Shown here: piece by piece, positions 1 to 64,000 of the stretch
Layout of the letters: each line of letters starts with the position of its first letter
Numbering within the stretch: position 1 is the stretch's first letter
The notes under the pieces: model-generated
Told to the model about the DNA's origin: nothing
The model's database searches: none
What the model saw: the letters and a program-made list of their open reading frames with translations, nothing else
DNA from: Candidatus Woesearchaeota archaeon
GTDB taxonomy: Archaea; Nanobdellota; Nanobdellia; SCGC-AAA011-G17; JACPIM01
Reading direction: 5' to 3'
Assembly: GCA_964432435.1 (NCBI GenBank)
Contig: CAYSNL010000002.1
Coordinates: 18,454-82,453, forward strand
Length of the DNA stretch: 64,000 bases
Position numbers and translations under genes: made by a program

Positions 1-267
1 TATATGTTCAGAGAACATTTTTGGTCTCATTATTGATTCTCCAAGCATTGGTTTTAATGGCCTTCTGATCGGGGCTTGAAATTCTTCAAATTCTGGGACT
101 CTATATCCCTGTTCTTCTTTTGGTTCTTCAAAAGGGGTTTCTTCTTCAATAGGCATTGAAATCTTTGGTAATGGTGGTAAAGAAGGCATTGGTCTTGGTC
201 TAATCTCCCTTGATTCTTCTGAGCCTTCTGAATATTTAGGAAAACTAGGTAAACTAGAACTCGTCAT
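1..267 (-). CDS. partial CDS (N-terminal part; 3' end runs off window start), Pro/Glu-rich hypothetical protein
   Basis: ATG at 267 on minus strand, open to position 1; translation MTSSSLPSFPKYSEGSEESREIRPRPMPSLPPLPK...; no recognisable family. Confidence 0.3.
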   Translation of the reverse strand, partial: MTSSSLPSFPKYSEGSEESREIRPRPMPSLPPLPKISMPIEEETPFEEPKEEQGYRVPEFEEFQAPIRRPLKPMLGESIMRPKMFSEHI

Positions 268-372
268 GCCTTTATTATCTAAATCGACCTGCTTTTTTTT
301 AAATAATCCCATTATAAATATAGTTCTCTATCTGAGTATATTAAACTTTTCTTATTATATTTGAGTGGTAAA

Positions 373-690
373 TTAGATATTACTGATTTTTGCAGCCAAA
401 ATAAAATCATTTTCTGATAATCCTTTAATTTTATGTGTTGTTAAAATTACTCTTATTTTTGAATAAGAGATGTATAAATCCGGGTGATGCTGTTCTTTTT
501 CTGCTATCCTTGCTATTTTATTTACTGAGGACATAGCCTGCTTGAAATCTTTAAATTTAAATTCTCTAATTATTTTATCATCTTTAAGTTTCCAATCTGG
601 AACTTGTTTTAGATATTCTTGAGCTTGTAGTTTAGTAAATGGTAGAACATTACCTTCGCAAGGTTTGCATCTCCTTTTTAATAACTCCAT
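373..690 (-). CDS. pterin-4a-carbinolamine dehydratase (PCD/DCoH family)
   Basis: 105 aa; 'EKEQHHPDLYISYSKIRVILTTH' matches the E-x-HHP signature of PCD. Confidence 0.7.
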   Translation of the reverse strand: MELLKRRCKPCEGNVLPFTKLQAQEYLKQVPDWKLKDDKIIREFKFKDFKQAMSSVNKIARIAEKEQHHPDLYISYSKIRVILTTHKIKGLSENDFILAAKISNI

Positions 691-972
691 ATTAAATACC
701 TTTGATAGTAATAAGGCTTTTAAACTTAATGTTTAATAATCTTTAATATGACTAGGTTAGAAGATAAGGTGGAGTTGAAGTTTAAAGATTTATTTAATGG
801 TAGAGATTTTATTCCTCTTTTCGGTGCGCCTATACATTTGGGTTCAATTGATGGTGGTTTTCATTATTCTATAAAAAATGTTTTAAAACAATGCACATAT
901 ACTGGTTTAGTTTGTGCTTATCAATCGCCTTTTTATGTTGGTTTATTCTATTTAATTGATAGAATATTTAAT

Positions 973-1623
973 TTAGAATTCTTCTAAACTTTTTTGTTCT
1001 TTATGATTTTTATGATTTTTCCAAGAAATCCAAGATTTTCTGAAAATTTCGGGGTGTTTTTCCCAATTTTCTTTTAAGAATTTTTGGGTTATTGGATTGG
1101 ACATGTAACCTGGTCCTATATTTCCGTATTTCTTTTTTATTTCTTTTATTATATTGTCTCCATAAACTTTTGAAATAATACTTGCTGCAGCAACAACTGG
1201 ATATTTTTCAGCTTTGTGTTCAATAACAAGTTCGATTTCTTTATTGTCTAAAAGATTTCTAAGATAGGCTTCATATCTTTTTTTATTCGGAGATGGACAG
1301 TCAATAAATGCTTTATCTGGTTTTAGTTCATTAATTATTTGTGCTGTTTTATGTGCTTCTAACAAGTTCAAGTTTAATTCTTGTGATTCTAATGCTGCGT
1401 CTATCTCTGTTGGTGAAACTTCAATTATTTTATAACCCTTAACAGTTTTTATTATTTTTGGGTATAGTTCTTCTCTTTTCTTAGGTGTTAATAATTTAGA
1501 ATCCTTTACTCCTAATTTTTTTAATTTTATTTCATCTCTTTCATCAATTGTTACTCCACTTATTATTAAAGGTCCTATTACCGGGCCACGTCGGGCTTCA
1601 TCTACTCCGAGGATGATTGTCAT
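973..1623 (-). CDS. rnhB: ribonuclease HII
   Basis: N-terminus 'ILGVDEARRGPVIGPLII' is the RNase HII catalytic D-E-A-G-R-G block; ~216 aa typical size. Confidence 0.85.
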   Translation of the reverse strand: MTIILGVDEARRGPVIGPLIISGVTIDERDEIKLKKLGVKDSKLLTPKKREELYPKIIKTVKGYKIIEVSPTEIDAALESQELNLNLLEAHKTAQIINELKPDKAFIDCPSPNKKRYEAYLRNLLDNKEIELVIEHKAEKYPVVAAASIISKVYGDNIIKEIKKKYGNIGPGYMSNPITQKFLKENWEKHPEIFRKSWISWKNHKNHKEQKSLEEF

Positions 1624-1668
1624 ATATTTTTATGAAAGAATTAACTTTTTAAGCTTTTTTAAAGAGTT

Positions 1669-1818
1669 AGCGGAGGTTGGAAATCCAGTTAAAGTTAACT
1701 TTAACATTTGAATTCGTCGGTATTATTATTACCGCCAACGATCTTCGGGTTATGAGCCCGACGGATACTCCAAATTGGATGGTTAGGAGTTTTGTCATAA
1801 CCTCTATCCCACTCCGCT
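1669..1818. ncRNA. hairpin-rich structured intergenic element (candidate small ncRNA, family unassigned)
   Basis: 7-bp closing helix agcggag(1669-1675)/ctccgct(1811-1817) enclosing at least four internal hairpins: gttaaag-ttaa-ctttaac (1688-1705); cgtcgg(1715-1720)...ccgacg(1759-1764) with inner cggg/cccg; ggtta(1781-1785)/taacc(1798-1802). The overlapping ORF 1677..1862 is probably not coding. Confidence 0.25.
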
Positions 1819-1904
1819 ATATCTCAAAAGTGCTTATTTTCCTTTTTAAAGCTTTTTATTGATATTTGCAAAATTTTATAACTATTAACATTTTATTATT
1901 TTTA

Positions 1905-2909
1905 ATGATAAAAGTAGATGGTTCATATGGTGAGTCTGGAGGTCAAATTTTGCGTAGCAGTCTAGGTTTAAGTGCTCTAACGGGTAAAAGTTTTGAGATA
2001 ATTAATATAAGAAAAAATAGAAGTAATCCTGGATTGCAGGAACAACATTTACAATGCGTTAAGGCTGTTAAAAAATTATGTAATGCAGAAGTTGATGGGG
2101 CTGAATTGTATAGTACAAAATTAAAATTTACCCCTGGTGAAATCAGCAAAAACAAATTAAAAATAAAGATAAACACAGCTGGAAGCGTTGCTTTAGTTTT
2201 GCAGTCTTTATTAATCGCTTCTTTAAATAATGATTTAAGAATAAGAATTGAAGGCGGAGGAACTTGGAATAAATGGGCTCCTTCGGTATTATACCTTAAG
2301 AAAGTTTTTGCTAAATTAATGGAAAAATTTGGTTATAGAATTGATATTAATATTTTAAAAGAGGGTTTTTATCCTAAAGGGGGAGCTTTAGTTGAGATTA
2401 ATGTAAAAAAATCAGATTTAAAAAAAATAGAGTTAGTGAATTTTGAGAAATTAAAAAAAATAACTTGTATGTCGGTTGCTACTACTGATTTAAAAAAAGG
2501 AAAAGTTGCTGAAAGACAAGCTACAAGCGCTAAGAATATTTTAGGGAGGAATATTGATTCAGAAATTCATGCTCATACTAGTTATGTTGACTCATTAAGT
2601 ACAGGTTCTGGTTTATTATTAAAGGCAGAGTTTGATAATACCATATTGGGATATGATATTGTTGGTGAAAAAGGAAAACAAAGTGAAAAAATAGGTGAAG
2701 AAGCTGCTGTTGGAATGTTAAGGCATTTGTTAGCTAAAGTTTGTGTTGATAATTTTATGTTTGATCAAATATTGCCTTTTTTAGCTATTGCTAAAGGTGA
2801 AGTGAGATTTTTAGATATGACAGAACATGCCAGAACTAATATTGAAATAATTAAAAAATTTTTAGATGTTGATTTTAAAATAGAAAATAAAGTAATAAAA
2901 GTGAATTAG
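1905..2909 (+). CDS. rtcA: RNA 3'-terminal phosphate cyclase
   Basis: 'MIKVDGSYGESGGQILRSSLGLSALTG' matches the RtcA N-terminal G-x-G-E-G-G-G-Q-x-L-R motif; ~335 aa. ORF-track start at 1866 is a TTG; the ATG at 1905 fits the family N-terminus better. Confidence 0.8.
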   Translation: MIKVDGSYGESGGQILRSSLGLSALTGKSFEIINIRKNRSNPGLQEQHLQCVKAVKKLCNAEVDGAELYSTKLKFTPGEISKNKLKIKINTAGSVALVLQSLLIASLNNDLRIRIEGGGTWNKWAPSVLYLKKVFAKLMEKFGYRIDINILKEGFYPKGGALVEINVKKSDLKKIELVNFEKLKKITCMSVATTDLKKGKVAERQATSAKNILGRNIDSEIHAHTSYVDSLSTGSGLLLKAEFDNTILGYDIVGEKGKQSEKIGEEAAVGMLRHLLAKVCVDNFMFDQILPFLAIAKGEVRFLDMTEHARTNIEIIKKFLDVDFKIENKVIKVN

Positions 2910-4390
2910 GTTAAATATTCTGCTGTGACTTTTCTGAAATGGTGTCCCATAATTGCTAGAGTAACTGCATCTGCTAATCTCACTCTATGATGCCTTAATA
3001 CTTTGTTAATATATTTCCAATATTCACTTCTATCCTTATCAAATACACCTTGTATAATTATAGACTTAAAACCTGCCCTAATATCACCCCATGATAAATG
3101 ATCGTAACCAACTTTAGTAGCATTCTTTGCTCTTTCTAAGAAAGTAAGCGCCCTATCGTAAAATTTTCCAGAAGAATATAATCTTTGCATTAACGTTCTA
3201 TAACTTGATACTAATCCATCTTTGTCAAGTTTTGGAACAAAATTTACTGTTCCATCGGTATTATTTCCTGTACCATTATCCAATATCCTGCCTTCACTTT
3301 CCAGTCTTTTGTATAGTCCTGTTCCCGGTATTGCGGTTAATAAACCCAACATTGCCGATGGTATCCCACTTTCTCTAATAAACTTTTCTTGTAAATCTGC
3401 AATATTTGGAGGATCATTATCAAAGCCCATTATAAATCCTGCCATGACTTCTATACCCTTTCTTTGTATTTGTTTTACTTTGTCTAATAGATTGTATCTA
3501 GTATTTTGTGTTTTACGTGTTTCCCTAAGGCTTGCTTCTACAGGTGTTTCTATTCCTATGAAGACTTTTCTGAATCCTGCAGTTACCATTTCTTCTAATA
3601 TATCGTCTGGTAGATTGGCTGATGCTTCTGTGAATAGTTTAAATGGATAGTCTCTATCTCTTTGCCATTTTGTTATTAGTGGGAGATTTTTTCTAATTGC
3701 AGGAAGATTTCCAATAAAGTTATCATCGACTATAAAAACCGAACCTTTCCAACCTGCTTGATAAAGTTGTTCTAACTCTGCTAGAAATCTATTAATTGGC
3801 TTGACTCTTGGGAGTCTACCATAAATCTTAGTTATATCACAAAATTCACAATCAAATGGGCATCCTCTTGAAAATTGAACTGACATTGAACTGTACCTAC
3901 CTAAACCTATTAAGTCTAATTTTGGCAATGGGACATTATCTAAATTTGGTCTTGCCTCTGCCTTATAGTGTTCTCTTGCTGTTCCATTTACTAGGTCTTC
4001 AAGTAAAGTCGGCATTATTGTTTCTGCTTCACCTTCAACTCTGTGGTCTGCTAATTTTGTAGCTGGTAAATGTGTTGATACAAATGGACCACCAAGAATT
4101 GTTTTTTTATTAAATCTTTTAGCTCTTTCAATGTCTTCAACTACTGATGGTTCTTGTACAGTCATAGCACTTATGAAAACAAAATCAGAATTTCTTAGTT
4201 CTTTATCTTTTAATGTTTTTACGTTTTGGTCTATGAGTTTAACTTTCCAATCATCATGAAAGAAACTTGCAATTGTTAGTGCTCCTAGTGGTGGAAAGGC
4301 AGAATCTTTTCCTTGAAAACTAATTGCATGTTTGAAGCTCCAATAGGTAGATGGTATTTCTGGGTATAATATCAAAGCTTTTTTGATCAT
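2906..4390 (-). CDS. B12-binding radical SAM protein (class B radical SAM)
   Basis: N-terminal cobalamin-binding-like domain followed by 'RGCPFDCEFCD' C-x3-C-x2-C radical SAM cluster motif; 494 aa. Confidence 0.75.
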   Translation of the reverse strand: MIKKALILYPEIPSTYWSFKHAISFQGKDSAFPPLGALTIASFFHDDWKVKLIDQNVKTLKDKELRNSDFVFISAMTVQEPSVVEDIERAKRFNKKTILGGPFVSTHLPATKLADHRVEGEAETIMPTLLEDLVNGTAREHYKAEARPNLDNVPLPKLDLIGLGRYSSMSVQFSRGCPFDCEFCDITKIYGRLPRVKPINRFLAELEQLYQAGWKGSVFIVDDNFIGNLPAIRKNLPLITKWQRDRDYPFKLFTEASANLPDDILEEMVTAGFRKVFIGIETPVEASLRETRKTQNTRYNLLDKVKQIQRKGIEVMAGFIMGFDNDPPNIADLQEKFIRESGIPSAMLGLLTAIPGTGLYKRLESEGRILDNGTGNNTDGTVNFVPKLDKDGLVSSYRTLMQRLYSSGKFYDRALTFLERAKNATKVGYDHLSWGDIRAGFKSIIIQGVFDKDRSEYWKYINKVLRHHRVRLADAVTLAIMGHHFRKVTAEYLT

Positions 4391-4494
4391 ATTACTTTTG
4401 TATAAATTTTTTATTTTATAAAGTTTGGCCTTAAATTTTTAAATAAGAATGCTATAGAAAACCTTAAAAGAAGCGTGTTGTTCTTTTATTTTAA

Positions 4495-4671
4495 GCCGGG
4501 ATGGCACAACCTGGTACTGCGCAGGATTGCTAGAACCTTTCTTAGGAAGAAATGTTCACGAAAGAGAGGCAAGGTTGTGATGATCCTGTTTCCGAAAGGA
4601 TATCCGGGTTCAAAAATAAGAACCCAGGTTTTTATTAACCCCTGGATTCATTGAGAGTCCCGGTCCCGGCG
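4495..4671 (+). tRNA. tRNA-Ser (anticodon GCU) interrupted by two introns (canonical 37/38 and T-loop)
   Basis: Perfect 7-bp acceptor stem GCCGGGA(4495-4501)/TCCCGGC(4664-4670), discriminator G. D-arm carries a GG. Anticodon stem CAGGA(4522-4526)/TCCTG(4584-4588) with loop TTGCTA|A. A 50-nt insert (4533-4582) lies between positions 37 and 38. Long variable arm (class II). T-stem CCGGG(4604-4608)/CCCGG(4659-4663), with a ~43-nt insert (4615-4657) inside the TTCAAA|T loop. Confidence 0.55.
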
Positions 4672-4756
4672 TTGTTATTTTTTAGATACACCTAGTGTGT
4701 TCAAGATTTATAATTAATTAAAATTATAACTGAAGGATATACTTTTTTAAGCTATT

Positions 4757-5761
4757 TCACCAAGCTCTTGCTCCATTTTTTAGCTTAAAATACTTGTATA
4801 CACCAAGAGCAAAACCCATTGTTACTATCATTGAAAATACGGGGTAATAAATAAATGCATATGGTATGGCTAGTAAGATATTACCTAACTCATTTAAATT
4901 ATTAATATTCATAGCTGAAAAAAAAGACGTTAGCAATATGTAAAGTAAACTTACTAGCAAAACAATATTTTCCGGTAAATGTGTAAATAAAGAAAAAAAG
5001 AATAGACTACTTATTATGCTATAGGAAAAAAGATATATAAAATAAAAAGGATTTTTTATGAATTGTTTTGGATGTTTCAAGAAACACTGCATCCCGCCAG
5101 AGGCCCACCTTATTTTTTGCTTAAACCAGGCTTTTAAGTTATTAGATTCATAAGTTTCGGCTGGCTCTAAGATTTGATCTAGTTTCCATCCCATTTCTTT
5201 TAAAGATAATGCCATATCCATATCTTCCGTAAGCATATTTTCTTGGAATAAACCGGCTCTTTCTAATAAATCTCTTTTTATAAACATACAACCACCCCAT
5301 AATGATATTGCTTTTATTGATTGGCTTAAGGCCAACATAGCGAACTCCACCCCTATCATCTGTGATATAAATCCTTCATTCTTTACCCTATACCTACAAC
5401 TTACAGCTCCTATGTTGTGTTTTTTTAACCTTGAAATGGAGTTGTTTATCATTTTCTTGTTTACAATGACATCAGAATCCAAAACAAAAATTATTTTTCC
5501 TTTTGTTCTTTTGAATGCTTTGTTTAATGATTTTACTTTACCTAAATTAATTTTATTATTAATAATACTAAATCTATACTTATTTTTTAAATTTTTTAAG
5601 ATATTTAATGTGCTATCTGTACTACGGTCGTTGATTACAAATAATTTAAAGTTAATATTCATACTATAATATAAGTTTCTTATGGTTTCAGCAATGGTAT
5701 TTGAATCATTGTACGTTGGTATTATCACCGAGATTTTTTCTCTAGTTAACTTTTTATTCAT
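4757..5761 (-). CDS. family 2 glycosyltransferase (dolichyl-phosphate sugar transferase-like) with C-terminal TM helices
   Basis: 'ISVIIPTYNDS' GT2 N-terminal motif, 'LDSDV' DxD; hydrophobic C-terminus. Confidence 0.8.
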   Translation of the reverse strand: MNKKLTREKISVIIPTYNDSNTIAETIRNLYYSMNINFKLFVINDRSTDSTLNILKNLKNKYRFSIINNKINLGKVKSLNKAFKRTKGKIIFVLDSDVIVNKKMINNSISRLKKHNIGAVSCRYRVKNEGFISQMIGVEFAMLALSQSIKAISLWGGCMFIKRDLLERAGLFQENMLTEDMDMALSLKEMGWKLDQILEPAETYESNNLKAWFKQKIRWASGGMQCFLKHPKQFIKNPFYFIYLFSYSIISSLFFFSLFTHLPENIVLLVSLLYILLTSFFSAMNINNLNELGNILLAIPYAFIYYPVFSMIVTMGFALGVYKYFKLKNGARAW

Positions 5762-5798
5762 ATTATATCTGCCTTTAGTTATCTGCGTGTTTTTTAAT

Positions 5799-6428
5799 TT
5801 ATAAATCTATTTGAATACTACCGACTTTTTTAAAAAACCAATTACTTAATCTATATGATCCGTAGGTTATAAAAAAAGCAGCAAAAACATCAATACTATA
5901 ATGAAGGTGCATCAATAAGACGGTGGCTGCTAAAATCAGCATTGCAATTAAAAAGAAAACACCTATTTTTTCTTTCCTAAATAATAAAAAACCGAGGAAC
6001 GGAATTGCTGTATGGCCTGAGAAGAAGAAGTCATTATTAAAAACAAGAGGAGTATAATTAAAGGTGAGACTCAAGATTATTGCGTTTGCTGGCGTACCTA
6101 AATGTGTTAATGTTATAAAAAAACTTCTTATTAATACAAGCAGGCTGAATTGGCTAATCATAATGTGAAATTCTTTTATTCTGAATAATAAAGGATAAAG
6201 GAATAAAACCAGGATTACAAAAATATATCCATAAATATAAAGAAAAGATAAATCAATTGTTGGTATATGATCTAATATCAGATCTGAAGCAATAACTACA
6301 TTTGTAGTGTCAACATATCTTCCAGCAATATAATTTAAAATTAAAGCAATTATAAGGAAAATGAATGAAACTAATATAGAAAATTTATTATCCTTGAATT
6401 CTGTTTTCCATTCTTTTATTTTTTTCAT
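5799..6428 (-). CDS. PAP2-superfamily membrane phosphatase-like protein
   Basis: Polytopic membrane protein with 'FSGHTA' and 'HLHYSIDV' blocks resembling PAP2 motifs 2/3; adjacent to GT2 (polyprenyl-phosphate metabolism context). Confidence 0.45.
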   Translation of the reverse strand: MKKIKEWKTEFKDNKFSILVSFIFLIIALILNYIAGRYVDTTNVVIASDLILDHIPTIDLSFLYIYGYIFVILVLFLYPLLFRIKEFHIMISQFSLLVLIRSFFITLTHLGTPANAIILSLTFNYTPLVFNNDFFFSGHTAIPFLGFLLFRKEKIGVFFLIAMLILAATVLLMHLHYSIDVFAAFFITYGSYRLSNWFFKKVGSIQIDL

Positions 6429-6519
6429 AATTCTGTGTTCTGTTTGTTCTTTTTATAATTAACTATCTTTTATGTATATTTTAACAAAATTTAAATAACC
6501 TTCATTCTTTAGATATTTT

Positions 6520-7023
6520 ATGGATAATAAAGGAATTTCACCATTAATTGCTACTGTTTTATTAATATCTTTTGTGGTAATATTAGCTGGTGCGGTGTAT
6601 TATTGGGCAAATACTTCTTTAGAAAAAGCAAAAGGACAAGCTGAAGAGGAATTGGATGTTATGGAGGCTTCAAATAAAATAGATTATAAGATTGATGATG
6701 CTACATATGTTACAGGCAATGTATTAAGAATTATTGAAGGATTAGTCATTGGTAATAATGCTAATATAAAGAAAGTAAGGATATCTTTAACAAATAATGG
6801 CGATTTGAAAATTGAAAAATTTATTGTACTGGTGTATGATATTAATGGTGATGTTTATGTTGATGGTAATTTCGTGGTTAATTTAGATCTATTGGAGCAT
6901 AAGGAAGTTGAATTTAAATTTGATGCTTCTAATTTAAGTGAAATAGATTATTTTGAAATTATACCAAAGATAGACGATAGAGCAATTGAAAGCAAAGCAA
7001 CAAAATTTAGGGCTCATAACTAA
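6520..7023 (+). CDS. archaeal type IV pilin-like protein (class III signal peptide)
   Basis: 'MDNKG|ISPLIATVLLISFVVILAGAVYYW': short basic n-region, KG cleavage site followed by a hydrophobic stretch, as in archaellin/pilin prepilins. Confidence 0.6.
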   Translation: MDNKGISPLIATVLLISFVVILAGAVYYWANTSLEKAKGQAEEELDVMEASNKIDYKIDDATYVTGNVLRIIEGLVIGNNANIKKVRISLTNNGDLKIEKFIVLVYDINGDVYVDGNFVVNLDLLEHKEVEFKFDASNLSEIDYFEIIPKIDDRAIESKATKFRAHN

Positions 7024-7024
7024 A

Positions 7025-7504
7025 ATGTTAGAATATTTAACTATAATAATAAGTTTTTTAGGTATATTTTTTGGATTTTTACTTAGAAGAATAGCTAAAG
7101 AGGAAATTAAGTTTGGAAAATTTGGCAACAGATATTTTATTTGGTTAAAAAGAGCGGTTTTTCTAATTCTAATACTTTTATTACTTTATCTTTCTAAAAG
7201 ATATTTAATTGTAATTATATTTGTGGTATTGGGCTTTTTAGCTGGAATTTTTTTAGATGAATATTTATTTTTAGGTAGTGCTATAGTTGTTGGTTTTTTA
7301 GATAAAAGTTTATTATTTTTAGTTTTAAGTTTGGTTTTTATTAATGGTTTGATTTATGGAAGTTTTTTAAGGAATTTTAAAAAAGCTTTACCAAGTTTAT
7401 TATTTTTTATTCCTTTTTTGTTTTTATTTTTCAATATTAATTATTATGATTATTTAATTGGATTTTCTTGTGGTGGTCTGTTTAATTATTTGATAAGAAA
7501 ATGA
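7025..7504 (+). CDS. polytopic membrane protein, unknown function
   Basis: Hydrophobic throughout (4-5 predicted TM helices); ORF-track start 6986 is TTG overlapping the upstream gene, ATG at 7025. Confidence 0.35.
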   Translation: MLEYLTIIISFLGIFFGFLLRRIAKEEIKFGKFGNRYFIWLKRAVFLILILLLLYLSKRYLIVIIFVVLGFLAGIFLDEYLFLGSAIVVGFLDKSLLFLVLSLVFINGLIYGSFLRNFKKALPSLLFFIPFLFLFFNINYYDYLIGFSCGGLFNYLIRK

Positions 7505-8019
7505 GATTAGAGAAAAAATCTGTTAAAGAGAGGAGATTTAATAAGAAATTATACGAAAAAATATTTAAAATAACTAGTAAACCTGATAAAATATTAGACT
7601 TGGGTTGTGGTTTAAGTCCTTTATATTTTCCTTATAATGATATTTATTATATTGCAACTGATATAAATAATAATATTTTAAAAAAAGTTAAAAAATATTT
7701 TAAAAAAAATAAAATCAAAAATAATGTGTTTTATTTAGATATTAATGATTTAGATGAGATTAAAAAAATAGAAGACGTTGATGTTGTTTTTTCTTTTAAA
7801 GTTTTTGATATCTTTAAGAGGAATAAGAAATTAGCTATTGAAGTCATTAGGAATTTAAAAACCAAATTTATCGTTGTTAGTTTTGCCACTAAAACCTCTT
7901 ATGGTAAAAAAATGAAAAATCCTAAAAGAAAATGGTTTGAGAATATTTTGAAAAAATTAGATTACGAATATACAACTATTAAGTTTTATAACGAAATATT
8001 CTATGTGGTGAAGAAATAG
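7501..8019 (+). CDS. small SAM-dependent methyltransferase-like protein
   Basis: 'ILDLGCGLSP' glycine-rich SAM-binding motif I; 172 aa. Confidence 0.45.
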   Translation: MRLEKKSVKERRFNKKLYEKIFKITSKPDKILDLGCGLSPLYFPYNDIYYIATDINNNILKKVKKYFKKNKIKNNVFYLDINDLDEIKKIEDVDVVFSFKVFDIFKRNKKLAIEVIRNLKTKFIVVSFATKTSYGKKMKNPKRKWFENILKKLDYEYTTIKFYNEIFYVVKK

Positions 8020-8052
8020 GTTTATAAATAGAATTTTTTTTCTTTTATAGTT

Positions 8053-8778
8053 ATGTTATATATGATTGGTCTTGGATTGAATGATGAGAAGGATATCAGT
8101 GTAAAAGGTTTGGAGGTTATTAAAAAATCTGATTTAATTTATTTTGAAAATTATACCTCTAAATTACAATGTAGTACAAAAAAATTAGAGAAATTTTACG
8201 GAAAAAAAATCATTAAGGCTGATAGAGATTTGGTTGAAAAAAATAATGAAATCTTAGAAAATGCTTTAAAGAAGAAAGTAGCTTTTTTAGTTATAGGTGA
8301 TGTATTCGGTGCAAGTACGCATATTGATTTATACTTAAGAGCTGTAAAGAAAAAAATTAAAGTTGAAGTTATTTATGGTAGTTCTATCCTAAGTGCTGTT
8401 GGCATTACTGGTTTAAGTTTGTATAAATTTGGTAAAACAACAAGTATTCCATTTGAAAATAAAAATATTAAAACACCAATTGAGACTTATGAAATCAATA
8501 AGAAAAACTGTTTACATACTTTGTTTTTATTGGATTTAGATCCTGTTAATAATAAATATTTGAATATTAAAGAAGCAGTTGAATATCTAATCAGGAATGG
8601 AATTTATGAAAATATTTATGCTTTAGGTTGTGCGAGAATTGGAAGTAAAGATCAAATTTTAAAATATAGACAATTAAAAGATTTAATGAGAATTAATTTT
8701 GGAGAACCGCCATATTGTTTAATAATACCTGGTAAATTACATTTTATTGAGGAAGAAGCTTTAAGTTTATGGAAATAA
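8053..8778 (+). CDS. dph5: diphthine synthase
   Basis: 'MLYMIGLGLNDEKDISVKGLEVIKKSDLIYFENYTS' matches the Dph5 N-terminus; tetrapyrrole-methylase fold size (241 aa). Confidence 0.85.
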   Translation: MLYMIGLGLNDEKDISVKGLEVIKKSDLIYFENYTSKLQCSTKKLEKFYGKKIIKADRDLVEKNNEILENALKKKVAFLVIGDVFGASTHIDLYLRAVKKKIKVEVIYGSSILSAVGITGLSLYKFGKTTSIPFENKNIKTPIETYEINKKNCLHTLFLLDLDPVNNKYLNIKEAVEYLIRNGIYENIYALGCARIGSKDQILKYRQLKDLMRINFGEPPYCLIIPGKLHFIEEEALSLWK

Positions 8779-8972
8779 AAGTTAATTCAGGAAAAAGAGA
8801 GACTAAGATTATTAAAGAAAAAGATGGTATATTATTTGTTGATGTAAAAGGAAAAGCTGAGGATAATGAGGCTAATAATGAGATTATAAGATTTTTTTCT
8901 AAAAAATTTAATAAAAATGTTAAAATTATTAGAGGATTTAAAAGTAAAAAGAAAATCATTAAGTTTTTCTGA
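8769..8972 (+). CDS. DUF167 (YggU-like) protein
   Basis: 67 aa, 'VKGKAEDNEANNEIIRFFSK' resembles the DUF167 core; 10-nt overlap with dph5. Confidence 0.5.
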   Translation: MEIKVNSGKRETKIIKEKDGILFVDVKGKAEDNEANNEIIRFFSKKFNKNVKIIRGFKSKKKIIKFF

Positions 8973-9030
8973 TGTCTTGATAACAGTAATGTTTATATAT
9001 TTTTTGGTATATCTATTTTAAGAGGTTAAA

Positions 9031-10179
9031 ATGAAAAATAGATCTTTCAGTATATTTTTGTTAGTTATTATGGTTTTAGTGTTTTCAGTTTTTACTGTAG
9101 GGGCTATTGATGAGTCTAAAGGTGGTAAAGTTAGGGTTGTTGCTCATACAAATAAAGAGGTTTCTGATGGTTTAGAAAATGGTTGTAAAATTGTAAGAGA
9201 AGCTAGGACTTTAAAAGCATTAGTTTGTTCTGTTAATGTTGCCGATTCCTTAGGGTTACAAGAGGATATAGAAGTATTTACAATGGACTCTGGTGCAAAT
9301 ACGCAAATAAAAGCTGATTTAGTGCAGGCTTCTGGAAATAATGGTAATGGAAGGAAAGTTGTTGTTTTAGATACCGGTTATAATTATGGTCATCAAGAAT
9401 TAAGTTCCAGTTATTTAGGTGGTTATGATTTTGTTAACGATGATAATGATCCGTTTGATGATAATGGTCATGGAAGTCATGTAGCTGGGATCATAACTGC
9501 TGATGGTATCGATAATAAGGCAAAGGGAGTAGCACCAGGAACAGGAATAATCTCTGGAAAAATATTAAGCGCTTCTGGTTCTGGATATTTTAGTGACGTT
9601 GTTGCAGCAATCTATTGGGCAGTGGATGGTTCAGATGGTATTTATGGGACTGAAGATGACTTCAATGTGGATGCAATAAGTATGAGTTTGGGAACTTCGC
9701 AACCATATACATATAAAGGATTTTGTGATAGTGTTTTACCAGATTTAACAAATGCAATTAAATATGCAATAGATAAAGGAATCATAATTGTTGTTGCTGC
9801 TGGTAATAGTGGTAATGCAGGAGTTTCAATTCCAGGTTGTATTAGTTACTCAACAACTGTAGGAGCAGTAGACAAATATGATAAAATTGCTTCTTTCTCT
9901 GGAAGAGGAAAAGCTGTTGATATTTCTGCTCCTGGTGTAAGTTTATATTCCTCTTGGTTAGGAAATTCATATGTAACAGCAAGTGGGACAAGTATGGCAA
10001 CACCCGTTGTTAGCGGAACTGTTGGATTAATTAAAGTTGCACATCCTGGTTATACAGTAGTTCAAGTGCAAGATGCTTTGTTTAAGACAGCTAAAGATTT
10101 AGGAAAGACTGGTAAAGATACAAGTTATGGCTATGGTAGAGTAGATGCTTATGGTGCAGTTAATTATTTGTTACCATAA
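9031..10179 (+). CDS. secreted subtilisin-like serine protease (peptidase S8)
   Basis: Signal peptide; catalytic triad blocks 'VVVLDTGY' (Asp), 'HGSHVAG' (His), 'GTSMATP' (Ser). Confidence 0.85.
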   Translation: MKNRSFSIFLLVIMVLVFSVFTVGAIDESKGGKVRVVAHTNKEVSDGLENGCKIVREARTLKALVCSVNVADSLGLQEDIEVFTMDSGANTQIKADLVQASGNNGNGRKVVVLDTGYNYGHQELSSSYLGGYDFVNDDNDPFDDNGHGSHVAGIITADGIDNKAKGVAPGTGIISGKILSASGSGYFSDVVAAIYWAVDGSDGIYGTEDDFNVDAISMSLGTSQPYTYKGFCDSVLPDLTNAIKYAIDKGIIIVVAAGNSGNAGVSIPGCISYSTTVGAVDKYDKIASFSGRGKAVDISAPGVSLYSSWLGNSYVTASGTSMATPVVSGTVGLIKVAHPGYTVVQVQDALFKTAKDLGKTGKDTSYGYGRVDAYGAVNYLLP

Positions 10180-10252
10180 TCTTTTATTTTTCTTATTTTT
10201 AATGCAATAGGAAGGTTTTTATATTTGTTTTTATTCTTTTTTTAATAAAAGG

Positions 10253-10897
10253 GTGATTATACTGCTAAAAAAAGGTTTTGAAGATGTGGTTAATGTTTTA
10301 ATCATAGTTTTAGTTATTTCTTTATCGGTATTATTTTCAATTCTTATTACACAATATTCATTATTAAGTATTACTGGTTTGGATATAGCTACAACACAAG
10401 GAAATGTAGAAGAAGGGATGGGAATAGGTTTAGATATAAGCTATAAATTAGTTGATTTTGGTAATGTTTATGGTGGTGAAACTAAAGACACTACCGCTTA
10501 TACAGACGTTGCACAGTTGCAACCTAAACCAATTATCGTTAGGAATATTGGCAGTGAGCCAATAGATGTTCAAATAAGTGCAACTCCTCTTTGGACGTCC
10601 GCTGATGCTGTTCCTGGTGATTATAAGTTTTCAGTTAGTAATCCGGGAATAACTAATGCTGGTTTAGATACGTGTAGTACGGCATGTTTTACTTCAACAC
10701 CTGCACCTAGAGCATTACCACAAATTATTCCTACACAACAACCTAGTCCAATACCTGCAAATGCTATTAATAATCTCAATTTTCAAGATGCTAATGATGA
10801 GGCAAGAATTGATATACATGTACATGTTCCTGTAAATCAACAAGGGGCAGTAAGTTCAACTGTAACTTTAACAGGAGTATATTCAAATACCTTTTAA
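10253..10897 (+). CDS. surface protein paralog A (pilin-like N-terminus)
   Basis: N-terminal 'LKKG|FEDVVNVLIIVLVISLSVLF' resembles a class III signal. Shares blocks with 11110..11769: 'PKPIIVRNIGSEPIDVQISATP' vs 'PKPILIRNDGSVDADVQVCASP', and C-terminal 'INNLNFQDANDEARIDIHVHVP' vs 'INNLKFANANDEAELNILIHVP'. Confidence 0.45.
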   Translation: MIILLKKGFEDVVNVLIIVLVISLSVLFSILITQYSLLSITGLDIATTQGNVEEGMGIGLDISYKLVDFGNVYGGETKDTTAYTDVAQLQPKPIIVRNIGSEPIDVQISATPLWTSADAVPGDYKFSVSNPGITNAGLDTCSTACFTSTPAPRALPQIIPTQQPSPIPANAINNLNFQDANDEARIDIHVHVPVNQQGAVSSTVTLTGVYSNTF

Positions 10898-10907
10898 AGA
10901 GGATAAA

Positions 10908-11117
10908 ATGGATGAAAAACAAAAAAAATTTTTTATTATGATGATAATTTTAGCTATTGTAATTTCGATAATAGCAACCCTAGTTGTTGTTAATTTTATG
11001 CCTGTTCAAGAAAAAGACGAGAAAGGCAGTTCAACTGTTATTATAGAACAACAAAAACAAGATAATAAAGCTATTGTGACTGCAGTCGTAAAAGAAGAAG
11101 AGGGAAAAAATGAATAA
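10908..11117 (+). CDS. small single-pass membrane protein
   Basis: 69 aa, one TM helix, between the two paralogs. Confidence 0.3.
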   Translation: MDEKQKKFFIMMIILAIVISIIATLVVVNFMPVQEKDEKGSSTVIIEQQKQDNKAIVTAVVKEEEGKNE

Positions 11118-11769
11118 AAATTATATATATTCTCTATTACTCATTGTAATAGTTGTTTCTATTTTTGTTTCGGTATTTACTAAGATTTACTTACCTATTC
11201 AAATAACAGGCAATCCTGTTACTGACACTGGCACTGTTCAAGCCAATGTTTTGTCTGGATTGGGTATTTCAGTAAGCACAGAGTATAATATAGTTAATTT
11301 TGGTAGTATTACAAGAACTTTTTCTTATGATACTCTAAGTAACAGTCCTAAACCAATATTAATAAGGAACGATGGTTCAGTAGACGCTGATGTTCAGGTT
11401 TGTGCTTCTCCTCAGTTTTGGGCTTCTGGCAATAGACTTGTTTCAGATTTTCAGTTTCAAGTTGATGTGCCAGGTGCAGGTGTTTTTCCTTTAGCTAGTG
11501 GCGGTGCTGGAGCTGATAATTGTGGTGCAGTAACATCTGGTACTTGTTTTACTTATAGTGGAACTAAAACTACTGCAACAAATATGCCTTTCCCAGTTGG
11601 AATTCCTCCAGTATGTACGCCAGCTGGGGCAATTAATAATCTCAAATTTGCTAATGCAAACGATGAAGCAGAATTAAACATATTAATACATGTTCCTGCA
11701 GATGAATCTACTGGCGCTAAAAGCACTCAAATAACTATTACTGGTGTAGATCCTGCAACAATACCATAG
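11110..11769 (+). CDS. surface protein paralog B
   Basis: N-terminal TM/signal; paralogous to 10253..10897 (see motifs there). Confidence 0.45.
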   Translation: MNKNYIYSLLLIVIVVSIFVSVFTKIYLPIQITGNPVTDTGTVQANVLSGLGISVSTEYNIVNFGSITRTFSYDTLSNSPKPILIRNDGSVDADVQVCASPQFWASGNRLVSDFQFQVDVPGAGVFPLASGGAGADNCGAVTSGTCFTYSGTKTTATNMPFPVGIPPVCTPAGAINNLKFANANDEAELNILIHVPADESTGAKSTQITITGVDPATIP

Positions 11770-11774
11770 TTATA

Positions 11775-13028
11775 ATGAAAAAGGTTAGGTTTTTACTTTA
11801 CTCATTTATTTTTTTGATTTCTTTAAATTATAGTGGCGCTTTTTTAATAAGTCCTTCTTACTATAATGTTGATTTTGTACCTAATGATGAAAAAACTTTA
11901 ATAATATCTTTAATAAATAATAATAAGGAAGATATAATATTGGATACTTATATCAAAACTGTTTTTTTACATCCTATAGCGGTTGAAGAACTTAAGAATT
12001 CTTTTTCATTAAATACTAGCCAAATTCATTTTAAAGAAAAGGATAGTGTTATTGTTTTTGCTTTGAATATTAAATTTCCTGAAAAATTAACTTTAAACGG
12101 AACAAATGATTTAAGAGTTGGTGCTGTTGAAAGTGCTGGTGTTGGAGAAGTTGCTTTTAGAGCTGCAAACGAAGTCAGGATTTTAATTAAGAATGGTGAA
12201 GGGGAAGTGATAACTCCACCAATTGAAGCTAGTGTAAGTGGCACAGCAGGACAAAAAGGGATAGAGGGAGTTGCAAATTCTGGTAATAAGAAATTTTTAG
12301 ATATAGATGTATTGGGGATTACTGCAACAGATGTTTATCTCGGGGAGAAATCAGAAATTACAATAAAAATTAAGAATAATGAAAAATTTAAAGTATATAT
12401 AAGTGGGATAATAAATATATTTAATGATAAAGAGGTAGCAGAGACTATTAATATTCCTTTTACAGGTATAGACCCTTTAAAAGAGATTAATCTTTTAGCT
12501 TACTGGGACTCTAAATTTGCTTCTGTTGGAAAGTATAATGTAGAGGCTGCCATTACATATGATGGTGGTTCTAAAAAAGTGGCAACGACAATGAATGTTA
12601 AGGAAAGGACAGTTAGATTAATCCCTCCAACAAATATGATTTTAATTCCAGTAGGAATTTTGTTTTTAATCTTGTTTATTATTTTTTTAATCTTATTTTT
12701 GTTAAGCAGGAAAGAAGAAGGAATTGAAATTGTTAGCGTTAATGTTATTAACTTAATTCCTAATGGGGTTGCTGATATAGATATAAAATATAAAAATAAA
12801 GATAATAAAGAGTATAAAAATTGTTATTTAATTATTAATATTAAAAACTTAAATAATGTTTTAGTAGATTCAATAAAATCTAATGAAGAAAACATTAAAA
12901 AAAAGGGAGAGGGTTGTTATTCTTTTGGTTGGGATGCTAGGAATATTCCATCAGGGGTTTATATGGTTTATGTTACTCTTGGTTATGAGAATAAACAGAC
13001 TAGTAAAGTAGTTGAGGTTAAATTATGA
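11775..13028 (+). CDS. secreted protein with C-proximal membrane anchor
   Basis: Signal peptide 'MKKVRFLLYSFIFLISLNYSGA'; TM segment 'ILIPVGILFLILFIIFLILFLL' near residue 300; no recognisable domain. Confidence 0.4.
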   Translation: MKKVRFLLYSFIFLISLNYSGAFLISPSYYNVDFVPNDEKTLIISLINNNKEDIILDTYIKTVFLHPIAVEELKNSFSLNTSQIHFKEKDSVIVFALNIKFPEKLTLNGTNDLRVGAVESAGVGEVAFRAANEVRILIKNGEGEVITPPIEASVSGTAGQKGIEGVANSGNKKFLDIDVLGITATDVYLGEKSEITIKIKNNEKFKVYISGIINIFNDKEVAETINIPFTGIDPLKEINLLAYWDSKFASVGKYNVEAAITYDGGSKKVATTMNVKERTVRLIPPTNMILIPVGILFLILFIIFLILFLLSRKEEGIEIVSVNVINLIPNGVADIDIKYKNKDNKEYKNCYLIINIKNLNNVLVDSIKSNEENIKKKGEGCYSFGWDARNIPSGVYMVYVTLGYENKQTSKVVEVKL

Positions 13029-13411
13029 AAAAAATCTTATTTTTAATTGGTGTAATAACCTTTGTTTTAACTTTAATAATCCTTAGTCTTATTAAAGTTC
13101 AGAGTTTTGATGTTAAAGTTAATGTTGATAATGCTGTTGGAATTGTGTTAGACAATAAAACTTTAAATTTTGGGACTGTTCCTAGTGCCAATAGTGCTTT
13201 TAAACAAATTAATTTTATCAATAAAGACAATCGAGGAAAATATCTTTACTTTACATCAAAAGGCGAAATAAGAAAATGGCTTGTTGTTGAAGATAACTGG
13301 TTTTATTTAGAACCTAGGACAAATAAAAATATGAAGCTTGAAATTTATATACCTGAAAATACAGAAAATGGTAATTATACTGGAAAGATAACGGTTGTTT
13401 TTTTAGGATGA
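13025..13411 (+). CDS. small secreted/anchored protein
   Basis: 128 aa, N-terminal hydrophobic segment; translationally coupled (ATGA overlap) to upstream gene. Confidence 0.35.
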   Translation: MKKILFLIGVITFVLTLIILSLIKVQSFDVKVNVDNAVGIVLDNKTLNFGTVPSANSAFKQINFINKDNRGKYLYFTSKGEIRKWLVVEDNWFYLEPRTNKNMKLEIYIPENTENGNYTGKITVVFLG

Positions 13412-13421
13412 AATAGTCTTC

Positions 13422-13898
13422 TTATTTTTTGAAATTCATAATGGAATCAAAACTTTGTGCAATTACTTTTGAGTTAATAGCATTAATTTTTATGTTGATT
13501 ATATTAAATACAGAGGTTATATATGAAATATTCCATAGTGGAGCATTAATGTGCTGTAAAATTATTATTTTTTTTGATACATAATCTGAAGGTGCTTTTT
13601 CTTCTTTTAATTTATCTGCCATTTCGATTGCTTGATCAAGCTCTATTTTTATCTCATTTAAATCTAATTTTTCTAAGTCTTCTGGTTTTTTTTGAAAAAC
13701 TCTTGAGTCTTCCTCAATTAAATTTACTTTGTCTTCTTCGATACTAAAAGAGGATACTTTTTTGGTTTCTCTAGAATAAAAAGCAAACTGCCATTTCTCA
13801 TCTAGTGAAAAACAACTTACTAAATAAGCTTCGGGATGATTCCAACTTTTAAAAGTATCAGAATTTTTTATTATGTTTAAACTTTCTTGAAAATTCAT
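13422..13898 (-). CDS. hypothetical protein
   Basis: 158 aa, 4-nt overlap with thrS stop; no motif recognised. Confidence 0.35.
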   Translation of the reverse strand: MNFQESLNIIKNSDTFKSWNHPEAYLVSCFSLDEKWQFAFYSRETKKVSSFSIEEDKVNLIEEDSRVFQKKPEDLEKLDLNEIKIELDQAIEMADKLKEEKAPSDYVSKKIIILQHINAPLWNISYITSVFNIINIKINAINSKVIAQSFDSIMNFKK

Positions 13899-15598
13899 CT
13901 TTTTTCTTTTATTTCATCCAGTATATTATTAATGAACTGGTCTAATTTAACACCAAATTGAACTTTTCCATCTAATGTTCTTATAGCTAATGTATTATTT
14001 TCTTGTTCTTTGTCACCGATGGTTATTGAATAATTTATTTTTTCAAGTTGAGAATCACGAACTTTTTTTCCGATGGATTCTGATCTGTCATCTAATTCAA
14101 CCCTTATATTATTATATTTTAGGTTGTTATAAACTTCTAGGGCAAATTCTTTGTTTCTATCTGTTAAAGTCAATATTTTTACTTGAATTGGGGAGAGCCA
14201 TAATGGGAATTTTCCTGCGTAATGTTCAATTAAAATACCCAAGAATCTCTCAATTGCACCATAAACCACCCTGTGAATCATTACAGGTCTATGTTTTTTT
14301 CCATCTTTTCCTTCATAAGTTAAATCAAATCTCTCTGGAAATGAAAAATCTAACTGTATTGTAGCTAATTGCCATGTTCTTCCTAGCGAATCCTCAACGT
14401 GAAAATCAATTTTAGGACCGTAAAAAGCTCCTTCTCCCTTATTGATTTTGTAATTTATTTTTTTATTATCTAAGGCTTCTTTTAATGCTTTTTCTGCTTT
14501 ATCCCACGTAGTTTTAGAGCCCATTGCTTTTTTTGGCTTTGTGGATAATTCAATATAATAGTTAAATTTGAAAACTTTTTTATAAAAGTAATCAATTAAA
14601 TCAATTATTCTAATGACCTCTTCTTTTATTTGGGATTCTTCTAAGAATATATGAGCATCATCTTGAGTAAATGATCTAAGTCTCAATAAACCGTTTAGAA
14701 CTCCTGATAATTCATGCCTATGGACTAAGCCTAATTCAGCTAATCTCAATGGAAATTCTTTGTAACTATGAAGACCCTCTTTATAGATTAAAACTGCCCC
14801 AGGACAATTCATTGGCTTGACTGCAAAGTCCCTGTTATCAACCTTTGTGAAATACATATTTTCTTTATAATGATCCCAATGACCTGATTCTTCCCACAAT
14901 TTTTTGCTTAATATTATTGGTGTTTTAATTTCTTTATAGTTTTCTTTTTCATGAACCTTGCGCCAAAAACTTATGAGTTCATTAATTATAACAACCCCTT
15001 TTGGATGCCAAAAAATAAATCCAGGACCTTCTTCATGTATTGAGAATAAATCTAATTGTTTTCCTAATTTCACATGATTCCTTTTTTCCGCTTCTTCTAA
15101 TCTTTTTAAATAAATATTTAATTCTTCTTTAGAAGCGAAAGCTGTACCATAAATTCTTTGTAATTGCTTGTTTTTGCGATCTCCTTTCCAATATGCCCCT
15201 GCAATTTTTAATAGTTTAAACGCTTTAATCTCCTTAGTGCTTTTTACATGTGGTCCAGCACATAAATCTATGAAACTGTCAAGAGAATAAAATATTATAT
15301 TATTATTTGGTAAATCTTTTAATAATTCTAGCTTGAATGGCTCGTTTTTTAAAATTCTTTTTGCTTGCTCCCTTGTTTTTTTTGATTTTTTAAAGATTAA
15401 GTTTTTATTTATTATCTCCTGCATCTTTTTTTCTATTTTTTTTAAATCCTCTGGTATAAGATTATGTTTTAAATCAAAGTCGTAATAGAAACCATCTTCA
15501 ATAGAAGGGCCAATGCCTAATTTTGCGTTTGGAAATAATTCCTTTACTGCTGAGGCTAGTACATGAGAAGCTGAGTGCCTAATTGTTTCTAAATTCAT
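13895..15598 (-). CDS. thrS: threonyl-tRNA synthetase (bacterial-type N2 editing + class II catalytic + anticodon-binding domains; no TGS domain)
   Basis: 'RHSASHVLASAVKELFPNAKLGIGPSIEDGFYYDFD' and 'IDLCAGPHV' editing-domain motifs; class II motifs 'FRLRSFTQDDAHIF', 'GRTWQLATIQLDF', 'HRPVMIHRVVYGAIERF'. Confidence 0.9.
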   Translation of the reverse strand: MNLETIRHSASHVLASAVKELFPNAKLGIGPSIEDGFYYDFDLKHNLIPEDLKKIEKKMQEIINKNLIFKKSKKTREQAKRILKNEPFKLELLKDLPNNNIIFYSLDSFIDLCAGPHVKSTKEIKAFKLLKIAGAYWKGDRKNKQLQRIYGTAFASKEELNIYLKRLEEAEKRNHVKLGKQLDLFSIHEEGPGFIFWHPKGVVIINELISFWRKVHEKENYKEIKTPIILSKKLWEESGHWDHYKENMYFTKVDNRDFAVKPMNCPGAVLIYKEGLHSYKEFPLRLAELGLVHRHELSGVLNGLLRLRSFTQDDAHIFLEESQIKEEVIRIIDLIDYFYKKVFKFNYYIELSTKPKKAMGSKTTWDKAEKALKEALDNKKINYKINKGEGAFYGPKIDFHVEDSLGRTWQLATIQLDFSFPERFDLTYEGKDGKKHRPVMIHRVVYGAIERFLGILIEHYAGKFPLWLSPIQVKILTLTDRNKEFALEVYNNLKYNNIRVELDDRSESIGKKVRDSQLEKINYSITIGDKEQENNTLAIRTLDGKVQFGVKLDQFINNILDEIKEKR

Positions 15599-15647
15599 AT
15601 ATTTTAATTAAATAAGTCGGTATTTAAATTTAACTAAGAAAAAGGTT

Positions 15648-15908
15648 TTACTTGATTATTCCTTTTAAATAAGGCATATTCGTTTCGATAAATCCTATAA
15701 TTTCTTTTTTATATTGAGTATTTAAAGAAATGCCTGTGAATTTAGGTTTATTATATATTATTATCCAACCAATTTTTGAAAGTTCTTCTATAGCTCCATT
15801 TAAATTTTGAAATCTTTTGAAATGTTCTGTTCTATCATATTTATTTCCCCAGTTGTTTTTTCTGGCCATTTTGAACATTATCTGGGCTTTTTCTAGATCA
15901 GAAACCAT
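15648..15908 (-). CDS. hypothetical protein
   Basis: 86 aa ORF, no recognisable motif. Confidence 0.25.
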   Translation of the reverse strand: MVSDLEKAQIMFKMARKNNWGNKYDRTEHFKRFQNLNGAIEELSKIGWIIIYNKPKFTGISLNTQYKKEIIGFIETNMPYLKGIIK

Positions 15909-16011
15909 AAAAAATACAATTAAACTGTATTTATAAATGTTGCTATTACTGAAATAATAATTTATGTTATAGAAAGATTTATATATAAGTTATTGGTTTT
16001 ATATTTACATT

Positions 16012-16344
16012 ATGGAAACCAAGAAAAATAAGTCTCTATTTTTAGAGCAGTTTGGAGATACACCTCAATTAAGAGTTTTGGATTTTTTAATAGACAACCA
16101 CTTCTTTGATTTTCCTATGACTGAAATAGCAAAAGGGAGTAATGTAAGTTATAATTCTTTAAAGTTATTTTTTCCTGATCTTATTAAGTCTAGTATTTTA
16201 ATAAAAACTAGAAAGATTGGAAAATCTGATTATTATAAACTTAATATGGATAATATATTTATTAAAAATTTAATTAAACTAGATTGGATTTTAACCAAAA
16301 AGAAAATGATACCGCAAACACAAGAGAATTCTATTACTGCTTGA
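16012..16344 (+). CDS. putative winged-helix DNA-binding protein
   Basis: 'MTEIAKGSNVSYNSLKLFF' HTH-like segment, TrmB/ArsR-like size (110 aa). Confidence 0.35.
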   Translation: METKKNKSLFLEQFGDTPQLRVLDFLIDNHFFDFPMTEIAKGSNVSYNSLKLFFPDLIKSSILIKTRKIGKSDYYKLNMDNIFIKNLIKLDWILTKKKMIPQTQENSITA

Positions 16345-16379
16345 ATCTTTATGTTAGGAAAGCTTTTATATAAATCAAA

Positions 16380-18251
16380 TTGTTATTAATACTTATGAAA
16401 TGGTTTATTTACTTAGGGGTATTTTTTTTATTTATTGGTAATGCTTATGGGTTAATTTTAGTTGATGATTTAGAAAAGGGAGTTTATAATCTTGGTGATT
16501 CTGTTCAAATTTCGGGGTATTTATTAAGAGATAAGGATGATTCAGGTAAATTTGAACTAAGTGTAGATTGTGGTAAAAAAACTGTGCTATTAATGAAATC
16601 AATTAATATAAAGAGGGGAGAAAAATATAATTTTAGTGAGGCCTTGCCTTTATTTTTAGATGTAACTGGCAAATGTAAAATATTGGTTTCGTTTGTAGTT
16701 AATGAGACTTCTGTTGATGATACGTCTACTGAAGATTTTGTTTTGACTTCTGATTTATATGGTAATTTCTCAATTGAGAATAATCTCATTCAATTAGGAA
16801 AAGATATTACGGTAAAAGGTAATGTGAAGAAGATGGATAATGAACCTGTTAATGGTGTTGGTTTATTATATTTTATTTTTGACAATGAAATTAGTTTTAT
16901 AGAGAAAGTAAATATTTTAAATGGAGAATTCGATGCTAGAATTAATACGAATAACAATATGCCTGGTAAGTACACGGCAGATATAGAAGTAAATGATCTT
17001 TATGGAAATAGAAAAAGATTTGATAATATTTTCCAATTTACAATAGTTAATGAAATACCGGTGTTTGTTGAAACAAATAAAAAAGTAGTTTGGCCTGAAG
17101 CTTCATTAACTGTTTTTGGTAAGGTTAATACGATATTAAGAGAAAATATTCGTGATGGTATTGTAATTATAAATTTTGATAATAAACAATTTAAAACAAA
17201 TTTGAAGAAAGATGGAGAGTTTGATTATCAAATAGAAATACCTAACAACATTAGAAGTGGTAAACATAAAATAAAAGCTATTGTACAAGATAACTTTGGT
17301 AATACTGGTGAAGATGAAACTTTAATTGATATTACTCCTATTCCGAGTGTTTTAGAGTTTGATGAAATAGATAAAAGGTTTAACCCAAATAATAATATAT
17401 TGATAAAACCTTATTTGTATGATCAAGCTGGAGATTTAATGGGAGAAGTTGTTACTATTAAAGTAATTGATCCAAATAAAAAAATTGTTTTTAATAAAGA
17501 TACTAAATCTGGTTCCGGTGTTGAATTTAAGTTTCCTGAAAATAGTTTAGTTGGGGTTTGGAAAATTAGAGCTGTTGCTGGTGGTATTCTTAAGGAATAT
17601 GAAACTTCAGTAGATGAGTTATATGCTTTAGATTTTGAAATGAGAAATCAGACTTTACTAGTTAAAAATAAAGGAAATATAAAATATAATGGAGAAATAA
17701 AGATAAAAATGATTAATCCTGATGTTGAATCAACTTTGGTTAAAAGGACTAGTTTGAATCCTGGCGATGTATTAGAAATTAATCTAAGGAGAGAAGTTAA
17801 AACTGGTGCTTATAATATTGAAGTAGGAGATAAAGAATTTAAAGAGATTTATATTGTTGGGATCAGTGCTGCTCCTTATAATACAATTTATTGGGTTATT
17901 ATTATAATTATTCTCTTATTGGTTTGTTATTTCTTCTTTTTTAGAAGAAGAAGGATGATAATTAAAAAAATCAGGGAAAAAAGATCTTTATTAAGGAAAA
18001 AAATGGGCGATGATCTTGAGAAAGTTAAAAAAGATATTTATAGAAATAATATTCTAAGGAAACTTGAAGAGCAGGAAAGAAAAGTAACAAAAAGTTTAAA
18101 ATTTAATTTTAAAAAGAAGAAAGGCGATGATGGGTTTTATTTATTAGGAAGAGAGCTAATCAGAAAAAAGGAAGAGCCTACTTTAGGATGGTCAAACAAA
18201 GAAGAAAAGAAAAAAGGTGGTGGTGATGGACTGTTTAATATGTTTGATTAA
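16380..18251 (+). CDS. large cell-surface protein (type I membrane topology) with highly charged cytoplasmic tail
   Basis: N-terminal signal/TM, ~500-aa beta-rich ectodomain. TM 'YWVIIIIILLLVCYFFFF' followed by 'RRRRMIIKKIREKRSLLRKK...' K/R/E-rich tail. Confidence 0.5.
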   Translation: MLLILMKWFIYLGVFFLFIGNAYGLILVDDLEKGVYNLGDSVQISGYLLRDKDDSGKFELSVDCGKKTVLLMKSINIKRGEKYNFSEALPLFLDVTGKCKILVSFVVNETSVDDTSTEDFVLTSDLYGNFSIENNLIQLGKDITVKGNVKKMDNEPVNGVGLLYFIFDNEISFIEKVNILNGEFDARINTNNNMPGKYTADIEVNDLYGNRKRFDNIFQFTIVNEIPVFVETNKKVVWPEASLTVFGKVNTILRENIRDGIVIINFDNKQFKTNLKKDGEFDYQIEIPNNIRSGKHKIKAIVQDNFGNTGEDETLIDITPIPSVLEFDEIDKRFNPNNNILIKPYLYDQAGDLMGEVVTIKVIDPNKKIVFNKDTKSGSGVEFKFPENSLVGVWKIRAVAGGILKEYETSVDELYALDFEMRNQTLLVKNKGNIKYNGEIKIKMINPDVESTLVKRTSLNPGDVLEINLRREVKTGAYNIEVGDKEFKEIYIVGISAAPYNTIYWVIIIIILLLVCYFFFFRRRRMIIKKIREKRSLLRKKMGDDLEKVKKDIYRNNILRKLEEQERKVTKSLKFNFKKKKGDDGFYLLGRELIRKKEEPTLGWSNKEEKKKGGGDGLFNMFD

Positions 18252-18395
18252 ATTATTTTTGTTCTTTCTAATACCCGGGGAATTGATTTTTAATGCAATG
18301 TTCTGAAAGCAAAAAATCAAAGTCGTAATTGTAAATTAGAGGGGTGAGGACGGCATACCAATAACTTTATATACCACTATAGAATTACTACTTTT

Positions 18396-18740
18396 ATGAA
18401 CTTGGACAATTATTTATTGAGAGGAGTTAAACCTGAAGAGTTTGCCGAATTGAAGAGGCAAGAAGTAGATTTAGTTAATTCTGTAATGGAGGGATTTAAC
18501 GAAACTTGGAAACTAAGAGTTCAAGGAATAAAAGCTACTTTTAAGTATAACCCCTTAAGAAATGTAATTGGAATCTATGTGGAAAGACAAGGACAACAAC
18601 AGCTTGTTGTTGAAGGGCGGGGATTGAGATTGAGTGTAGAAGAGGATGTTGTTGTTGGAAGTTTATATCAAAGAATTGAACAAAAATTAGATAGATTACG
18701 ATTGTTAAAAGAAGAATGGGTTGATTCTGTTTCTAATTAG
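18396..18740 (+). CDS. hypothetical protein
   Basis: 114 aa; composition slightly more GC-rich than neighbours; no motif. Confidence 0.3.
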   Translation: MNLDNYLLRGVKPEEFAELKRQEVDLVNSVMEGFNETWKLRVQGIKATFKYNPLRNVIGIYVERQGQQQLVVEGRGLRLSVEEDVVVGSLYQRIEQKLDRLRLLKEEWVDSVSN

Positions 18741-18831
18741 GGATACCATCTGGGTGAGGATTGGTAAATAAGAGATTTAAATTTCAGCCAAAGAAAAAAT
18801 CATTGAATTTGTGTTGGGTCTAATAAATTAG

Positions 18832-19299
18832 TCATTTAATGAAAATCCAATCTTTTTCTGAATCTATTTTTTTAAAGTCTTTAAATAAATTATTTTTTTC
18901 TAATTCTTTTGCTAATTCTGATTTTTTTAAAATTGTTAAAGCTATTTGTGCGTCTGGTTTTGCTACTCTGAAGATTTCTTTCAATGCTTTTTTTATGTTT
19001 GCATGATGTAATGCTGTGATAGAGACTATGATATCAAATGTGTTATTTTTAAAAGGGATATTTTCCGCTTTTGCCAATATTTTACTCCCTTCATATTGTT
19101 TTAGAAGCTCTTCTGATGGATCTAAAGCAATGCATTTACAATATTTTTCAAATGGTCTTGTTGAAATACCAGTTCCAGAGCCTACATCCAACAATAATCC
19201 TTTGGGTTTAATATTTTCTAGAATAATGTTGACTTTTTTTAGTTGTTCTTCTTTATGAAGTTCATTATACGATTTTGCTATTTTATTATAAAATTGCAT
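18832..19299 (-). CDS. class I SAM-dependent methyltransferase
   Basis: 'LLDVGSGTGIST' motif I, 'DIIVSITALHH' motif; internal Met at 19299 is the likely start (ORF-track start 19362). Confidence 0.65.
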   Translation of the reverse strand: MQFYNKIAKSYNELHKEEQLKKVNIILENIKPKGLLLDVGSGTGISTRPFEKYCKCIALDPSEELLKQYEGSKILAKAENIPFKNNTFDIIVSITALHHANIKKALKEIFRVAKPDAQIALTILKKSELAKELEKNNLFKDFKKIDSEKDWIFIK

Positions 19300-19320
19300 A
19301 AAACTACTAAAATAGAAATA

Positions 19321-19351
19321 TTTATATAGTATTAGTTCACACTGTGAACTA
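19321..19351 (+). promoter_or_regulatory. divergent promoter: TATA-like box (tttatata, 19321-19328) plus perfect 19-bp palindrome TAGTTCACA-C-TGTGAACTA (19333-19351) abutting the start codon at 19354
   Basis: Read directly; palindrome arms are exact reverse complements. TATA centre lies ~30 nt upstream of the ATG, consistent with a leaderless archaeal transcript. Confidence 0.45.
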
Positions 19352-19353
19352 TA

Positions 19354-19707
19354 ATGAAACAAAATTTCAATGAAATAGAAGTTTGGTATATTTTACCAAC
19401 AATCAGAAGAGAAATAGTTAAAACTCTTTTAAATAAAGGGCTTAGTCAAAATGAAATTGCTAAGAAATTATCCTTAAGGAAGTCTACAATATCACAGTAT
19501 GTTCATAATAAAAGAGGGAAAGAGGTTAAATTTGATGATAACATAAAGAAAGTAATTAATATTGCTGTTCAAAATATATTAATTGATAAGAATTCTAATA
19601 CTGAAATTATGAATGTTTGTAATCTTATTAAAAAAACAAAAACAATTTGTGATATACATAGAATGTATGAAGATGTCCCTTTAGGTTGTGAGGTTTGTAT
19701 AAGATGA
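19354..19707 (+). CDS. small HTH transcription regulator with C-terminal Cys cluster
   Basis: 'LSQNEIAKKLSLRKSTISQY' helix-turn-helix; C-terminal C-x9-C-x13-C-x2-C; immediately upstream of the suf operon. Confidence 0.45.
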   Translation: MKQNFNEIEVWYILPTIRREIVKTLLNKGLSQNEIAKKLSLRKSTISQYVHNKRGKEVKFDDNIKKVINIAVQNILIDKNSNTEIMNVCNLIKKTKTICDIHRMYEDVPLGCEVCIR

Positions 19708-20039
19708 GTAAATTTTTTTCAGGTAAAGTATCAATAAAATCCTTTCAAATAGGGCGTTCTATCGGATTTACACAAAAGGGAAGTAGGTATATACATTCTA
19801 CGATTTTTTATGGTATTTCAGATGGAAAGGACGGATTAGAAGCTCAGTTTATATTTTATCGATTCAGAGATAATCGTCTTGGTGTTTTAAGGTTACCAGT
19901 TCTAGGTTTGGATAATGGATCTGGGCACGTAGATTTCAGTAATGTTAATTTTGGTGACGAATTATTTCCTTATAAATCAGAAAATAGACCAAGGTCTGAG
20001 TATGATAGACTTTGTGAAATACTTATTGGTGGGGTATAA
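19695..20039 (+). CDS. hypothetical protein
   Basis: 114 aa, overlaps upstream gene by 13 nt and ends 2 nt before sufB; no motif. Confidence 0.3.
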   Translation: MYKMSKFFSGKVSIKSFQIGRSIGFTQKGSRYIHSTIFYGISDGKDGLEAQFIFYRFRDNRLGVLRLPVLGLDNGSGHVDFSNVNFGDELFPYKSENRPRSEYDRLCEILIGGV

Positions 20040-20041
20040 TA

Positions 20042-21445
20042 ATGTCAAAAGAACAATTTTTAATAAATAGAGAAATATTAGATCATAAAAATCCAGAAAG
20101 GGCAGTTTTAAAATCTCCTGAAGGATTAACTGATGAAACTGTTAGATTGATTTCAAAAGATAAAGATGAGCCTGAGTGGATATTGAAAAAAAGGTTAGCC
20201 GCTTTTAATTATTTTAAAGATATGCCTATGCCGAGTTGGGGCCCAAGTTTAGTTAATTTAGATTTAGATAAGATTGTTTATTATATCAAACCAGATGAAA
20301 AAGGTGGAGCTAGGAGTTGGGATGATGTTCCTGAAGATATTAAGAATACTTTTGAAAAGTTAGGAATACCAGAAATAGAAAGAAAATCTTTGGCTGGTGC
20401 TGGAGCTATTTACGAAAGTCAGGCTGCTTATCATAATTTAAAAAAGGAGTGGGAAAAGAAAGGGGTTATTTTTGAAGATATGGATGAAGCAGTTAAAAAA
20501 TATCCTGAATTAGTTAAAAAATATTTCATGACAAATTGTGTTCCTATTAATGACCACAAATTTGCTGCTTTACATGGTGCTGTTTGGTCGAGTGGTACAT
20601 TTATCTATGTTCCTAAAAATGTCAAAGTTACTATACCTTTACAAGCATATTTCAGAAAAAATGCTATAAGAGCAGGGCAGTTTGAACATACATTGATAAT
20701 TGCTGATGAAGGAAGTGAAGTTTCTTATGTGGAAGGTTGCTCTAGCCCACAATATAATGAAAGTTCTTTGCATGCTGGCTGTGTTGAGATTTATGTTATG
20801 AAAAACGCAAGAGCAAGATATAGCAGTATAGAAAACTGGAGCAAAGACACTTTTAACTTAAATACGAAAAGGGCCATAGTTGAAGAAAACGGAGTTATTG
20901 AGTGGATAAATGCAAATACTGGATCAGCTTGTACTATGTTATACCCTTCTTCAATATTAAAGGGAAAAAATTCGAAATCTGATTTTATTGGGGTTGCTTT
21001 GGCTGGAAAAGACCAAAACCAGGACACTGGGCATAAAGTCGTCCATTTGGCTGAGAACACTAGTTCAACTGTACAGAGTAAATCCATTAGTTTAGATGGT
21101 GGCATTACAACCTATAGAGGGCAACTTAAGATAGTAAAAGGAGCTAAAAATTCTAAATCAAGTGTTAAATGTGATGCTTTGATCTTGGATGATAAAAGTA
21201 AAAGTGATACGGTGCCATTTATTGAAATTAATGAAGAAAAAGTTGATATTGCTCATGAGGCTACAGCTGGAAAAATAGGTGCTGAGCAGTTATTTTATTT
21301 AATGTCTAGGGGATTAAGTGAAGAAGAGGCTATGAAAATGATTGTTTCTGGTTTTATTGAGCCGATAACCAAAGAATTACCTGGTGAATACGCCCTAGAA
21401 TTCAATAGACTGATAGAATTAGAGATGGAAGGCTCAGTAGGTTAA
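20042..21445 (+). CDS. sufB: Fe-S cluster assembly scaffold SufB
   Basis: 467 aa; SufB/SufD beta-helix family with long N-terminal region typical of SufB. Confidence 0.85.
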   Translation: MSKEQFLINREILDHKNPERAVLKSPEGLTDETVRLISKDKDEPEWILKKRLAAFNYFKDMPMPSWGPSLVNLDLDKIVYYIKPDEKGGARSWDDVPEDIKNTFEKLGIPEIERKSLAGAGAIYESQAAYHNLKKEWEKKGVIFEDMDEAVKKYPELVKKYFMTNCVPINDHKFAALHGAVWSSGTFIYVPKNVKVTIPLQAYFRKNAIRAGQFEHTLIIADEGSEVSYVEGCSSPQYNESSLHAGCVEIYVMKNARARYSSIENWSKDTFNLNTKRAIVEENGVIEWINANTGSACTMLYPSSILKGKNSKSDFIGVALAGKDQNQDTGHKVVHLAENTSSTVQSKSISLDGGITTYRGQLKIVKGAKNSKSSVKCDALILDDKSKSDTVPFIEINEEKVDIAHEATAGKIGAEQLFYLMSRGLSEEEAMKMIVSGFIEPITKELPGEYALEFNRLIELEMEGSVG

Positions 21446-21446
21446 A

Positions 21447-22547
21447 ATGCAAATTAATTTACCAATGGATGGTCCAGATTGGATTATGGAAAAAAGAAAA
21501 GAGTATTTTAACGAATTTGAAAATATGGAGTTAGATCTAAGTTTGAGATACGGGTTAAGTTTAAGGTTTGATTTAACTGGTCTGGATTTAAGTAATATAG
21601 AGTTGGGAAAGAGTAAAATTAAGGTTGATTGTGAAACTTTTGGGTTTGAAAACTTAGGTGAATATGAAGCCTTTTTTACGAATAACTTTGTAGCTGACCA
21701 AGATAAATTTACTTTATACCATGGTAGCTTATTCAATAATCTGGTAATAATGCATGTAAAAGAAGATAAAACTATCAATATTGACATTCTGTTGGAAGAT
21801 AAATATTATGCTGATCATATATTGATTATTATAGAAAAAAATATCAAAGCAAATATTATTGAAGATATAAAAGGGAATTGTAAATTTAGAACTGGTGTTG
21901 TTGAAATTTATTTAAAAGAGAATTCCAAATTAAATTACTTCTTAGTGGATGAGGTAAAGGAAGGGAACAACTTTACTATTTATAGGGGTTTATTAGATAA
22001 AGATAGTGAATTCAATATGGTTTCTAGTTTATTTTCTAATGGTATTAACAGAATGGAGAATAGTGTTGTGATGAAAGGTGAGAATGCTAGAAGCGAGGTA
22101 TATAATATTTATTTTGGAAATGAAAATAGTAGATATGATATTTATAATGCTATAATCCATAGAAACAGAGATTGTTTTAGCAATATGTTGAGTAAAGGCG
22201 TTGTGAAAGATAAAGCCCAAACTATTCATAGAGGGCTAATTGAAATTAAAAAAAATTTTCCAGGAAATAATGGTTATCAGAGAGAAGAGGCCTTAATCTT
22301 AAATGAAGGTGCAAAAGCGAATGCAGTTCCGAATTTAAAAATAGATAATGATGATGTTAGATGCACTCATGGAGTTGTTATAACTTATTTAGACGATGAG
22401 AAATTGTTTTATTTAATGAGCAGAGGGTTAAGTAGAGAAGAGGCTATTAGAAATTATCTGATTGGTTATTTTTTTCCTGTTATAACTAAATTTCCTGAAA
22501 ATTTGAAAGAAAAGATTATTAAAATAGTTTATGAGAAGTTAAAATGA
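21447..22547 (+). CDS. sufD: Fe-S cluster assembly protein SufD
   Basis: 366 aa SufB/D paralog directly after sufB; shared C-terminal 'KLFYLMSRGLS-EEA' block with SufB. Confidence 0.75.
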   Translation: MQINLPMDGPDWIMEKRKEYFNEFENMELDLSLRYGLSLRFDLTGLDLSNIELGKSKIKVDCETFGFENLGEYEAFFTNNFVADQDKFTLYHGSLFNNLVIMHVKEDKTINIDILLEDKYYADHILIIIEKNIKANIIEDIKGNCKFRTGVVEIYLKENSKLNYFLVDEVKEGNNFTIYRGLLDKDSEFNMVSSLFSNGINRMENSVVMKGENARSEVYNIYFGNENSRYDIYNAIIHRNRDCFSNMLSKGVVKDKAQTIHRGLIEIKKNFPGNNGYQREEALILNEGAKANAVPNLKIDNDDVRCTHGVVITYLDDEKLFYLMSRGLSREEAIRNYLIGYFFPVITKFPENLKEKIIKIVYEKLK

Positions 22548-23737
22548 GAAAAGAAGATTTTCCACTGTTGAATAAGAGAAAAATAATTTATTTAGATAGT
22601 GCTGCTACTACTCAGAAACCAGCTAGTGTAATTTATGCAATTAACGAGTTTTATACAAAATATAACTCTAATGTTCATAGGGGAGTTTATTCAATAAGTG
22701 AAGAGGCTACTTTAGAATATGAATCTTCAAGAGGAAAAGTTGCTGAGTTTATTAATGCTTTACCTTCTGAAATAATCTTTACAAAAGGAACAACTGAAAG
22801 CTTGAATTTGCTGGCTTATTCTTTGACTAGTGACTTAAAAGAAGATGATGAAATCTTATTAAGCGAAATGGAACATCACTCTAACCTAGTTCCCTGGCAA
22901 CAGTTAGCAAAAAAAAAGGACCTAAAGTTAAAATTCATTCCAATTAATGAAAATGGTGAACTAGAATTTAATCCGGATATTATAACTAAAGACACAAAGA
23001 TAGTTTCTATTACTCATGTTTCTAATGTTTTTGGAACTGTGAATGATATTAAAGCAATAGTTAAAGAAGCTCACAAGAAAGGAGCTTTAGTCATAGTGGA
23101 TGGAGCACAAAGTGTACCACATATGAAGGTCGATGTTAAAGATTTAAATGTTGATTTTTTAGTGTTTTCAGGACATAAAATGTTAGGGCCCATGGGTGTT
23201 GGTGTTTTATATGGTAAACTTGACTTATTAGACAGAATGACTCCGTTCAATTATGGAGGGGATATGATAAAAAAAGTATCATTAGAGAACACAGAATTCA
23301 ATGATATTCCTTGGAAATTTGAAGCTGGCACACCAAATGTTGTAGGTGTTATAGGATTAAAAAAAGCGATTGAGTATATTAACGAGGTTAGGATTGAGAA
23401 TATTGAAAAACATAGCAAGGAGCTAGCAAAATATGCAGTTGAAAAACTAAAAGAAATTGGGATTAAAGTTTATGGCAATCCCAGAAATAAATTGGGGATA
23501 GTTTCCTTTAACTTGAATGGAATGCATCCTCATGATGTTTCTAGTCTATTAGACCAGGAAGGAATATGTATAAGAGGCGGACATATGTGTTGCATGCCAT
23601 TAATGAATAAACTTGGTGTAAACGGAGCTTGTAGAATCAGTTTTTATATGTATAATGAGAAAGAAGAGGTTGATATGGTAATAAATACCTTAAATAAGAT
23701 TTTTGTTTTAGCAGGAAAAAATGGAATTACTTTATGA
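22544..23737 (+). CDS. sufS: cysteine desulfurase SufS (class V aminotransferase)
   Basis: 'FSGHKMLGPMGVGVLYG' PLP-lysine block, 'RGGHMCCMP' active-site Cys loop. Confidence 0.9.
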   Translation: MRKEDFPLLNKRKIIYLDSAATTQKPASVIYAINEFYTKYNSNVHRGVYSISEEATLEYESSRGKVAEFINALPSEIIFTKGTTESLNLLAYSLTSDLKEDDEILLSEMEHHSNLVPWQQLAKKKDLKLKFIPINENGELEFNPDIITKDTKIVSITHVSNVFGTVNDIKAIVKEAHKKGALVIVDGAQSVPHMKVDVKDLNVDFLVFSGHKMLGPMGVGVLYGKLDLLDRMTPFNYGGDMIKKVSLENTEFNDIPWKFEAGTPNVVGVIGLKKAIEYINEVRIENIEKHSKELAKYAVEKLKEIGIKVYGNPRNKLGIVSFNLNGMHPHDVSSLLDQEGICIRGGHMCCMPLMNKLGVNGACRISFYMYNEKEEVDMVINTLNKIFVLAGKNGITL

Positions 23738-24107
23738 AGAATTGATGGATCATTATAAAGATCCTAGGAATTATGGCATCTTAGAAGATTTTGATATTAG
23801 GCAATCTGACTCAAACCCCTTATGTGGTGATGAGGTTGTATTTACTGTTAAGATTGAAAATTCTAGGATTAAAGATATTAAATTTTCTGGTGCCGGATGC
23901 GCTATAAGTAAATCTTCTGATTCTATATTGACAGAATATGTTAAAGGTAAAACTATTATCGAGGTTCTGGAAATGAGTAGTGATGATTTTTTGAAGGTTT
24001 ATGGCTTCAAGCCAACTCCAATGAGGATAAAGTGCGCCTTACTCGGGTTTATTGCATTAAAGAAAGGTATTATTGTGTATTTGGGAGAAAAAAATGTTAG
24101 AGATTAG
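23721..24107 (+). CDS. sufU: SufU/IscU-like sulfur acceptor
   Basis: 'HYKDPRNYG', 'NPLCGDEV', 'SGAGCAIS' conserved Cys/Asp ligand blocks. Confidence 0.8.
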   Translation: MELLYEELMDHYKDPRNYGILEDFDIRQSDSNPLCGDEVVFTVKIENSRIKDIKFSGAGCAISKSSDSILTEYVKGKTIIEVLEMSSDDFLKVYGFKPTPMRIKCALLGFIALKKGIIVYLGEKNVRD

Positions 24108-24831
24108 GAATCTATGTGTAAATGTTGAAGGTAACCAAATATTAAAAGGTGTAAACTTAATAGCTAAAGATAATGAAGTAACTGTTTTAATGGGTCCGAA
24201 TGGTAGTGGTAAGTCAACTTTAGCAAATACTTTGATGGGTCATCCTAAATTTGAGGTTACTAAAGGAGAGATTGAATTAAACGGGGTTTCATTAAAAGAA
24301 CTAAGCCCTGATAAAAGAGCTAGGCTTGGATTATTTTTAAGTTTTCAATATCCACAAGAAATTTCTGGAATATCTGTTATAAACTTTTTGAGGGTTGCTT
24401 ATAATTCCATTAAAGAGAAGAAATTAGGCCTACTAGAGTTTAGGAAACTAATTGAGGGAAAAATGGAATTACTTAAAGTGGATAAAACTTTTGGTGATCG
24501 ATTTTTAAATCAAGGATTCTCTGGTGGAGAGAAAAAAAGAAATGAGATCCTACAGCTGGTTGTTTTAGAACCTAGATTTGCAATATTAGATGAAACCGAT
24601 TCTGGAACTGATGTAGACGCATTGAAAATAATAGCTAATGGATTAAATGCTGTTAAAAGTAATACTAAAATGGGTTGTCTTATTATAACTCATTATAGTA
24701 GAATACTCAAATATATAAAAGCAGATAGGGTTTTTATAATGGTGGATGGCAAGATGGTTAAAGAAGGTGGAAAAGAACTAGCTGATGAAATTGAGGATAA
24801 AGGATACTCAAAATACATCATAGATAAGTAG
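24094..24831 (+). CDS. sufC: Fe-S cluster assembly ATPase SufC
   Basis: Walker A 'GPNGSGKST', ABC signature 'GFSGGEKKR', Walker B 'ILDETDSG'. Confidence 0.9.
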   Translation: MLEIRNLCVNVEGNQILKGVNLIAKDNEVTVLMGPNGSGKSTLANTLMGHPKFEVTKGEIELNGVSLKELSPDKRARLGLFLSFQYPQEISGISVINFLRVAYNSIKEKKLGLLEFRKLIEGKMELLKVDKTFGDRFLNQGFSGGEKKRNEILQLVVLEPRFAILDETDSGTDVDALKIIANGLNAVKSNTKMGCLIITHYSRILKYIKADRVFIMVDGKMVKEGGKELADEIEDKGYSKYIIDK

Positions 24832-24920
24832 TTATGTTCCTACATAAAATATAAGCATATTAATTTTATCTAAAGATACTTTGTCAAGAAATTAGGCAGA
24901 TTATAGTATGTTATATTTAT

Positions 24921-25490
24921 TTAAGAAAAACTTTGTCCGCAACCACACGTTGATGTTGCGCTTGGATTTGAGACCTTGAAACCTGCTCCTTGTAATGCCT
25001 CTACATAATCTATAGTTGAGCCTTTTATCATATCTAAACTTTCTTGGTCGATTAAAACTTTGACTCCGTTTTCTTCTATTACAATGTCTCCATCTTCTTT
25101 GGAATCTGTTAGTTCAAAATCATAATGATAGCCAGCGCAACCACCAGGACTAACTCTTATCTTTAATCCTTCTATGTGTTTTTTTTGGTTAGAAGCGATT
25201 TCCTTTAATTTATCCATCGCTTTTCTTGTTAACGTTATTTGTTTATTTTCTTCTATGTCTGTTATAGAGTCTGAAATAGTTTTATTAATTTCATCTACTA
25301 GTTTATTCATTTGTTCCTCTGTCATTCCGTGACCTAAGGTTCCCTGTTCTAAAGTTTCCCAATAAGATACATGGCAGCCTATACAGTGTAGGCCATTTGC
25401 TAACATGACCTCAATAGCTGCAGGGTATTTTTGGACTATATCTCCCATTGTCATGTCTTTTGTGACATGTTGTTGAATTGTCTTTTGCAT
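24921..25490 (-). CDS. DUF1858-like domain fused to A-type Fe-S carrier (IscA/HesB)
   Basis: C-terminus 'TCGCGQSFS' = IscA C-GCG-SF signature plus upstream Cys ('GGCAGY'); N-terminal 'GLHCIGCHVS' domain. Confidence 0.6.
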   Translation of the reverse strand: MQKTIQQHVTKDMTMGDIVQKYPAAIEVMLANGLHCIGCHVSYWETLEQGTLGHGMTEEQMNKLVDEINKTISDSITDIEENKQITLTRKAMDKLKEIASNQKKHIEGLKIRVSPGGCAGYHYDFELTDSKEDGDIVIEENGVKVLIDQESLDMIKGSTIDYVEALQGAGFKVSNPSATSTCGCGQSFS

Positions 25491-25571
25491 ATTAATTTTA
25501 TAATTAAACTGATTTTATAAAGCTTGCGTTTATTTATTAAAACAGGCATATTGTTGTCTTTCGTTAACAAT

Positions 25572-26483
25572 CTACTTTATTTCCCCTAACAAAATACAAG
25601 CCTTACAAATCTCTTTTGAGGTAGCTGAACCACATTTTTTACAGCTATTTACTTTTGCGTTTTTGAAATTTTCTTTTATTGAAGGTAGGATTGATAAAAA
25701 AGACGAGACAATGTTATATTTTGTACCAGGATAATTTTTTTCAAATTGATTTAACAGCTCAAGAACAGAATTTCTGTAGCTTAATTTAGCGTTTGGGCAT
25801 TCAACATATTTATCCATGATGTGATTAATAAAAGCGAATGTTGCTATTTCTTTTTCAGTTAAAAAATAGAATGGTTTTATTCTTCTTATAAACTTAGAAT
25901 CCTCTACTATGCCGGTTACTGGTCCTAAAACCGCTGAAGCTCTTGTATTTTTTCTAAACTGGTTCATTAAAATTGTTTGTGCTTCATCATCTAAATTATG
26001 CCCTGTTGCCAGTTTATTAACTCCTAATTCTAACGCTTTATCATTTAATATTTTTCTCCTAAAAACACCGCAAAAAGTACATGGTATGGTTTCTGGTCTT
26101 TTCTTTTTTATTTCGTCTAATGTTTTTCCGAACTCTTTTTTAAAAGAAAAAATATGAAGTTTGATTTCGTTTTTTTTACAGAGATATTTTACAAATTTGA
26201 AATTTGGATCTCTATAATTTTTAATTCCTTCGTCTATTGATAAGGCTATTAATTTTACTTTTGTGGGCTTGAAAATTTTATTTAAAATATATAATAAAGA
26301 CATAGAATCCTTTCCACCACTTACAGCGATTCCAATAGTATCGTTTTTGTCAACCATATTATAGATTCTAATTGTCTTTCTTACTTTTCTTTCAAAATAA
26401 AGATTGAAATGTTTTTTACAAAGAGAAACATTGCTATTTGGAAGATTAATTACGGGGTTTATTTTACAATTATTACATCCCAT
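25572..26483 (-). CDS. tRNA thiolation PP-loop ATPase (Ncs6/Ctu1/TtuA family)
   Basis: PP-loop 'VSGGKDS'; N-terminal 'CNNCK...C' and C-terminal 'CKKCG...CKAC' zinc-finger pairs. Confidence 0.75.
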   Translation of the reverse strand: MGCNNCKINPVINLPNSNVSLCKKHFNLYFERKVRKTIRIYNMVDKNDTIGIAVSGGKDSMSLLYILNKIFKPTKVKLIALSIDEGIKNYRDPNFKFVKYLCKKNEIKLHIFSFKKEFGKTLDEIKKKRPETIPCTFCGVFRRKILNDKALELGVNKLATGHNLDDEAQTILMNQFRKNTRASAVLGPVTGIVEDSKFIRRIKPFYFLTEKEIATFAFINHIMDKYVECPNAKLSYRNSVLELLNQFEKNYPGTKYNIVSSFLSILPSIKENFKNAKVNSCKKCGSATSKEICKACILLGEIK

Positions 26484-26524
26484 AACGATACTTCAAAGTA
26501 TGTTATTTATAAGGTTTATCACTT

Positions 26525-26665
26525 TTATATCTGGATTAGTTGAAGAATTCCAGTTATTAATAACCAAAGACCTACTGCAATGTTCAGAGACTTTGGCCAA
26601 ATCAAAATAATTAAACCTACAATAATAGCCAATACGGCTGATATTGTTATAGAAACTATTGCCAT
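26525..26665 (-). CDS. small hydrophobic membrane protein (46 aa)
   Basis: Hand-translated minus-strand ORF MAIVSITISAVLAIIVGLIILIWPKSLNIAVGLWLLITGILQLIQI; two TM segments; not in the ORF track (too short). Confidence 0.3.
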   Translation of the reverse strand: MAIVSITISAVLAIIVGLIILIWPKSLNIAVGLWLLITGILQLIQI

Positions 26666-26707
26666 CTATTATTATAAATTGTTTGTATATTTAAAACTAA
26701 TCTTTAG

Positions 26708-26920
26708 TTAACCGCCAGAAATAACACTTAACAATTTAATTTCATCATTGTTATTTAATTTAGTTTTTTCTGTTATTAATTCGTTATTTCTTGTTATTAT
26801 AACTGTGTTAGGATCAATATTTATTTTATTGAATAATTCATTAAAATTATTAACATTTACTAATTTTTTTTCATTTGTTCTTTCAATAAAGACTTTAATT
26901 TTCATATTTTTAATTTCCAA
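26708..26920 (-). CDS. ubiquitin-like small archaeal modifier/sulfur-carrier protein (SAMP/MoaD/ThiS fold)
   Basis: 70 aa ending '...LLSVISGG*' with diglycine directly before the stop; 11-nt overlap with the upstream E1. Confidence 0.65.
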   Translation of the reverse strand: MEIKNMKIKVFIERTNEKKLVNVNNFNELFNKINIDPNTVIITRNNELITEKTKLNNNDEIKLLSVISGG

Positions 26921-27848
26921 TATATTTAGAATATAAACTTTTTGCTTCCTTTTCAGAATTAGCTTTTATTAAAACTGAATTTTTAAATATTGTTAAATTT
27001 TTGAATTGAAACGCTGTTTTAAAATCTTTAATTCCAAATCTTTTTAAGTTTGATTTTATTTTATTAAAGTTGAAGTCTCCATTTATTTTATAAGTCCCCG
27101 GGATGCAGTATCTTACAAAATTTAATTGTTTTTTATTACTTAAATATTCAAATTTTTTATTACAGTGGGTACAATTAGTGTCTTTTTTTACTTTTATTTT
27201 TAATAATTCATTTTTATTTATATTAAAGAAAATTAAATCTTTTTCTGGAGTTTTATTTGTTAATATCTTGATTGCTTCGTTTACTTGAAGTGAGGATATT
27301 AAACTTGTGATGGTGTTTAAAATTCCAGAAGTTGCACAAGTTTCTCCTGTTTTCAAATCTTTTAAGATACATTTTATGCAAGGTCCTTTAGGTAGGATAT
27401 TAAAAATGTAACCAGAATCTTTAATAGCTGATGAATAGATCCAAGGAATGTTATTTTTAGTACAAAATTCATTTATTAAAAATCTTGTTTCTAAATTATC
27501 AGTGCAGTCTAAAATTAAATCTGATTTTATTATATTTACATTTTTATAATTTAAATCATCAAAATAAGATTTGATTTTTATTTCAGAATTTATTTCATTT
27601 AAAACTTTTCTAACTATTACTGCTTTAGGTTTATTCAAATGTTTTTCTGTAAACAAAGTTTGTCTTTGTAGATTAGTTAGTTCTACTAAGTCACGGTCAA
27701 TTAATATTAATTTTCCAATTCCTGCTCTAGTTAATAAATTAGCTGATGTTGAACCAAGAGCACCTAATCCAACTATTGAAACTGTTGATTTTTTTAATTT
27801 TTCTTGAGCTTTTTTTCCAATTAAGATTTCCTGACGTAAATAGCGCAT
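26910..27848 (-). CDS. E1-like ubiquitin-activating enzyme homolog (MoeB/ThiF/UbaA)
   Basis: 'RQEILIG...VSIVGLGALGSTSANLLTRAGIGKLILIDRDLVELTNLQRQ' nucleotide-binding fold; CxxC pairs 'CIKC' and 'CATSG'; ~90-aa extra C-terminal region containing 'CTHC'. Confidence 0.8.
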   Translation of the reverse strand: MRYLRQEILIGKKAQEKLKKSTVSIVGLGALGSTSANLLTRAGIGKLILIDRDLVELTNLQRQTLFTEKHLNKPKAVIVRKVLNEINSEIKIKSYFDDLNYKNVNIIKSDLILDCTDNLETRFLINEFCTKNNIPWIYSSAIKDSGYIFNILPKGPCIKCILKDLKTGETCATSGILNTITSLISSLQVNEAIKILTNKTPEKDLIFFNINKNELLKIKVKKDTNCTHCNKKFEYLSNKKQLNFVRYCIPGTYKINGDFNFNKIKSNLKRFGIKDFKTAFQFKNLTIFKNSVLIKANSEKEAKSLYSKYIGN

Positions 27849-27879
27849 GTAACTATTTTAGTAGTAAACATTTAAAAAA

Positions 27880-28203
27880 TTAACTAAAATCAAAAAAAAG
27901 TTTAAATTCTGGCACTAATCTTGGATATTTTTTTCTAAGCCACTCTTCAATGAAGTTTGTGTAACAATACGCACAGGAATTCATGTTATTTTTACAAAAT
28001 AAACATGGAAGGTTATTGGAGTAATCTGTAATGGTTTTAAACTCTTTAGTTTGTTTTTTAAGACTTGGTATAAGTCTTGGTTCTCTTTTTCTAAGCCATA
28101 CTTCTATTTCTTTTTCTAAACAGTCTTGGCATACCGGGTTAGTTATTGCTTCCTGGCATGCAATGCATACATTTTCCATATTTTTTTGTTTCATTTTTAA
28201 CAC
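27880..28203 (-). CDS. internally duplicated zinc-ribbon protein, unknown function
   Basis: Two repeats of C-x2-C-x6/7-C-x2-C followed by 'E(V/E)WLRK(R/K)xPRL(I/V)P': CIACQEAITNPVCQDC..EVWLRKREPRLIP / CLFCKNNMNSCAYC..EEWLRKKYPRLVP. Confidence 0.4.
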   Translation of the reverse strand: MLKMKQKNMENVCIACQEAITNPVCQDCLEKEIEVWLRKREPRLIPSLKKQTKEFKTITDYSNNLPCLFCKNNMNSCAYCYTNFIEEWLRKKYPRLVPEFKLFFDFS

Positions 28204-28414
28204 CCCACGAGAATGAAAAAGTTATAAATGAAGATTAAAAGCCTTTGACAATAAATGTCGGACAGGCTAATCTAAATAAAATAGAATTAATATTCCATGT
28301 ATATAAACTTAAATGCATAAGAAAAAATGAGATTTTTTTATTTAAAAGGATTTGCTATATTAAGTATATACTTTAAAAAATTATTTAAACCTTTAAAATG
28401 TACTAATAACCAAG

Positions 28415-29677
28415 ATGAATAGAGGTTTTTTTATATTGCTTGTTTTAATACTAAATATGAATTTAGTTTTTTCTAGTAAAAATATTCCAGATGAATGTAT
28501 TTTTGTAAGTTCAAGTGATAAAAACAATTTAAACTTGATAGATGGTCCTAAGGTAGTATTACAGAAATATATTAATTCACAAGGTAATGAGGAAATTTTA
28601 ATGTTTTTTTATGAAAAAGATAAAAGTCAAGGTGATATAGGTGCTTTAAGGTTAATTTTAAATTATAAAAAAAGTGAAGATGTATACAGTTTTTGGTCTA
28701 CTAATTTAAATGAATGCAAAGAGAATGAAAATGGATGTAGAGAATATTTTATTAAGAAAGATATACCTGAAATTTGTAGAAGATCTGGTCTTGAAATAAT
28801 CAGACCTATACCCTCTAAAGAAGGTATAGAAGAAAAACTTAAAGGAATAAATATAATTGATAATTGTGCTAATCTACCCAAGGAGCCTTCTTATTGTTCA
28901 GATAATATATTTATAAGAGGTATTGGAAAGTTTTATTATTTTTTAAAATCTATTTTTAATCCTGAATTAAAATCTTTAGACCTAAATGAATGTAAAAAAA
29001 TAAATATAGTAATAACTGGCCAAGGTTTTATAAATGAACAAGAGAAAGGAGAATTTACAGATTTAGCAAGAGAGGCAATTATTGAAGGTTTTTTTAAAAA
29101 CGATGTAATATCTTCAAATGCTTTTAGATTTAATTTTTATTTGTTAGATCCTTCAAATGATTTTAATTGTGCGACTAATTGTTTAGGTATTGATCGGGCT
29201 CTTTGCTGTGATAATACGAAGATTATTAATAAAGTTTCAGAATGCCCTAATGATTTTGTTTATGTTTTTGTTAATTCTAATAAAGATGCTGGGAGCAGTA
29301 CCGGGGTTATTTCAATGTCCACTTCATTTAATTTTGATCCTGGTGTTGTTGAGCATGAACTAATAGGGCATGGAGTTGGTGATTTAAGGGACGAGTATGT
29401 TGATGAATATTTTAGAACTATTGGTGAAAAACCTGAAAGAAATTGTTATGGAGATAAAAGTTGTAGGGCTTGGTGTAAATCTAGCGATGATTGTATTATT
29501 GGGACTGGTTGTTTTGAGGGTTGTGAATTATCTGAATGGTATAGGCCACATAGAACTAGTTTCATGAAGGTCTCTGGGAGAGAGATTGGTAGATATAATG
29601 AGATATTAATATGCGAAAGGATAAAAGAGTTTACTAATAAAGTTTCAGGATATTGTAATGAAATAGGTGTAGAATGA
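28415..29677 (+). CDS. secreted Cys-rich zinc metallopeptidase-like protein (HExxH; M64-like)
   Basis: Signal peptide; 'VEHELIGHGVGDLRDEY' HExxGH...DEY block; more than 20 Cys. Confidence 0.4.
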   Translation: MNRGFFILLVLILNMNLVFSSKNIPDECIFVSSSDKNNLNLIDGPKVVLQKYINSQGNEEILMFFYEKDKSQGDIGALRLILNYKKSEDVYSFWSTNLNECKENENGCREYFIKKDIPEICRRSGLEIIRPIPSKEGIEEKLKGINIIDNCANLPKEPSYCSDNIFIRGIGKFYYFLKSIFNPELKSLDLNECKKINIVITGQGFINEQEKGEFTDLAREAIIEGFFKNDVISSNAFRFNFYLLDPSNDFNCATNCLGIDRALCCDNTKIINKVSECPNDFVYVFVNSNKDAGSSTGVISMSTSFNFDPGVVEHELIGHGVGDLRDEYVDEYFRTIGEKPERNCYGDKSCRAWCKSSDDCIIGTGCFEGCELSEWYRPHRTSFMKVSGREIGRYNEILICERIKEFTNKVSGYCNEIGVE

Positions 29678-30159
29678 GTAAAAAATATTTATTGATTTTA
29701 GCATTATTTTTAATAATTAATAGTGTTAACGCTGAAAGAATTTATTTATTTAATTTTAATTATGATAATGGAGAAATTTCTTTAATTAAGGTTAATAAAA
29801 TGGATGGATATGTTCCAGATATTAAAGAAGGTGATTATTCTTTTGTTATTTTAAATAAAAATAATAGGGTTTTAGATAAAACTGATTTTAAGATGCCTAA
29901 AGTGTTAGAGATTGTACCTACTGAAAAGTACAATGGCAAATATTTTGAATTGAAGAATTTTAATTTTACAATACCTTCTGACTATAAAAGGGGAATGGCT
30001 AAAATAAGAATTATGAAAGATAATGAACTATTATTTGAGGAAAATATAGAAAAATATAATTTAGGTTATGAGAATAATTATTGGACTTGGTTAATTTCTG
30101 GTTTAATTATTTTAATAACCCTTGTTGGTTATTTATTTTATAAGATAAAGAAAACTTAG
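29674..30159 (+). CDS. secreted protein with C-terminal TM anchor
   Basis: Signal peptide 'MSKKYLLILALFLIINSVNA', C-terminal 'WLISGLIILITLVGYLFY' helix. Confidence 0.35.
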   Translation: MSKKYLLILALFLIINSVNAERIYLFNFNYDNGEISLIKVNKMDGYVPDIKEGDYSFVILNKNNRVLDKTDFKMPKVLEIVPTEKYNGKYFELKNFNFTIPSDYKRGMAKIRIMKDNELLFEENIEKYNLGYENNYWTWLISGLIILITLVGYLFYKIKKT

Positions 30160-30160
30160 C

Positions 30161-30283
30161 CTATTTTTCTTCTATTTTTGTTGATCTAAATTTCCCGCCT
30201 TTTTTGTAGACTCTAAAACGGCGTTTTAGTTTACTATCTCTTTTAGATTTTCTATTTCCAGCTGAATAATCATAGTCTGACAT
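30161..30283 (-). CDS. small basic protein (40 aa), speculative
   Basis: Hand-translated: MSDYDYSAGNRKSKRDSKLKRRFRVYKKGGKFRSTKIEEK; strongly Lys/Arg-rich; not in ORF track. Confidence 0.2.
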   Translation of the reverse strand: MSDYDYSAGNRKSKRDSKLKRRFRVYKKGGKFRSTKIEEK

Positions 30284-30319
30284 ATTAATAGAATAATTTT
30301 ACGTATATATAAATCTTAT

Positions 30320-30583
30320 TCATAAATTGTTTGAAGTTAATTTCAATAATCTTCTTAATTTGGGTTCATCAAAACCCACAACTATATTCCCGTCAATGTC
30401 TATTACTGGAACGCCTTGTTGACCTGATTTTTCAATCATCTCTTGTGCCGCTTTAAAATTTCTTCCCACATCTATCGATTTGAATTCTATCTTGTGTTCT
30501 TTAAAAAATTCTTCGGCCTTATGACACCAAGGACAGGTTTGTGTTCTATAAAGCAATACTTTGTGATCTGTCATTTTATTCAT
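30320..30583 (-). CDS. glutaredoxin/NrdH-like redoxin
   Basis: 'CPWCHKAEEFF' CxxC active site, 'GVPVIDIDG' cis-Pro region; 87 aa. Confidence 0.7.
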   Translation of the reverse strand: MNKMTDHKVLLYRTQTCPWCHKAEEFFKEHKIEFKSIDVGRNFKAAQEMIEKSGQQGVPVIDIDGNIVVGFDEPKLRRLLKLTSNNL

Positions 30584-30761
30584 CCAATGATTATGCTTGA
30601 TTTATTTTTATTGTCTGGTTTTATTTAAATCTATTGTTTATAAAGACTTTAGGTTAAAGTCTTAAAAAGATCTTTAAGGTTTTCTAATAGTTGAGATCTG
30701 ATTATAGACAGATTTAAGACAACGTTTATAAAGAGTTTAATTTTTCTAAGTTAAGATTAAA

Positions 30762-31943
30762 ATGGATTTAAAAGAAGAAGCACTAAAGATGCATAGGATA
30801 AATAAAGGTAAATTAGAGACAAGGTCTAAAATTTTAGTTGATACAAAGCAAAAATTAAGCTTAGTTTACACTCCTGGGGTCGCAGAGGTTTCTAAAGAAA
30901 TTGCACTAGATAAAACTAAGATATATGATTATACCTTTAAATCTAATTCTGTTGCTGTTATTACTGATGGCAGTGCTGTGCTTGGCTTAGGAAATATCGG
31001 AGCAGAGGCTTCATTGCCTGTTATGGAAGGTAAATGTGTTCTTTTTAAAGAATTAGCTAATATAGATGCTTTTCCAATTTGTATAAAAACACAAGAGGAG
31101 AGGGAAATAATAAATATAGTAAAAAATATAGCTACTGTTTTTGGTGGAATTAATCTCGAGGATATATCTGCTCCTAGGTGTTTTAAAATAGAAGAAGCTT
31201 TGCTCGATATTGGCATTCCTGTGATGCATGATGATCAACATGGAACAGCTATCGTTGTTTTAGCTGCTTTAATAAATTCTGTAAAAGTTGTAAACAAAAA
31301 AATTGAGAATTTAAAAGTTGTTATTAATGGAGCAGGAGCAGCTGGAATAGCTATAACTAAGCTACTGATGTGTTTAGATATAGATAAAAAAATATGTACT
31401 TCTGTCAAAGAAATAGTTCTTTGTGATAGCAAAGGTATTATTTATGATGGTAGGCCAGACTTGAATGAGTTCAAAACAAAAATGGCAAAGATAACAAATC
31501 AGTCTATGAGAAAAGGGACATTAAAAGATGCGTTAGAAGGAGCAGATGTTTTTATTGGTGTTTCAAGTGGGAATTTAGTAACAGCAAATGATTTAAAAAA
31601 AATGAATGAAAGGGCAATTGTATTTGCTATGGCAAATCCTGTCCCCGAGATAATGCCTGATGAAGCAAATAAAATTGCTGTTGTTGTTGGTACTGGTAGG
31701 AGTGATTTTCCGAATCAGATAAATAATTCTTTAGCTTTTCCTGGGGTGTTTAGAGGGGCTTTAGACGTGAAAGCAACTAAAATAAATAATGAAATGAAGA
31801 TTGCTGCTGCCTATGCGTTAGCTAATTATATAAAACCAACAGTAAATAATATATTACCTTATACTTTAGACAAGGGTGTTGTATCAAAAGTTGCGCAAGC
31901 AGTAAAGAAAGCAGCAATAGAAACAAACGTGGTTAGACATTAG
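30762..31943 (+). CDS. NAD(P)-dependent malic enzyme
   Basis: 'YTPGVAEVS', 'MHDDQHGTAIVVLAALINS', 'INGAGAAGIA' malic-enzyme blocks. Confidence 0.85.
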   Translation: MDLKEEALKMHRINKGKLETRSKILVDTKQKLSLVYTPGVAEVSKEIALDKTKIYDYTFKSNSVAVITDGSAVLGLGNIGAEASLPVMEGKCVLFKELANIDAFPICIKTQEEREIINIVKNIATVFGGINLEDISAPRCFKIEEALLDIGIPVMHDDQHGTAIVVLAALINSVKVVNKKIENLKVVINGAGAAGIAITKLLMCLDIDKKICTSVKEIVLCDSKGIIYDGRPDLNEFKTKMAKITNQSMRKGTLKDALEGADVFIGVSSGNLVTANDLKKMNERAIVFAMANPVPEIMPDEANKIAVVVGTGRSDFPNQINNSLAFPGVFRGALDVKATKINNEMKIAAAYALANYIKPTVNNILPYTLDKGVVSKVAQAVKKAAIETNVVRH

Positions 31944-31951
31944 TCTATCAT

Positions 31952-32617
31952 TTAAAGAATACATATACCTTCTTTCCCCTCTTTTTTGATTTTATACATA
32001 GCATGATCAGCTGTAGTTAATAAGGCATCTCTTATATCTTGAACATGATACCGATCTAATATTAAATCTCCAAAACCATTAACTTTACCTTTTTCTAGAG
32101 AACTTATTCCAGCACTAAAAGTAATTCCATTTACTTGATATTCTGGGAATATTATTCCAGTTGAACTTTTTTCATAAATTCTAGAAACAACGTGATTAGC
32201 TAATTTTTTACTAGCTTGTGGTAAGACTATAACAAATTCATCTCCACCAACTCTAGAAGCTTGATCATGTGGTCTTATTTGAGAAAGTAAACTTCTTGCA
32301 AATGCTTTCAAGATTTGGTCGCCTGCTTCGTGTTTATATGAATCATTTACTATTTTAAAATTATTAAGATCTAGGTAAGCAAGTGATAATGGTGGATGAT
32401 CTAGATTATGGTTTCTCATACTTCTTAGAATATTTTGAATTTCTTTTTCTAGGAATGTGTATAATCCTCTTCTATTTGGTATTTCGGTAAGAGGATCTAC
32501 AGTAGCCATTTCTCTATACATCATTAATTCGTGTCTAGTTACTTCAAGTTCATTTCTTAATCTAACTATTTCTCTTTCCAAGTTAGATTCCTGAGTTTCT
32601 TGTTGGTTGTTTGACAT
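31952..32617 (-). CDS. GGDEF-domain protein (diguanylate cyclase) with N-terminal coiled coil
   Basis: 'DPLTEIPNRRGL', 'LDLNNFKIVNDSYKHEAGDQIL', 'RVGGDEFVIVLP', 'SAGISS', 'ADHAMYKIKKEGKEG': all canonical GGDEF blocks, including an intact GGDEF. Confidence 0.8.
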   Translation of the reverse strand: MSNNQQETQESNLEREIVRLRNELEVTRHELMMYREMATVDPLTEIPNRRGLYTFLEKEIQNILRSMRNHNLDHPPLSLAYLDLNNFKIVNDSYKHEAGDQILKAFARSLLSQIRPHDQASRVGGDEFVIVLPQASKKLANHVVSRIYEKSSTGIIFPEYQVNGITFSAGISSLEKGKVNGFGDLILDRYHVQDIRDALLTTADHAMYKIKKEGKEGICIL

Positions 32618-32679
32618 GTAAAAAAGAAGACGAAGCCAATTTATAAATCTTTCGTTATGTTACTTTTGTTTAGTAGTGA

Positions 32680-33108
32680 TTATTTAACTATTAAATTTCC
32701 TTTCATTTCTTTATGTCCTGAACCACAAAATACATTACAGAAAAAAGTAAACTCTCCTGATTTATCAGCTATAAACTCTATAGTCTCAGTTTTACCGACA
32801 TCTACTTTCTGGCTTATTCCATATTCTGGAATAGCTATGCCGTGATTTACATCTGTACTTGTTAATTTAATCTTAACTTTATCTCCTTTGTTTACTGTTA
32901 TGGTTGATGGATCAAATTCAAATTTTTTTGCAGTCATATCTATTTCTACTGTTTTCCCAGTTAGTTGATAATTTGTATCGTCATTTCCTGTGTTTACTAC
33001 ATTAACTTGGGGTAAAGTTGTAGAAATTGTTTCTTGTTGTGTTTTAGACTGACATCCGGCCAAAATAAATAAGGCAAGTATTAAAAAAATTAATAAAATA
33101 TTTTTCAT
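32680..33108 (-). CDS. CuA-type cupredoxin lipoprotein
   Basis: Lipobox 'LAGC' after signal peptide; C-terminal 'FFCNVFCGSGHKEM' = C-x3-C-G-x2-H-x2-M CuA-type ligand set with upstream 'HG'; internal Met start (ORF-track start 33153). Confidence 0.6.
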   Translation of the reverse strand: MKNILLIFLILALFILAGCQSKTQQETISTTLPQVNVVNTGNDDTNYQLTGKTVEIDMTAKKFEFDPSTITVNKGDKVKIKLTSTDVNHGIAIPEYGISQKVDVGKTETIEFIADKSGEFTFFCNVFCGSGHKEMKGNLIVK

Positions 33109-33149
33109 AACTCTTTTTTTAAATTCTATTTTATTTAAAAACTTTTTCT

Positions 33150-33515
33150 TCAATCTCTAAATTTTGAGTCCAAACTTAATTTTTTATTTTCTGATAAAGA
33201 TAAAGATAAAAGAGCTGTAAAAATACCTAAATCCCTTACTGCAATATCATTATAACCCAAAGACATGATTATAGGAATCATGCTTATTGCTAGTAACAGA
33301 GAAGCCAATCTAGTAAATAAACCAATTATTAATAAAATTGCCATTAATACTTGAAAAATTGCCATTATAATTATTACTGTATTACCCGATATTGGAATAA
33401 GAGATGGTACTAAAGAAGACCAGATTTCCGGTTGTAGAATACTAGTTACACCAAACCACAGGAAAACTATTCCTAACCCTATTCTTAAAATTAATGTACT
33501 ATAGTCCTTAAGCAT
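33150..33515 (-). CDS. DoxX-family membrane protein
   Basis: 121 aa, 3-4 TM helices, 'RIGLGIVFLWFG' DoxX-like N-terminus; 4-nt overlap with the cupredoxin gene. Confidence 0.55.
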   Translation of the reverse strand: MLKDYSTLILRIGLGIVFLWFGVTSILQPEIWSSLVPSLIPISGNTVIIIMAIFQVLMAILLIIGLFTRLASLLLAISMIPIIMSLGYNDIAVRDLGIFTALLSLSLSENKKLSLDSKFRD

Positions 33516-33663
33516 AAAAAATAAAATATTCTTTAGTTTAAAAGTTTTTTTGAATATACTGGCTTTGTCTAAATAGTCTTCAAAACATTTTACTCTTTAC
33601 ACAAAAATTAGACTTTATACCCAAGAGTTACTTATTACACGAAGCTGAATATACTTAAATAAA

Positions 33664-34755
33664 TTAACCAAAAGTAAAAGCACTAAATTTAAATTCTTTT
33701 GATGAAGTTGTTAGTTTTAATGTGTAGGTCCCATATTTTGAATTAACCACGCTATATAGTCTTGCCTCTTTGATTAAAATAATTGCTTTGTTGTTTTTAA
33801 ACTGAACGTCAGATCCAGTCTGTTCTTTTGTTATTATATTACCGTCAATATAAACTTCTAATTCTATTGGTTTAATAGGTTTATCTGTTACTATATTAAC
33901 TGTTGATGCTGTGAATTTAAGAATTATAGATCCATTCTCGTCTTGATTTTCTAAGCTATCTGGATTGTTTTTCCACTTTCCATCCAAATAAAGCTTGTCT
34001 GGTTGAATGTCCTCTGGTGATTTGTAATCTACTATTTGGTCTGGTTTATATCCTTCTTTATTTCCTAAATTTTGTCCTCTTGGTGTTGCAAATTGATAAC
34101 CAGCATATGTTTCTGGTGTTATTCTGAACCTTATTGCTGTTTCTGGTTCTTTAGTCAAATTCATATTTGTTACATTCTCGCCTAATTCTTTTAATAGCTC
34201 TTGTATTTTCTTCTCTATTTCTTCATAATTACCTTCTCCAAAATGAAAATATTTTATATAACCATCTTTATCTATTAAATATTTAGCTGGCCAATATCTA
34301 TTTTCATAATTATTCCATGTAGAGTAATCATTATCCATTCCAACAGGATATTTTATTTTAAAATCTTTTACAGCCTGCTCAACGTTTTCTGTTTTCTTTT
34401 CAAAATCAAATTCAGGTGTATGAATCCCTATTATTTGCAATCCTTTTTTAGAATATTTTTCATCCCATTCTTTTAAATATGGCAAAGTTCTGATGCAGTT
34501 TATGCAAGTATAAGTCCAGAAGTCAACTAAAACCACTTTTTTCCCTTGAAATTCATTTATTGTTAGCGGATTTGAATTTATCCAGTGTTTAATTCCGATT
34601 ATCTCAGGTGCTTTGCCAGTTTCTGATTTTTCAGAAACGTTAATTATTTTACAACCTATACCTGGAATGCAAACTCCTCTTTCTACCATTATTATCACTC
34701 CTACTATTATGATTATAGTAAATATTAATAAAGTTCTTCTAATTCTGGTTTCCAT
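33664..34755 (-). CDS. membrane-anchored TlpA/AhpC-TSA-like thioredoxin-fold protein with extra C-terminal domain
   Basis: 'LVDFWTYTCINCIRTLPYL' Trx-like CxxC; ~150-aa C-terminal beta-rich extension. Confidence 0.65.
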   Translation of the reverse strand: METRIRRTLLIFTIIIIVGVIIMVERGVCIPGIGCKIINVSEKSETGKAPEIIGIKHWINSNPLTINEFQGKKVVLVDFWTYTCINCIRTLPYLKEWDEKYSKKGLQIIGIHTPEFDFEKKTENVEQAVKDFKIKYPVGMDNDYSTWNNYENRYWPAKYLIDKDGYIKYFHFGEGNYEEIEKKIQELLKELGENVTNMNLTKEPETAIRFRITPETYAGYQFATPRGQNLGNKEGYKPDQIVDYKSPEDIQPDKLYLDGKWKNNPDSLENQDENGSIILKFTASTVNIVTDKPIKPIELEVYIDGNIITKEQTGSDVQFKNNKAIILIKEARLYSVVNSKYGTYTLKLTTSSKEFKFSAFTFG

Positions 34756-35497
34756 TTTTTATTGTTATCGATGTCAAATAAACTAAAAATGCAGGTATTA
34801 ATGGTAATACACAAGGACTTAAAAACGAAATTAAGCCAGCCAAAAAAGCTATTCCTAGATTTATGGATGATCCTAAGTCTATGTAATTTAAATTAAATTT
34901 TAAAAGTAAATTTGCTACAAATGACAAATTTGCTATTTTAGCTAAATTGCTTGTGAAAACTAATATACCCATAGTAATTAATATAGTTCCAAAAATATAA
35001 TTTATGTATTTTAAATAAGGTAGCATTTTTTGAATAAATTTATTTGCCTGATTTGTGAATAATCCAACTAAAAGAAAAGGTATTCCTAATCCTAATGAAT
35101 AAGAAAACAATAATAAAAATGCCTTTGTTGGCTGTGTTATAGCTAATGTTAAAATTCCTCCTAAAATCGCACCTATGCAAGGAGTCCACCCAACTGCAAA
35201 AGCAGAGCCGAACAAAAATGATGCTACATATGAAGATCTAAATTTTCTTTTAATTTGAAATTTATGTTCTTTTTCTAGGAATGGTATTTTTAGTAAATTT
35301 AACAAATAAAGTCCAAAGATCATTATTATTATACCACCGACTCTGCTTAGCCATTTTAAAACTATTAAAGAAGAGTTTGAGAATATTGTTTGAAGTAAAA
35401 TACCGACTAATGAAAAAACTATGCTGAAACCAAGAACAAAGAAAAAACTATTAATAAAAATATTCCATTGATTTTTTGCCATATTTAACAACCACAC
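34739..35497 (-). CDS. ccdA: cytochrome c-type biogenesis/thiol-disulfide transporter CcdA (DsbD transmembrane core)
   Basis: Polytopic; conserved Cys in TM1 ('WTPCIGAILG') and TM4 ('FLSPCVLPLIP'); likely start at second Met (35482). Confidence 0.75.
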   Translation of the reverse strand: MWLLNMAKNQWNIFINSFFFVLGFSIVFSLVGILLQTIFSNSSLIVLKWLSRVGGIIIMIFGLYLLNLLKIPFLEKEHKFQIKRKFRSSYVASFLFGSAFAVGWTPCIGAILGGILTLAITQPTKAFLLLFSYSLGLGIPFLLVGLFTNQANKFIQKMLPYLKYINYIFGTILITMGILVFTSNLAKIANLSFVANLLLKFNLNYIDLGSSINLGIAFLAGLISFLSPCVLPLIPAFLVYLTSITIKNGNQN

Positions 35498-35613
35498 ATA
35501 TTTGAATATATTTTTATTGTATTTTTTATATCAACCATTTTTAGACCACAACATTTTTTTAATCTATCTGCTTTAAAACCACAATGTTCACATATGTAGA
35601 TTTTTTCATCCAT
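35485..35613 (-). CDS. small zinc-ribbon protein (42 aa)
   Basis: Hand-translated MDEKIYICEHCGFKADRLKKCCGLKMVDIKNTIKIYSNMCGC; stop 2 nt from the probable ccdA start. Confidence 0.3.
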   Translation of the reverse strand: MDEKIYICEHCGFKADRLKKCCGLKMVDIKNTIKIYSNMCGC

Positions 35614-35813
35614 TTCTAAGTAGAAAATGATAAGTTTAATTTATATTCTATGTTAATCTGCTAAACTCAAATTTAATAATTAAATCTAGTTTAAGTGCGG
35701 TTAAGTTCTCGTAAATACTTGAAGTGACCGGAGTGCAATTTTTATAGTGAATTAATTTTTAGGATTGGAAATAAAAATGGTACTCTTTAAAATAAATAGA
35801 AAACCAAAAAGTT

Positions 35814-36122
35814 TTATTCTCTAGAAAAGCCAACTTTTACGCCTTCTGCTTTTGCGTAAAGCTCGAATAATTGCTGTATTTCGTTAGCATATTTTTGTGG
35901 AAAATTTCCCTTAAGTGTCACGCCAATTGCTCTGCTTTTGTCTGTTTGATGTTCTCTTAATCCACAAACTGCTTCAACCAAAAGGCATTCAAGAGTAAAA
36001 CCTCCTGTTCCTTGAACCATTCCTCTTGCTGGACTATATCTAACTTCATATCTATTTACATCCGCGCTTGAGTGTTCTGATTTTTCTCTTATAGGTTTTG
36101 CAATAAATGTTATATGATGCAT
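35814..36122 (-). CDS. hypothetical protein
   Basis: 102 aa, no recognised family. Confidence 0.3.
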   Translation of the reverse strand: MHHITFIAKPIREKSEHSSADVNRYEVRYSPARGMVQGTGGFTLECLLVEAVCGLREHQTDKSRAIGVTLKGNFPQKYANEIQQLFELYAKAEGVKVGFSRE

Positions 36123-36318
36123 TGTAATATTTGATTATATAATATCTTTATAAACCTTTTGTTTTATAACTACCATAGAGTTACTAAGGAATTCTCATTA
36201 AATTTGGGTGGATCTCTAATAAGTAAGATAGAAAATTATCGGACGTAACAGATTATTGGAACTGTTAAAGGAAAAATTTAAATAGTAAAAATTTTAATAA
36301 TTAAATAGTGGGTTTAAA

Positions 36319-36960
36319 ATGAAATATACTGTTATTGCTCCTGTTGGGGATTATATGGATGATTTATTTGTGGGTGTTAGAGAGTTTCCTACTGAGAGAA
36401 TTATCTTGGTTAGCTCCAAAGAAAGATTAAAAGATGCTGATGAGACTAAGAAAAAATTAGAGCAATTTAAGATACCTAGTCAGATCAAGGAAGTAAGAAG
36501 TGATACTCATATATGGGAGGCTACATTTGAAGCTATTGCACAGATTAAGGCGCTTGAGAAAGATAAAGAACTTTTGATTAATGTTAGTACTGGAGATAGA
36601 GAAACAAGATGTGCTGCAACATCTGCTGCCTTTGTTAACGGAATAAAAGCCTTTGGTGTAGATGGTAATGAGGCGATGTTATTGCCAATATTAAAGTTTT
36701 CATATTATAAAATATTAACTGATAAAAAACTAGAAGTCTTAAAGGTTCTTGCTAATGATCCTAAGTGTTGTGCGTCTTTAGATGAGTTAAGCAAAAAAAC
36801 AGGGATGAGCTTGCCTTTAATTAGCTATCACATTAATGGAACTTTAAAAAGTGAAGGTTTGAAAGAATTGGGTCTTGTTGAAACTACTGAAAAAAAAGGC
36901 AGAATGGAAATCAACTTAAGTATGATGGGTAGGTTATTAGTTAAGGGGTATATAAGATAA
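36319..36960 (+). CDS. putative ligand-sensing regulator: N-terminal Rossmann-like (CARF/Csa3-like) domain + C-terminal winged HTH
   Basis: 'MKYTVIAPVGDYMDD...ERIILVSS' Rossmann-like start; C-terminal 'LEVLKVLANDPKCCASLDELSKKTGMSLPLISYHINGTLKSEGL' ArsR-like wHTH. Confidence 0.4.
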   Translation: MKYTVIAPVGDYMDDLFVGVREFPTERIILVSSKERLKDADETKKKLEQFKIPSQIKEVRSDTHIWEATFEAIAQIKALEKDKELLINVSTGDRETRCAATSAAFVNGIKAFGVDGNEAMLLPILKFSYYKILTDKKLEVLKVLANDPKCCASLDELSKKTGMSLPLISYHINGTLKSEGLKELGLVETTEKKGRMEINLSMMGRLLVKGYIR

Positions 36961-37008
36961 AGATTTTTCAATAAAGCTTAAATACTCGTTTTTTAAGGTT
37001 TTTCTAAA

Positions 37009-38073
37009 ATGCTTTATAAATATTTTATTAGACCTATCTTATTTAGAATTGATCCTGAAAAAACACATGATATGGTTATTTGGGTTGGTAGAATCTTAGA
37101 AAGTAATGTTTTTACTAGGTTTTTATTAAGAAAAATTTATTCTTATAATAATAAGAAATTAGAACAAGAAATTTTAGGAATTAAATTTTTTAATCCTTTA
37201 GGGCTCGCTGCAGGTTTTGATAAAAATGGGAAATTAACAAAACTGTTTCCTGAGATCGGTTTTGGTTTTATGGAAATTGGTAGTATAACTGCCAAATATT
37301 GTAAAGGTAATGAAAAACCAAGATTGTTTAGGTTACCTAAAGATAAGGCAATTGTTGTTAATTATGGGTTAGCTAATGATGGTACTGATAAAATATATGA
37401 AAGATTAAAAGATTTGAAATTTAAAATCCCACTAATTATTAGTGTTGCAAAAACTAACAATGATAAGATTAAAGGTGATGAATCTGTTAACGATTATTAC
37501 TATAGTTATAAGAAATTTGAGAGTTTAAGTGATTTTATAACTTTAAACATAAGTTGTCCTAATACAGGAGATGGAAAAAGTTTTGAAGATGTTGTATTAT
37601 TAGAGAAATTATTAAAAAAGGTTAATAGTAAAAAAAATATTTTTTTAAAAATCTCTCCTGATTTAACAAAAGAAAATATTGATGAAATTATTTCTGTTAT
37701 TAGTGATTATAATATTAAAGGGTTTATAATTAGTAATTTAACTAAAAAAAGAGAGAATTTGAAAAGTAAAAAAGAAGAATATCAGAATATGAAAGGAGCT
37801 ATTAGTGGACCTATTGCTGGTAAGAAGTCTTTAGAATTAATAAAATATGTTTATAAAAAAACAGAAGGAAAATATGTGATTGTTGGTTGTGGTGGTATAA
37901 CTAGTGCGGAAGATGCTTATGAAAGAATAAAAGCTGGTGCTTCTTTAATACAAATAATAACCTCTATGATATATGAAGGGCCCGGTGTTATTAAAAAAAT
38001 AAATAAAGGTTTAGTTAGATTGTTAGAAAAAGATGGTTATAAAAACATAAGTGAAGCTATTGGTAAAATGTAG
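37009..38073 (+). CDS. pyrD: dihydroorotate dehydrogenase with family-2-type N-terminal extension
   Basis: 'FIRPILFRIDPEKTHDMV', 'NPLGLAAGFDKNG', 'EKPRLFRL', 'NISCPNTG', 'IVGCGGITSAEDAYERIKAGASLIQI'. Confidence 0.85.
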   Translation: MLYKYFIRPILFRIDPEKTHDMVIWVGRILESNVFTRFLLRKIYSYNNKKLEQEILGIKFFNPLGLAAGFDKNGKLTKLFPEIGFGFMEIGSITAKYCKGNEKPRLFRLPKDKAIVVNYGLANDGTDKIYERLKDLKFKIPLIISVAKTNNDKIKGDESVNDYYYSYKKFESLSDFITLNISCPNTGDGKSFEDVVLLEKLLKKVNSKKNIFLKISPDLTKENIDEIISVISDYNIKGFIISNLTKKRENLKSKKEEYQNMKGAISGPIAGKKSLELIKYVYKKTEGKYVIVGCGGITSAEDAYERIKAGASLIQIITSMIYEGPGVIKKINKGLVRLLEKDGYKNISEAIGKM

Positions 38074-38075
38074 AA

Positions 38076-38423
38076 TTATTGAACTAGTTTTAAAAAAAGT
38101 TTTTCCATATCTGATCTAACCATTATTTCTAATCTTGTTTTTGAGTTTATCTTGTTTATTAAATCCTTAAGCGCTTGATCATCACATTCAAATTTTTTAA
38201 TACTAGAAGTAGTTACATTTGTTTCGTTTAAAGTTCTACCTTCTGCTATTTCTCTTGCTCTCTTTAATAATGGTGGTGCGTTGGTTAAAGAATACGCCAG
38301 GTTTCCATATCTTTTCTTGTATAGTATTACTACTTCTTCTGGTATGTAAAAGCAATCTATAATATGTTGGCCATTAATGTTCCCTTCTTTTTGTTGAATT
38401 ACCTCAAAATAAACTACTTGCAT
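38076..38423 (-). CDS. hypothetical protein
   Basis: 115 aa, no motif. Confidence 0.3.
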   Translation of the reverse strand: MQVVYFEVIQQKEGNINGQHIIDCFYIPEEVVILYKKRYGNLAYSLTNAPPLLKRAREIAEGRTLNETNVTTSSIKKFECDDQALKDLINKINSKTRLEIMVRSDMEKLFLKLVQ

Positions 38424-38563
38424 TCAATACAAGATTTATAATCACTTTAAAACATTTACGTGATTACCTGGAGTAATAAAAATAGTTATTTTATCAGAAT
38501 TAATTATGTTAGTAAGTTTTTTATTTAATAATATTTAAATACTGGTTTGTTTTTTAATATATT

Positions 38564-39913
38564 ATGAAAAAAAGAGGGCAGGTTACTGTTTTTGTTATTA
38601 TTGGTTTTTTAATTTTAATAATTATTGGTGTTATTTTTTTTATAATTAGTGCTAAAAACAAATTTTCTGAAAGTGAAATTACTGCTTCTAGCATAGATGA
38701 GGTTAGAAGGCAAGTTAATTTGGATGTTAAATTATGTTTTGAAAATATTGTTGAAAATGGAATATTAGATGGGGCTAGACATGGAGGTAATGCTGTTTTA
38801 ATGAATAAACTTGGTTCTGATTCTGTTCGTGAGAGTGGGTTGGATATTTGTAAAACCTTGTTAACGGCTACACAAGAAATAAGACTTGCTTTTGGGCCAA
38901 ATAGGAAATATACTCAAGATAGTGTGTGTGTTTTATATGATTCTAATAACATTGCAATAAATGAAGAACAGATTAATGATGATACAGTGCTTAACTTTGT
39001 TAGTGCTCCTCTTGACCTTAATAATTTTGAGAATTCTTTAAAGAATTATCTTAGCGATAGATTACCTAGGTGTCTTAATGAATTTAATCAATATAAAACT
39101 AAAGGCTGGGGTATTGGGACATTGAATGTAGAAAACATTGATGATGTTGGTGGTGTTGCTGAGCTATTAAAACAACGTAAAGATGAATATATCATTATTA
39201 ATCCAGGATTTGATACTTCTTGTCCGATGGAGGGGAAATTTGTTGCTTCTTTGAAAATGCCTTTAAAATTTTCAAGAGTAAGGTCTATTGGCAATGAAGA
39301 GTCTTTTGTACTTGATAATCAGGAATTCATATATAATGCAAATCTTAAATATTTTTATACAAAATCAGATGAGCTATTAAAAGATCTTCTTTCTATCGGG
39401 TTTGAACAAACAAAAATTTCTGAAATGCCGAATGCTGGCGTATGTAAAAACTGTTGGGATATAAAGGATGGGCTTGTCGAATTTGAAAGAAAGGTTGAAG
39501 ATCCATCTTCTGGTGGTTGTGATGGCTGTCATTTTTACAAAGCTACAGATCCTAATACTGGTGCGTATTTTTTTAATATTAAATGTGGCGAGTATTTTAT
39601 GAGTTTAAATAATCCAATAAATGTTAATGGTAAGGAAATTGTTTTAAAAGAAGCTAATGTAGACAATATTATAGTTAGTGTTGATGGTGTTTCTGGAGAA
39701 ACAATTAATAAAGATTCTACTGTTGATGTTGGTGGTATTGACTTTACTTTTGATAATTATGATCAAGATACTGGGAAGGTTACTCTAATAATTGGGGAGA
39801 GTTTAAGTTACTTATGGGGTTATTATTTTGGTTGTAGTTCAAATGTTGATATTTGTTTTATAGAATGTGATAATAATATGGGGCCTGCAACAATGCAGCC
39901 TAATGATTGTTAA
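38564..39913 (+). CDS. Cys-rich secreted/anchored protein
   Basis: N-terminal TM 'VTVFVIIGFLILIIIGVIFFII'; ~17 Cys including a C-terminal 'GCSSNVDICFIECDNN' cluster. Confidence 0.45.
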   Translation: MKKRGQVTVFVIIGFLILIIIGVIFFIISAKNKFSESEITASSIDEVRRQVNLDVKLCFENIVENGILDGARHGGNAVLMNKLGSDSVRESGLDICKTLLTATQEIRLAFGPNRKYTQDSVCVLYDSNNIAINEEQINDDTVLNFVSAPLDLNNFENSLKNYLSDRLPRCLNEFNQYKTKGWGIGTLNVENIDDVGGVAELLKQRKDEYIIINPGFDTSCPMEGKFVASLKMPLKFSRVRSIGNEESFVLDNQEFIYNANLKYFYTKSDELLKDLLSIGFEQTKISEMPNAGVCKNCWDIKDGLVEFERKVEDPSSGGCDGCHFYKATDPNTGAYFFNIKCGEYFMSLNNPINVNGKEIVLKEANVDNIIVSVDGVSGETINKDSTVDVGGIDFTFDNYDQDTGKVTLIIGESLSYLWGYYFGCSSNVDICFIECDNNMGPATMQPNDC

Positions 39914-39914
39914 T

Positions 39915-40445
39915 ATGAAAAAAATAATTTTAATTTTATTTTTTGTAATGATTTTTGTTAGTCTGGTGAGTGCTAGTGGATTGTATCCTGTTTCTATGGA
40001 AGACTTAGTTCATCCGGCTTGTAATAATAATGGCAGATGCGATTATTTTGAAAGTTCTCAAACTTGTCCTAATGAATGTAATGCAGAAACTTTTAATACA
40101 GATACTGTTAGCGGTGAGACTAGTACTACTACAATAATTAGTTCATCATATACAACTATTCCTGTTATAAATGAACAAATCAATGAACAAGTGGATGAAA
40201 TTAATGAACAATCTTCTGTGGTTAGTATTATAGCAAAACAACCAGTAAAAATACCTTGGACTTTAATTTTGGCTTTTGGGTTTACTATTGGAATTATTTT
40301 TTTGGTTGTAGTACTTTATTTGTGGATTAAGGGACAAACTAAAACATCAAAACAAAGTGAAAATAAAAAAAGAAAGGTTAGATCTAATAATGAAGAAGAT
40401 GAATTTGGATTACCATCTAGGCCTAAACGCGGGTTTGGTGTTTAA
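39915..40445 (+). CDS. secreted Cys- and Thr-rich protein with C-terminal TM anchor
   Basis: Signal 'MKKIILILFFVMIFVSLVSA'; 'CNNNGRCDYFESSQTCPNECN'; Thr-rich linker; TM 'ILAFGFTIGIIFLVVVLYLWI' + basic tail. Confidence 0.4.
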   Translation: MKKIILILFFVMIFVSLVSASGLYPVSMEDLVHPACNNNGRCDYFESSQTCPNECNAETFNTDTVSGETSTTTIISSSYTTIPVINEQINEQVDEINEQSSVVSIIAKQPVKIPWTLILAFGFTIGIIFLVVVLYLWIKGQTKTSKQSENKKRKVRSNNEEDEFGLPSRPKRGFGV

Positions 40446-40869
40446 GTTTATAGGTTAGTATTAAGTTTATTATTATTAAAACATCTAATACTAAACAACC
40501 CATACAAAACGCTTTTAAAATAAAAATTTCTATGAACAATAAATAGAAAGCAAAGAATAAAGAAAATATGGTTAGCAAATAAATGTAATTAATGGTATGT
40601 TTCTCTTTTTCTGGATTTTTATAAGCTATTCTTGATAAAACCAAGATTACTGTGAAAAAGAGTATTCCTAAAAAAGCTACTGGAATACCTATCTTTGGTG
40701 GAAATAATGAGTAAATGCTTTTATTAACCACATCACAAGAAAAAATCTCTCCTATGTCGCAGAATCGTTTTCCTGGTTTAGAATAGTGCAAATAAATTAA
40801 ATAAATTGACACTAATGTTGATAATACAGAAGTAATTGAGATATAATTCAATAGTTTTTTTTCTTTCAT
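40423..40869 (-). CDS. vitamin K epoxide reductase (VKOR) family membrane oxidoreductase
   Basis: Four TM helices; loop Cys pair 'CDIGEIFSCD' and TM4 'CMGC' CxxC, the arrangement characteristic of VKOR. Confidence 0.6.
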   Translation of the reverse strand: MKEKKLLNYISITSVLSTLVSIYLIYLHYSKPGKRFCDIGEIFSCDVVNKSIYSLFPPKIGIPVAFLGILFFTVILVLSRIAYKNPEKEKHTINYIYLLTIFSLFFAFYLLFIEIFILKAFCMGCLVLDVLIIINLILTYKLKHQTRV

Positions 40870-40915
40870 CTTGTTTTTAGAAAAATTTATATTTATAACT
40901 CTTTTGATATTAAGA

Positions 40916-41695
40916 ATGATTAATTTTAATATTGACCCGGTACTTTTAAGATTAGGACCTATTCAAATAAGATATTATGGGCTTGTTTATGTTATTGGAC
41001 TTTTACTTGGTTTGTACATATTAAATAAAGCAAGGAAAAAAGGTATTTTGGATTTAAAAGATGGTCAAGAATATGATCTAATATTTTATATAATGTTGGG
41101 TATGTTGATTGGTGCTAGGTTATTTCATGTTATCTTTTGGGGTTTAAATTATTATATTAGTAATCCTTTAAAAATATTTTATTTGTGGGAAGGAGGAATG
41201 AGTTTTCATGGGGGTCTAATTGGTATTCTAGTAAGCGGATATATTTACTGTGAAAAAAATAAGATAAATGTGGCAAAACTAGCAGATGTTTTAACTTTAC
41301 CTGCTGTTTTTATTTTAGCCTTAGGGAGGATTGTAAATTTTATTAATCAAGAAATATATGGAACAATAACGGCTTTGCCTTGGTGTGTAGAATTTAAAAG
41401 CATAGAAGGTTGTAGACATCCTGTGCAACTTTATGCAGCTTTAGGTAGATTTATAGCTTTTTTTATATTATTAAAATTTGGAAATAAACATAAAGAAGGC
41501 TTTGTTTTTTGGAATTTTGTTTTTCTTTTTGGTCTAGGTAGATTATTTTTAGATTTTTTAAGAGAGGATATAAGATATCTTGGGCTAAGCTTTGGACAGT
41601 GGTTTAGCTTAATTATGTTAATTTTAAGCGGTTATGTTCTATTTAGATTTTATATGGAGGATATTAAAAAAGTATTTTCTTTTAAGAAGAAATAA
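40916..41695 (+). CDS. lgt: prolipoprotein diacylglyceryl transferase homolog
   Basis: 'IDPVLLRLGPIQIRYYGLVYVIGLLLGLYI', 'GARLFHVIFWG', 'PLKIFYLWEGGMSFHGGLIG' match Lgt signature blocks; ATG 40916 (ORF-track TTG start 40871). Confidence 0.7.
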   Translation: MINFNIDPVLLRLGPIQIRYYGLVYVIGLLLGLYILNKARKKGILDLKDGQEYDLIFYIMLGMLIGARLFHVIFWGLNYYISNPLKIFYLWEGGMSFHGGLIGILVSGYIYCEKNKINVAKLADVLTLPAVFILALGRIVNFINQEIYGTITALPWCVEFKSIEGCRHPVQLYAALGRFIAFFILLKFGNKHKEGFVFWNFVFLFGLGRLFLDFLREDIRYLGLSFGQWFSLIMLILSGYVLFRFYMEDIKKVFSFKKK

Positions 41696-42259
41696 ACCAA
41701 AGACTATAATTATTATACTTAAAATAAATGAATTAAAAAATAATTTATACGCAAAGTCTTTAAAAAATTCATAAGGGAATAAATTAATTAAATTATCTTT
41801 TGAAGGGTCTAATAAATATAAATCATTATTAAAGAGCAGTTTATGAAAAGTGTTGTTGAAAAAGTCCTCAAAATTTATAAAATAAAAAGATAAAATTATG
41901 ATTATTGATGTTATACCTGAAATTATGAGTGATTTTCCCAGGGTTTTATAGTTTAAGATTATTAGGACTATTAATAATACTATGATTATATACAATAAGA
42001 TTAATGTTTTGTATATTAGGTTCTTAACATCTTTTAAATGAAACTTTTCCCTTTCATTAAAGAAATCTGTTGTTAAATCTTTATTATTTTGGAAATAGGA
42101 GAACAGATTCTTTGTGTTTGTTAGTGCTAATTCTTTCGGTATGGAAATATTTAGTTTATCAAATTCCTTCTGATAGAAACTTAGGTTATAAATTAAAAGC
42201 CTAAAATTAAATAAAAAAATGAATAATACTAATATGATTATTAAAAGTGTTTTTCTCAT
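41639..42259 (-). CDS. polytopic membrane protein, unknown function
   Basis: 206 aa, 4-5 hydrophobic segments. Confidence 0.3.
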   Translation of the reverse strand: MRKTLLIIILVLFIFLFNFRLLIYNLSFYQKEFDKLNISIPKELALTNTKNLFSYFQNNKDLTTDFFNEREKFHLKDVKNLIYKTLILLYIIIVLLIVLIILNYKTLGKSLIISGITSIIIILSFYFINFEDFFNNTFHKLLFNNDLYLLDPSKDNLINLFPYEFFKDFAYKLFFNSFILSIIIIVFGLFLLKRKYFFNILHIKSK

Positions 42260-42396
42260 GGGTGTTAGATTTGATATATTTTAGTAAAATTAACTATAGT
42301 AAGCTTTATATATTAAACTTTTATTGTTTTTTAGGGATTATTAATATTACGGCTAAAATATGGATAATAATCAAATAAAAGGGTAGAAAACGAAAC

Positions 42397-43365
42397 ATGG
42401 GAGAAAAAATGGAAAATAATAGTGTTAATGATAAAAAATCAAGTTTCTTGGGTAAAATCAAGTTTTGGCAAATTTCTAGTATTGTGCTATTAATATTATT
42501 TGTAGTGTCTATAATAGCTAATTTTTCAGGCAGAGGTTTATCTGGTGCTATTAGTAAAGATGATGCACAAGGAAAAATACAGCAATATGCTAATATTGTT
42601 ACAGGTGGGGCTATTGTTGATGTTGGTAGTATATCTGATGACGGGGAAAATGGGTTGTATAAAGTACCTCTTACTGTAAAAGGGCAAATTATGACTGGTT
42701 ATATAACGAAAGATGGGAAATTATTTTTTCCTGCAGCTGTTAATCTAGATGATTTTTTTAAACAGGTTGGAGACATAGAGGGTAAAACAACTGAACTACT
42801 TGATAATGAGCAAGTTCAAGTACCTAATGAACCTGTTAGGGTTAGTGTAGATGACGATCCTGTTTTAGGGGATAAAAATGCTCCTGTGATTATTCTAGAA
42901 TTTAGTGATTTCCAATGTCCTTATTGTGGTAGATTTGAGAGCCAAGCCTTTGATCAAATTAAGAAAGATTATATTGATACTGGCAAGGTTAAGTTTGTTT
43001 ATAGGGATTTTCCATTAAACAGCATACATCCTTATGCACAAAAAGCTGCTGAAGCTTCTGAATGTGCCGATGAACAAGGGAAATACTGGGAATATCACGA
43101 TAAATTGTTTGAAAATCAGCAGGCTTTGACTGTTGAAGATTTAAAGGAATACGCAAAAGAATTAAAACTGAGCATAGATAAGTTTAACGATTGTTTAGAC
43201 TCAGATGCTATGGTGGAAGAAGTTCAGAAAGATCTTAGTGAAGGTGAAAGCTATGGTGTTACTGGTACACCTGCTTTTTTTATTAACGGTCTTTTATTAG
43301 AGGGAGCTCAGCCATTTGAGAACTTCAAGAAAATCATTGACGAGGAATTAAGCAAAACAGCTTAA
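42397..43365 (+). CDS. membrane-anchored DsbA-like thiol:disulfide oxidoreductase
   Basis: N-terminal TM; 'FSDFQCPYCGRFE' CPYC active site, 'GVTGTPAFFING' cis-Pro loop. Confidence 0.65.
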   Translation: MGEKMENNSVNDKKSSFLGKIKFWQISSIVLLILFVVSIIANFSGRGLSGAISKDDAQGKIQQYANIVTGGAIVDVGSISDDGENGLYKVPLTVKGQIMTGYITKDGKLFFPAAVNLDDFFKQVGDIEGKTTELLDNEQVQVPNEPVRVSVDDDPVLGDKNAPVIILEFSDFQCPYCGRFESQAFDQIKKDYIDTGKVKFVYRDFPLNSIHPYAQKAAEASECADEQGKYWEYHDKLFENQQALTVEDLKEYAKELKLSIDKFNDCLDSDAMVEEVQKDLSEGESYGVTGTPAFFINGLLLEGAQPFENFKKIIDEELSKTA

Positions 43366-43382
43366 TTTTTTTATTTTTTAAA

Positions 43383-43646
43383 ATGGAAAACGGCTTAAGA
43401 AGAAATAATATAATCTATTTGGCCTGTTTGGCTTCTCAACTAGATAAATTAGCTGTTGAATTTGATAATACTACTTTAGTAGAACCCACGGCTAGGATGT
43501 TTTTAGATCTTTTTGGGAGATTATTCCAAAGTGAAAGTGGTGAATATTGGGGACAAAGGAGGGAACATCTTAAGTCTGATCTAAGTGAACTTAATAGGCG
43601 ATTGGGAGAAGTTGAATGCCAATATTCCTTTGGTAATTGGTACTAA
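43383..43646 (+). CDS. hypothetical protein
   Basis: 87 aa; no motif. Confidence 0.25.
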   Translation: MENGLRRNNIIYLACLASQLDKLAVEFDNTTLVEPTARMFLDLFGRLFQSESGEYWGQRREHLKSDLSELNRRLGEVECQYSFGNWY

Positions 43647-43649
43647 TGG

Positions 43650-44033
43650 GTGGAAATGAAAAAAAGTTTTTTGGTTATCTTAATCATTTTTGCTTTAGGC
43701 ATTTTTGGTTATTGGGGATTTACCTTTTATGTAGTTAAAGGTAATAGTGTTAGTCCTGCGTTTGTTGATTGTTTAGTTGATAACGGTGTTGTTATGTATG
43801 GTTCTGCTACATGTCCGTACTGTCAAACACAAAAAGAAATGTTTGGAAGAAGTGCAACAAAAGAATTATATAATAAAGATGGATATATTGAATGCCCTGA
43901 AAACCAGAAATTATGTGAATCTAAGGGTATAACAGGCTATCCGACATGGATTATCAATGGCACTAAATATGAAGGAGTTCAAAGCATAGAATTATTATCA
44001 AGTATAACTGGATGTGAATTATCTTATGAGTAG
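43650..44033 (+). CDS. membrane-anchored thioredoxin-like protein
   Basis: TM then 'YGSATCPYCQTQK' CxxC and 'GYPTWIING'. Confidence 0.55.
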   Translation: MEMKKSFLVILIIFALGIFGYWGFTFYVVKGNSVSPAFVDCLVDNGVVMYGSATCPYCQTQKEMFGRSATKELYNKDGYIECPENQKLCESKGITGYPTWIINGTKYEGVQSIELLSSITGCELSYE

Positions 44034-44102
44034 GGTATTTTATTTGTTATTTTTAAGTTAATATATCTTTAAATATAAGTTTTAGTTTTTGAGATGTGGG
44101 TG

Positions 44103-44126
44103 CCTCTAAATTTGTTGTTTTAGAGG
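44103..44126. promoter_or_regulatory. inverted repeat CCTCTAAA-n8-TTTAGAGG directly upstream of 44137 start
   Basis: 8-bp perfect arms read from sequence; function (operator or terminator of upstream gene) unknown. Confidence 0.3.
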
Positions 44127-44136
44127 ATTGTAAAAT

Positions 44137-44793
44137 ATGTTTGAAGTTTTTAAGAAGAAATATTTATACTTTCCAGGATGTTTAACTAATTATGCTCTTC
44201 CTGAAATTGTTGAGAATTACAAAAAAATCTTTCTTAAACTAAAAATTCAGGTTTATAGCTTAGGCGCTTTAAACTGTTGTGGTGCAATAGCATACAATAA
44301 TGGATATAGCAAGGATTTTGAAGAAATAAGAGGTAGAAACATAGATGCGTTAAATCAGAATGGTGTAAAAAACATAGTAACTAATGATTCTGGCTGCTTA
44401 AAAGTCTTTAATGAATTGTATAGCATTAATGCTTTACATGTTTCTCAATTATTACTTAAAAACGTAAAAAAACTACCAGTAAAGTTTGACGAGAAAGTGA
44501 ATTATTATGATGGTATTCAACTAGGAATTTATGATGAACCTAGGAAAGTGTTAGGGGCTTTGGGCTTTGATGTTATTGAATTAAGAATGAACAAGCAAAA
44601 TTCTATACTTTGCGGTGCAGAAGGTGGTTTAATACAAAATTTGCCTTCTTTAGCAAATAAAATTAGTAAAGATGTTTTTGATTCGTGTACTGAAAAAAAA
44701 TTGATAGTGTCAGATCCTTTAATATATTACCATTTAAAGAATAATGCCCCTAAAAATATACAAGTTTTAGAGTTAAGTGAGGTAATCTTATGA
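44137..44793 (+). CDS. CCG-domain Cys-rich subunit (GlcF/HdrD/LutA-like C-terminal half)
   Basis: 'FPGC', 'LNCCGA' CCG-domain signatures. Confidence 0.55.
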   Translation: MFEVFKKKYLYFPGCLTNYALPEIVENYKKIFLKLKIQVYSLGALNCCGAIAYNNGYSKDFEEIRGRNIDALNQNGVKNIVTNDSGCLKVFNELYSINALHVSQLLLKNVKKLPVKFDEKVNYYDGIQLGIYDEPRKVLGALGFDVIELRMNKQNSILCGAEGGLIQNLPSLANKISKDVFDSCTEKKLIVSDPLIYYHLKNNAPKNIQVLELSEVIL

Positions 44794-45938
44794 GCATAGT
44801 TTGGTTTGAAAATTTAGTCGGAAAGGAAAATGTTTCTGATGAAATAGTTGATAGAGAAGTTTATGGTACTGATGCCAGTCAAATTAAAGGTAAATGCGAT
44901 AAGGTAATTTGGGCTACTGAAGTTAAACATTTGCATCAAATAGTTCTTTACGCAAAAAGAAATAAATTAAATATTGTTCCAAGAGGGGCAGGAACAAATC
45001 TAGTTGGGGCTACTGTTCCTGATAATTCTATAGTAATAGATTTTAGCAAGATGAATAATATTTTGGCCTTAACCAGCAATTATGTTGTTGTTGAGCCGGG
45101 TGTTGTATTAGATGATTTAAATATTGTTTTAAGAGATAAGTTTTTTCCAATACAACCAGAAGATAGTGCAACTTGCACTATAGGTGGCATGGTCGGGATT
45201 AATTCTACTGGTTTCTATGAAAAAAAATATGGAAGGATGAAAGACTGGGTTTTAGAGGTTGAAATGATTGATGGAAATGGTAGACTAAAAACATATGATA
45301 ACAAGGTTGTTGGAAAAGAAGGGATTTTGGGTTTAATAACTAAAGTAAAACTAAAGATTATAGATAGGGTAAATGACAGAAGTTTAAATGTTTTTAAATT
45401 TGAAAAACTAACAGATGTTTTTAATAAAGTTAGTGAACTAAAGAAGAATGAGGAAGTTAATGCTATTGAGTTTATTGATTCAATTGCTGCTAGGTTAATT
45501 GGTTTAGAGGATAAATATTATTTAATTATTGAATATATTGGTCTAGAGGGTTCAATAAGAGATTATAATGAGATTAACAGGTTATGGTATATAAGAAAAA
45601 AAGTTTTTCACAAATTAGCTTCAAATGGGTTTATTTATTTGGAAGATCCATTAATACCATATGAGAACTTAGCTGAGTTTTTGTTTTATTTAGAAGATAA
45701 AGGAATACCTTGTTACGGGCCTATAGGGGTAAACGTTTTATATCCTTGTTTTTTAAATAGAGAGGACATAAAAGATATGTACGATCTCGTTTTAAAATTA
45801 AGAGGGGTGGTAGGAGCTAGACAAGGTATTGGTCTTTTGAAAAAAAATTATTTAAATGAAGTTACCAAAGATGAATTAAAAAGTTTAAAGGAACAAATGG
45901 ATCCTTTATATATTATGAATAGGGGGAAGGTGATTTAA
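44790..45938 (+). CDS. FAD-binding oxidoreductase (PCMH-type FAD domain; GlcD/D-lactate dehydrogenase-like)
   Basis: 'IVPRGAGTNLVGATVP' FAD-binding motif; 382 aa (shorter than typical GlcD). Confidence 0.7.
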   Translation: MSIVWFENLVGKENVSDEIVDREVYGTDASQIKGKCDKVIWATEVKHLHQIVLYAKRNKLNIVPRGAGTNLVGATVPDNSIVIDFSKMNNILALTSNYVVVEPGVVLDDLNIVLRDKFFPIQPEDSATCTIGGMVGINSTGFYEKKYGRMKDWVLEVEMIDGNGRLKTYDNKVVGKEGILGLITKVKLKIIDRVNDRSLNVFKFEKLTDVFNKVSELKKNEEVNAIEFIDSIAARLIGLEDKYYLIIEYIGLEGSIRDYNEINRLWYIRKKVFHKLASNGFIYLEDPLIPYENLAEFLFYLEDKGIPCYGPIGVNVLYPCFLNREDIKDMYDLVLKLRGVVGARQGIGLLKKNYLNEVTKDELKSLKEQMDPLYIMNRGKVI

Positions 45939-45939
45939 G

Positions 45940-46419
45940 ATGGTGTATATAGGCGATGCAATAGCAGAAAAAATTGAATGTTTTTCAAGCCTTGATGTAA
46001 ATACATTTGAAAGTGAAATTCTTGGTGGTTTAGAATACTTAACTTCATTAGGAAAAAACGATGAAGTTGTTTTTCAAGTTGGTGGAAATAAACTTGTGGA
46101 TGAGTTATTGAATGGTGCTGATGCTATAGCTTATCTTTATCATAATAGAATGCCAATGGAGCATAATAGTAGAATTATTCCTATTGGGATATATGGTACG
46201 CCCCAAGCAAATGGGCTTTATGATGAAAGTCCAATAAGAGACGGAACTTATGAAGTGCTGAGTTTAGATGACATAAATAAATTAGATTATCCTTTGTTCT
46301 GTTTTGAAATTGATATCAAAATAGCCTATGCTAATGGGTTGAATTTGGCTTTATGGGTATCCAGAAAAAAACCAAAGGCAGTTGACCTAAATCAATTATT
46401 GCTCTTTGAGGTGATTTAA
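45940..46419 (+). CDS. hypothetical protein (possibly the detached C-terminal part of the FAD oxidase)
   Basis: Starts 2 nt after the previous stop; no motif. Confidence 0.3.
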   Translation: MVYIGDAIAEKIECFSSLDVNTFESEILGGLEYLTSLGKNDEVVFQVGGNKLVDELLNGADAIAYLYHNRMPMEHNSRIIPIGIYGTPQANGLYDESPIRDGTYEVLSLDDINKLDYPLFCFEIDIKIAYANGLNLALWVSRKKPKAVDLNQLLLFEVI

Positions 46420-46420
46420 A

Positions 46421-46762
46421 ATGCCAGGAGTAGATAAATGTATATTATGCGGTAAGTGTAGGGCAGACTCAGCTTTATTAAAAGCTACTGGTAAAGAAAT
46501 ATTAACTGCTAGGGGCAAGGCGTTGTTAATAATGAAAGGAATTCTAGATAAAGTTTTTTATATTGATCCTTTAAATGATGTTACTGTTAGGAGTTGTCCT
46601 ACTGATGTTGAAATTAGCGAAGAAGTTAGAAAACAAAGAGAAAGATTAGTGGAAAATGGGATGGAAACTAAAGCCAACAGAAGGATGATAGAGAATATAA
46701 GGGAATTTGGGAATCCATATGGTAATTTAGAGAAGAAAGACATAAAAGAGGTTTACAGTTAG
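46421..46762 (+). CDS. small Fe-S ferredoxin-like protein (GlcF/HdrD N-terminal-like)
   Basis: 'CILCGKCRADS' C-x2-C-x2-C and distal 'RSCPT'. Confidence 0.4.
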   Translation: MPGVDKCILCGKCRADSALLKATGKEILTARGKALLIMKGILDKVFYIDPLNDVTVRSCPTDVEISEEVRKQRERLVENGMETKANRRMIENIREFGNPYGNLEKKDIKEVYS

Positions 46763-46774
46763 GAGGAGATTAAA

Positions 46775-47089
46775 ATGAATAATGGACTAGTTTTTTTAAT
46801 TGAAGATAAAAATAAAATGTATAGAAAGATAACACCTAATTCTTTAAGGGGTGTTTTTGAACCTACTAGAGAGACTGTATTTGTTACGGATATTATTCCT
46901 TTTGGTTTTGAAACTAATGTGGAACAATATGGTAATGAAAAAAGAGATGTATTAATGGATACAGTAAATTTTTTAGCAGAACAAGCTAAGGAAAAAGGAG
47001 CTGAATTGGTATTGACTGATTTTAGATATGCAGATGGGAAAGATAGATATGGGATTCATGGAAAAGTACAATTTTATTTATATAGATAG
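46775..47089 (+). CDS. hypothetical protein
   Basis: 104 aa; strong GGAGG ribosome-binding-like sequence 8 nt upstream. Confidence 0.3.
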   Translation: MNNGLVFLIEDKNKMYRKITPNSLRGVFEPTRETVFVTDIIPFGFETNVEQYGNEKRDVLMDTVNFLAEQAKEKGAELVLTDFRYADGKDRYGIHGKVQFYLYR

Positions 47090-47125
47090 GTAATTTTATA
47101 TATTTGGTTTTTTTGTCTTCTTTAT

Positions 47126-49693
47126 ATGTATTATCAACAAGAGATAAAAGATGTTTTAAGAGAGTTAAGTAGTTTTGAGAAAGGTTTATCTGAAAAGGAA
47201 GCTCAAAGAAGATTAGAAAAATACGGAAAAAATATTATAGAAAGAAAACATAGAATAAGTGCCTTAAAAATATTTTTAAAACAATTTCTAAATCCTTTAG
47301 TTATTATTTTAATAATAGCAACTGTTGTAGTTTTTATATTTAAAGAGTATTTAGATGGAATTGCAATATTAATAATCTTATTATTGAACGCTATTCTAGG
47401 ATTTTTCCAAGAATATAAAGCTGAAAAAGCCATAGAATTATTAAGAAAGTTAAGTACACCAAACTCTAGAGTTGTAAGAGACGGAAAAGAGAAAATTATT
47501 TCTTCTGAATTATTAGTTCCTGGAGATATTATAATTTTTGAAACTGGCGATAAAATTAATGTTGATGCTAGACTAATTGAAGTTTTAAACTTAAATTTAG
47601 ATGAATCTGTTTTAACTGGCGAGAGCATACCTGTAAATAAACAAATTAAACCAATTAAAGAAGATGTTATGATTGCTGATCAAAACAATATGGTTTTTTC
47701 TGGTAGTTTGGTTGTTGATGGTAAAGGAAAAGCAGTAGTCACCTATACTGGTATGTATACCGAGATAGGTAAGATTGCAAAACTTGTTGAAGAAACAAAT
47801 ACTGGAGAAACACCATTACAAAAAGAATTAAAAAAATTGGGTAATATTTTGGGCATTTTTGCAATAATAATTGCCTTTGTTGTTTTCTTATTAGGATTAT
47901 TAAAACAACTAAGCTTGTTTGAAGTTTTTAAGACTTCTATTTCTTTAGCTATTGCAATCATTCCTGAAGGTTTGCCTGCTGTTGTTACAATAAGTTTAGC
48001 GCTAGGTGTACAAAAAATGTTAAAGAAAAAAGCGTTAATAAGAAAATTACATGCCGTTGAGACCCTGGGAAGTACAAATGTCATATGTTCGGATAAAACA
48101 GGAACTTTAACAAAAAACGAGATGACTGTAACTGACTTATTTGCTAATAACGAGGAAATTAAAGTTACTGGGAAAGGTTATGAAACAAAAGGAATCTTTT
48201 TATTGAATAATAAGAAAACAGACCCTAAAAAATTTATTAATTTAATTAAAGTTTGTGCTGGGTGTAATAACGCTACCTTGCCTGATGTCGGGGATCCCAC
48301 TGAAAAAGCTTTACTAGTTTTAGCGAAAAAAGCAAACATTAACAAATTTGAGGGAAGACTTGAGGAGGAGCAATTTAATTCTGAGAAAAAATATATGTCT
48401 GTTACTTATAGGATGGATAACGAGAAAGTTAGATTTATCAAAGGGGCCCTTGAAAAAATAGTTAAATTTTGTGATTCTATTGAGATAAATAATAAAATAA
48501 TAAAATTTAGTGCTAAGGAAAAAGAGTTTATTTTGAAGAAAAATTCTGAGATGGCTTCAAGAGCCTTGAGGGTTTTAGGGTTTGCATATGAAAAAAATAA
48601 TAGAACTATATTTGTTGGTTTAGCTGGAATGATTGATCCTCCTAGGAAAGAAGTTAAAGTAGCTATAAAGATTGCTAAAGATGCCGGGATAAGAGTTATA
48701 ATGATTACTGGTGATCATAAAGAGACCGCACTAGCGATAGGTAAAGAAATTGGAATTTCTGGTAAAGCTATTAGTGGTGAAGAGCTTGATGAATATGATA
48801 TTGAGGATTATATTGATCATGTTAATGTTTACGCTAGGGTAAGTGCAGAGCATAAAGTAAGAATTTTAGAGGCTTTGCAAAGAAAAAATAATGTTGTTGC
48901 TATGACGGGTGATGGTATTAATGATGCTCCTGCCTTAAAAAAAGCGGATATTGGGGTTGCAATGAATATTAAAGGCACAGATGTTGCGAGAGATGCTTCG
49001 GATATGATTTTGGTTGATGATAATTTTGCATCTATTATAAATGCTGTTAAAGAAGGTAGAGTGATTTATGATAATATCAAGAAATTTGTTAAATATTTAT
49101 TAAGTGCTAATTTGGGTGAAATTTTTATAATATTGTTTAGTTTAGTTTTAAATTTGCCCTTGCCTTTATTGCCTTTGCAAATATTATGGGTAAATTTAGT
49201 TACAGATGGATTGCCAGCCTTGGCTTTAGGTATTGATCCTCCAAGCGGTAATGTTATGAAGAAAAAACCACGAGATAAAAATGAGAATATTTTGAAAAAC
49301 ACTTTTTCATTTATTTTTTTAGCTGGGGTTTTAAGCACTTTAATAACCTTAATTTTATTTAAGATTAATTTAGGTTTAGGATTAAATAAAGCCAGAACGA
49401 TTGCATTAACTACTTTAATACTATTTGAACTATTTTTAGTTTTTAGTATTAGAAGCGAGGAAGTCTTAATTAAAATAAAAAGTAACAAATACCTATGGTT
49501 GGCTGTTATATCTAGTCTTGTTTTGCATTTGATTGTTATGTATACATTATTAAATACTTTTTTTAGATTGGTTCCATTAAACATTCACGAGTGGTTGGTT
49601 ATTATATTATGGAGCGGTAGTGGGTTTGCGTTTTTTGAATTAATTAAAATAGTAAGAAAAAGATTTTCTAAATCAATAATAAAAAATATTTAA
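47126..49693 (+). CDS. P-type cation-transporting ATPase (type IIA, Ca2+/cation)
   Basis: 'CSDKTGTLT', 'PEGLP', 'TGDGINDAPALKKADIGVAM'; 855 aa, 10 TM helices. Confidence 0.9.
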   Translation: MYYQQEIKDVLRELSSFEKGLSEKEAQRRLEKYGKNIIERKHRISALKIFLKQFLNPLVIILIIATVVVFIFKEYLDGIAILIILLLNAILGFFQEYKAEKAIELLRKLSTPNSRVVRDGKEKIISSELLVPGDIIIFETGDKINVDARLIEVLNLNLDESVLTGESIPVNKQIKPIKEDVMIADQNNMVFSGSLVVDGKGKAVVTYTGMYTEIGKIAKLVEETNTGETPLQKELKKLGNILGIFAIIIAFVVFLLGLLKQLSLFEVFKTSISLAIAIIPEGLPAVVTISLALGVQKMLKKKALIRKLHAVETLGSTNVICSDKTGTLTKNEMTVTDLFANNEEIKVTGKGYETKGIFLLNNKKTDPKKFINLIKVCAGCNNATLPDVGDPTEKALLVLAKKANINKFEGRLEEEQFNSEKKYMSVTYRMDNEKVRFIKGALEKIVKFCDSIEINNKIIKFSAKEKEFILKKNSEMASRALRVLGFAYEKNNRTIFVGLAGMIDPPRKEVKVAIKIAKDAGIRVIMITGDHKETALAIGKEIGISGKAISGEELDEYDIEDYIDHVNVYARVSAEHKVRILEALQRKNNVVAMTGDGINDAPALKKADIGVAMNIKGTDVARDASDMILVDDNFASIINAVKEGRVIYDNIKKFVKYLLSANLGEIFIILFSLVLNLPLPLLPLQILWVNLVTDGLPALALGIDPPSGNVMKKKPRDKNENILKNTFSFIFLAGVLSTLITLILFKINLGLGLNKARTIALTTLILFELFLVFSIRSEEVLIKIKSNKYLWLAVISSLVLHLIVMYTLLNTFFRLVPLNIHEWLVIILWSGSGFAFFELIKIVRKRFSKSIIKNI

Positions 49694-49697
49694 AAAA

Positions 49698-49925
49698 TTA
49701 TTTTTTTGAAAACCAGCAAAGTCCTATTAATAGAAAGACTACAGTATACCAGTTAAGTCTCCACCATAAAGGACCACCAGTGTAATCTTGAATTAAATAA
49801 ATCAATCCTATTAATAATATGATTAAACCCCATCTTTTGTGATTTGGGCAACACACATAACACATATTTGAAGAATTAGATTGCATATTTGCAACTTTAG
49901 TTGTCTTTCTTTTTCTTTTAGCCAT
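49698..49925 (-). CDS. small membrane protein
   Basis: 75 aa, two hydrophobic segments, basic N-terminus. Confidence 0.3.
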   Translation of the reverse strand: MAKRKRKTTKVANMQSNSSNMCYVCCPNHKRWGLIILLIGLIYLIQDYTGGPLWWRLNWYTVVFLLIGLCWFSKK

Positions 49926-49996
49926 TAATTTTCCCCCCTTTTTAAATAATTGATATTAAATTTTACATTTTCTTTATTTATAAAAAAGTGTTTTAT

Positions 49997-50236
49997 TTAT
50001 TGAGTAGTTAAACCAAGAACTTCTTTTAATTTTTCCCTATCAAAACCCAAAAAGACCTTATCTTCCACTTTGATTACGGGTGTGTTTGATTGTCCTGATA
50101 TTTCCTGCATTTCTTCGAACTTTTCTTTATTTCGTGATACGTCAATTATTTCAAAATTTATATTATTAGATTTAAGTAAATTGCGTATCATATCAGAATA
50201 GATATCGTTTTTTCCAGTATAAATTTTAACTATCAT
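49997..50236 (-). CDS. glutaredoxin/NrdH-fold protein lacking active-site cysteines
   Basis: 79 aa; aligns with 30320..30583 redoxin ('TPVIKVEDKVFLGFDREKLKEVL' vs 'GVPVIDIDGNIVVGFDEPKLRRLL') but CxxC replaced by 'GKNDIYSD'. Confidence 0.45.
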   Translation of the reverse strand: MIVKIYTGKNDIYSDMIRNLLKSNNINFEIIDVSRNKEKFEEMQEISGQSNTPVIKVEDKVFLGFDREKLKEVLGLTTQ

Positions 50237-50249
50237 TTATGAATCCTTT

Positions 50250-51722
50250 TTATATATCTAGCAATTTATCTTGTGTGTATTGTTTGCCTGTTTTTAAAGC
50301 AATTTCTGCCTTTTGTAGTTCTGATCCTAAGTCTAGAGCATGGGAGATCTCTGATAGAACATTGTTATTTGCTAGTTGTGCAATTAATTCTCCGGCTACT
50401 TTTCCTTCATACTCTTTTATTGGTGAACTATCAGTGTTTAAGTGAGTTACTGTAATTTTTTCATTATTAAGTTTTATAATAAAATTTCCTTTTGGATCTT
50501 CTTTAAAATTTACTAAATTCCCCAATGGACTTGCCTTTATTAATTCTTTATCTCTATATTTTTCTATTATGTCTTTTGCATCTGTCCAGTTTTTTTCATA
50601 AATATGTGCACTACCGGAAATAATTGTTAATGTTCCTAGTTTTAGTTGTGTTTCTTTTGAGATTTCTTTTACTATATTGCCCTGTAATCTTCTTAAGGCA
50701 AATGCATTTCTTGGCCAGGCTTCATACATGTCATTACTTCTAATATAGGAGGTCATATGTAATGTATCGTCTTGTACTAGGCAATGTACAAAATTAATGC
50801 ATGGTGGTTCATCTCCTGATGAATCTTTATCATAATTCCAGGTAAAAGCTATTGCGCTTCTTTTATGTGGTTTTTTCTTTAATAGATCAATTATGAATTG
50901 GATTTGATCGACTTTTGTTCCATCTTTTAATTCTGCAGCTCTTAATCTTTGTCCATATGTGTAGTTTACATCCGGAATTTCTAGATTGGTTGTTACTTGA
51001 GGTATGTATCCTTCTAATTCTTCTTTGGTAAATTGAAAATACTCTTCCCATTTGTAATTGTCTGGGTCTTCATCTGAAATTACTGTTGAGATGTTGATTA
51101 ATTCTTTTTGGTCACCGCCATATGAAGAAGCTTTAGTAGCACCAAACCTCATGATATTATAAAGAATTTCCAGCCATGCGCTGCCAGTTGTTCTTTCCCT
51201 TATTTTATGAACTGTTGGGTCTGATGGGAATCTTTCTGGAGCTTCAATTTTATTTTCAGGGAATGTTTCTGGTTCTCCATAACTTGGTTTTTTTTCAAGT
51301 TCTTGTATTTTTACAGATATATCTGAGGGAGTTTTTCCTCTCATATCTATTATTTCTACGTTATTTCTGAAATTATCAATTGCTTCTTTTGGGATCGCTT
51401 TATGTAATTTAGAGTTTTGTATTCCTTTGATACAATGTTCTTCATCTACGCCTTTTTCTTTTAGTGCTAATAATGCCTCACCTGATTTTGCTAGGTCTTG
51501 TCCTGTTATAATTAGATATCTGATATTTTTATTAGCTAAACAATTCCTTATAAGAAAGCTTATTCCTCCATTAAAGTATAGTTGACCTATTGCTGAATAT
51601 AGGTTAGAATCTAAATTATCTGCAATTATCTTTCTAGGACTCCATAAAGTAATTACACCAATATTGGATTCTTGATTTCCTAGGATTACATTCTCTTTTT
51701 CATATAAAGGCCAATCAAACAA
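50250..51722 (-). CDS. thymidylate synthase (ThyA)-like domain with ~190-aa N-terminal and ~100-aa C-terminal extensions
   Basis: Core 'PPCINFVHCLVQDDTLHMTSYIRSNDMYEAWPRNAFAL' matches the ThyA active-site Cys-to-R-S-x-D block; flanking extensions unassigned. Confidence 0.65.
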   Translation of the reverse strand: MFDWPLYEKENVILGNQESNIGVITLWSPRKIIADNLDSNLYSAIGQLYFNGGISFLIRNCLANKNIRYLIITGQDLAKSGEALLALKEKGVDEEHCIKGIQNSKLHKAIPKEAIDNFRNNVEIIDMRGKTPSDISVKIQELEKKPSYGEPETFPENKIEAPERFPSDPTVHKIRERTTGSAWLEILYNIMRFGATKASSYGGDQKELINISTVISDEDPDNYKWEEYFQFTKEELEGYIPQVTTNLEIPDVNYTYGQRLRAAELKDGTKVDQIQFIIDLLKKKPHKRSAIAFTWNYDKDSSGDEPPCINFVHCLVQDDTLHMTSYIRSNDMYEAWPRNAFALRRLQGNIVKEISKETQLKLGTLTIISGSAHIYEKNWTDAKDIIEKYRDKELIKASPLGNLVNFKEDPKGNFIIKLNNEKITVTHLNTDSSPIKEYEGKVAGELIAQLANNNVLSEISHALDLGSELQKAEIALKTGKQYTQDKLLDI

Positions 51723-52084
51723 GATATATTCCCCCTGTTTTTTATAAAGTTAAAACATAGCATTTATAAAAATTACTATTATGGAGATATTATGTTAATA
51801 ACTATGGTTCTTTCTCTTAGTCCATCAAGCTCAACTATTGTGGAGATTGCCTTTGGCCTGGTTCTAACTTATTATTAGAGCAGAAGTTGTATGTTTGTTA
51901 TATAAAAAACAGATTCCTTGTTTAATTTTTGACTTTTTTACTCTTTTTTGTATTTGATTTTTGATGCCAATACATTCTTGTTTTTTTGTTGTATCTATTG
52001 TTAATTCCATTTTGAAATTGATTAAAATTTGTTTTATAAAGGTATTGCAAAAACCTTTTAAATTATAAAAAACAATCATGGTGC

Positions 52085-52375
52085 ATGGAGAAAGTAACTA
52101 AAGAAAAATTAGATAAATATTTTCAAGTTAGTAAAAGTGCGTTAGAAGAAGCTAAAAAATCAACTGAAAATGTTGATATTAATGATTCTACAAGAAAAGA
52201 TTTTATTGATACTGTTGAAAGATATATAAGTGATGCAGAACATTTTGCTTCTAAGGGTGATTTAGTAAATGCCTTTGCTGCCCTAAATTATGCCCATGGT
52301 TGGTTAGACGCAGGTGCTAAAATTGGTGTTTTTGATGTTGATAATTCTGAACTGTTTGCTGGTGTAGATAAATAA
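52085..52375 (+). CDS. conserved small archaeal hypothetical protein
   Basis: 96 aa, helical; 'AFAALNYAHGWLDAG' block. Confidence 0.35.
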   Translation: MEKVTKEKLDKYFQVSKSALEEAKKSTENVDINDSTRKDFIDTVERYISDAEHFASKGDLVNAFAALNYAHGWLDAGAKIGVFDVDNSELFAGVDK

Positions 52376-52421
52376 TATGTGAAGCATAAAAAATATAAAC
52401 AATGAGAGTTGTTACATAATA

Positions 52422-52631
52422 ATGCAACGTTTTTTGGATGTGTTAAAAAGAAGTAAATATTCTTATATTATTGCTGTTAGTTTGGTTACAACAATTATAC
52501 TTATAAATTCTATTTTAGACTTTACTGATAGGATTAAGGATAATAAATTTTTAATAGTTTTGAGCCTAGTAATATTTTACTTTTTCGTAGTAATATCAAT
52601 AAAGGAGGAAATTTGGAAAAATGGAGAATAA
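52422..52631 (+). CDS. small membrane protein
   Basis: 69 aa, two TM segments. Confidence 0.25.
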   Translation: MQRFLDVLKRSKYSYIIAVSLVTTIILINSILDFTDRIKDNKFLIVLSLVIFYFFVVISIKEEIWKNGE

Positions 52632-52724
52632 GAATGGAATGTCACAACTGGCATGGTTTATTATTGTAGTAATAATCATTATAATTATTGCCAGATACCT
52701 GGGTTGGATTTAATAAAATAAAAT

Positions 52725-53405
52725 ATGGTGAAAGTAATCAGTTTAGGTGGGAGTTTAATAGTCCCAAATGAAATAGATTCCGATTATTTAAATAGATTTA
52801 AAAAATTAATGATCAATCTTTCTAAAAAAGAGAAATTTGTAATTGTTTGTGGTGGTGGAAAAACTGCTAGAATATATATTAATGCTTTAAGAAAAAATGG
52901 TATAAGTGAAAAAATCTGTAGCTATATAGGGATTAGAATTACTAGGTTAAATGCTTGGTATATTATTAATCTATTTGGCAAATACACTTCTCAAAAACTT
53001 AGCAAGTCATTGCAGGAAGTTAAAAATTTATTAAAGAAAAGAAACATAGTTGTTGTTGGTGGATTAAGATATAGACCAAATAACACAAGTGATGGAACGG
53101 CTGCAAATATTGCTGGAATGTTAAAATGCGATTTTATTAACTTAACTAATGTTAAAGGTTTGTATAATAAAGATCCGAAACTAAAAGGGGCGAAGTTTAT
53201 TCCTAAAATTTCATTTAATGCCTTTTATAAAATGGTTAATAGGATTAAATATAAAGCAGGTCAACATTTTGTTTTAGATCAGACGGCTTCTAGAATAATA
53301 AAACAAAATAAAATAAAAACCTATATTTTAAGCGGTGATTTAAAAAATTTAGAAAATATGATAAAAGGAAAAAAATTTATTGGTACTGTTATTGATAAAG
53401 CTTAG
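52725..53405 (+). CDS. pyrH: UMP kinase (archaeal type)
   Basis: 'MVKVISLGGSLIV', 'VIVCGGGKTAR', 'VVVGGL...SDGTAANIA' amino-acid-kinase fold blocks. Confidence 0.85.
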   Translation: MVKVISLGGSLIVPNEIDSDYLNRFKKLMINLSKKEKFVIVCGGGKTARIYINALRKNGISEKICSYIGIRITRLNAWYIINLFGKYTSQKLSKSLQEVKNLLKKRNIVVVGGLRYRPNNTSDGTAANIAGMLKCDFINLTNVKGLYNKDPKLKGAKFIPKISFNAFYKMVNRIKYKAGQHFVLDQTASRIIKQNKIKTYILSGDLKNLENMIKGKKFIGTVIDKA

Positions 53406-53583
53406 GCTTTGAACTAATCTTTCTTTGAATCTGTTCTATTTCTTCTCTTCTTCTTAGTTCATCTAATCTCTTATAAGGATCATCACATTCTTCACATGCT
53501 TTAATCCCTTGCCTTAGATATACTAAAGATACATCACCATGTGCTGCCCTTTGGGCATATTGACTTTGTCGTATAAAACCCAT
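53389..53583 (-). CDS. small hypothetical protein (64 aa from internal Met; ORF extends to 53634)
   Basis: 'MGFIRQSQYAQRAAHGDVSLVYLRQGIKACEECDDPY...' ; start at internal Met gives a 7-nt operon-type overlap with the upstream ORF. Confidence 0.3.
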   Translation of the reverse strand: MGFIRQSQYAQRAAHGDVSLVYLRQGIKACEECDDPYKRLDELRRREEIEQIQRKISSKPKLYQ

Positions 53584-53588
53584 TTTAC

Positions 53589-53843
53589 TTACCTCCCAAT
53601 TAGTATAATAGGAAATTTCGTTCTTCCTAAACATAATCTGTCTATTTCGCTTAATCTTCCATTTAACAAAGTTGGCGGAATAGAAATACGTTGATTATAA
53701 GGGTAAACAACAGAATAATCAATCCTAACTTGACTATCATAATTTGTTATTGTTACTCCCTTTAATTTATTACTACCATATACACGATGCTGTTTGGTTA
53801 TTTCATCAATGATCAAATCAAAAAGATTATTTTGTTCTTTCAT
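53589..53843 (-). CDS. small hypothetical protein
   Basis: 84 aa ORF, no motif. Confidence 0.3.
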   Translation of the reverse strand: MKEQNNLFDLIIDEITKQHRVYGSNKLKGVTITNYDSQVRIDYSVVYPYNQRISIPPTLLNGRLSEIDRLCLGRTKFPIILIGR

Positions 53844-53922
53844 TTTAGTATATACATTATATAAATTATATATATTTTATCTATTCTCATAATTTATAAA
53901 CTTTATTATTTTTCTTTGTTTT

Positions 53923-54393
53923 ATGGTTATAATAATCGTAACTGGAACACCCGCTACAGGAAAAACAAAAATAGCAAAATTAATATCCAAAAAATACAAA
54001 TTAAAGTATGTAGATGTAGGCAAATTAGTGAAGGATAATAAAGTATATGACAAATATGACAAGAAATTAAGAACTTATATTGTTGATGTAAAAAAATTAA
54101 ATAAATCTTTAATGAATTTAATTAAAAAAGAAAAAAATCTAGTTTTAGATTCTCATTTAACCCATTATTTAGATAAAAAATATGTTGATTTATGCATTGT
54201 TACTAAGTGTGATATAAAGGTTTTGAAAAAAAGATTAGAAAAAAGAAAGTATCCAAAAGAAAAAATAAGAGAAAATTTAGATTCAGAAATTTTAGATGTT
54301 TGCCTAGTTGAGTCTTTAGAAAAAGGGTATAAAGTTAAAGTAATTGACACTACAAAAGGTTTAAATAAAAAAGATTTAGAATTAAACATATGA
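53923..54393 (+). CDS. adenylate kinase isoenzyme 6 / Fap7-type NTPase
   Basis: P-loop 'IVTGTPATGKTKIAK'; 156 aa; position at head of the exosome superoperon typical for Fap7. Confidence 0.75.
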   Translation: MVIIIVTGTPATGKTKIAKLISKKYKLKYVDVGKLVKDNKVYDKYDKKLRTYIVDVKKLNKSLMNLIKKEKNLVLDSHLTHYLDKKYVDLCIVTKCDIKVLKKRLEKRKYPKEKIRENLDSEILDVCLVESLEKGYKVKVIDTTKGLNKKDLELNI

Positions 54394-54869
54394 TAGATAT
54401 AATCGATTTTGAATATAAGGGAGAGATGTTGGGATTTACTAAGTTTTATACTTTTAAAGATTTCAAAATAGAAGTTGGTGGTGATGATAAAAAAAATAGG
54501 AAAATTGTTGAAAATAAAAATGTTGATATTTTTTTAAGCCCGGAGAAAACAAGGGATAAAGACTTTATGCATTCAAGGGATTCTGGATTAAATCAGGTGT
54601 TATGCAAGCTGGCTAATAAAAACAATATTGCAATTGGATTCAACTTCAATGATCTTTTAAAAAGTAAAAATAGGGCTTCAGTTTTAGGTAAAATGATACA
54701 AAATGTGGGATTATGCAGAAAATATAAAGTTAAAATGATTATTATAAGTGGGGCTATGAATAAATGTGAATTAAGAGCAGCTAAAGATCTTGTTAGCTTT
54801 GGAAGAATCATAGGAATGACTCCTGGAGAGGCAAAAAAAGCCTTAAATTTTGAAAGGAAAAAGGTTTAA
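54390..54869 (+). CDS. RNase P protein subunit Rpp30 (reduced)
   Basis: C-terminal 'CRKYKVKMIIISGAMNKCELRAAKDLVSFGRIIGMTPGEA' matches the Rpp30 C-terminal block; only 159 aa vs ~220. Confidence 0.55.
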   Translation: MIDIIDFEYKGEMLGFTKFYTFKDFKIEVGGDDKKNRKIVENKNVDIFLSPEKTRDKDFMHSRDSGLNQVLCKLANKNNIAIGFNFNDLLKSKNRASVLGKMIQNVGLCRKYKVKMIIISGAMNKCELRAAKDLVSFGRIIGMTPGEAKKALNFERKKV

Positions 54870-54898
54870 ATATTCATTAAATCAAAAAATAATTAAAA

Positions 54899-57421
54899 GT
54901 GGTGAATTTTAAAAACAAGTTGGTTTTTTTAACTGTAATCATTATATTAATTTTTGGTTTAATTGTTTTTTTGCCTAAAGAAGTAAGATCTGAAAAAATT
55001 AGTTCTGAGGTAGAAAAAGAGTTAGAAAATAATAAAGAAGTTCCTGTTATAGTAAGGTTCAGTGATTCTAATGTTGGTATTGCAAAGGCCAGTATTAGTT
55101 TTAAATCAGCCAAGGAAGAGTTAAAAAATAAAGGTTTTAAAGAAAAAATAAACTTAGAAAGTTTTAATGCTGTTGCTGGAAATGTGACAGAAGAAGTGTT
55201 AAAAGAATTAAAAGAAAATCCTAATGTTGAAAGCATACAATTTGATCATAGATTTTCAGTTGCTTTAGCAGATTCAACAAATATAATCAATGCTACTTTG
55301 GTGCATACTTTTGTTTTAAAGAATAATATTACTGGACTAGGTTTTGGGATTTGTATTTTAGATACTGGTGTAAATTATAGTCATGTTGATTTTGGTGGTT
55401 GTTTTGGTAATGGATGTAGAATTGTTGATGGATACGATTATATAAACTTAGATAGTGATCCTTATGATGATCATGGTCATGGAACTCATGTTACTGGAAT
55501 TGTTAATAAGATAGTACCTAATGCTAATTTAATACATATCAAGGTTTTGAGTTCTGGTGGTGGTGGTACTGAAAGTGGCATAAGTTCTGGGATAGACTGG
55601 TGTGTTAGTAATAAAACGAAATACAATATAACTGCGATATCAATGAGTATTGGTAGCGATAATACTTTTAGTAATTATTGTGATAGTACTTTTCCAACTT
55701 TAACTGCCGCTATTAATAATGCTATAAAAAATAATATTACTGTTTTTGCTGCAAGTGGTAATAATGGTGTTACAAGTGGTATAACAAGTCCTGCATGCAT
55801 TAAAAATGCCACTTCTGTTGGCGGAACAAATAAAGATGATACTATGGGTAGTTATACTAATAGGAATGATTTATTAGATTTATTAGCTCCAGGTTCTGAT
55901 ATAACATCTACATCTATTACTGGTGGTTATGTTAGTATGAGCGGTACAAGTATGGCAACACCTCATGCTGCGGGGGTAGTTGCTTTATTACAACAATATG
56001 ATTATGAACAAAATAATTCTTATTTAGACCCTTATAAAGTCCAAAGTGTTTTAAATGATACTGGAAGATTGATAGATAGCTGGAGGAGAATTAATATTAA
56101 GAATGCAATAGCTAGTATTGACATTATTTTTCCTGAATTATATTTAGATAAGCCTACAAATGGAACTATTTTTAATTCTATGAATAATATAAGTCTAAAT
56201 TATACAGCTAAAGACAGATTTTTAAATAAAGTTTGGTATAATATAGATTCTTTAAATAATATAAGTTTACTTGGGAATACTTCTTTTTTTCCTTTAGGCG
56301 GAAATCATATATTGACTATATTTGCAAATGATACAAGTGGGAGTACTAATTTTACAAAAATTAGTTTTGGGTTAGATATACCAAGAGTTACTTTAAATAT
56401 CCCTATAAATAATTATAATGCTTTAAATGGAAACTTGATTTTTAATTGTAGTGCATCTGATTTAACTGGGTTGGTTAATGTTAGTTTATTACATAACTTG
56501 ACTGGTCAATGGTTAATAAATCAAACTAAAGGTGTGAATGGGCTGCGAGCCAATGTTTCCTTTAGTCTAAATCTGAGTGGTAATTTAACATTTGGTTGGA
56601 ATTGTATAAGTTATGACACTAGTGGTTTTTTTGCTTTAGATGAAAATAGGACTATAAGAGTTAATTTTAATAGTGTACCTGTCGTAAATTCATTCTTTCC
56701 AAATAAAACGAATGTAACAATAGTCGAACCTCAAAATCAGAGCTTCAATATTAGTTATGGTGATGCAGATGGTGATTTGTTAAGTGTTAAATGGTATCTA
56801 AACAATAATGTTGCGAGTGAGACAGATAATTATACTTTTTATGGAAGTTATTCTAGTAGTAGGAATTATAATGTGACTGTTGTTGTAAATGATAGTTTAA
56901 GTTATAACTCGACTTTTTGGAATTTGACTGTTGAGAATTTGGAGTTTTGTGGTGATAATGTGAAAAATTCCACAGAAGCTTGTGATGGAAGTGATTTTGG
57001 TGGTGATAGTTGTTCTAATAGAGGATTTAATTCTGGTAGTTTAAGTTGTAATAGTGCTTGTTCAAGTATAGATGCTAATGCATGTAAAAATGAGGCTTCT
57101 GGTGGTGGAGGTGGTGGAGGCGGTGGTGGTACTCCTTTACCAACTGAAAAATTAGAACCAGCCCCATTCTTAGAAAGTTCTCCCGGAGAAGAGCTAAAAT
57201 CCGAAAAAGCATCTGAGAATCTAGAAGTTGCTGAAGAACCACAAGAAGAAAAGGTCCCAGAACCTGAGAAGGTTGAAATTATCAAAAAAGAAGGGATTTT
57301 AAATGGTAAATTAAGAAATATAATAATTGGTTCTATTGTTGGATTATTGATATTTTCCTCCTTAATCTTCTTTTTCAGGAAGGAATACATGTTGATTAAA
57401 AGCAAAAATAAGAAAGATTAA
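54899..57421 (+). CDS. large subtilisin-like serine protease (S8) with C-terminal beta-rich domains, poly-Gly linker and TM anchor
   Basis: 'ICILDTGV', 'HGTHVTG', 'GTSMATP' triad; many N-x-[ST] sequons; 'GGGGGGGGGG' then acidic stretch and C-terminal TM. Confidence 0.85.
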   Translation: MVNFKNKLVFLTVIIILIFGLIVFLPKEVRSEKISSEVEKELENNKEVPVIVRFSDSNVGIAKASISFKSAKEELKNKGFKEKINLESFNAVAGNVTEEVLKELKENPNVESIQFDHRFSVALADSTNIINATLVHTFVLKNNITGLGFGICILDTGVNYSHVDFGGCFGNGCRIVDGYDYINLDSDPYDDHGHGTHVTGIVNKIVPNANLIHIKVLSSGGGGTESGISSGIDWCVSNKTKYNITAISMSIGSDNTFSNYCDSTFPTLTAAINNAIKNNITVFAASGNNGVTSGITSPACIKNATSVGGTNKDDTMGSYTNRNDLLDLLAPGSDITSTSITGGYVSMSGTSMATPHAAGVVALLQQYDYEQNNSYLDPYKVQSVLNDTGRLIDSWRRINIKNAIASIDIIFPELYLDKPTNGTIFNSMNNISLNYTAKDRFLNKVWYNIDSLNNISLLGNTSFFPLGGNHILTIFANDTSGSTNFTKISFGLDIPRVTLNIPINNYNALNGNLIFNCSASDLTGLVNVSLLHNLTGQWLINQTKGVNGLRANVSFSLNLSGNLTFGWNCISYDTSGFFALDENRTIRVNFNSVPVVNSFFPNKTNVTIVEPQNQSFNISYGDADGDLLSVKWYLNNNVASETDNYTFYGSYSSSRNYNVTVVVNDSLSYNSTFWNLTVENLEFCGDNVKNSTEACDGSDFGGDSCSNRGFNSGSLSCNSACSSIDANACKNEASGGGGGGGGGGTPLPTEKLEPAPFLESSPGEELKSEKASENLEVAEEPQEEKVPEPEKVEIIKKEGILNGKLRNIIIGSIVGLLIFSSLIFFFRKEYMLIKSKNKKD

Positions 57422-57512
57422 TCTTATTTTAACATTTAAATTATAAAACGCAAGATTTATATAGTACTTTTTTATTAATATAAATTTGTGAAGAGAAGAA
57501 AGGCTTGAAAGC

Positions 57513-57821
57513 TTGTTTCTCGGGGTGATAAAAATTAAGAATTTATTGCCGAGTTTAAAAGAAAGGAAGAGATATATTTTATATCAAATTAATAAGAAAA
57601 TGGATAAATATGAAATAGAGAGAAGTTTAAAGGATTTCATAGGAGAATTAGGATTGGCTAAATCTGGTTTAAGGTTTATTAAACATCAAGGAGAAAAAGG
57701 TATAATCCAAGTTAATCATAATTTTGTTGATCATGTTAAAACTGGTTTGGCCCTAATCTATAGACCGGATATTACTATAAGAACTGTTAAAGTTTCTGGT
57801 AGTTTAAATGGGGTAAATTAA
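57513..57821 (+). CDS. RNase P protein subunit Pop5 (Rpp14)
   Basis: 'LKERKRYILYQI' N-terminal Pop5 block, ~100 aa, position next to psmA. Confidence 0.55.
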   Translation: MFLGVIKIKNLLPSLKERKRYILYQINKKMDKYEIERSLKDFIGELGLAKSGLRFIKHQGEKGIIQVNHNFVDHVKTGLALIYRPDITIRTVKVSGSLNGVN

Positions 57822-57822
57822 G

Positions 57823-58068
57823 ATGGGTTTTCCTAGAGAAGTTACTAATGAGGATTTAAGATGGTATGCCGGATTACAAAGAAGGTTTCCTGATGAATCT
57901 GATACCAAATATTTTTTAAAAAGAACAGATCAGCTTGGGAGATATTTGTTTGTAAGTGGTGTTATTGGTAGGGGTAACTGTGTTATGAGTGAATATCAAA
58001 GGTTAATGCAAGAAGAACAAGGAGAGTTACAAATAGCCTTATTAGAACAAGTTTTAAATTTAGATTAA
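57823..58068 (+). CDS. hypothetical protein
   Basis: 81 aa; sits where Rpp30 is found in many archaeal superoperons, but no similarity recognised. Confidence 0.3.
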   Translation: MGFPREVTNEDLRWYAGLQRRFPDESDTKYFLKRTDQLGRYLFVSGVIGRGNCVMSEYQRLMQEEQGELQIALLEQVLNLD

Positions 58069-58078
58069 TAAAGGAGGA

Positions 58079-58813
58079 ATGAAAATGCAACCACAAATGT
58101 CACATCAGGTAATGGGTTATGATAGAACAAGTACTATGTTTAGCCCTGATGGCAGGTTATTGCAAGTTGAATATGCTAAAAAAACAGTTAAACAAGGTAC
58201 AAGTGCAGTTGGTATTGTCTGTAAAGATGGTGTAGTTTTGGTAGCTGATAAAAGAATAGTTGAAAAATTAATAGTCCCTGAAAGTGTTGAAAAAGTTTTT
58301 CAAGTTGATGATCATGTAGCTGCAACAGCTTCTGGTATATTGAGTGATGGCAGAATCTTGATTGAGAGAGCACAAGTTTTAGCACAACAGCATAAAGTTA
58401 CTTATGACTCACCAATAGATGTTCAAAGCATTGTTAAAGATATTTGCAATATAAAACAACAATTTACGCAATATGGCGGGGCAAGGCCATTTGGTGTAAG
58501 TATTTTATTTGCTGGTGTTGATGGCGATGAAAATGAAGGGGTTCCTAAGTTATTCTTAACTGATCCGACAGGAATCTTCTTTGAGTTTAAAGCTACAGCA
58601 ATTGGTGAAGGTGAAATTGAGATAAAGGAAATTTTAGATAGTGAATATAAAGAGAATATTACTATTGAAGATGGTATAAAATTAGCTATGAAGACTATAA
58701 AAAAGGTTTTAGGGAAAGAGTTTGATATTTCAAGAATTGATGGAGCATATATCACTGTTAGCGAGAAGAAGTTTAATAGGTTAACGCAAGATAAACTTTC
58801 TAAATATAAGTAA
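58079..58813 (+). CDS. psmA: proteasome alpha subunit
   Basis: 'YDRTSTMFSPDGRLLQVEYAKK' alpha-subunit N-terminal signature; AAGGAGG upstream. Confidence 0.9.
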   Translation: MKMQPQMSHQVMGYDRTSTMFSPDGRLLQVEYAKKTVKQGTSAVGIVCKDGVVLVADKRIVEKLIVPESVEKVFQVDDHVAATASGILSDGRILIERAQVLAQQHKVTYDSPIDVQSIVKDICNIKQQFTQYGGARPFGVSILFAGVDGDENEGVPKLFLTDPTGIFFEFKATAIGEGEIEIKEILDSEYKENITIEDGIKLAMKTIKKVLGKEFDISRIDGAYITVSEKKFNRLTQDKLSKYK

Positions 58814-58814
58814 G

Positions 58815-59510
58815 ATGGTTAACGTAGATAAAGCAGTAGTTGCTAGATTAGAAAAGAATGGAAAGAAATTCGAAATTTTAGTAGATTGTGATAAAGCATT
58901 AGAACTGAAGCAAGGCAAAAGTATTTCTATAGATGATGTACTTGCTGTTGATGCAATTTACAAAGATGTAAAGAAAGGAGATAAAGCTAGTGAGCATGAT
59001 TTACAGAACATATTCAAGACTAATGATGTTAGAGAAATAAGTAAGATAATTATTATTAAAGGAACTGTACAATTAACTAGAGAGCATTTAGCCAAACAAA
59101 GGGAAGAAGTTAAAAAACAGATAATTAATCTTATACATAGAAATGCGGTTGATCCTAAAACTGGTTTACCACATCCGCCGCAAAGAATAGAAAGTGCAAT
59201 GGAAGAAGCTAAAGTTCACATTGATGAAAATAAATCTGCCGCAGACCAAGTTGATGATATTTTAAAGAAATTAAGGGTGATAATACCAATTAAATTTGAG
59301 ACGAAAAAAATCGAGGTTGTTATACCGGCCAGATTTGCGGGTCAAAGTTTTCATGTTTTAAAAAGTTACGGGAACCCAAGCAACGAATGGTTAAATAACG
59401 GTAATCTAAAATCAACTTTAGAATTGCCTGGTGGTTTAATTGATGAATTTTTTTCTAAATTAAATGGATTATGCCATGGAGAGGTGGAGAGTAAAATATT
59501 GGAGGAATAA
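58815..59510 (+). CDS. SBDS-family ribosome maturation protein
   Basis: 'VVARLEKNGKKFEILVDCDKALELKQG' FYSH domain. Confidence 0.85.
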   Translation: MVNVDKAVVARLEKNGKKFEILVDCDKALELKQGKSISIDDVLAVDAIYKDVKKGDKASEHDLQNIFKTNDVREISKIIIIKGTVQLTREHLAKQREEVKKQIINLIHRNAVDPKTGLPHPPQRIESAMEEAKVHIDENKSAADQVDDILKKLRVIIPIKFETKKIEVVIPARFAGQSFHVLKSYGNPSNEWLNNGNLKSTLELPGGLIDEFFSKLNGLCHGEVESKILEE

Positions 59511-59512
59511 AG

Positions 59513-60220
59513 ATGGGAGAACTTAAAGTAAAAGATAAGGATATAGTAGTCCCTGGAGATATATTAGCTGCCGGTATGGATTTTTTACCAGCAGGAGGAG
59601 CTTTTAGAGAAGGAGAAGATATTATTGCTTCTCAAGTTGGAGTCGTAAACGTAAGTGGAAGATTAATAAAATTAGTTCCATTAAATGTAAAATATATACC
59701 TAAAAGAGGAGATACTGTTATTGGAAAAGTTGTTGATGTTACAAATAGTTGTTGGTTTGTTGATATAGGTTATTCAAATCAGGCATGTATCCCTCTTAGG
59801 GATGGAAGCATGGATTATATACCAAAAGGTGCAGATTTAACACAATATTACACTTATGACGATTTTGTAGTTGCGAATATTACTAGTGTTTCTAAAGATA
59901 AAGAAATAGATTTATCTATGAAGGGTCCTGGATTAAGGAAACTATCTGAAGGTAGGATGATAAAAGTTAATTCTGCAAAAGTACCAAGAATAATTGGTAA
60001 GCAGGGAAGTATGATTTCTATGATTAAACAAATGACAGATTGCAGGATAATTGTTGGCCAGAACGGTTATGTATGGTTGTATAGCATTGATCCTGCAAAA
60101 GAGTTAATAGCTGTTGATGCTATTAAAAGAATTGAAGATAGGGCGCATATTCATGGATTAACAGATGAAATTAAAGCATATTTAGAAAGTAAGGTAGGTG
60201 TTAAAAATGCCGTACAATAA
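59513..60220 (+). CDS. rrp4: exosome RNA-binding subunit Rrp4 (S1 + KH)
   Basis: S1 block 'PKRGDTVIGKVVDVTNSCWFVDIG', KH block 'IIGKQGSMISMIKQMTDCRIIVGQNGYVWL'. Confidence 0.8.
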   Translation: MGELKVKDKDIVVPGDILAAGMDFLPAGGAFREGEDIIASQVGVVNVSGRLIKLVPLNVKYIPKRGDTVIGKVVDVTNSCWFVDIGYSNQACIPLRDGSMDYIPKGADLTQYYTYDDFVVANITSVSKDKEIDLSMKGPGLRKLSEGRMIKVNSAKVPRIIGKQGSMISMIKQMTDCRIIVGQNGYVWLYSIDPAKELIAVDAIKRIEDRAHIHGLTDEIKAYLESKVGVKNAVQ

Positions 60221-60905
60221 AAGATTTGATGGTAGAAAATTTGACGAACTAAGGGAAATTAGTGCTGAAGTTGGTGTAATTCCTAATGCTGATGGTAGTG
60301 CAAAATTTAAGATTGGTAAAACAATAGCTGTTGCTGCTGTTTATGGCCCAAGAGTATTGCATCCTAGATTCCTTCAGAATCCTACAAAGGGTGTTTTGAG
60401 ATGTAATTACAATATGATGAGTTTTTCTGGTTCTGGTGAGAGAATCAGGCCTGGTCCAAGTAGGAGAAGTAAAGAAATTAGTTATATAACAGAAAGAGCT
60501 TTAGAACCTGTTTTAGATTTAAATGAATTTCCAGGAGCTGTGATTGATGTATTTATTGAATTAATACAAACAGATGCTGGGACCAGATGTGCAGGTATTA
60601 CAGCTGCTGCTTTAGCTTTAGCAGATGCAGGTTTTCCTATGAAAGATTTAGTTTCAGCTATTGCCGCTGGAAGGATAGAAGATAAAATAGTCGTTGATGT
60701 TTCTAAGGAAGAAGAAGACTATGAAGGTGGAATGGCTGATATCCCGGTTGCAATAATGCCTAGGACTGGTGAAATAACTTTATTACAAATGGATGGTTTA
60801 GTTACATTAGCCGAGCTGAAAGAAGTTTTAAAAGCTGTAAAAAAGGCATGCGATCAAATCTATAAAGCACAAAAAGATGCTTTAAAATTGAGGTATTCAA
60901 AATGA
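60198..60905 (+). CDS. rrp41: exosome catalytic subunit Rrp41 (RNase PH fold)
   Basis: 'RFDGRKFDELREI', 'DGSAKFKIGKT', 'QTDAGTRCAGITAAALALADAG' RNase PH blocks. Confidence 0.85.
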   Translation: MLKMPYNKRFDGRKFDELREISAEVGVIPNADGSAKFKIGKTIAVAAVYGPRVLHPRFLQNPTKGVLRCNYNMMSFSGSGERIRPGPSRRSKEISYITERALEPVLDLNEFPGAVIDVFIELIQTDAGTRCAGITAAALALADAGFPMKDLVSAIAAGRIEDKIVVDVSKEEEDYEGGMADIPVAIMPRTGEITLLQMDGLVTLAELKEVLKAVKKACDQIYKAQKDALKLRYSK

Positions 60906-61690
60906 ATAATAATATAGTCACAAATCACGTTGTTAATCTTTTAGAAAAGGAGTTTAGATTAGACGGCAGAAAATTAGATCAATTTAGAGATATAAAAATT
61001 GAATATGGAATAAGCAATAAATCTGCTGAAGGTAGTGCTTTGGTAAAAATTGGTAAAACAGAAGTTATTGCTGGTGTTAAGATGGATGTTGGTGCACCAT
61101 ATCCAGATAAGCTTGATGAAGGAACTATTATAGTTAATGTTGAACTAATACCTTTAAGTTCTGCTGAGTTTGAGTCTGGACCACCATCAATTAAAAGTAT
61201 TGAAATGGCTAGGTCTGTAGTTGATAGGGGGTTAAGGGAAAGCAAGGCTATTGATTTTAAGAAATTATGCATTAAGAAGGGAGAAAAGGTATGGACTATC
61301 TTAATTGATGCCTATAGTCTGAATGATGATGGAAATCTAGCTGATGCTATGGGGTTAGCTACTTTAGCTGCTATTAAAGATGCTAAATATCCTAAATATG
61401 ATGAAAAAACTGAAAAAATTGATTATATAGAAAAAACAAAGAAAGGTGTCGATTTAAAAGAGATTCCAATACCTGTGACTATTTTAAAAATAAAAAATAA
61501 ATTTATTGTTGATCCTGTATTAGATGAAGAGAATGCTATGAGTGCTAGATTAACTGTAACGACTGTGGAAGATGGAAGAATATGTGCTTTGCAGAAAGGC
61601 GGAGACTTGGCTTTAACTATAGATGATGTAGAGAAAATGATTGAACTAGCTACTAAGAAAGGTAAAGAGTTAAGAAAGCTTTTTAAATAA
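60902..61690 (+). CDS. rrp42: exosome subunit Rrp42 (RNase PH-like, non-catalytic)
   Basis: 'RLDGRKLDQFRD', 'EGSALVKIGKTEVIAGVK'. Confidence 0.85.
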   Translation: MNNNIVTNHVVNLLEKEFRLDGRKLDQFRDIKIEYGISNKSAEGSALVKIGKTEVIAGVKMDVGAPYPDKLDEGTIIVNVELIPLSSAEFESGPPSIKSIEMARSVVDRGLRESKAIDFKKLCIKKGEKVWTILIDAYSLNDDGNLADAMGLATLAAIKDAKYPKYDEKTEKIDYIEKTKKGVDLKEIPIPVTILKIKNKFIVDPVLDEENAMSARLTVTTVEDGRICALQKGGDLALTIDDVEKMIELATKKGKELRKLFK

Positions 61691-61771
61691 ACCTTTCTTT
61701 TAAAAAAAGAAACCCAGATTGTTTATACAATTGGGGTCCAAATAAAAGCTTTGTGTGTTTGTGAAAGAAAA

Positions 61772-61984
61772 ATGGATAAAAAAATTATTTATACAAAATA
61801 TGAAAAAGCTAGAATAATAGGTGCTAGGGCTTTGCAATTAGCTATGGGGGCGCCACTTCTTATCAAAATGAGTAAAAAAGACTTTGAAAATATAAAGTTT
61901 AGCCCTATTGAAATTGCTAAAAAAGAATTTGAAGAAGGAATATTACCTATAACAATAAAAAGACCCTTACCTGGTAGAGTTTAG
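61772..61984 (+). CDS. rpoK: DNA-directed RNA polymerase subunit K (Rpb6 homolog)
   Basis: '[21 protein letters not shown]' conserved Rpb6 block; ATG 61772 (ORF-track TTG 61751). Confidence 0.75.
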
Positions 61985-61997
61985 GGGGCGGAGACTA

Positions 61998-62444
61998 ATG
62001 GAAGATTTGGATGTAAGTGAGAAAAGAATTGGTACTACAGAAACTCTTCTTGGTTTGATTGCAGTAGCATGTGAAAAAGCACAAGAAAGAACTAATAACG
62101 TCTTTGCAGGTTTCACCTATGGAGAATTATTTAATGGTATTCATAAATTGCAACTTGATCCAAAGTTTGAAAAGGAGCTTAAATATTTAGACTTTGAACT
62201 AGTTGGCCCTGATTCATGGTATTCCCGATCATTAGATGATTTTCTTTTTATGACAGGGGTTCCTTGGGGCGGTGTTGGCTTTCATCAGACTGTAATTGAA
62301 TATGGTATGCATATACTAACTGTAGAACCTAGTGCTGCTAAAAAAAGAATAAGATGGTTAAGAGAAAAATATGGAGAAGAATCAGTAAGCAGGATAGAAG
62401 AAATGGCTGATGCTTTAATAAAGGTTATGCCGAGATATAGTTAA
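61998..62444 (+). CDS. hypothetical protein
   Basis: 148 aa, no family recognised; GGGGG(A)GG upstream. Confidence 0.3.
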   Translation: MEDLDVSEKRIGTTETLLGLIAVACEKAQERTNNVFAGFTYGELFNGIHKLQLDPKFEKELKYLDFELVGPDSWYSRSLDDFLFMTGVPWGGVGFHQTVIEYGMHILTVEPSAAKKRIRWLREKYGEESVSRIEEMADALIKVMPRYS

Positions 62445-62486
62445 TTAAATAAAATTTATATACTAACTAATTCTTATTTTTGTTTA

Positions 62487-63638
62487 ATGAGGATAAAAAA
62501 AATAAAAGGTGAAGTTATTTTAAATTCTAGAGGAGAAAGAACAATTGAAATTATGGTTAATAGGAGATTTAGTGGGAGTGCTCCACTAGGAGCTTCTGTA
62601 GGGAAACATGAAGTTTTTCCTTTTCCAAAAACTGGAGTTCCTTTAAGTTTTGTTAATAGGGTTTTGCATAAAGCATTGAAAGGATTTAGATTTGACGGTT
62701 TCGAAGATCTTGAAGAAATAGAAGATATTATTTTTAAGTATGATGATACTGAAAAACTTGAGAAAGTAGGTGGAAATGTAATCATAGCATTAGAATACGC
62801 TTTGTTGAGGGCAATAAGTGGAAATGAGGTTTGGAGTTTTTTAAATCAAAGTCCTGATTCCTTACCAATACCTCTTGGTAATTGCATTGGGGGAGGAAAA
62901 CATTATAGGGGAGAGAGTACTGATTTTCAGGAATTTTTATTAATGCCAGGGGCTGATAATTTCAAGGAAAATGCCTTTGCTAATCATTATATTTATAAAA
63001 TGATTGAAAAAAATTTAAAGCCAATAGGTAGAAATGATGAAGGTGCTTGGATAACAACCTTAGATGCTGTTACAATTTTGGATTTTTTGAAAAATTTAAC
63101 CGAAGAATTCTTTGAAAAGTTTGATATCTTTGTTGGGTTAGGTATTGATGTTGCTGCAACTAGCCTTCATAGTGGGGGGTTTTATTTTTATAAAAAAGGG
63201 AGATTAAGAAAAGAACATCAAGTCAAATATGTAAACGGATTAATATCAAAATATGGATTAGAATATATTGAGGATCCATTGGAGGAAAATGATTTCGATG
63301 GTTTTTCGAGAATAAAATGTGAAATGGTCTGTGGTGATGATTTAATATGCACAAATTTAGAGAGATTAAGAAAAGCTGGTGATTCAATTAATGCTGTGAT
63401 TATTAAACCTAACCAAATTGGTTCTTTAATCAAAACAAAAAGAGTTGTTGATTGGGCAAAAATGAATAATATTATTCCTGTAATCTCTCATAGAAGTGGT
63501 GAAACCAGTGATAGTATGATCTCTGATTTGGCTGTTGGTTGGGATATACCATATATTAAATGTGGAATATTTGGTAAAGAAAGACTAACAAAAATAAATA
63601 GATTAAAATATATTGAAAATAAAATTAAAAAGAGCTAG
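62487..63638 (+). CDS. eno: enolase-like protein (short, divergent)
   Basis: 'KIKGEVILNSRGERTIEIMV' N-terminal enolase block and 'ISHRSGETSDSMISDLAVG' (cf. SHRSGETED); only 383 aa. Confidence 0.65.
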   Translation: MRIKKIKGEVILNSRGERTIEIMVNRRFSGSAPLGASVGKHEVFPFPKTGVPLSFVNRVLHKALKGFRFDGFEDLEEIEDIIFKYDDTEKLEKVGGNVIIALEYALLRAISGNEVWSFLNQSPDSLPIPLGNCIGGGKHYRGESTDFQEFLLMPGADNFKENAFANHYIYKMIEKNLKPIGRNDEGAWITTLDAVTILDFLKNLTEEFFEKFDIFVGLGIDVAATSLHSGGFYFYKKGRLRKEHQVKYVNGLISKYGLEYIEDPLEENDFDGFSRIKCEMVCGDDLICTNLERLRKAGDSINAVIIKPNQIGSLIKTKRVVDWAKMNNIIPVISHRSGETSDSMISDLAVGWDIPYIKCGIFGKERLTKINRLKYIENKIKKS

Positions 63639-63891
63639 TTGCTTTCTTTAATAACGTCTTGAGCTTCTTATTTTCATCAAATACCCACTCTATACCTTCA
63701 TCACCAATATAAATCTTGTTGCTTAATTCTAAATATTCTAAAACAATGTTTAATGTTTGCCTCATAGTCTTCTTTGGTAGACTATTTAATATTGCATTTT
63801 TGCTAACAGGTTTTCTTTGTTCTTGTAAAAAACCCTCTACCATAAGAACTGTTTTCAAATTTGGATAATGAATTGGTTTTTGTTGGAACAT
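63625..63891 (-). CDS. hypothetical protein
   Basis: 88 aa, convergent with eno, no motif. Confidence 0.3.
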   Translation of the reverse strand: MFQQKPIHYPNLKTVLMVEGFLQEQRKPVSKNAILNSLPKKTMRQTLNIVLEYLELSNKIYIGDEGIEWVFDENKKLKTLLKKATSSF

Positions 63892-64000
63892 AGTGTATAA
63901 GTTTATATATATGTTGATTTATTAAATATTATAAAAATCAGGTAGTATATAAAATTATATATCATTTATTGGTTATGTTACAATTATTAAGTGCTAATGA

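Follow-up and report, generated by a model that had tools for sequence, protein, structure and literature searches.

Cyanobacterial VKOR carries a fused Trx domain, and MdbA is a broad-specificity oxidase in Actinobacteria, with CPYC being a relatively oxidising active-site motif. To our knowledge, DPANN archaea usually possess neither quinone-biosynthesis genes nor terminal oxidases or reductases, and recent papers describe archaea as being without the bacterial-style lipoprotein enzymes Lgt and Lit. Lit chemistry requires a free alpha-amino group, and canonical archaeal ether lipids offer no ester-linked sn-2 acyl chain. The latter chain is also required for Lit chemistry (PMC8275575). Here we describe a 64-kb stretch of archaeal DNA (the window) in which the 38564-44033 interval holds the core gene order VKOR-Lgt-Lit-DsbA-Trx, so that redox genes are interleaved with lipoprotein-maturation genes. 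Profile searches placed VKOR, DsbA, Lgt, the Lit family, CcdA and redoxin above curated cut-offs.

Results

The gene at 40423..40869 (minus strand, 148 aa) encodes, by its PF07884 match, a VKOR-family quinone-dependent thiol oxidase (E 1.5e-23, 83.8 bits, cut-off 27.5). Alignment with Synechococcus VKOR (PDB 4NV6/3KP9, E 2.5e-8) matched all four cysteines and the serine, giving a loop pair C37/C45, S51 and an active site C122-M-G-C125, with the cysteines falling on the structural-cysteine positions of 4NV6 and all four being invariant in the orthologs of two other genomes, L013 and L018. The VKOR with a loop Cys pair and a CMGC motif that the original prediction had read from the sequence therefore survived both profile and solved-structure searches. 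By manual counting on the sequence, with TM boundaries taken from the 4NV6/3KP9 alignment, the density of Lys and Arg in the N-tail, the TM2-3 loop and the C-tail is roughly double that in the loops bearing the cysteines, predicting that the cysteine side faces outside. Neither quinone-biosynthesis genes nor a terminal oxidase or reductase turned up in profile searches of the window, a point against the quinone acceptor proposed below.

Both CPYC proteins claimed to be membrane-anchored were recovered as such. The DsbA-like oxidoreductase of the MdbA/BdbD class (42397..43365, plus strand, 322 aa; gene callers place the start at 42409, giving 318 aa) matches Thioredoxin_4 (E 4.7e-40) and DSBA (E 2.5e-22), and has a single N-terminal TM segment (26-44) after a Lys-rich tail, C174-P-Y-C177 and a second conserved pair, C223/C266. 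Its best solved relatives are C. diphtheriae MdbA (4PWP, E 2.5e-26), B. subtilis BdbD (E 1.2e-23) and the M. tuberculosis DsbA-like protein 4K6X, while DsbG and DsbC models match it weakly. The Trx-like protein (43656..44033, alternative start 43650, plus strand, 125 aa) likewise has one N-terminal TM segment following a Lys-rich tail, and carries CPYC and two further conserved Cys pairs. It matches PDB 3KP8 (E 8.5e-16) and residues 190-278 of 3KP9, with conservation of the CxxC, the C80/C87 pair and the Y-P-(T)-W cis-Pro motif, and its gene abuts the DsbA gene in L013, L018 and L015. Thus, the homolog of a domain that is fused to VKOR in cyanobacteria is here free-standing and membrane-anchored. 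Given that it appears to be a split-off equivalent of that domain, we take it to be the dedicated partner of VKOR, likely its proximal electron carrier. Both catalytic domains are predicted to face outward, sharing the side of the membrane on which the VKOR cysteines lie.

Lgt (prolipoprotein diacylglyceryl transferase; 40916..41695, plus strand, 259 aa, alternative TTG start at 40871) is divergent from VKOR with a spacing of 46 nt. It matches PF01790 (E 3e-62), TIGR00544 (162.8 bits, cut-off 118.9) and E. coli Lgt 5AZB (E 8e-30), keeping Y26, H103-G-G-L, R143, N146, E151, G154, R239 and R246, with the changes Y235F and E243D. The best 120 homologs listed span 48-73% identity, and the 18 of them with a named organism are all assigned to Woesearchaeota, Nanoarchaeota or simply 'archaeon'. 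Relatives sit on contigs 100-209 kb long; Pfam identifies deoxyhypusine synthase and an RLI/ABCE1-type ABC protein on one, and another has thermosome and Kae1 genes read by eye. Judged from these sequences, archaeal Lgt is a large and diversified clade of at least 120 clusters, which is in conflict with publications stating that Lgt is missing from archaea.

The four-TM membrane protein of the Lit transacylase family (41639..42259, minus strand, 206 aa, no Cys) is encoded by a gene divergent from DsbA whose 3' end overlaps that of Lgt convergently by 57 nt. It was assigned by PF07314 (E 1.8e-26) and TIGR01906 (77.8 bits versus a cut-off of 74.8), and matches B. cereus Lit 7B0O (E 5e-11). Its H74, V78, H139, F143 and N145 correspond to B. 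cereus His85, Val89, His153, Phe157 and Asn159. None of these five varies among 17 homologs, D77 (Asp88) and K79 (Lys90) are conserved in at least 90%, and the catalytic His/His/Phe set is intact. However, it reached only 40.9 against the Lit equivalog NF051877 (cut-off 400), and a score so far below the cut-off counts against the lipid-remodelling role proposed below. No Lsp (signal peptidase II) gene turned up in the window or the other loci compared; combined with the lack of an ester-linked sn-2 acyl chain in ether lipids and with the single strict lipobox protein in 64 kb (below), this counts against a full lipoprotein branch.

The core genes lie on alternating strands and therefore do not form one operon. 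Nevertheless, L013 and L018 keep the core order with a protein identity of 67-75%, and VKOR-Lgt-Lit also stand together on a short contig (L020, 3 kb) that breaks off within DsbA, retaining only its start. This kept order indicates that the arrangement is more than chance. Toxin-antitoxin insertions in L013 and L018 occur at the core borders only. Of eight more distant loci, six have a TM-Trx gene immediately upstream of VKOR. One more distant archaeon (L015) has a Lit-DsbA-Trx operon among the archaeal ribosomal genes S24e and S27e with Spt4 and Rpb7, and another locus (L023) has CcdA and TlpA as neighbours of VKOR. In more distant Woesearchaeota, by contrast, no VKOR, Lit or DsbA gene adjoins Lgt, which speaks against a fixed link between the two branches. 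Downstream of Trx on the plus strand are a CCG-domain protein (44137-44793, CCG E 5.4e-17) and a GlcD-like FAD-linked oxidase (44790-45938, FAD_binding_4 E 7e-31), both also present in L013 and L018, with a toxin-antitoxin pair separating them from Trx in L018. The contig itself is archaeal, with an exosome/proteasome operon (proteasome alpha, SBDS, Rrp4, Rrp41, Rrp42) and HFX_2341_N, and a flat GC content of 26-31% across the window.

A second group of redox genes, all on the minus strand, was found 5-8 kb upstream of the core. It comprises a CcdA/DsbD-type transmembrane thiol-disulfide electron transporter (34739..35497; DsbD_TM PF02683 E 4.3e-15, 56 bits, cut-off 27.1; eight hydrophobic segments), a membrane-anchored TlpA/ResA-like redoxin with C84-I-N-C87 and a Thioredoxin_10 C-terminal domain (33664..34755; Redoxin E 6e-13, Thioredoxin_10 E 1.6e-25; ResA subfamily NF002854 E 1.2e-19, under its cut-off), which is likely the acceptor of CcdA electrons, and a cupredoxin (32680..33108). 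Between the last two lies a DoxX-family membrane protein (33150..33515, PF07681 E 2.2e-10). The cupredoxin (Cupredoxin_1 E 2.3e-13, COX2 E 3.6e-8) is a predicted lipoprotein with a signal peptide, the lipobox I-L-A-G-C19, which is the only strict lipobox match in the window, and a CuA-type motif C-x3-C-x3-H-x2-M, making it a candidate Lgt substrate and a candidate client of the TlpA-like reductase. L018 keeps the cupredoxin-DoxX pair, with the lipobox L-S-A-C in the cupredoxin ortholog. The original prediction had missed this whole group at 32.7-35.5 kb, as well as the Lgt and Lit-family genes between VKOR and DsbA.

Two Cys-rich secreted proteins had been noted next to the redox genes. Both do carry predicted export signals, contrary to a cytoplasmic location, although their cysteines number 14 and 4 rather than the approximately 17 and 8 first counted. 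The 449-aa protein (38564..39913, plus strand) has a class III (type IV pilin-like) N-terminus, 'MKKRGQ/VTVFVIIG', and three orthologs all keep nine of its 14 cysteines. Searching representatives exhaustively yielded one full-length relative and about 100 others matching only the first ~80 residues; Q6, T8, C58 and G75 do not vary in 16 members of the family, and C170 hardly does. Its AlphaFold model (mean pLDDT 61) shows a long N-terminal helix (3-72), and a fold search with the model gave no match. In the small 176-aa type I membrane protein (39915..40445, plus strand), a signal peptide precedes the 4-Cys module 'CNNNGxCDYFExSxxCPNEC', and a linker rich in Ser/Thr leads to a TM segment and then to a conserved tail (EFGLPSRPKRGFGV), with all four cysteines invariant in the L013 ortholog and no Pfam or NCBIfam family match. 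With 46-48% identity to their orthologs versus 67-75% for the enzymes, both proteins evolve much faster than the core by sequence comparison. They are candidate disulfide substrates, as is a secreted 420-aa protein (28415..29677, plus strand) which, as predicted, has a signal peptide and is Cys-rich (20 Cys), and which carries an HExxH motif 'HELIGHG' and has no Pfam family match. Other exported proteins with even Cys counts are encoded at 9031, 11110 and 54899. In this small sample from the window, with heuristic export predictions, even counts were found in 10 of 12 exported proteins (raw) versus 18 of 38 cytoplasmic ones (binomial p 0.019, Fisher p 0.029). Of the two odd exported cases, one has a lipobox Cys together with two CuA ligands and the other a Cys within a TM segment, which accounts for their parity. 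Such a bias argues for active disulfide formation.

Discussion

We consider it quite probable that the region is a conserved, general extracytoplasmic (envelope) protein-maturation island built of bacterial-type parts in a tiny, uncultivated archaeon of Woesearchaeota type (DPANN). With its lipoprotein-maturation genes and the reductive pair nearby, it extends beyond oxidative folding. Exported proteins would be oxidised outside the membrane by the anchored DsbA-like protein, the anchored Trx-like protein or both, with the DsbA-like protein proposed, by analogy with MdbA, to act as a broad-specificity oxidase. These carriers would be re-oxidised by the VKOR loop cysteines C37/C45, from which electrons could pass to C122xxC125 and then to a membrane quinone. 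Lgt would add a glyceryl lipid to a lipobox cysteine, such as that of the CuA-cupredoxin, and the Lit-family protein may then remodel the lipid anchor or have a related lipid-handling role. By contrast, CcdA and the TlpA-like redoxin could hold selected cysteines, for example the CuA ligands, reduced in the oxidising compartment. The clients would be exported proteins in general, including pilin-like surface proteins and proteases.

The original prediction had instead proposed that VKOR, DsbA and Trx form a pathway dedicated to the Cys-rich surface proteins at 38564-40445, as a substrate-plus-machinery island. The disulfide-forming pathway itself agrees with the redox genes and the even-Cys bias, and the two proteins, exported and with largely conserved cysteines, do adjoin the core in all three genomes in which the upstream flank is available (window, L013 and L018). 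However, they sit on separate transcription units with VKOR convergent to them, PIN-type toxin-antitoxin pairs intervene before VKOR in L013 and L018, L015 and the distant loci have redox genes without them, they evolve much faster than the enzymes, and the window encodes many further exported proteins with even Cys counts at scattered places, so that dedication to the neighbours is unlikely. A reading in which the DsbA-like and Trx-like proteins receive electrons from CcdA and serve mainly as reductases or isomerases, for example in the maturation of metal centres or pilins, with VKOR in a minor or different role (quinone or quinone-epoxide reduction), could draw on CcdA and the TlpA-like redoxin being 5 kb from the core, on the adjacency of such genes to VKOR in L023 and on the weak DsbG/DsbC matches. 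Given that the closest solved relatives of the DsbA-like protein are the oxidases MdbA and BdbD, that the Trx-like protein shares homology with the oxidising domain fused to VKOR and is genomically tied to VKOR, that CPYC is on the oxidising side, and that L018 has the VKOR core but no CcdA/TlpA pair at the corresponding place, we regard this reading as rather improbable.

That every part is of bacterial type, and that neither a quinone-synthesis nor an Lsp gene is in the window, raises the possibility of recently transferred genes without function, idle or decaying in an organism devoid of the needed quinone, Lsp and ester lipids. This is very improbable because the catalytic residues are all intact and conserved over a divergence of 45-75% identity, gene order is kept in several species, archaeal Lgt is diversified and exported proteins show the even-Cys bias. 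The mainly bacterial origin of the characterised relatives of all block genes could also reflect a bacterial block joined to an archaeal contig during assembly or binning, and Trx-VKOR pairs elsewhere do have bacterial-type neighbours (CdaA in L022, DNA pol III delta' and Dus in L026). Nevertheless, five sequencing runs gave the identical arrangement in independent assemblies, an archaeal HFX_2341_N/DHODH flank is present in relatives from NCBI, ENA and Hainich assemblies, and both the archaeal operon with flat GC in the window and the archaeal genes on the long contigs of the Lgt relatives argue against such an artefact, leaving it hardly credible.

Finally, the window differs from L013 and L018 between DsbA and Trx, where the gap is only 19-26 nt in those genomes versus an insertion of ~265 nt here. 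An 87-aa ORF in this insertion (43383..43646, plus strand), not predicted by gene callers and matching no family in profile searches, probably lies outside the system.

Gene content of the island and its archaeal setting

The original prediction placed a VKOR-family oxidoreductase, a DsbA-like protein and a Trx-like protein beside two cysteine-rich secreted proteins at 38564-44033. Profile searches and solved-structure alignments showed the three redox genes and their motifs to be real, and two further genes between VKOR and DsbA, encoding Lgt and a Lit-family protein, had been overlooked. In order, the interval encodes a 449-aa protein with the N-terminus MKKRGQVTVFVIIG (38564-39913, + strand), a 176-aa protein with a signal peptide and a C-terminal TM segment (39915-40445, +), VKOR (40423-40869, −), Lgt (40916-41695, +), the Lit-family protein (41639-42259, −), the DsbA-like protein (42397-43365, +), a doubtful 87-aa ORF (43383-43646, +) and a TM-anchored Trx-like protein (43656-44033, +). 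The first two proteins carry 14 and 4 cysteines, respectively, in place of the approximately 17 and 8 originally counted. The doubtful ORF lies within an insertion of approximately 265 nucleotides (43366-43655) between DsbA and Trx, where the related loci L013 and L018 have a gap of only 19-26 nucleotides, and our search revealed neither a homolog of this ORF nor clear terminal repeats or a mobile-element repeat signature.

Because tRNA and Rfam scans of the window gave no matches, taxonomy was taken from protein markers, by which the window is archaeal. These include a row of proteasome-alpha, SBDS, Rrp4, Rrp41 and Rrp42 genes at 58-61.7 kb, an HFX_2341_N-type protein at 36319 and archaeal pilin-type N-termini in window proteins, and close homologs of window proteins are labelled Candidatus Woesearchaeota or Nanoarchaeota archaeon. 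The GC content of the window is low (26-33%) without a compositional break at the island, and the same locus was assembled independently, in identical form, in five sequencing runs.

VKOR and a separate thioredoxin-like protein

The profile check confirmed the VKOR assignment, with PF07884 being matched over its whole length (positions 3-133 of 134) at 83.8 bits (cut-off 27.5; E 1.5e-23), and the NCBIfam VKOR equivalogs matched the protein only below their cut-offs. In an alignment with Synechococcus VKOR (4NV6), C37 and C45 correspond to the loop pair, S51 to the serine and C122xxC125 to the active-site CxxC. According to PMC4555120, which cites Goodstadt and Ponting, the VKOR hallmark consists of four conserved cysteines, two paired in a loop and two in a CXXC where TM4 begins, and a conserved Ser/Thr that follows the loop pair. 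All four cysteines are invariant in the L013 and L018 orthologs, with the serine changed to Gly in L018. Judged from hydropathy, Lys/Arg distribution and the solved-structure alignment, the protein would adopt an N-in/C-in topology with its cysteines outside.

Both halves of the Synechococcus sp. VKOR with a C-terminal Trx-like domain (3KP9, 3KP8, 4NV2/5/6) are homologous to window proteins. The four cysteines and the serine of the VKOR core are aligned, and the electron path is presumed to be as in Synechococcus, from the Trx CxxC to the VKOR loop cysteines, the VKOR CxxC and quinone. Plant LTO1, a VKOR with a fused Trx-like domain, is comparable to this fusion. By contrast, what is one fusion in Synechococcus is encoded here by two genes, which three other genes separate in this lineage and which stand as Trx followed by VKOR in distant relatives; in addition, a separate DsbA-like oxidase is present and the host is an archaeon. 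The crenarchaeal VKOR homologs (Pyrobaculum; Bevans et al. 2015, PMC4555120) likewise represent archaeal VKOR without a fused Trx domain, but differ from the present case in lineage, which is DPANN here, and in gene context.

The best solved relative of the 125-aa Trx-like protein is the Trx-like domain fused to Synechococcus VKOR (3KP8, E 8.5e-16), its Pfam Trx matches all being sub-threshold. Common to it and 3KP8 are the CxxC, a further Cys pair and the cis-Pro motif YPTW, and C53xxC56, C80/C87, Y95-P96 and W98 are invariant across six sequences. That the best solved relative is a VKOR-fused domain indicates that the archaeon possesses a split version of the cyanobacterial fusion. The archaeal protein has its own N-terminal TM anchor where the Synechococcus fusion has the TM5/linker helix, and one conserved Cys pair more than in the fusion (C39/C120) is found in the anchored versions. 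In both the Trx-like and the DsbA-like protein, a Lys-rich N-tail precedes the only TM segment, so their catalytic domains are predicted to lie outside.

The DsbA-like protein and a putative reductive counterpart

The DsbA-like protein matched PF13462 at 137.9 bits (cut-off 23.2) and PF01323 at 80.1 bits (cut-off 25.6). Its closest solved relative is C. diphtheriae MdbA (4PWP, E 2.5e-26), followed by BdbD (3EU3, E 1.2e-23), its active site is C174PYC177, and its 'VTGTPAFFING' segment aligns with the 'VSGTPAFVVG' loop of MdbA. By sequence, it is a member of the MdbA/BdbD/mycobacterial DsbA class. According to PMC6744442, VKOR is the oxidase partner of the MdbA/DsbA class in Actinobacteria, and the anchored, Thioredoxin_4-type DsbA found here is shared with that pathway (MdbA 4PWP; M. 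tuberculosis 4K6X/4IHU; Actinomyces oris). In both settings DsbA is paired with VKOR and not with DsbB, and pilin-type surface proteins are the probable clients; the archaeal system differs in its CPYC active site, in a second carrier (the Trx-like protein) and in a host without a known respiratory chain. From synteny and these nearest characterised relatives, the DsbA-like protein would serve as an oxidant re-oxidised by VKOR. It also has an extra N-terminal domain of approximately 100 aa compared with actinobacterial MdbA, for which no family match was found. A DsbC-like N-terminal dimerisation domain, suspected from a 'GLYKV...DGKLFF' segment, was rejected as no Pfam match appeared even at E 10.

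Between a cupredoxin gene and the reported interval lie three further genes, all on the − strand, encoding DoxX (33150-33515), a TM-anchored TlpA/ResA-like redoxin with a CINC motif and a Thioredoxin_10 domain (33664-34755), and CcdA (34739-35497). CcdA matched PF02683 at 56 bits (cut-off 27.1), and the redoxin, with its motif at C84-I-N-C87, matched Redoxin at 49.3 bits (cut-off 26.6) and Thioredoxin_10 at 90.8 bits (cut-off 27.1). If they work like bacterial CcdA-ResA/TlpA systems, CcdA and the TlpA-like protein would supply a counter-current of reducing power, and the pair may keep selected cysteines, such as CuA ligands, reduced in an oxidising extracytoplasmic space. Such a reductive branch indirectly supports active oxidation outside the membrane. 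B. subtilis combines the BdbCD oxidative pair with the CcdA-ResA/StoA reductive pair, and the present locus repeats this layout, with an anchored DsbA-like oxidase and a TlpA/ResA-type reductase fed by CcdA, both predicted to face outward from one membrane. However, the membrane oxidase is VKOR here and DsbB-like BdbC in B. subtilis, and the likely reductive client is a CuA cupredoxin here and cytochrome c there.

Conservation of the gene row and of the Trx-VKOR pair

Two related loci, L013 (NCBI GCA_016188045.1) and L018 (ENA), share the gene order of the island, with proteins of 447/477 aa and 173/185 aa followed by VKOR, Lgt, Lit, DsbA, Trx, CCG and FAD oxidase genes, and a 3-kb contig from Hainich groundwater (L020) covers the row from VKOR through Lgt and Lit into the start of DsbA. 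Identity to L013/L018 is 67-75% for the enzymes and only 46-48% for the two Cys-rich proteins. Toxin-antitoxin insertions, which the window lacks, occur in L013 (9880-10451) and L018 (5895-6467 and 9937-10751) only at the borders of the VKOR-to-Trx core, and are of the PIN plus 61-aa protein and the DUF3368 plus UPF0175 types. A distant archaeon (L015), its Lit 45% identical and its locus flanked by the genes for ribosomal proteins S10, S24e and S27e plus Spt4 and Rpb7, keeps Lit, DsbA and Trx in a co-directional row, spaced by 30 and 24 nucleotides. The Lit-family gene, which encodes a Cys-free protein, accompanies DsbA and Trx in both of these divergent archaeal lineages. Another protein-repair gene, for a methionine sulfoxide reductase (PMSR; 5695-6162), lies just upstream of this row in L015.

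The Trx gene is found, unfused, in the same conserved cluster as VKOR. Scanning metagenomes with the VKOR alignment gave eight distant loci (29-41% identity), six of which (L021, L022, L024, L026, L027 and L028) have the TM-anchored Trx gene directly upstream of VKOR, and one of which has VKOR beside CcdA and TlpA. The neighbours in L026 are clearly bacterial (DNA pol III delta' and Dus), and the L022 neighbour, CdaA, is mostly bacterial, which indicates that the split Trx-VKOR module is common to archaea and bacteria; the bacteria concerned are probably CPR. In CPR bacteria, a DsbA-like family adjacent to VKOR has been described (Meheust et al. 2019, PMC6744442). These bacteria are ultra-small, of reduced genome and probably episymbiotic, as the present organism presumably is too, and they share with it neighbouring genes for VKOR and a DsbA-like protein as well as surface proteins of the pilus type, although that report covers bacteria whereas the present host is a DPANN archaeon. 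Three of the related loci (L020, L023 and L025) come from Hainich groundwater, with record names containing '01um' or '02um' that possibly denote filter pore size, and hence a small-cell fraction.

Lgt, the Lit-family protein and a lipobox cupredoxin

The Lgt protein scored 162.8 bits against TIGR00544 (equivalog cut-off 118.9) and 210.5 bits against PF01790. Alignment with E. coli Lgt (5AZB) showed that Y26, H103GGL, R143, N146, E151, G154, R239 and R246 are kept, with Y235 replaced by Phe and E243 by Asp. We take Y26, H103, R143, N146, E151, G154 and R239 to be the essential residues of the E. coli enzyme, using numbering from the 5AZB alignment and the Lgt literature. The reaction that defines Lgt is the transfer of diacylglyceryl from phosphatidylglycerol. 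Judged by profile and residues, the archaeal protein is a bona fide PF01790/TIGR00544 Lgt. Among the 120 best homologs listed (48-73% identity), the 18 with an organism name are all archaeal, and several relatives are located on archaeal contigs of 100-209 kb. In other Woesearchaeota, Lgt occurs in unrelated archaeal contexts, and the tight clustering is therefore a feature of one sub-lineage; a search of genome contigs for Lgt found a single archaeal relative, in which Lgt stands outside any such cluster. This archaeal clade is against the statements that archaea had so far yielded no homolog of either Lgt or Lsp (PMC12462473) and that Lgt is 'absent from archaea', the latter based on RefSeq genomes (PMC13251419). 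The NCBI pipeline already names these proteins, so the fact is present in databases and apparently absent from the literature, in which our search found no paper linking Woesearchaeota with Lgt.

The Lit-family protein matched PF07314 at 93.7 bits (cut-off 24) and TIGR01906 at 77.8 bits (cut-off 74.8), and aligned with B. cereus Lit (7B0O) at E 5e-11. Because it scored only 40.9 bits against the strict Lit equivalog NF051877 (cut-off 400), far under the threshold, we call it 'Lit family' and not Lit. Its H74, H139 and F143, invariant in 17 homologs, correspond to His85, His153 and Phe157 of B. cereus Lit, of which the two histidines form the catalytic dyad and the phenylalanine is invariant (PMC8275575). 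Lit acts on lipoproteins already cleaved by Lsp, and its chemistry depends on an sn-2 acyl chain in ester linkage and on a free alpha-amino group (PMC8275575). Canonical archaeal lipids are ethers (PMC12462473).

Only one strict lipobox protein was found in the window (32680-33108, −; ...FILAGC-QSK, with ILSAC in the L018 ortholog). This protein, a cupredoxin, carries the CuA-type motif C-x3-C-x3-H-x2-M (FFCNVFCGSGHKEM). Its gene adjoins the DoxX gene at 33150-33515, and the cupredoxin-DoxX pair is conserved in L018 (381-1224); no cytochrome oxidase was seen in the window. Tblastn with an E. coli LspA sequence and motif scans found no Lsp in the 64-kb window or in the related loci analysed, which is weak evidence given this limited stretch of DNA. 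The bacterial Lgt/Lsp/Lit pathway (E. coli Lgt 5AZB; B. cereus Lit 7B0O, PMC8275575) is matched here in the essential residues of Lgt, in the His/His/Phe active site of Lit and in a lipobox substrate encoded nearby. In contrast to that pathway, ether lipids are expected in the host membrane, and ester transacylation by Lit cannot work on these; moreover, the Lit homolog is tied genomically to DsbA and Trx, not to Lgt alone. Haloferax volcanii AliA/AliB also concern the lipidation of archaeal lipobox cysteines, and DPANN archaea are predicted to hold many lipoproteins (PMC12462473). However, AliA/AliB are non-homologs of Lgt (HHpred probability 29%; PMC12462473), whereas the window protein is Lgt by PF01790/TIGR00544. 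For the adjacency of VKOR and Lgt, a giant-virus module in which VKOR serves lipid modification (PMC13486548) was considered as an analogy and rejected because its gamma-carboxylase-like epoxidase and desaturase partners are absent here.

Cysteine-rich exported proteins and cysteine parity

Cysteine parity was analysed in the window's 70 ORFs. With a crude, simple hydropathy classifier and a small sample, even cysteine counts were found in 10 of 12 exported or anchored Cys-containing proteins and in 18 of 38 cytoplasmic ones (one-sided binomial p 0.019; Fisher p 0.029). One odd case, the cupredoxin, has one lipobox Cys and two CuA ligands, and the other, a 623-aa protein, has its third Cys within the C-terminal TM segment; after post hoc correction for these two, the remaining 11 of 11 are even. 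This direction is the one that Dutton-type analyses predict for organisms in which exported proteins are oxidised.

The N-terminus of the 449-aa protein (KRGQ/hydrophobic) is of the class III, type IV pilin-like kind, and the similarity of approximately 100 otherwise unrelated proteins is confined to its first ~80 residues; among representatives, an exhaustive search gave a single full-length relative. Nine of its cysteines are invariant in three orthologs, with C58 invariant and C170 nearly so in the wider family. Its AlphaFold model is poor (pLDDT 61), and comparing this model with PDB structures by Foldseek yielded nothing meaningful, the best hit having E 0.014 and TM scores staying below 0.15. 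In the 176-aa protein, a module of four invariant cysteines is followed by a linker rich in Ser and Thr, a TM segment and a cytoplasmic tail that is conserved. The further Cys-rich secreted protein predicted at 28415-29677 (+) was also recovered, being 420 aa in length with 20 cysteines, and its HExxH motif (HELIGHG) suggests a zinc metalloprotease outside the Pfam families. Neither Pfam nor NCBIfam gave a match for any of these three proteins. Exported subtilases are also encoded at 54899-57421 (+) and 9031-10179 (+), the larger with 14 cysteines, some of them in a C-terminal Cys-rich module (CGDN...C...C), together with a run of Gly residues and a TM anchor at the C-terminus.

Discussion

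The observed part of the pathway consists of the homology of its components, their catalytic residues and their synteny. Electrons would flow from the cysteines of exported proteins to the CPYC of the DsbA-like and/or Trx-like protein, then to C37/C45 and C122/C125 of VKOR and presumably to quinone, with the DsbA-like protein being oxidised by VKOR either directly or via the Trx-like protein. Lgt would lipidate lipobox cysteines, and the Lit-family protein may act on the resulting lipid anchor. The proposal of a disulfide-forming pathway is well supported by these data. Its claimed dedication to the neighbouring Cys-rich proteins is not supported: the 449-aa and 176-aa proteins are plausible disulfide substrates, no specific tie between them and the redox genes was seen, and the island is broader than a pathway for two clients. 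We consider a general extracytoplasmic protein-maturation island to be the quite probable reading.

A bolder extension of the maturation-island reading would be that DPANN archaea of the Woesearchaeota type run a bacterial lipoprotein pathway, with Lgt and a catalytically intact Lit-family transacylase, on ester-linked diacylglycerol lipids, wired to a quinone-dependent VKOR/Trx/DsbA system. We regard this as unlikely. If true, their membranes would hold bacterial-type phospholipids scavenged from or shared with bacterial partners, with quinone likewise scavenged, the view that 'Lgt is absent from archaea' would be overturned, and the lipid divide would be breached in a major lineage of archaea. 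The presence of a bona fide Lgt and a Lit-family enzyme on archaeal contigs, within a large archaeal Lgt clade, does reopen the question of the lipids of these archaea, as the chemistry of Lit depends on an ester bond.

Bacteria have well-known VKOR-DsbA pathways, and VKOR homologs are known in Crenarchaeota (PMC4555120). The enzymes are thus familiar, and what is new is the split VKOR/Trx arrangement and its unreported interleaving with Lgt and a Lit-family gene, in archaea to which Lgt has been denied. Our literature search found no published description of such a thiol-redox system in DPANN archaea, in which host attachment depends on surface proteins and pili; the system encoded here looks complete, with oxidative VKOR/Trx/DsbA and reductive CcdA/TlpA branches. 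Moreover, the Trx domain that cyanobacterial and plant VKOR carry as a fusion is also found as an independent protein with its own membrane anchor, encoded together with VKOR in a conserved two-gene module, which offers a natural 'split' system for studies of VKOR-partner recognition. The acceptor of VKOR electrons poses a bioenergetic question in an organism expected to be without a quinone pool and a respiratory chain, and neither a quinone-synthesis gene nor a terminal oxidoreductase was found within the 64-kb window.

Several other features of the window deserve mention. Downstream of the core, a row encoding a CCG protein, a GlcD-like FAD oxidase, a 159-aa protein and a 113-aa Cys-motif protein (44137-46762, +) is kept in L013 and L018; it resembles a lactate/glycolate-oxidase-like module, and any tie to a VKOR electron sink is pure speculation. 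A gene with an archaeal pilin-type N-terminus and a weak Pilin_N match (6520-7023, +) is followed by one for an unannotated 172-aa five-TM protein without a family match (6986-7504, +). A GGDEF diguanylate cyclase domain protein (31952-32617, −; PF00990, E 1.6e-31) is encoded on this archaeal contig, and to our knowledge c-di-GMP signalling genes have rarely been reported in archaea. Finally, a single ORF at 50250-51722 (−) combines MtrA-like, thymidylate-synthase and pterin-binding DUF4346 domains.

Follow-up and report, generated by a model that had tools for sequence, protein, structure and literature searches.

A predicted Lgt-family prolipoprotein diacylglyceryl transferase and a Lit-like neighbour encoded in a Woesearchaeota archaeon

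In Escherichia coli Lgt (structures 5AZB/5AZC), the residues Tyr26, His103, Arg143, Asn146, Gly154, and Arg239 are absolutely required, and Gly145 and Tyr235 are essential for viability (2026 Lgt study, PMC13251419). A section heading of the same study, which is based on RefSeq genomes, reads 'Lgt is ... absent from archaea' (PMC13251419), and the 2025 paper describing AliA and AliB (arCOG02177 and arCOG02178) as archaeal lipoprotein lipidation components in Haloferax volcanii also states that Lgt is absent from archaea (PMC12462473). AliA and AliB are presumed to have the same role as Lgt, i.e. lipidation of the lipobox cysteine, and contain two conserved arginines that are proposed to be equivalent to Arg143 and Arg239 of Lgt (PMC12462473).

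Lit, the lipoprotein intramolecular transacylase for which Bacillus cereus structures are available (7B0O/7B0P), acts through a His85/His153 catalytic dyad and moves the acyl chain that is ester-linked at sn-2 onto the N-terminal amine, a reaction that is impossible with ether chains (PMC8275575). In the account of Armbruster 2019 given in PMC8275575, Listeria lit2 is induced by copper and shares a transcript with lgt2 and copper-resistance genes; the same account assigns this lgt2-lit2 copper operon to mobile elements found in Listeria monocytogenes and Enterococcus.

The window analysed here, a whole stretch of 64 kb of DNA, encodes homologues of both Lgt and Lit next to each other, together with thiol oxidoreductases and a lipobox protein:

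32680..33108, − strand: cupredoxin, candidate Lgt substrate, with a type-II signal peptide (lipobox LAG followed by C), a Cupredoxin_1 match (E 1.8e-13), and a CuA-like motif CNVFCGSGHKEM
40423..40869, − strand: VKOR-family membrane thiol oxidoreductase (PF07884, E 1.5e-23) with a CMGC active site and four Cys
40870..40915, no strand: 46-bp intergenic region between the divergent VKOR and lgt genes, with an A/T-rich box TTTATATTTATAA at 40886..40898
40916..41695, + strand: lgt, prolipoprotein diacylglyceryl transferase homologue (PF01790, TIGR00544), 259 residues with seven predicted TM helices
41639..42259, − strand: Lit-like lipoprotein intramolecular transacylase homologue (PF07314, TIGR01906), 206 residues with four TM helices
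42397..43365, + strand: membrane-anchored DsbA-like thiol:disulfide oxidoreductase (Thioredoxin_4, E 4.7e-40; DSBA, E 2.5e-22) with CPYC at residue 174
43650..44033, + strand: small membrane-anchored thioredoxin-like protein with weak Thioredoxin/DSBA matches and CPYC at residue 55

The lgt open reading frame is intact and full length, running on the + strand from the ATG at 40916 to the stop codon at 41695 and encoding 259 residues. A TTG in the same frame lies upstream at 40871, but independent gene calls, like the database protein P0001, begin at the ATG at 40916, which makes the TTG an unlikely start. The Pfam LGT profile PF01790 matches the translation over profile positions 1–238 of 240 (E 2.6e-62, 210.7 bits), far above its gathering cut-off of 24.9 bits, which rules out a no-hit outcome for the Pfam search. 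The protein also passes the NCBIfam lgt equivalog TIGR00544 (162.8 bits against a cut-off of 118.9) and aligns to E. coli Lgt (5AZB) with an E value of 8.1e-30. These matches bear out the Lgt homologue proposed in an earlier sequence-only reading of this DNA, and the three peptide blocks quoted there as Lgt signatures are all found in the translation. A hydropathy scan reveals seven hydrophobic segments, and an AlphaFold2 model built from 44 homologues (pLDDT 90.5, pTM 0.86) has 5AZB as its sole significant Foldseek match in the PDB (E 2.1e-12, TM 0.78/0.72), the runner-up having an E value of 0.6. The Lgt assignment is far beyond chance. The protein resembles E. coli Lgt (5AZB/5AZC) in its full-length profile match, seven TM helices, and TM score of 0.78, and differs from it in sequence (~26% identity), in a reduced head domain, and in its archaeal host. 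For AliA, the HHpred match to PF01790 has been published with a probability of just 29%; the window protein, a clear PF01790 member, is therefore not an AliA.

The A/T-rich box TTTATATTTATAA upstream of lgt (40886..40898) is centred ~24 nt before the ATG at 40916, a placement that would suit an archaeal TATA box serving a leaderless lgt mRNA; boxes of this kind arise often by chance at 29% GC.

All six residues that are absolutely required in E. coli Lgt are present in the window protein, as Tyr21, His98, Arg138, Asn141, Gly149, and Arg209 (E. coli Tyr26, His103, Arg143, Asn146, Gly154, and Arg239, respectively; the PDB chain numbering of 5AZB is native + 1, as confirmed on the His103 and Tyr26 contexts). 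None of the six varies among 121 close homologues, and their conservation is 93–100% in 150 representatives at the 50% identity level. Loss of the conserved His, Tyr, and Gly residues, which had been named as evidence that would count against an Lgt, is not seen on alignment, with Tyr21, His98, and Gly149 all kept. The window Lgt also retains the E. coli residues Arg73, Gly98, Gly99, Gly104, Asp129, Gly142, Glu151, and Arg246. The E. coli signature G142-R-L-G-N-F-I-N-G-E-L-W-G154 corresponds to GRIVNFINQEIYG in the window Lgt, with Gly145 replaced by Val and Gly150 by Gln, and there are two further substitutions, Tyr235 to Phe and Glu243 to Asp (E. coli numbering). Position 145 is Ala, Gly, or Val in the clade. 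It is Ala in a Dojkabacteria Lgt, and Bacteroides thetaiotaomicron Lgt carries Y235I (PMC13251419); because bona fide bacterial Lgts vary there too, we did not take Gly145, Gly150, and Tyr235 as Lgt-defining. The E. coli head domain (residues ~165–195) is shrunk in the window Lgt to a loop of ~10 residues that contains Cys157 and Cys166.

Searches with the window Lgt show a wide distribution of the enzyme in this part of the archaea, with hundreds of homologues from Woesearchaeota/Nanoarchaeota. At E <= 1e-10 there are 6398 matching database proteins, and the named proteins among the best 120 of these 6398 (48–73% identity) are all from Woesearchaeota, Nanoarchaeota, or unclassified archaeal MAGs; automatic annotation already labels them prolipoprotein diacylglyceryl transferase. 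An exhaustive search returned 361 representatives at E <= 1e-30. More than 100 close clusters consist of Woesearchaeota/Nanoarchaeota proteins that carry an automatic Lgt annotation, and so do the named proteins within the top 150 representatives at 50% identity. The sampled named representatives down to 39% identity likewise come from these two groups, and one of them lies on a 910-kb contig. A pattern-based scan of GTDB species representatives yielded one Woesearchaeota locus (52% identity) and six bacterial loci (28–35%). The phylogeny against bacterial Lgt, built as a neighbour-joining tree of 175 Lgt sequences with six bacterial ones, did not separate archaeal from bacterial Lgts and identified no donor; in this tree the nearest sequence to the Waddliaceae Lgt is the representative P0234.

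A supplementary table of a 2021 comparative study of Woesearchaeota lists lgt as orthogroup OG0000180, between secY (OG0000150) and rpl15 (OG0000190), and the text of that study never mentions lipoproteins. Our literature search found no paper that discusses Lgt in DPANN; archaeal lgt is familiar to annotation pipelines and overlooked by the field. The statement of the sequence-only reading that Lgt homologues are generally not found in archaea thus agrees with the literature but is wrong for this lineage, with its more than 100 close clusters and large orthogroup, and its companion statement, that no archaeal enzymes of lipoprotein maturation are known, was overtaken in 2025 by the description of Haloferax AliA and AliB. 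Both the 2025 paper, in which AliA/AliB are the 'first' archaeal lipoprotein biogenesis enzymes, and the 2026 Lgt phylogenomic survey assume Lgt-free archaea. This premise is corrected by a very diverse DPANN lineage that has a canonical Lgt with every essential residue and, in some members, Lit as well; what is added here is a Lit-like partner for Lgt, a linkage to Dsb/cupredoxin genes that recurs, and a documented conflict with current papers.

The most informative neighbour of lgt is the Lit-like gene, which was absent from the earlier reading. It is convergent with lgt, the two genes overlapping by 57 bp at their 3′ ends. PF07314 matches its product with an E value of 1.8e-26 (93.7 bits against a cut-off of 24), and TIGR01906 is passed at 77.8 against a cut-off of 74.8. 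The NCBIfam Lit equivalog NF051877 scores 40.9 bits, far under its cut-off of 400, and we therefore name the protein Lit-like, a TIGR01906/PF07314 member, and not an orthologue of characterised Lit. B. cereus Lit (7B0O) aligns to it with an E value of 5e-11. His73, His138, and Phe142, the equivalents of the catalytic His85 and His153 and of Phe157 in B. cereus Lit, are invariant in 27 homologues, and Asp88, Val89, Lys90, Phe149, and Asn159 of B. cereus Lit are also conserved. An AlphaFold2 model (pLDDT 93.7) retrieves only Lit structures in Foldseek (7B0P, TM 0.88, rmsd 2.0 Å). The differences from B. cereus Lit include the low overall identity (27–30%) and the replacement of Trp162 by Tyr. 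The Lit-like protein has 38 database matches, versus 6398 for lgt, and Lit is missing beside most archaeal lgt genes.

The VKOR gene is directly adjacent to lgt, divergent and 46 bp away, and this adjacency is repeated in loci L008–L012 and L016. The earlier description of lgt as flanked by VKOR and DsbA-like genes is accordingly right for VKOR, whereas the DsbA-like gene lies one gene further, with the Lit-like gene between. In L016, from another Woesearchaeota MAG, the order is DsbA-Lit-Lgt-VKOR. Locus L060, whose Lgt is 44% identical, carries on one strand genes for a cupredoxin, a P-type ATPase, and DsbA, and further along those for a small thioredoxin, Lit, Lgt, and a GNAT acetyltransferase; the latter four overlap, and the small thioredoxin-like gene, a homologue of 43650..44033, directly precedes Lit-Lgt. 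Adjacency of lgt and Lit is therefore observed in the window, L016, and L060, with a shared strand and overlap in L060 only. In L019 Lgt is followed by a cupredoxin. L018, a marine contig, has genes for DsbA, Lit, and a glutaredoxin, and directly upstream of the Lit-like gene two for lipobox proteins, a thioredoxin followed by a cupredoxin homologous to 32680..33108. The Lit-like protein of L018 is recorded from the Tara 0.1–0.22 µm size fraction, and the domain assignment of L018 is unverified. Genes for VKOR, Lgt, Lit, DsbA-like, thioredoxin-like, and cupredoxin proteins recur together in related archaeal loci, and the extracytoplasmic maturation island envisaged from the window is recurrent, being found again in L016 and L060. 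We considered and rejected the idea that archaeal lgt genes as a rule have VKOR, Lit, and DsbA as neighbours: four distant homologues on long contigs are without them, and the cluster is therefore a sub-clade feature.

The 'LAGC' lipobox previously ascribed to the cupredoxin at 32680..33108 is real; the signal peptide reads MKNILLIFLILALFILAG followed by C, ahead of a bona fide Cupredoxin_1 domain. In a lipobox census of the 64-kb window this protein has the sole textbook type-II signal peptide, and about one of the 24 ORFs with a hydrophobic N-terminus has a lipobox, the remainder being without a lipobox cysteine. Pfam scans of the multi-TM and mid-sized ORFs of the window did not find Lsp (Peptidase_A8), nor was it found in 914 kb of related loci with a Peptidase_A8 motif regex and a phmmer search using an E. 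coli LspA query; K03101 (Lsp) is not among the KO terms of the 2021 Woesearchaeota supplement. The cleavage step needed by Lit is thus unaccounted for in the window and these related loci.

On this evidence we consider it likely that the product of 40916..41695 is a working enzyme of the Lgt family and that the gene is native to its Woesearchaeota (DPANN) host. By analogy with E. coli Lgt, Arg138 and Arg209 (E. coli Arg143 and Arg239) would grip the phosphoglycerol head of a phosphatidylglycerol-type lipid, and His98, Tyr21, and Asn141 would help to move the lipid-glyceryl group to the lipobox-cysteine thiol of exported pre-proteins such as the cupredoxin at 32680..33108, which would thereby gain a thioether anchor. 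Canonical thioether chemistry is argued for by the conservation of the head-group arginines and of the proposed catalytic His, Tyr, and Asn. The signal peptide would then be cut off by some peptidase, after which the Lit-like enzyme may produce a lyso-form lipoprotein by transferring the sn-2 acyl chain onto the newly exposed N-terminal amine.

The nature of the lipid donor bears on how far the bacterial scheme may extend. Since the Lit dyad is invariant beside lgt and Lit requires an ester chain, we favour ester-type anchors in the Lit-bearing members, and tentatively propose that at least these members have them. We know of no ester-linked lipoprotein anchors, which are needed for Lit activity, in archaea. 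A bacterial-type diacyl phosphatidylglycerol, scavenged or self-made, seems somewhat more likely as the donor than an archaeal ether lipid. Woesearchaeota reportedly are without GGGP and DGGGP synthases and are reportedly unable to make archaeal diether lipids, and some have bacterial fatty-acid synthesis and G3P-dehydrogenase genes. A complete bacterial-style ester-lipid lipoprotein pathway in Woesearchaeota, from Lgt via a peptidase to Lit, is conceivable rather than probable.

The families of Lgt, Lit, VKOR, and DsbA are typical of bacteria, and one Lgt homologue, labelled 'Nitrosarchaeum' on a 5-kb contig, looks mis-binned, as would be expected if a bacterial fragment had been mistakenly assembled into, or binned together with, archaeal sequence. 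Several lines of evidence stand against such an origin for the window, which also contains an archaeal marker operon outside the system discussed here:

58079..61690, + strand: proteasome alpha, SBDS, Rrp4, Rrp41, and Rrp42 (archaeal exosome superoperon; host marker, by Pfam)

Lgt, the Lit-like protein, and Rrp41 share one 96,082-bp NCBI contig, and the best named matches of Rrp41 are from Woesearchaeota/Nanoarchaeota (89–90% identity). The GC content of the window is uniform (~29%), and the VKOR-Lgt-Lit-DsbA order is the same in five independently assembled sequencing runs. On contigs of 128–209 kb, distant Lgt homologues are flanked by genes for ribosomal protein S17e, Alba, tRNA-intron endonuclease, Rpb6, deoxyhypusine synthase, ATP-dependent DNA ligase, and ABCE1, and homologues are embedded among archaeal markers on contigs as long as 910 kb. 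The 64-kb window gave no matches in Rfam and tRNA scans. The host of lgt is a Woesearchaeota (DPANN) archaeon, and the single contig with archaeal markers, even GC, five assemblies, and archaeal flanks of the homologues exclude contamination or mis-assembly for practical purposes. It is also very improbable that the gene is a decaying or repurposed Lgt paralogue that has lost protein lipidation. Such a paralogue would fit the substitutions at Gly145 and Tyr235, the reduced head domain, and the small number of lipobox proteins nearby, but the ORF is full length, the structure model resembles Lgt and has high confidence, genes for lipobox proteins lie next to the partner genes, and the invariance of six essential residues across hundreds of diverged homologues indicates purifying selection.

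A reading in which Lgt-Lit is an accessory, horizontally acquired copper-stress module, and not a housekeeping lipoprotein pathway, takes its model from the Listeria lgt2-lit2 operon as PMC8275575 describes it, with lit2 copper-induced and co-transcribed with lgt2. As far as that description goes, the likeness lies in adjacent Lgt and Lit genes with copper-related neighbours, archaeal Lit/Lgt being found repeatedly beside cupredoxins and a P-type ATPase. The much greater rarity of Lit-like proteins relative to lgt (38 versus 6398 matches) and a weak transposase match 6 kb away in L016 could be taken in the same sense. Within the same description, the archaeal arrangement differs in that lgt and the Lit-like gene of the window are convergent and not co-transcribed, the archaeal pair being co-directional in L060 only, in that the archaeal cluster includes VKOR and DsbA and the archaeal window has no mobile-element genes that we could see, including at the flanks of lgt, and in that archaeal lgt is a core gene of its lineage. 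Indeed, the Woesearchaeota orthogroup of lgt is large and widespread and is listed alongside secY and rpl15, relatives of lgt as distant as ~39% identity are archaeal, the gene occurs in conserved chromosomal synteny without Lit, and GC content is uniform; we therefore regard an acquired copper module as improbable. A less remote alternative concerns the lipid. DPANN archaea generally obtain ether lipids from archaeal hosts, and the glycerol stereochemistry of archaetidylglycerol is opposite to that of phosphatidylglycerol. The same enzyme family might have adapted to archaeal ether lipids, attaching archaeol (diphytanylglyceryl) from host-scavenged archaetidylglycerol, with the Lit-like protein having a function other than an O-to-N shift. 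This would accord with the archaeol thioethers borne by haloarchaeal lipoproteins (PMC12462473), with the idea that hosts supply lipids to DPANN and the reported lack of archaeal-lipid synthases in Woesearchaeota, and with the clade-specific features of the enzyme, i.e. the mini head loop with its Cys pair, the Asp in place of Glu243, and the loss of Tyr235. However, the residues for head-group binding and catalysis match bacterial Lgt and show no obvious remodelling, Lit chemistry cannot move an ether chain and yet the Lit dyad is invariant, and the archaea that have archaeol anchors use AliA/AliB instead of Lgt (PMC12462473); adaptation to ether lipids is, in our estimate, less likely than not.

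The association of Lgt, Lit, cupredoxin, and Dsb proteins carries the Listeria link between copper and lyso-lipoproteins, as it appears in the PMC8275575 account, into another domain of life, where a role in copper handling may be suspected from the neighbouring genes. If the ester pathway proposed above is true, archaeal membranes would contain diacyl phosphatidylglycerol, derived from bacterial hosts or from the archaeon's own bacterial-like fatty-acid/G3P genes, which would represent a natural breach of the archaeal/bacterial 'lipid divide' that is visible in protein anchors. It would also mean that archaea have two unrelated solutions to lipidation, AliA/AliB in Euryarchaeota and Lgt in DPANN. 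The choice of donor by Lgt, phosphatidylglycerol versus archaetidylglycerol, offers a handle on the membrane lipids of uncultured, lipid-auxotrophic archaea.

As in bacterial VKOR-DsbA systems, a VKOR with CxxC and loop cysteines is encoded together with a membrane-anchored CPYC DsbA-like protein; in contrast to those systems, VKOR and DsbA here bracket lipoprotein-modification genes, and do so in an archaeon. Cys157 and Cys166 of the reduced Lgt head loop follow a both-or-neither pattern across 271 Lgt homologues (both in 180, one in 4, neither in 87), as expected of a disulfide. Judging from this pattern, Cys157 and Cys166 probably form a disulfide that is made by the neighbouring DsbA/VKOR system, and these Lgt cysteines, together with nearby Cys-rich secreted proteins, are candidate clients of VKOR/DsbA.

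The Lgt homologue (window 40916..41695, +) carries two cysteines, C157 and C166, both of which are placed in a mini loop that substitutes for the head domain of the E. coli enzyme. Among 271 Lgt homologues their co-occurrence is strict: 180 have both residues and 87 have neither, with only one of the two present in 4 sequences. The pair marks out a sub-clade of archaeal Lgts and probably forms a disulfide. The immediate surroundings of the gene contain the following features:

38564..39913, +, secreted or anchored protein of 449 aa with 14 Cys, just upstream of VKOR
39867..40445, +, secreted or anchored protein carrying a signal peptide, a stretch rich in Cys and a TM helix at the C-terminus, just upstream of VKOR
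40886..40898, box TTTATATTTATAA between the divergent VKOR and lgt genes (46-bp intergenic region), ~24 nt before the ATG of lgt
41639..42259, −, Lit-family membrane protein gene (PF07314/TIGR01906), convergent with lgt

A credible family match was found for neither of the two proteins upstream of VKOR; both could plausibly be substrates of the DsbA/VKOR system. The TTTATATTTATAA box would fit an archaeal TATA box and transcripts without a leader, although at 29% GC boxes of this kind should also arise by chance. The Lit-family gene, which overlaps the 3′ end of lgt by 57 bp, was absent from the description of the locus in the sequence-only reading; the catalytic His-His dyad is preserved in its product.

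Lipobox cupredoxins sharing a CuA-like motif, C-x3-C-x3-H-x2-M, are encoded both in the window and at L018, a marine contig locus, and the former adjoins a second envelope redox module:

32680..33108, −, lipobox cupredoxin, motif CNVFCGSGHKEM
33150..35497, −, redox module comprising DoxX, a thioredoxin-like protein (363 aa, Redoxin/Thioredoxin_10) and a DsbD/CcdA-type transmembrane reductant conduit
L018:2704-3150, lipobox cupredoxin upstream of a Lit-like gene, motif VCEVFCGSGHDDM

At L060, a related locus, lgt has a 3′ overlap with another gene:

L060:10723-11175, same strand as lgt, GNAT acetyltransferase

Lipoprotein cysteines with N-acetylation are known in haloarchaea and Bacillus; a cytoplasmic GNAT is unlikely to be the catalyst of this modification.

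Elsewhere in the window, a 490-aa fusion protein (50250..51722, −) combines MtrA-like, thymidylate-synthase and PterinBD-DUF4346 domains, and a 172-aa ORF (6986..7504, +) with five predicted TM helices has no Pfam match. A SUF iron-sulfur cluster assembly operon (20042..24831, +) holds two genes of the SufB/D family together with one for a class-V aminotransferase that resembles cysteine desulfurases; two smaller ORFs come after them.

Follow-up and report, generated by a model that had tools for sequence, protein, structure and literature searches.

The closest described relatives of the enzyme considered here are the canonical thymidylate synthase of E. coli (ThyA; PF00303, EC 2.1.1.45) and the short, methanogen-type synthases of TIGR03283 (thy_syn_methano), the type of Methanocaldococcus MJ0757, which are compact stand-alone proteins of about 200 aa that end just past an H-x-Y motif. 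Protozoa and plants have a bifunctional DHFR-TS, a single thymidylate-cycle polypeptide in which a linker joins an N-terminal alpha/beta domain to the synthase. The archaeal dihydropteroate-synthase-like family TIGR00284 combines a DHPS-type barrel catalytic domain with a C-terminal DUF4346 domain. Phage dCMP/dUMP hydroxymethylases, of which the dCMP enzymes carry Asp at the position of E. coli Asn177, are found in a viral context with downstream modification genes. The cofactor specificity of archaeal ThyA is unresolved, and there is no enzymology for the archaeal short form (PMC9012536, PMC9931769). MtrA, which is encoded in the mtrA-H operon and has free-standing cytoplasmic homologues of 170-180 aa, is a corrinoid methyl carrier paired with a pterin-binding partner. 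Its His84 coordinates the cobalt as the lower axial ligand and forms a hydrogen bond with Glu54 (PMC4915002). We found no publication on a three-domain thymidylate synthase architecture, and the searchable literature contains no mention of DUF4346 (PF14251) or of a link between MtrA and thymidylate synthase; queries for DUF4346, for MJ0301/MJ0757 and for Woesearchaeota thymidylate synthase and folate also returned nothing relevant.

The 64-kb stretch of DNA analysed here, referred to as the window, encodes a 490-aa protein whose short thymidylate synthase (TS) core has an MtrA-like domain on its N-terminal side and a DUF4346 domain on its C-terminal side; a gene for a glutaredoxin-fold (Grx) protein follows (Table 1). 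Taken as a whole, the evidence makes it likely, in our judgement, that this protein is a thymidylate synthase of a three-domain family, equipped with a pterin-handling module, accompanied by a non-redox Grx and encoded at a decayed locus.

Table 1. Features of the three-domain thymidylate synthase locus, in window coordinates.
Feature	Position	Strand	Basis
Gene of the three-domain protein, 490 aa, stop codon included	50250..51722	-	ORF; Pfam and NCBIfam domains; AlphaFold2 model
Gene of the cysteine-less glutaredoxin-fold protein, 79 aa	49997..50236	-	PF00462, 2.6e-11
MtrA-like alpha/beta domain (aa 1-145), without cobalamin ligands	51288..51722	-	PF04208, 3.7e-15; PDB MtrA 5laa/5l8x, 1e-11
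Proline-rich conserved linker (aa 146-171)	51210..51287	-	Alignments; pLDDT dip
Thymidylate synthase core of the short methanogen type (aa 172-392)	50547..51209	-	TIGR03283, PF00303, Foldseek, hhalign
Codon of Cys308, catalytic nucleophile (= E. coli Cys146)	50799..50801	-	Sequence; hhalign mapping
PterinBD-DUF4346 domain (aa 405-490)	50253..50510	-	PF14251, 1.1e-20
Oligo-T run, possible archaeal terminator of the two-gene unit (inferred)	49982..49987	-	Read from sequence
TTTATAAA, TATA-box-like element, inferred promoter	51763..51770	-	Read from sequence
YjbQ gene remnant	51788..52079	-	PF01894 partial match; tblastn

The 490-aa ORF is genuine and represents one gene. Its reading frame is unbroken, it begins with a TTG codon that has a GGGGG motif 8 nt upstream, and a homologue (P0002) begins at the same residue (MDWPLY). 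A preliminary description of this DNA, made from the sequence alone, had recognized a multi-domain fusion and had considered that the N-terminal domain might be a separate gene joined by a missed stop codon. The fusion itself is confirmed, and a missed stop codon does not account for it, since the protein and the following Grx gene occur as an identical pair in two independent Logan assemblies and more than 700 homologues (over 741 in the search) share the architecture. Structure prediction, which the preliminary description had proposed for the N-terminal domain, yielded a confident full-length AlphaFold2 model (mean pLDDT 93.5, pTM 0.79). Sequencing or assembly errors do occur in these MAGs, as the gene of one relative (L006) is frameshifted into 368-aa and 75-aa pieces, and one might therefore suppose that two or three genes were joined artificially and that the adjacency of the Grx gene is coincidental. 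However, the continuous frame, the independent assemblies, the hundreds of homologues with the same length and domain order, the spread over GTDB species and the confident full-length model refute such an artefact, and the chance of it is negligible.

The ThyA catalytic core reported in the preliminary description, with its motifs PCINFVHCLVQDD and YIRSNDMYEAWPRNAFAL, is borne out. PF00303 matches it with 73.2 bits against a cut-off of 24.3 (2.4e-20), hhalign against the verified E. coli ThyA gives a probability of 98.4, and a Foldseek search with the whole model returned only thymidylate synthase matches, which were also its top matches. The best-scoring family is TIGR03283 (141.8 to 144.6 bits, 2e-41 to 2.6e-42); bacterial ThyA models reach about 62 bits, against 144.6 for TIGR03283. 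The core shares the compact build of the methanogen-type proteins and their end just past the H-x-Y motif, but it is embedded between two further domains, whereas those proteins stand alone, and it does not reach the TIGR03283 equivalog cut-off of 174.55. It is best described as a sister group of TIGR03283 rather than a member.

With canonical ThyA, the core has in common the fold, the Pro-Cys nucleophile and the alignable residues of the dUMP site. The nucleophile lies in a P307-C308 motif and is Cys in all 80 members aligned; E. coli R166, S167, D169, N177, H207 and Y209 correspond to R328, S329, D331, N339, H373 and Y375 of the window protein, and Y94 and R126' to Y256 and R288. Each of the dUMP-site residues R166, S167, D169, N177, H207, Y209 and Y94 is kept in 79-80 of the 80 members, and the R126 equivalent in 75. 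At the uracil-specifying position (E. coli N177), Asn is present in 79 of 80 members, the remaining one being unreadable (X). The core differs from canonical ThyA in that R127', the second Arg from the partner subunit, is S289 in the window and Arg in only 56 of the 80 members, and in that the His147 position, I309 here, is always hydrophobic in the family. Moreover, hhalign left E. coli residues 1-87 (including R21, E58, W80 and W83) unaligned, the N-terminal third of the core being too divergent, and the 55 C-terminal residues that close over the folate in ThyA are replaced by a linker and DUF4346. The folate-contacting elements, whose alignment had been proposed in the preliminary description, lie in these unaligned residues and in the replaced C-terminal tail.

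The N-terminal domain, previously described as Rossmann-like and unassigned, can be given an identity: residues 3-145 match Pfam MtrA (PF04208) with 56.4 bits against a cut-off of 25, and the PDB MtrA structures 5laa and 5l8x are matched at 1e-11. The homology to MtrA and its cytoplasmic homologues (5LAA, 5L8X; PMC4915002) extends over about 145 residues and includes the Rossmann-like fold. In contrast to MtrA, the domain is an internal part of a 490-aa protein, has no membrane anchor, reaches only 48-52 bits with TIGR01111 (cut-off 249) and has no Mtr genes among its annotated neighbours. The position of MtrA His84 falls within a 2-residue deletion in one alignment and is aligned to Ser in another, and it is deleted or non-His across 107 family members. 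The Glu54 position is occupied by Phe in the window protein in the alignment to PDB MtrA, and by S, F or N in 107 of 107 members. In place of the MtrA meander 109-GAIPF(Y/F)xEN, the window protein has NSKLHKAIP, and only the trailing (E)-I-P is kept in the family. On this loss of ligands, we reject cobalamin binding by the N-domain. The same ligand-binding loops nevertheless carry conserved polar and aromatic residues, with W27, Q47, Y49, R59, D76 and S80 being invariant.

The relationship to MtrA raises the idea of a corrinoid-dependent transfer, in which the domain would bind a cobamide and the dUMP enolate would be methylated from methyl-Co(III), without pterin oxidation. The domain is a true MtrA homologue by sequence, MtrA carries its methyl group on a corrinoid alongside a pterin-binding partner (PMC4915002), and the chemistry would parallel that of SAM-dependent C5 methyltransferases. 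Nevertheless, the window protein has neither His84 nor Glu54 nor the GAIPF-x-EN meander, and both ligand positions are lost in the 107 family members as well as in related proteins without a TS core, which makes such a transfer extremely improbable. The loss also matters for surveys that use this domain: PF04208, or “MtrA,” serves as a methanogenesis marker in metagenome surveys (PMC6302309), and “MtrA” (arCOG03221) has been used in ancestral-state reconstructions (PMC13473441). Our findings suggest that many MtrA-domain matches outside methanogens are ligand-less accessory domains of thymidylate synthases rather than remnants of the Mtr complex.

The linker that connects the MtrA-like domain to the core carries the motif YGEPExFPE, P166 is nearly invariant in the alignments, and the block-mean pLDDT falls to 70-89 over this segment. 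At the other end, what had been described as a C-terminal extension is PterinBD-DUF4346 (PF14251), matched at residues 408-485 with 74.7 bits against 29.6 and over profile positions 1-86 of 86. In the model, DUF4346 consists of three strands followed by two helices, and D409, H461 and Q484 are invariant. The isolated domain was modelled with a pLDDT of 84, and a fold search with the DUF4346 model against the PDB gave no relative (best E 0.09).

A single profile, NF002128, matches both flanking domains: its positions 160-272 correspond to the N-domain and its positions 289-369 to the C-domain. Proteins of this type without a synthase exist (P0205, P0210, P0264 and P0233): in them, the MtrA-like domain likewise comes first and DUF4346 second, and the MtrA cobalamin ligands are again absent; they differ from the window protein in having no TS core between the domains. 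One of them, P0233, is encoded directly upstream of thymidylate kinase (Tmk) and carries the motifs of the fusion family itself. High-GC members of the TS-free group continue for another 100-140 aa at the C-terminus and adjoin PadR regulators; their loci include PadR, MMPL and TetR as well as FMN_bind, ApbE and RnfD-like neighbours, with no pterin genes nearby and no clue to function. Because TS-free proteins with the MtrA-like and DUF4346 domains exist, the fusion is best read as a TS core inserted into an older two-domain module. The C-terminal domain of the window protein is also matched by profile positions 418-495 of TIGR00284 (3e-11), so that here, too, the partner of DUF4346 is an enzyme that uses a pterin, although the catalytic domain there is not ThyA and no MtrA-like match was detected. 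Judging from architecture and conservation, the module probably serves in cofactor handling, that is, in binding or positioning a pterin cofactor.

In the mechanism that we propose, Cys308 would attack C6 of dUMP, and methylene-tetrahydropterin would donate the methylene group, with dTMP and dihydropterin as products and thymidylate kinase taking dTMP onward. The MtrA-like and DUF4346 module would bind or position the pterin cofactor, because the C-terminal tail of ThyA has been replaced and the folate-contacting N-terminal third is too divergent. The cofactor is most likely of the folate type and would be supplied by serine hydroxymethyltransferase (SHMT); a folate-like cofactor is favoured because some relatives cluster with a folate-type DHFR, SHMT and a FolC-like ligase. 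A non-folate C1 carrier, an idea raised in the preliminary description, would fit a core of the methanogen type whose canonical folate-contacting segments are unalignable or replaced.

The module might also do more than position a cofactor. That it turns the protein into a self-contained thymidylate-cycle enzyme, in which a scarce, scavenged pterin is kept bound or dihydropterin is re-reduced, seems rather unlikely. We also regard as unlikely the more explicit proposal that the two domains form a non-homologous dihydropterin reductase or a holder of a permanently bound pterin, which would make the protein a functional analogue of protozoan DHFR-TS that recycles its own cofactor in genomes without DHFR. 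Consistent with that proposal, the order of alpha/beta domain, linker and synthase is the same as in DHFR-TS, to which the whole model also aligns loosely in Foldseek; many invariant polar residues lie on the ligand-binding loops of the N-domain; DUF4346 recurs in TIGR00284; and DHFR is encoded near the fusion gene in only 4 of 79 distinct loci, and at three of these a canonical ThyA is encoded as well. However, the DHFR-TS alignment has a TM score of 0.35 and an rmsd of about 22 A, with only the TS half truly matching. The window protein has an MtrA-like N-domain, no DHFR Pfam (PF00186) match, no glycine-rich dinucleotide motif and an additional C-terminal domain. In one relative (L078), 816 nt separate the fusion gene from a DHFR gene and no canonical ThyA is close by, suggesting that the fusion is served by an ordinary DHFR at this locus. 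The genes around the TS-free module proteins provide no redox or pterin context. If the protein were self-contained after all, this would explain dTMP synthesis in genome-reduced DPANN and CPR organisms that largely have neither DHFR nor folate synthesis, and would identify the missing partner and the cofactor logic of the methanogen-type short synthases.

The reading of the protein as a pterin-dependent thymidylate synthase draws further on the family's distribution and gene neighbourhoods. In GTDB, the family is represented in 233 reference species, which belong to the DPANN archaea, CPR bacteria and Chloroflexia. A gene of the dTMP pathway (thymidylate kinase, dUTPase/dCTP deaminase, dCMP deaminase, SHMT or DHFR) lies within 8 kb of the fusion gene in 55 of 79 distinct loci. 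Tmk was present in the 8-kb flanks of 35 of 82 loci and dCTP deaminase/dUTPase in about 31 of 82, while dCMP deaminase was found in about 30 and SHMT in 4 of the 79 distinct loci. Some family members carry Tmk fused on, and in two loci (L040 and L066) the fusion gene is part of a full thymidylate-cycle cluster. In the 64-kb window itself, no Tmk, dUTPase, dCTP deaminase, dCMP deaminase, SHMT or DHFR was found; the dUTPase and dCMP deaminase sought in the preliminary description lie near the fusion gene in relatives. The recurrent neighbours in CPR loci (NusG, L11, L1 and GatB) reflect lineage synteny and were rejected as functional partners.

A different use of the same fold was suggested in the preliminary description, namely a system for pyrimidine C5 hydroxymethylation or another base modification. 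The protein would then be a dUMP hydroxymethylase or similar enzyme, not a synthase, feeding a modified base into DNA. In its favour, phage Tmk-like kinases also phosphorylate hydroxymethyl-dUMP, and the surroundings of hydride transfer have diverged or been replaced, both at E. coli residues 1-87 and at the C-terminal tail. A second ThyA-family gene lies nearby in seven loci and is a canonical ThyA in four, three of which have an adjoining DHFR. In these four loci, dTMP may already be covered, and wherever a second ThyA-family gene is present, the fusion could have a distinct role. Hypermodification systems are usually found in viruses. Searches of viral contigs yielded only stand-alone TS cores of 25-33% identity and no three-domain form, and on these results we reject a viral origin or a hypermodification system. 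Furthermore, the family resides in the cellular genomes of its 233 species, the ThyX signature motif was found in none of the retrieved loci, and most loci show no second synthase. Neighbourhood clustering showed no recurrence of glycosyltransferase or other hypermodification genes; the conserved neighbours are housekeeping genes of dTMP and dTTP supply. Finally, Asn at the N177 position, as opposed to the Asp of phage dCMP hydroxymethylases, rules out a dCMP substrate, and the other alignable dUMP-site residues are kept as well. A C5-modifying role is therefore very unlikely. Because the dUMP-site residues are kept, the neighbours belong to the dTMP pathway and no three-domain form was found on viral contigs, true thymidylate synthase activity is the most likely function of the 490-aa protein, as opposed to hydroxymethylation. 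Essential dTMP synthesis in at least 233 DPANN, CPR and Chloroflexia species appears to be carried out by a design without prior study. A module that also accompanies a dihydropteroate-synthase-like enzyme is fused to the synthase here, which offers a testable handle on the cofactor question of archaeal short ThyA. In locus L010, a stand-alone 202-aa methanogen-type synthase is present.

The glutaredoxin-fold gene directly downstream had been recognized as CxxC-less in the preliminary description, which is correct, and its product was there suggested to be perhaps an adaptor. PF00462 matches the 79-aa protein with 44 bits against a cut-off of 22.9, and it shares with the small YruB/NrdH-type glutaredoxins (TIGR02196, PF00462) its size, the fold signature, the TP(V) cis-proline region and a G-F-D motif. 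It remains below the TIGR02196 cut-off (54.4 versus 88.55 bits). Unlike those proteins, it has GKNDIYSD (N-D-I-Y-S-D) at the CxxC site and not a single cysteine. Because CxxC is replaced by D-x-Y-S and no cysteine is present, thiol-disulfide chemistry is impossible for this protein. All ten homologues found, the total from a search of 5.8 billion proteins, have the pattern ND[AVPI]YSD. The protein is 36% identical to the CPWC glutaredoxin encoded elsewhere in the window, of which it is probably a diverged, non-redox paralogue. It occurs in 5 of 82 loci, all with a TS protein at least 67% identical to that of the window. The protein is thereby rejected as a general partner of the family; its gene is found only in the closest relatives and would have joined the TS operon only in the immediate clade of the window organism.

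The fusion gene and the cysteine-less Grx gene are probably co-transcribed, judging from their layout. The gap between the TS stop codon (50250-50252) and the Grx ATG (50236) is 13 nt and contains no T-run, the TATA-box-like element precedes the TTG start by about 45 nt, and the oligo-T run follows 10-15 nt past the Grx stop codon. A scan for bacterial-type promoters and terminators, a type of scan unsuited to an archaeon, returned numbers that equalled or lay close to those of the shuffled background.

Upstream of the fusion gene, tblastn revealed a YjbQ remnant consisting of aa 1-49, a stop and then aa 113-129 in another frame; one relative (L083) has the same remnant. In relatives, YjbQ comes before dUTPase and the fusion gene, and a 69%-identical relative (L001) retains an intact order of YjbQ, dUTPase, fusion, Tmk and Grx. 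As the gene orders are best read, the remnant is a mark of the decay of an ancestral operon: an arrangement of YjbQ, dUTPase, TS, Tmk and Grx would have been reduced to the YjbQ remnant, TS and Grx in the window organism. The annotated neighbours of the fusion gene in the window are now a P-type ATPase, a DUF357 protein, the YjbQ remnant and UMP kinase.

The 490-aa protein is the product of a real three-domain gene, followed on the same strand by a 79-aa glutaredoxin-like frame (Grx). Both frames were found where the preliminary description had placed them, including the 13-nt gap, and the ThyA motifs it quoted are present. The start residue of the longer frame is also that of its homologue P0002. 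Because the gene pair occurs with identical sequence in two independent Logan assemblies, the fusion is not an assembly or frameshift artefact; this argues against separate genes joined through a missed stop, and an assembly artefact is virtually out of the question. The window has a G+C content of about 29%, its other genes are archaeal (exosome, proteasome and RNase P subunits, and a Fap7-like kinase), and, among relatives with a name, the closest are MAGs that carry the label Nanoarchaeota or Woesearchaeota, i.e., DPANN.

Coordinates of genes and reading frames in the window and in loci of relatives (L numbers)
Sequence	Positions	Strand	Feature
Window	50250-51722	minus	490-aa three-domain ORF; TTG start, GGGGG motif 8 nt upstream
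Window	49997-50236	minus	79-aa Grx ORF; begins 13 nt past the stop codon of the 490-aa ORF
Window	51788-52079	minus	YjbQ (UPF0047) remnant; residues 1-49, stop, residues 113-129 in another frame
Window	49997-52079		Region compared with L001
L001	5082-8409		YjbQ, dUTPase, fusion, thymidylate kinase, Grx
Window	30320-30583	minus	Normal glutaredoxin, intact CPWC site
Window	373-690	minus	Pterin-4a-carbinolamine dehydratase (PF01329, 5.7e-32)
Window	54899-57421	plus	Large secreted subtilisin-like (S8) protein
L040	6182-7999	plus	DHFR-SHMT polypeptide, 605 aa
L066	5290-7011	plus	DHFR-SHMT polypeptide, 573 aa
L040	4087-5124	minus	P-loop kinase-like domain (AAA_18) fused to dCMP deaminase domain; adjoins TS gene
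L053	9817-10770	minus	Divergent ThyA-like paralogue, 317 aa
L031	486-1694	plus	Divergent ThyA-like paralogue, 402 aa
L101	872-1693	plus	P0233, TS-less family member
L006	4999-6314	plus	Three-domain gene split into 368-aa and 75-aa ORFs

The Rossmann-like N-terminal domain, previously left unassigned, can be identified: residues 3-145 score 56.4 bits against Pfam MtrA (PF04208) and also match two MtrA crystal structures, 5LAA and 5L8X (E = 1e-11). Residues 172-392 form the thymidylate synthase (TS) core, and the ThyA assignment made earlier is supported: the methanogen-type model TIGR03283 is the best match at 144.6 bits, against about 62 bits for bacterial ThyA models. The TIGR03283 score lies below the cut-off of 174.55 bits, and membership of that equivalog was rejected. 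The C-terminal extension, already recognized, is PterinBD-DUF4346 (PF14251; residues 408-485, 74.7 bits). In a confident full-length AlphaFold2 model, for which 107 sequences were used (pLDDT 93.5, pTM 0.79), a conserved proline-rich linker joins the N-domain to the TS fold, and the C-terminal unit consists of three strands and two helices.

The functional roles of E. coli ThyA residues are textbook knowledge, and we aligned the family profile with this enzyme (sequence identical to PDB 1AOB) using hhalign (probability 98.4). The dUMP-site residues are intact: Y256 and C308 (E. coli Y94 and C146) are kept in all 80 members, R288 (R126) in 75, and R328, S329, D331, N339, H373, and Y375 (R166, S167, D169, N177, H207, and Y209) in 79 each. 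They are also kept in genomes with a canonical ThyA next door. Alignment of the folate-binding residues was less successful, as E. coli residues 1-87, with R21, E58, W80, and W83, were left unaligned. Further differences from canonical ThyA are a position 147 that is always hydrophobic instead of His, Ser instead of R127 in the window protein (Arg in 56/80 members), and the replacement of the C-terminal 55 residues, which close over folate, by the linker and DUF4346. Judged by its sequence, the fusion probably works like a ThyA, to which it conforms in all testable sequence features other than R127, H147, and the segments that contact folate. Its layout most resembles that of protozoan DHFR-TS, but the N-domains of the two are unrelated.

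A strong linkage to the dTMP pathway emerges from 82 loci (79 distinct), each taken with flanks of at most 8 kb on either side, whose called ORFs were searched by iterated HMMs. Thymidylate kinase (Tmk) was found in 35/82 loci, usually adjacent, and is fused to the three-domain protein in L047 and in homologues P0075, P0082, and P0087. The dCTP deaminase/dUTPase family appears in about 31 of the 82, dCMP deaminase in about 30 of the 79 distinct loci, and SHMT and DHFR in four each; 55/79 loci contain at least one of these enzymes. Along L040, canonical ThyA is followed by a DHFR-SHMT fusion protein, then by the three-domain gene, Tmk, dUTPase (on the opposite strand), and a FolC-like ligase, and L066 is arranged similarly; in L081 the fusion gene lies directly between dCMP deaminase and SHMT. 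This neighbour set is the genomic signature of a thymidylate cycle, and the ThyX motif was absent from every locus searched. Our findings suggest that the fusion would use dUMP and a methylene-tetrahydropterin to make dTMP. A cofactor of the folate type is probable, since in some genomes the gene is clustered with SHMT, DHFR, and the FolC-like ligase.

The C5-hydroxymethylation or other base modification proposed initially was kept alive mainly by four loci with a canonical ThyA beside the fusion, three of them also with DHFR. We consider it improbable: viral contigs yielded no MtrA-like or DUF4346 parts, only stand-alone TS cores (25-33% identity), and the Asn at the N177 position indicates uracil, not cytosine, as the likely substrate. 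Five IMG/VR viral contigs (L085-L089) carry such genes, of 212-296 aa, which strongly match the family's short, archaeal-type core profile (E 1e-41 to 1e-48).

Other proteins were observed in these loci. The DHFR-SHMT polypeptides of the Woesearchaeota relatives, with N-terminal DHFR (PF00186) and C-terminal SHMT (PF00464), belong to clusters that also include a canonical ThyA, Tmk, and the three-domain TS; to our knowledge, no such fusion has been described. In loci such as L013, L082, L063, and L065, ORFs comparable in length to the L040 kinase-deaminase protein (273-345 aa) were matched only for a dCMP deaminase domain, located at the C-terminus. The very divergent ThyA-like paralogues beside the three-domain gene in L053 and L031 show weak PF00303 matches and a PCLQR motif, and the L053 copy adjoins dCMP deaminase.

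The window locus is reduced. The gene order listed for L001 is that of a 69%-identical Woesearchaeota relative, and compared with the closest relatives the locus in the window has lost dUTPase and Tmk. YjbQ, upstream of the fusion gene, survives as a remnant that recurs in independent assemblies (L083). No dTMP-pathway or folate genes were found elsewhere in the 64 kb, where dUTPase and Tmk were sought by tblastn and HMM searches. The window also encodes the pterin-recycling enzyme carbinolamine dehydratase, in a segment where further pterin or folate genes are not visible.

In MtrA, His84 is the cobalt ligand, Glu54 its hydrogen-bond partner, and a GAIPF-x-EN meander is conserved (PMC4915002). 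The window protein has lost the cobalamin ligands: a deletion of two residues takes in the His84 position, Phe stands opposite Glu54, and the meander no longer follows the consensus. In 107 family members, S, F, or N occupies the Glu54 position, and only seven have any His in the His84 segment. The domain was thus rejected as a functional MtrA or corrinoid protein, and corrinoid-dependent methyl transfer is very improbable. The invariant residues (L26/W27, Q47-L48-Y49, G53, R59, G74, D76, and S80) lie mostly at the C-terminal ends of strands 1-3 and in the loops that follow, including those holding Glu54 and His84 in MtrA. A ligand crevice appears to be kept, presumably occupied by something other than cobalamin.

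DUF4346 has three invariant residues, D409, H461, and Q484; conservation is almost complete at P410, G412, and D485, and N413 is common in close homologues. A PDB fold search with the isolated domain model (pLDDT 84) returned no significant relative (best E = 0.09). The domain also occupies positions 418-495 of the dihydropteroate-synthase-like profile TIGR00284, and a search of 1.84 billion representative proteins gave 485 clusters. The 390-position NCBIfam family NF002128, named "MtrA," covers both outer domains of the window protein, the N-domain with profile positions 160-272 and the C-domain with 289-369. Pfam scans of selected hits confirmed TS-less MtrA-like plus DUF4346 proteins (P0205, P0210, P0264, P0257, and P0233), all without Glu54 and His84. 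The 273-aa P0233 contains VGIVTLWT, GADKSGSG, and DPKGN, motifs of the fusion family itself, and lies directly upstream of Tmk on three independent contigs (L101, L102, and L103), its MtrA-like part joined directly to DUF4346. The module can therefore stand alone: either an older module received the TS core as an insertion, or P0233 lost the core by excision. High-GC TS-less members adjoin PadR regulators, a neighbourhood that gives no functional clue. In the fusion, the module may take over cofactor handling from the segments that contact folate in canonical ThyA; that the protein has a dihydropterin reductase built in, or keeps a pterin tightly bound, is unlikely.

Grx matches PF00462 (44 bits), is closest to the YruB family, and is 36% identical to the window's normal glutaredoxin. 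It contains the GKNDIYSD segment reported previously, with N-D-I-Y-S-D at the redox motif, and no cysteine, so a functional glutaredoxin was rejected. All ten homologues found in a 5.8-billion-protein collection share ND[AVPI]YSD (78-82% identity), so the Cys-less state is conserved, not a recent lesion. Co-transcription with the fusion gene is likely: only 13 nt separate the two genes, this gap lacks a T-run, and oligo-T follows the stop codon of Grx. As Grx is present in only 5/82 loci, all with at least 67% identity to the window protein and normally after Tmk, it is an operon addition specific to one clade rather than a partner that defines the family.

A protein search returned at least 741 homologues, nearly all of those listed having the same three Pfam domains and 460-500 aa, named "thymidylate synthase" or "DUF4346 domain-containing protein" at NCBI. 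Scanning one genome per GTDB species revealed relatives in 233 species: DPANN (Woese-, Pace-, Nano-, Aenigmat-, Micr-, and Iain-archaeota), many CPR/Patescibacteria lineages (including Kerfeld-, Wolfe-, Nealson-, Falkow-, Buchanan-, and Abawaca-bacteria), some Chloroflexia, and one Planctomycetota MAG, with labels as deposited, some TPA ones appearing unreliable. The architecture is already listed in databases; our literature search found no study describing it, nor any publication on DUF4346/PF14251 or on thymidylate synthase with MtrA. The family bears on how DPANN and CPR organisms make dTMP, on the cofactor of archaeal ThyA enzymes, which the literature treats as unresolved (PMC9012536, PMC9931769), and on the use of PF04208/"MtrA" as a methanogenesis marker (PMC6302309, PMC13473441). 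In one Nanoarchaeota MAG (L006), a frameshift splits the three-domain gene, representing either a sequencing error or a pseudogene. Finally, the window's S8 protein contains ten consecutive glycines and, at its C-terminus, a membrane anchor; an S8 protease occupies the matching position in L001.
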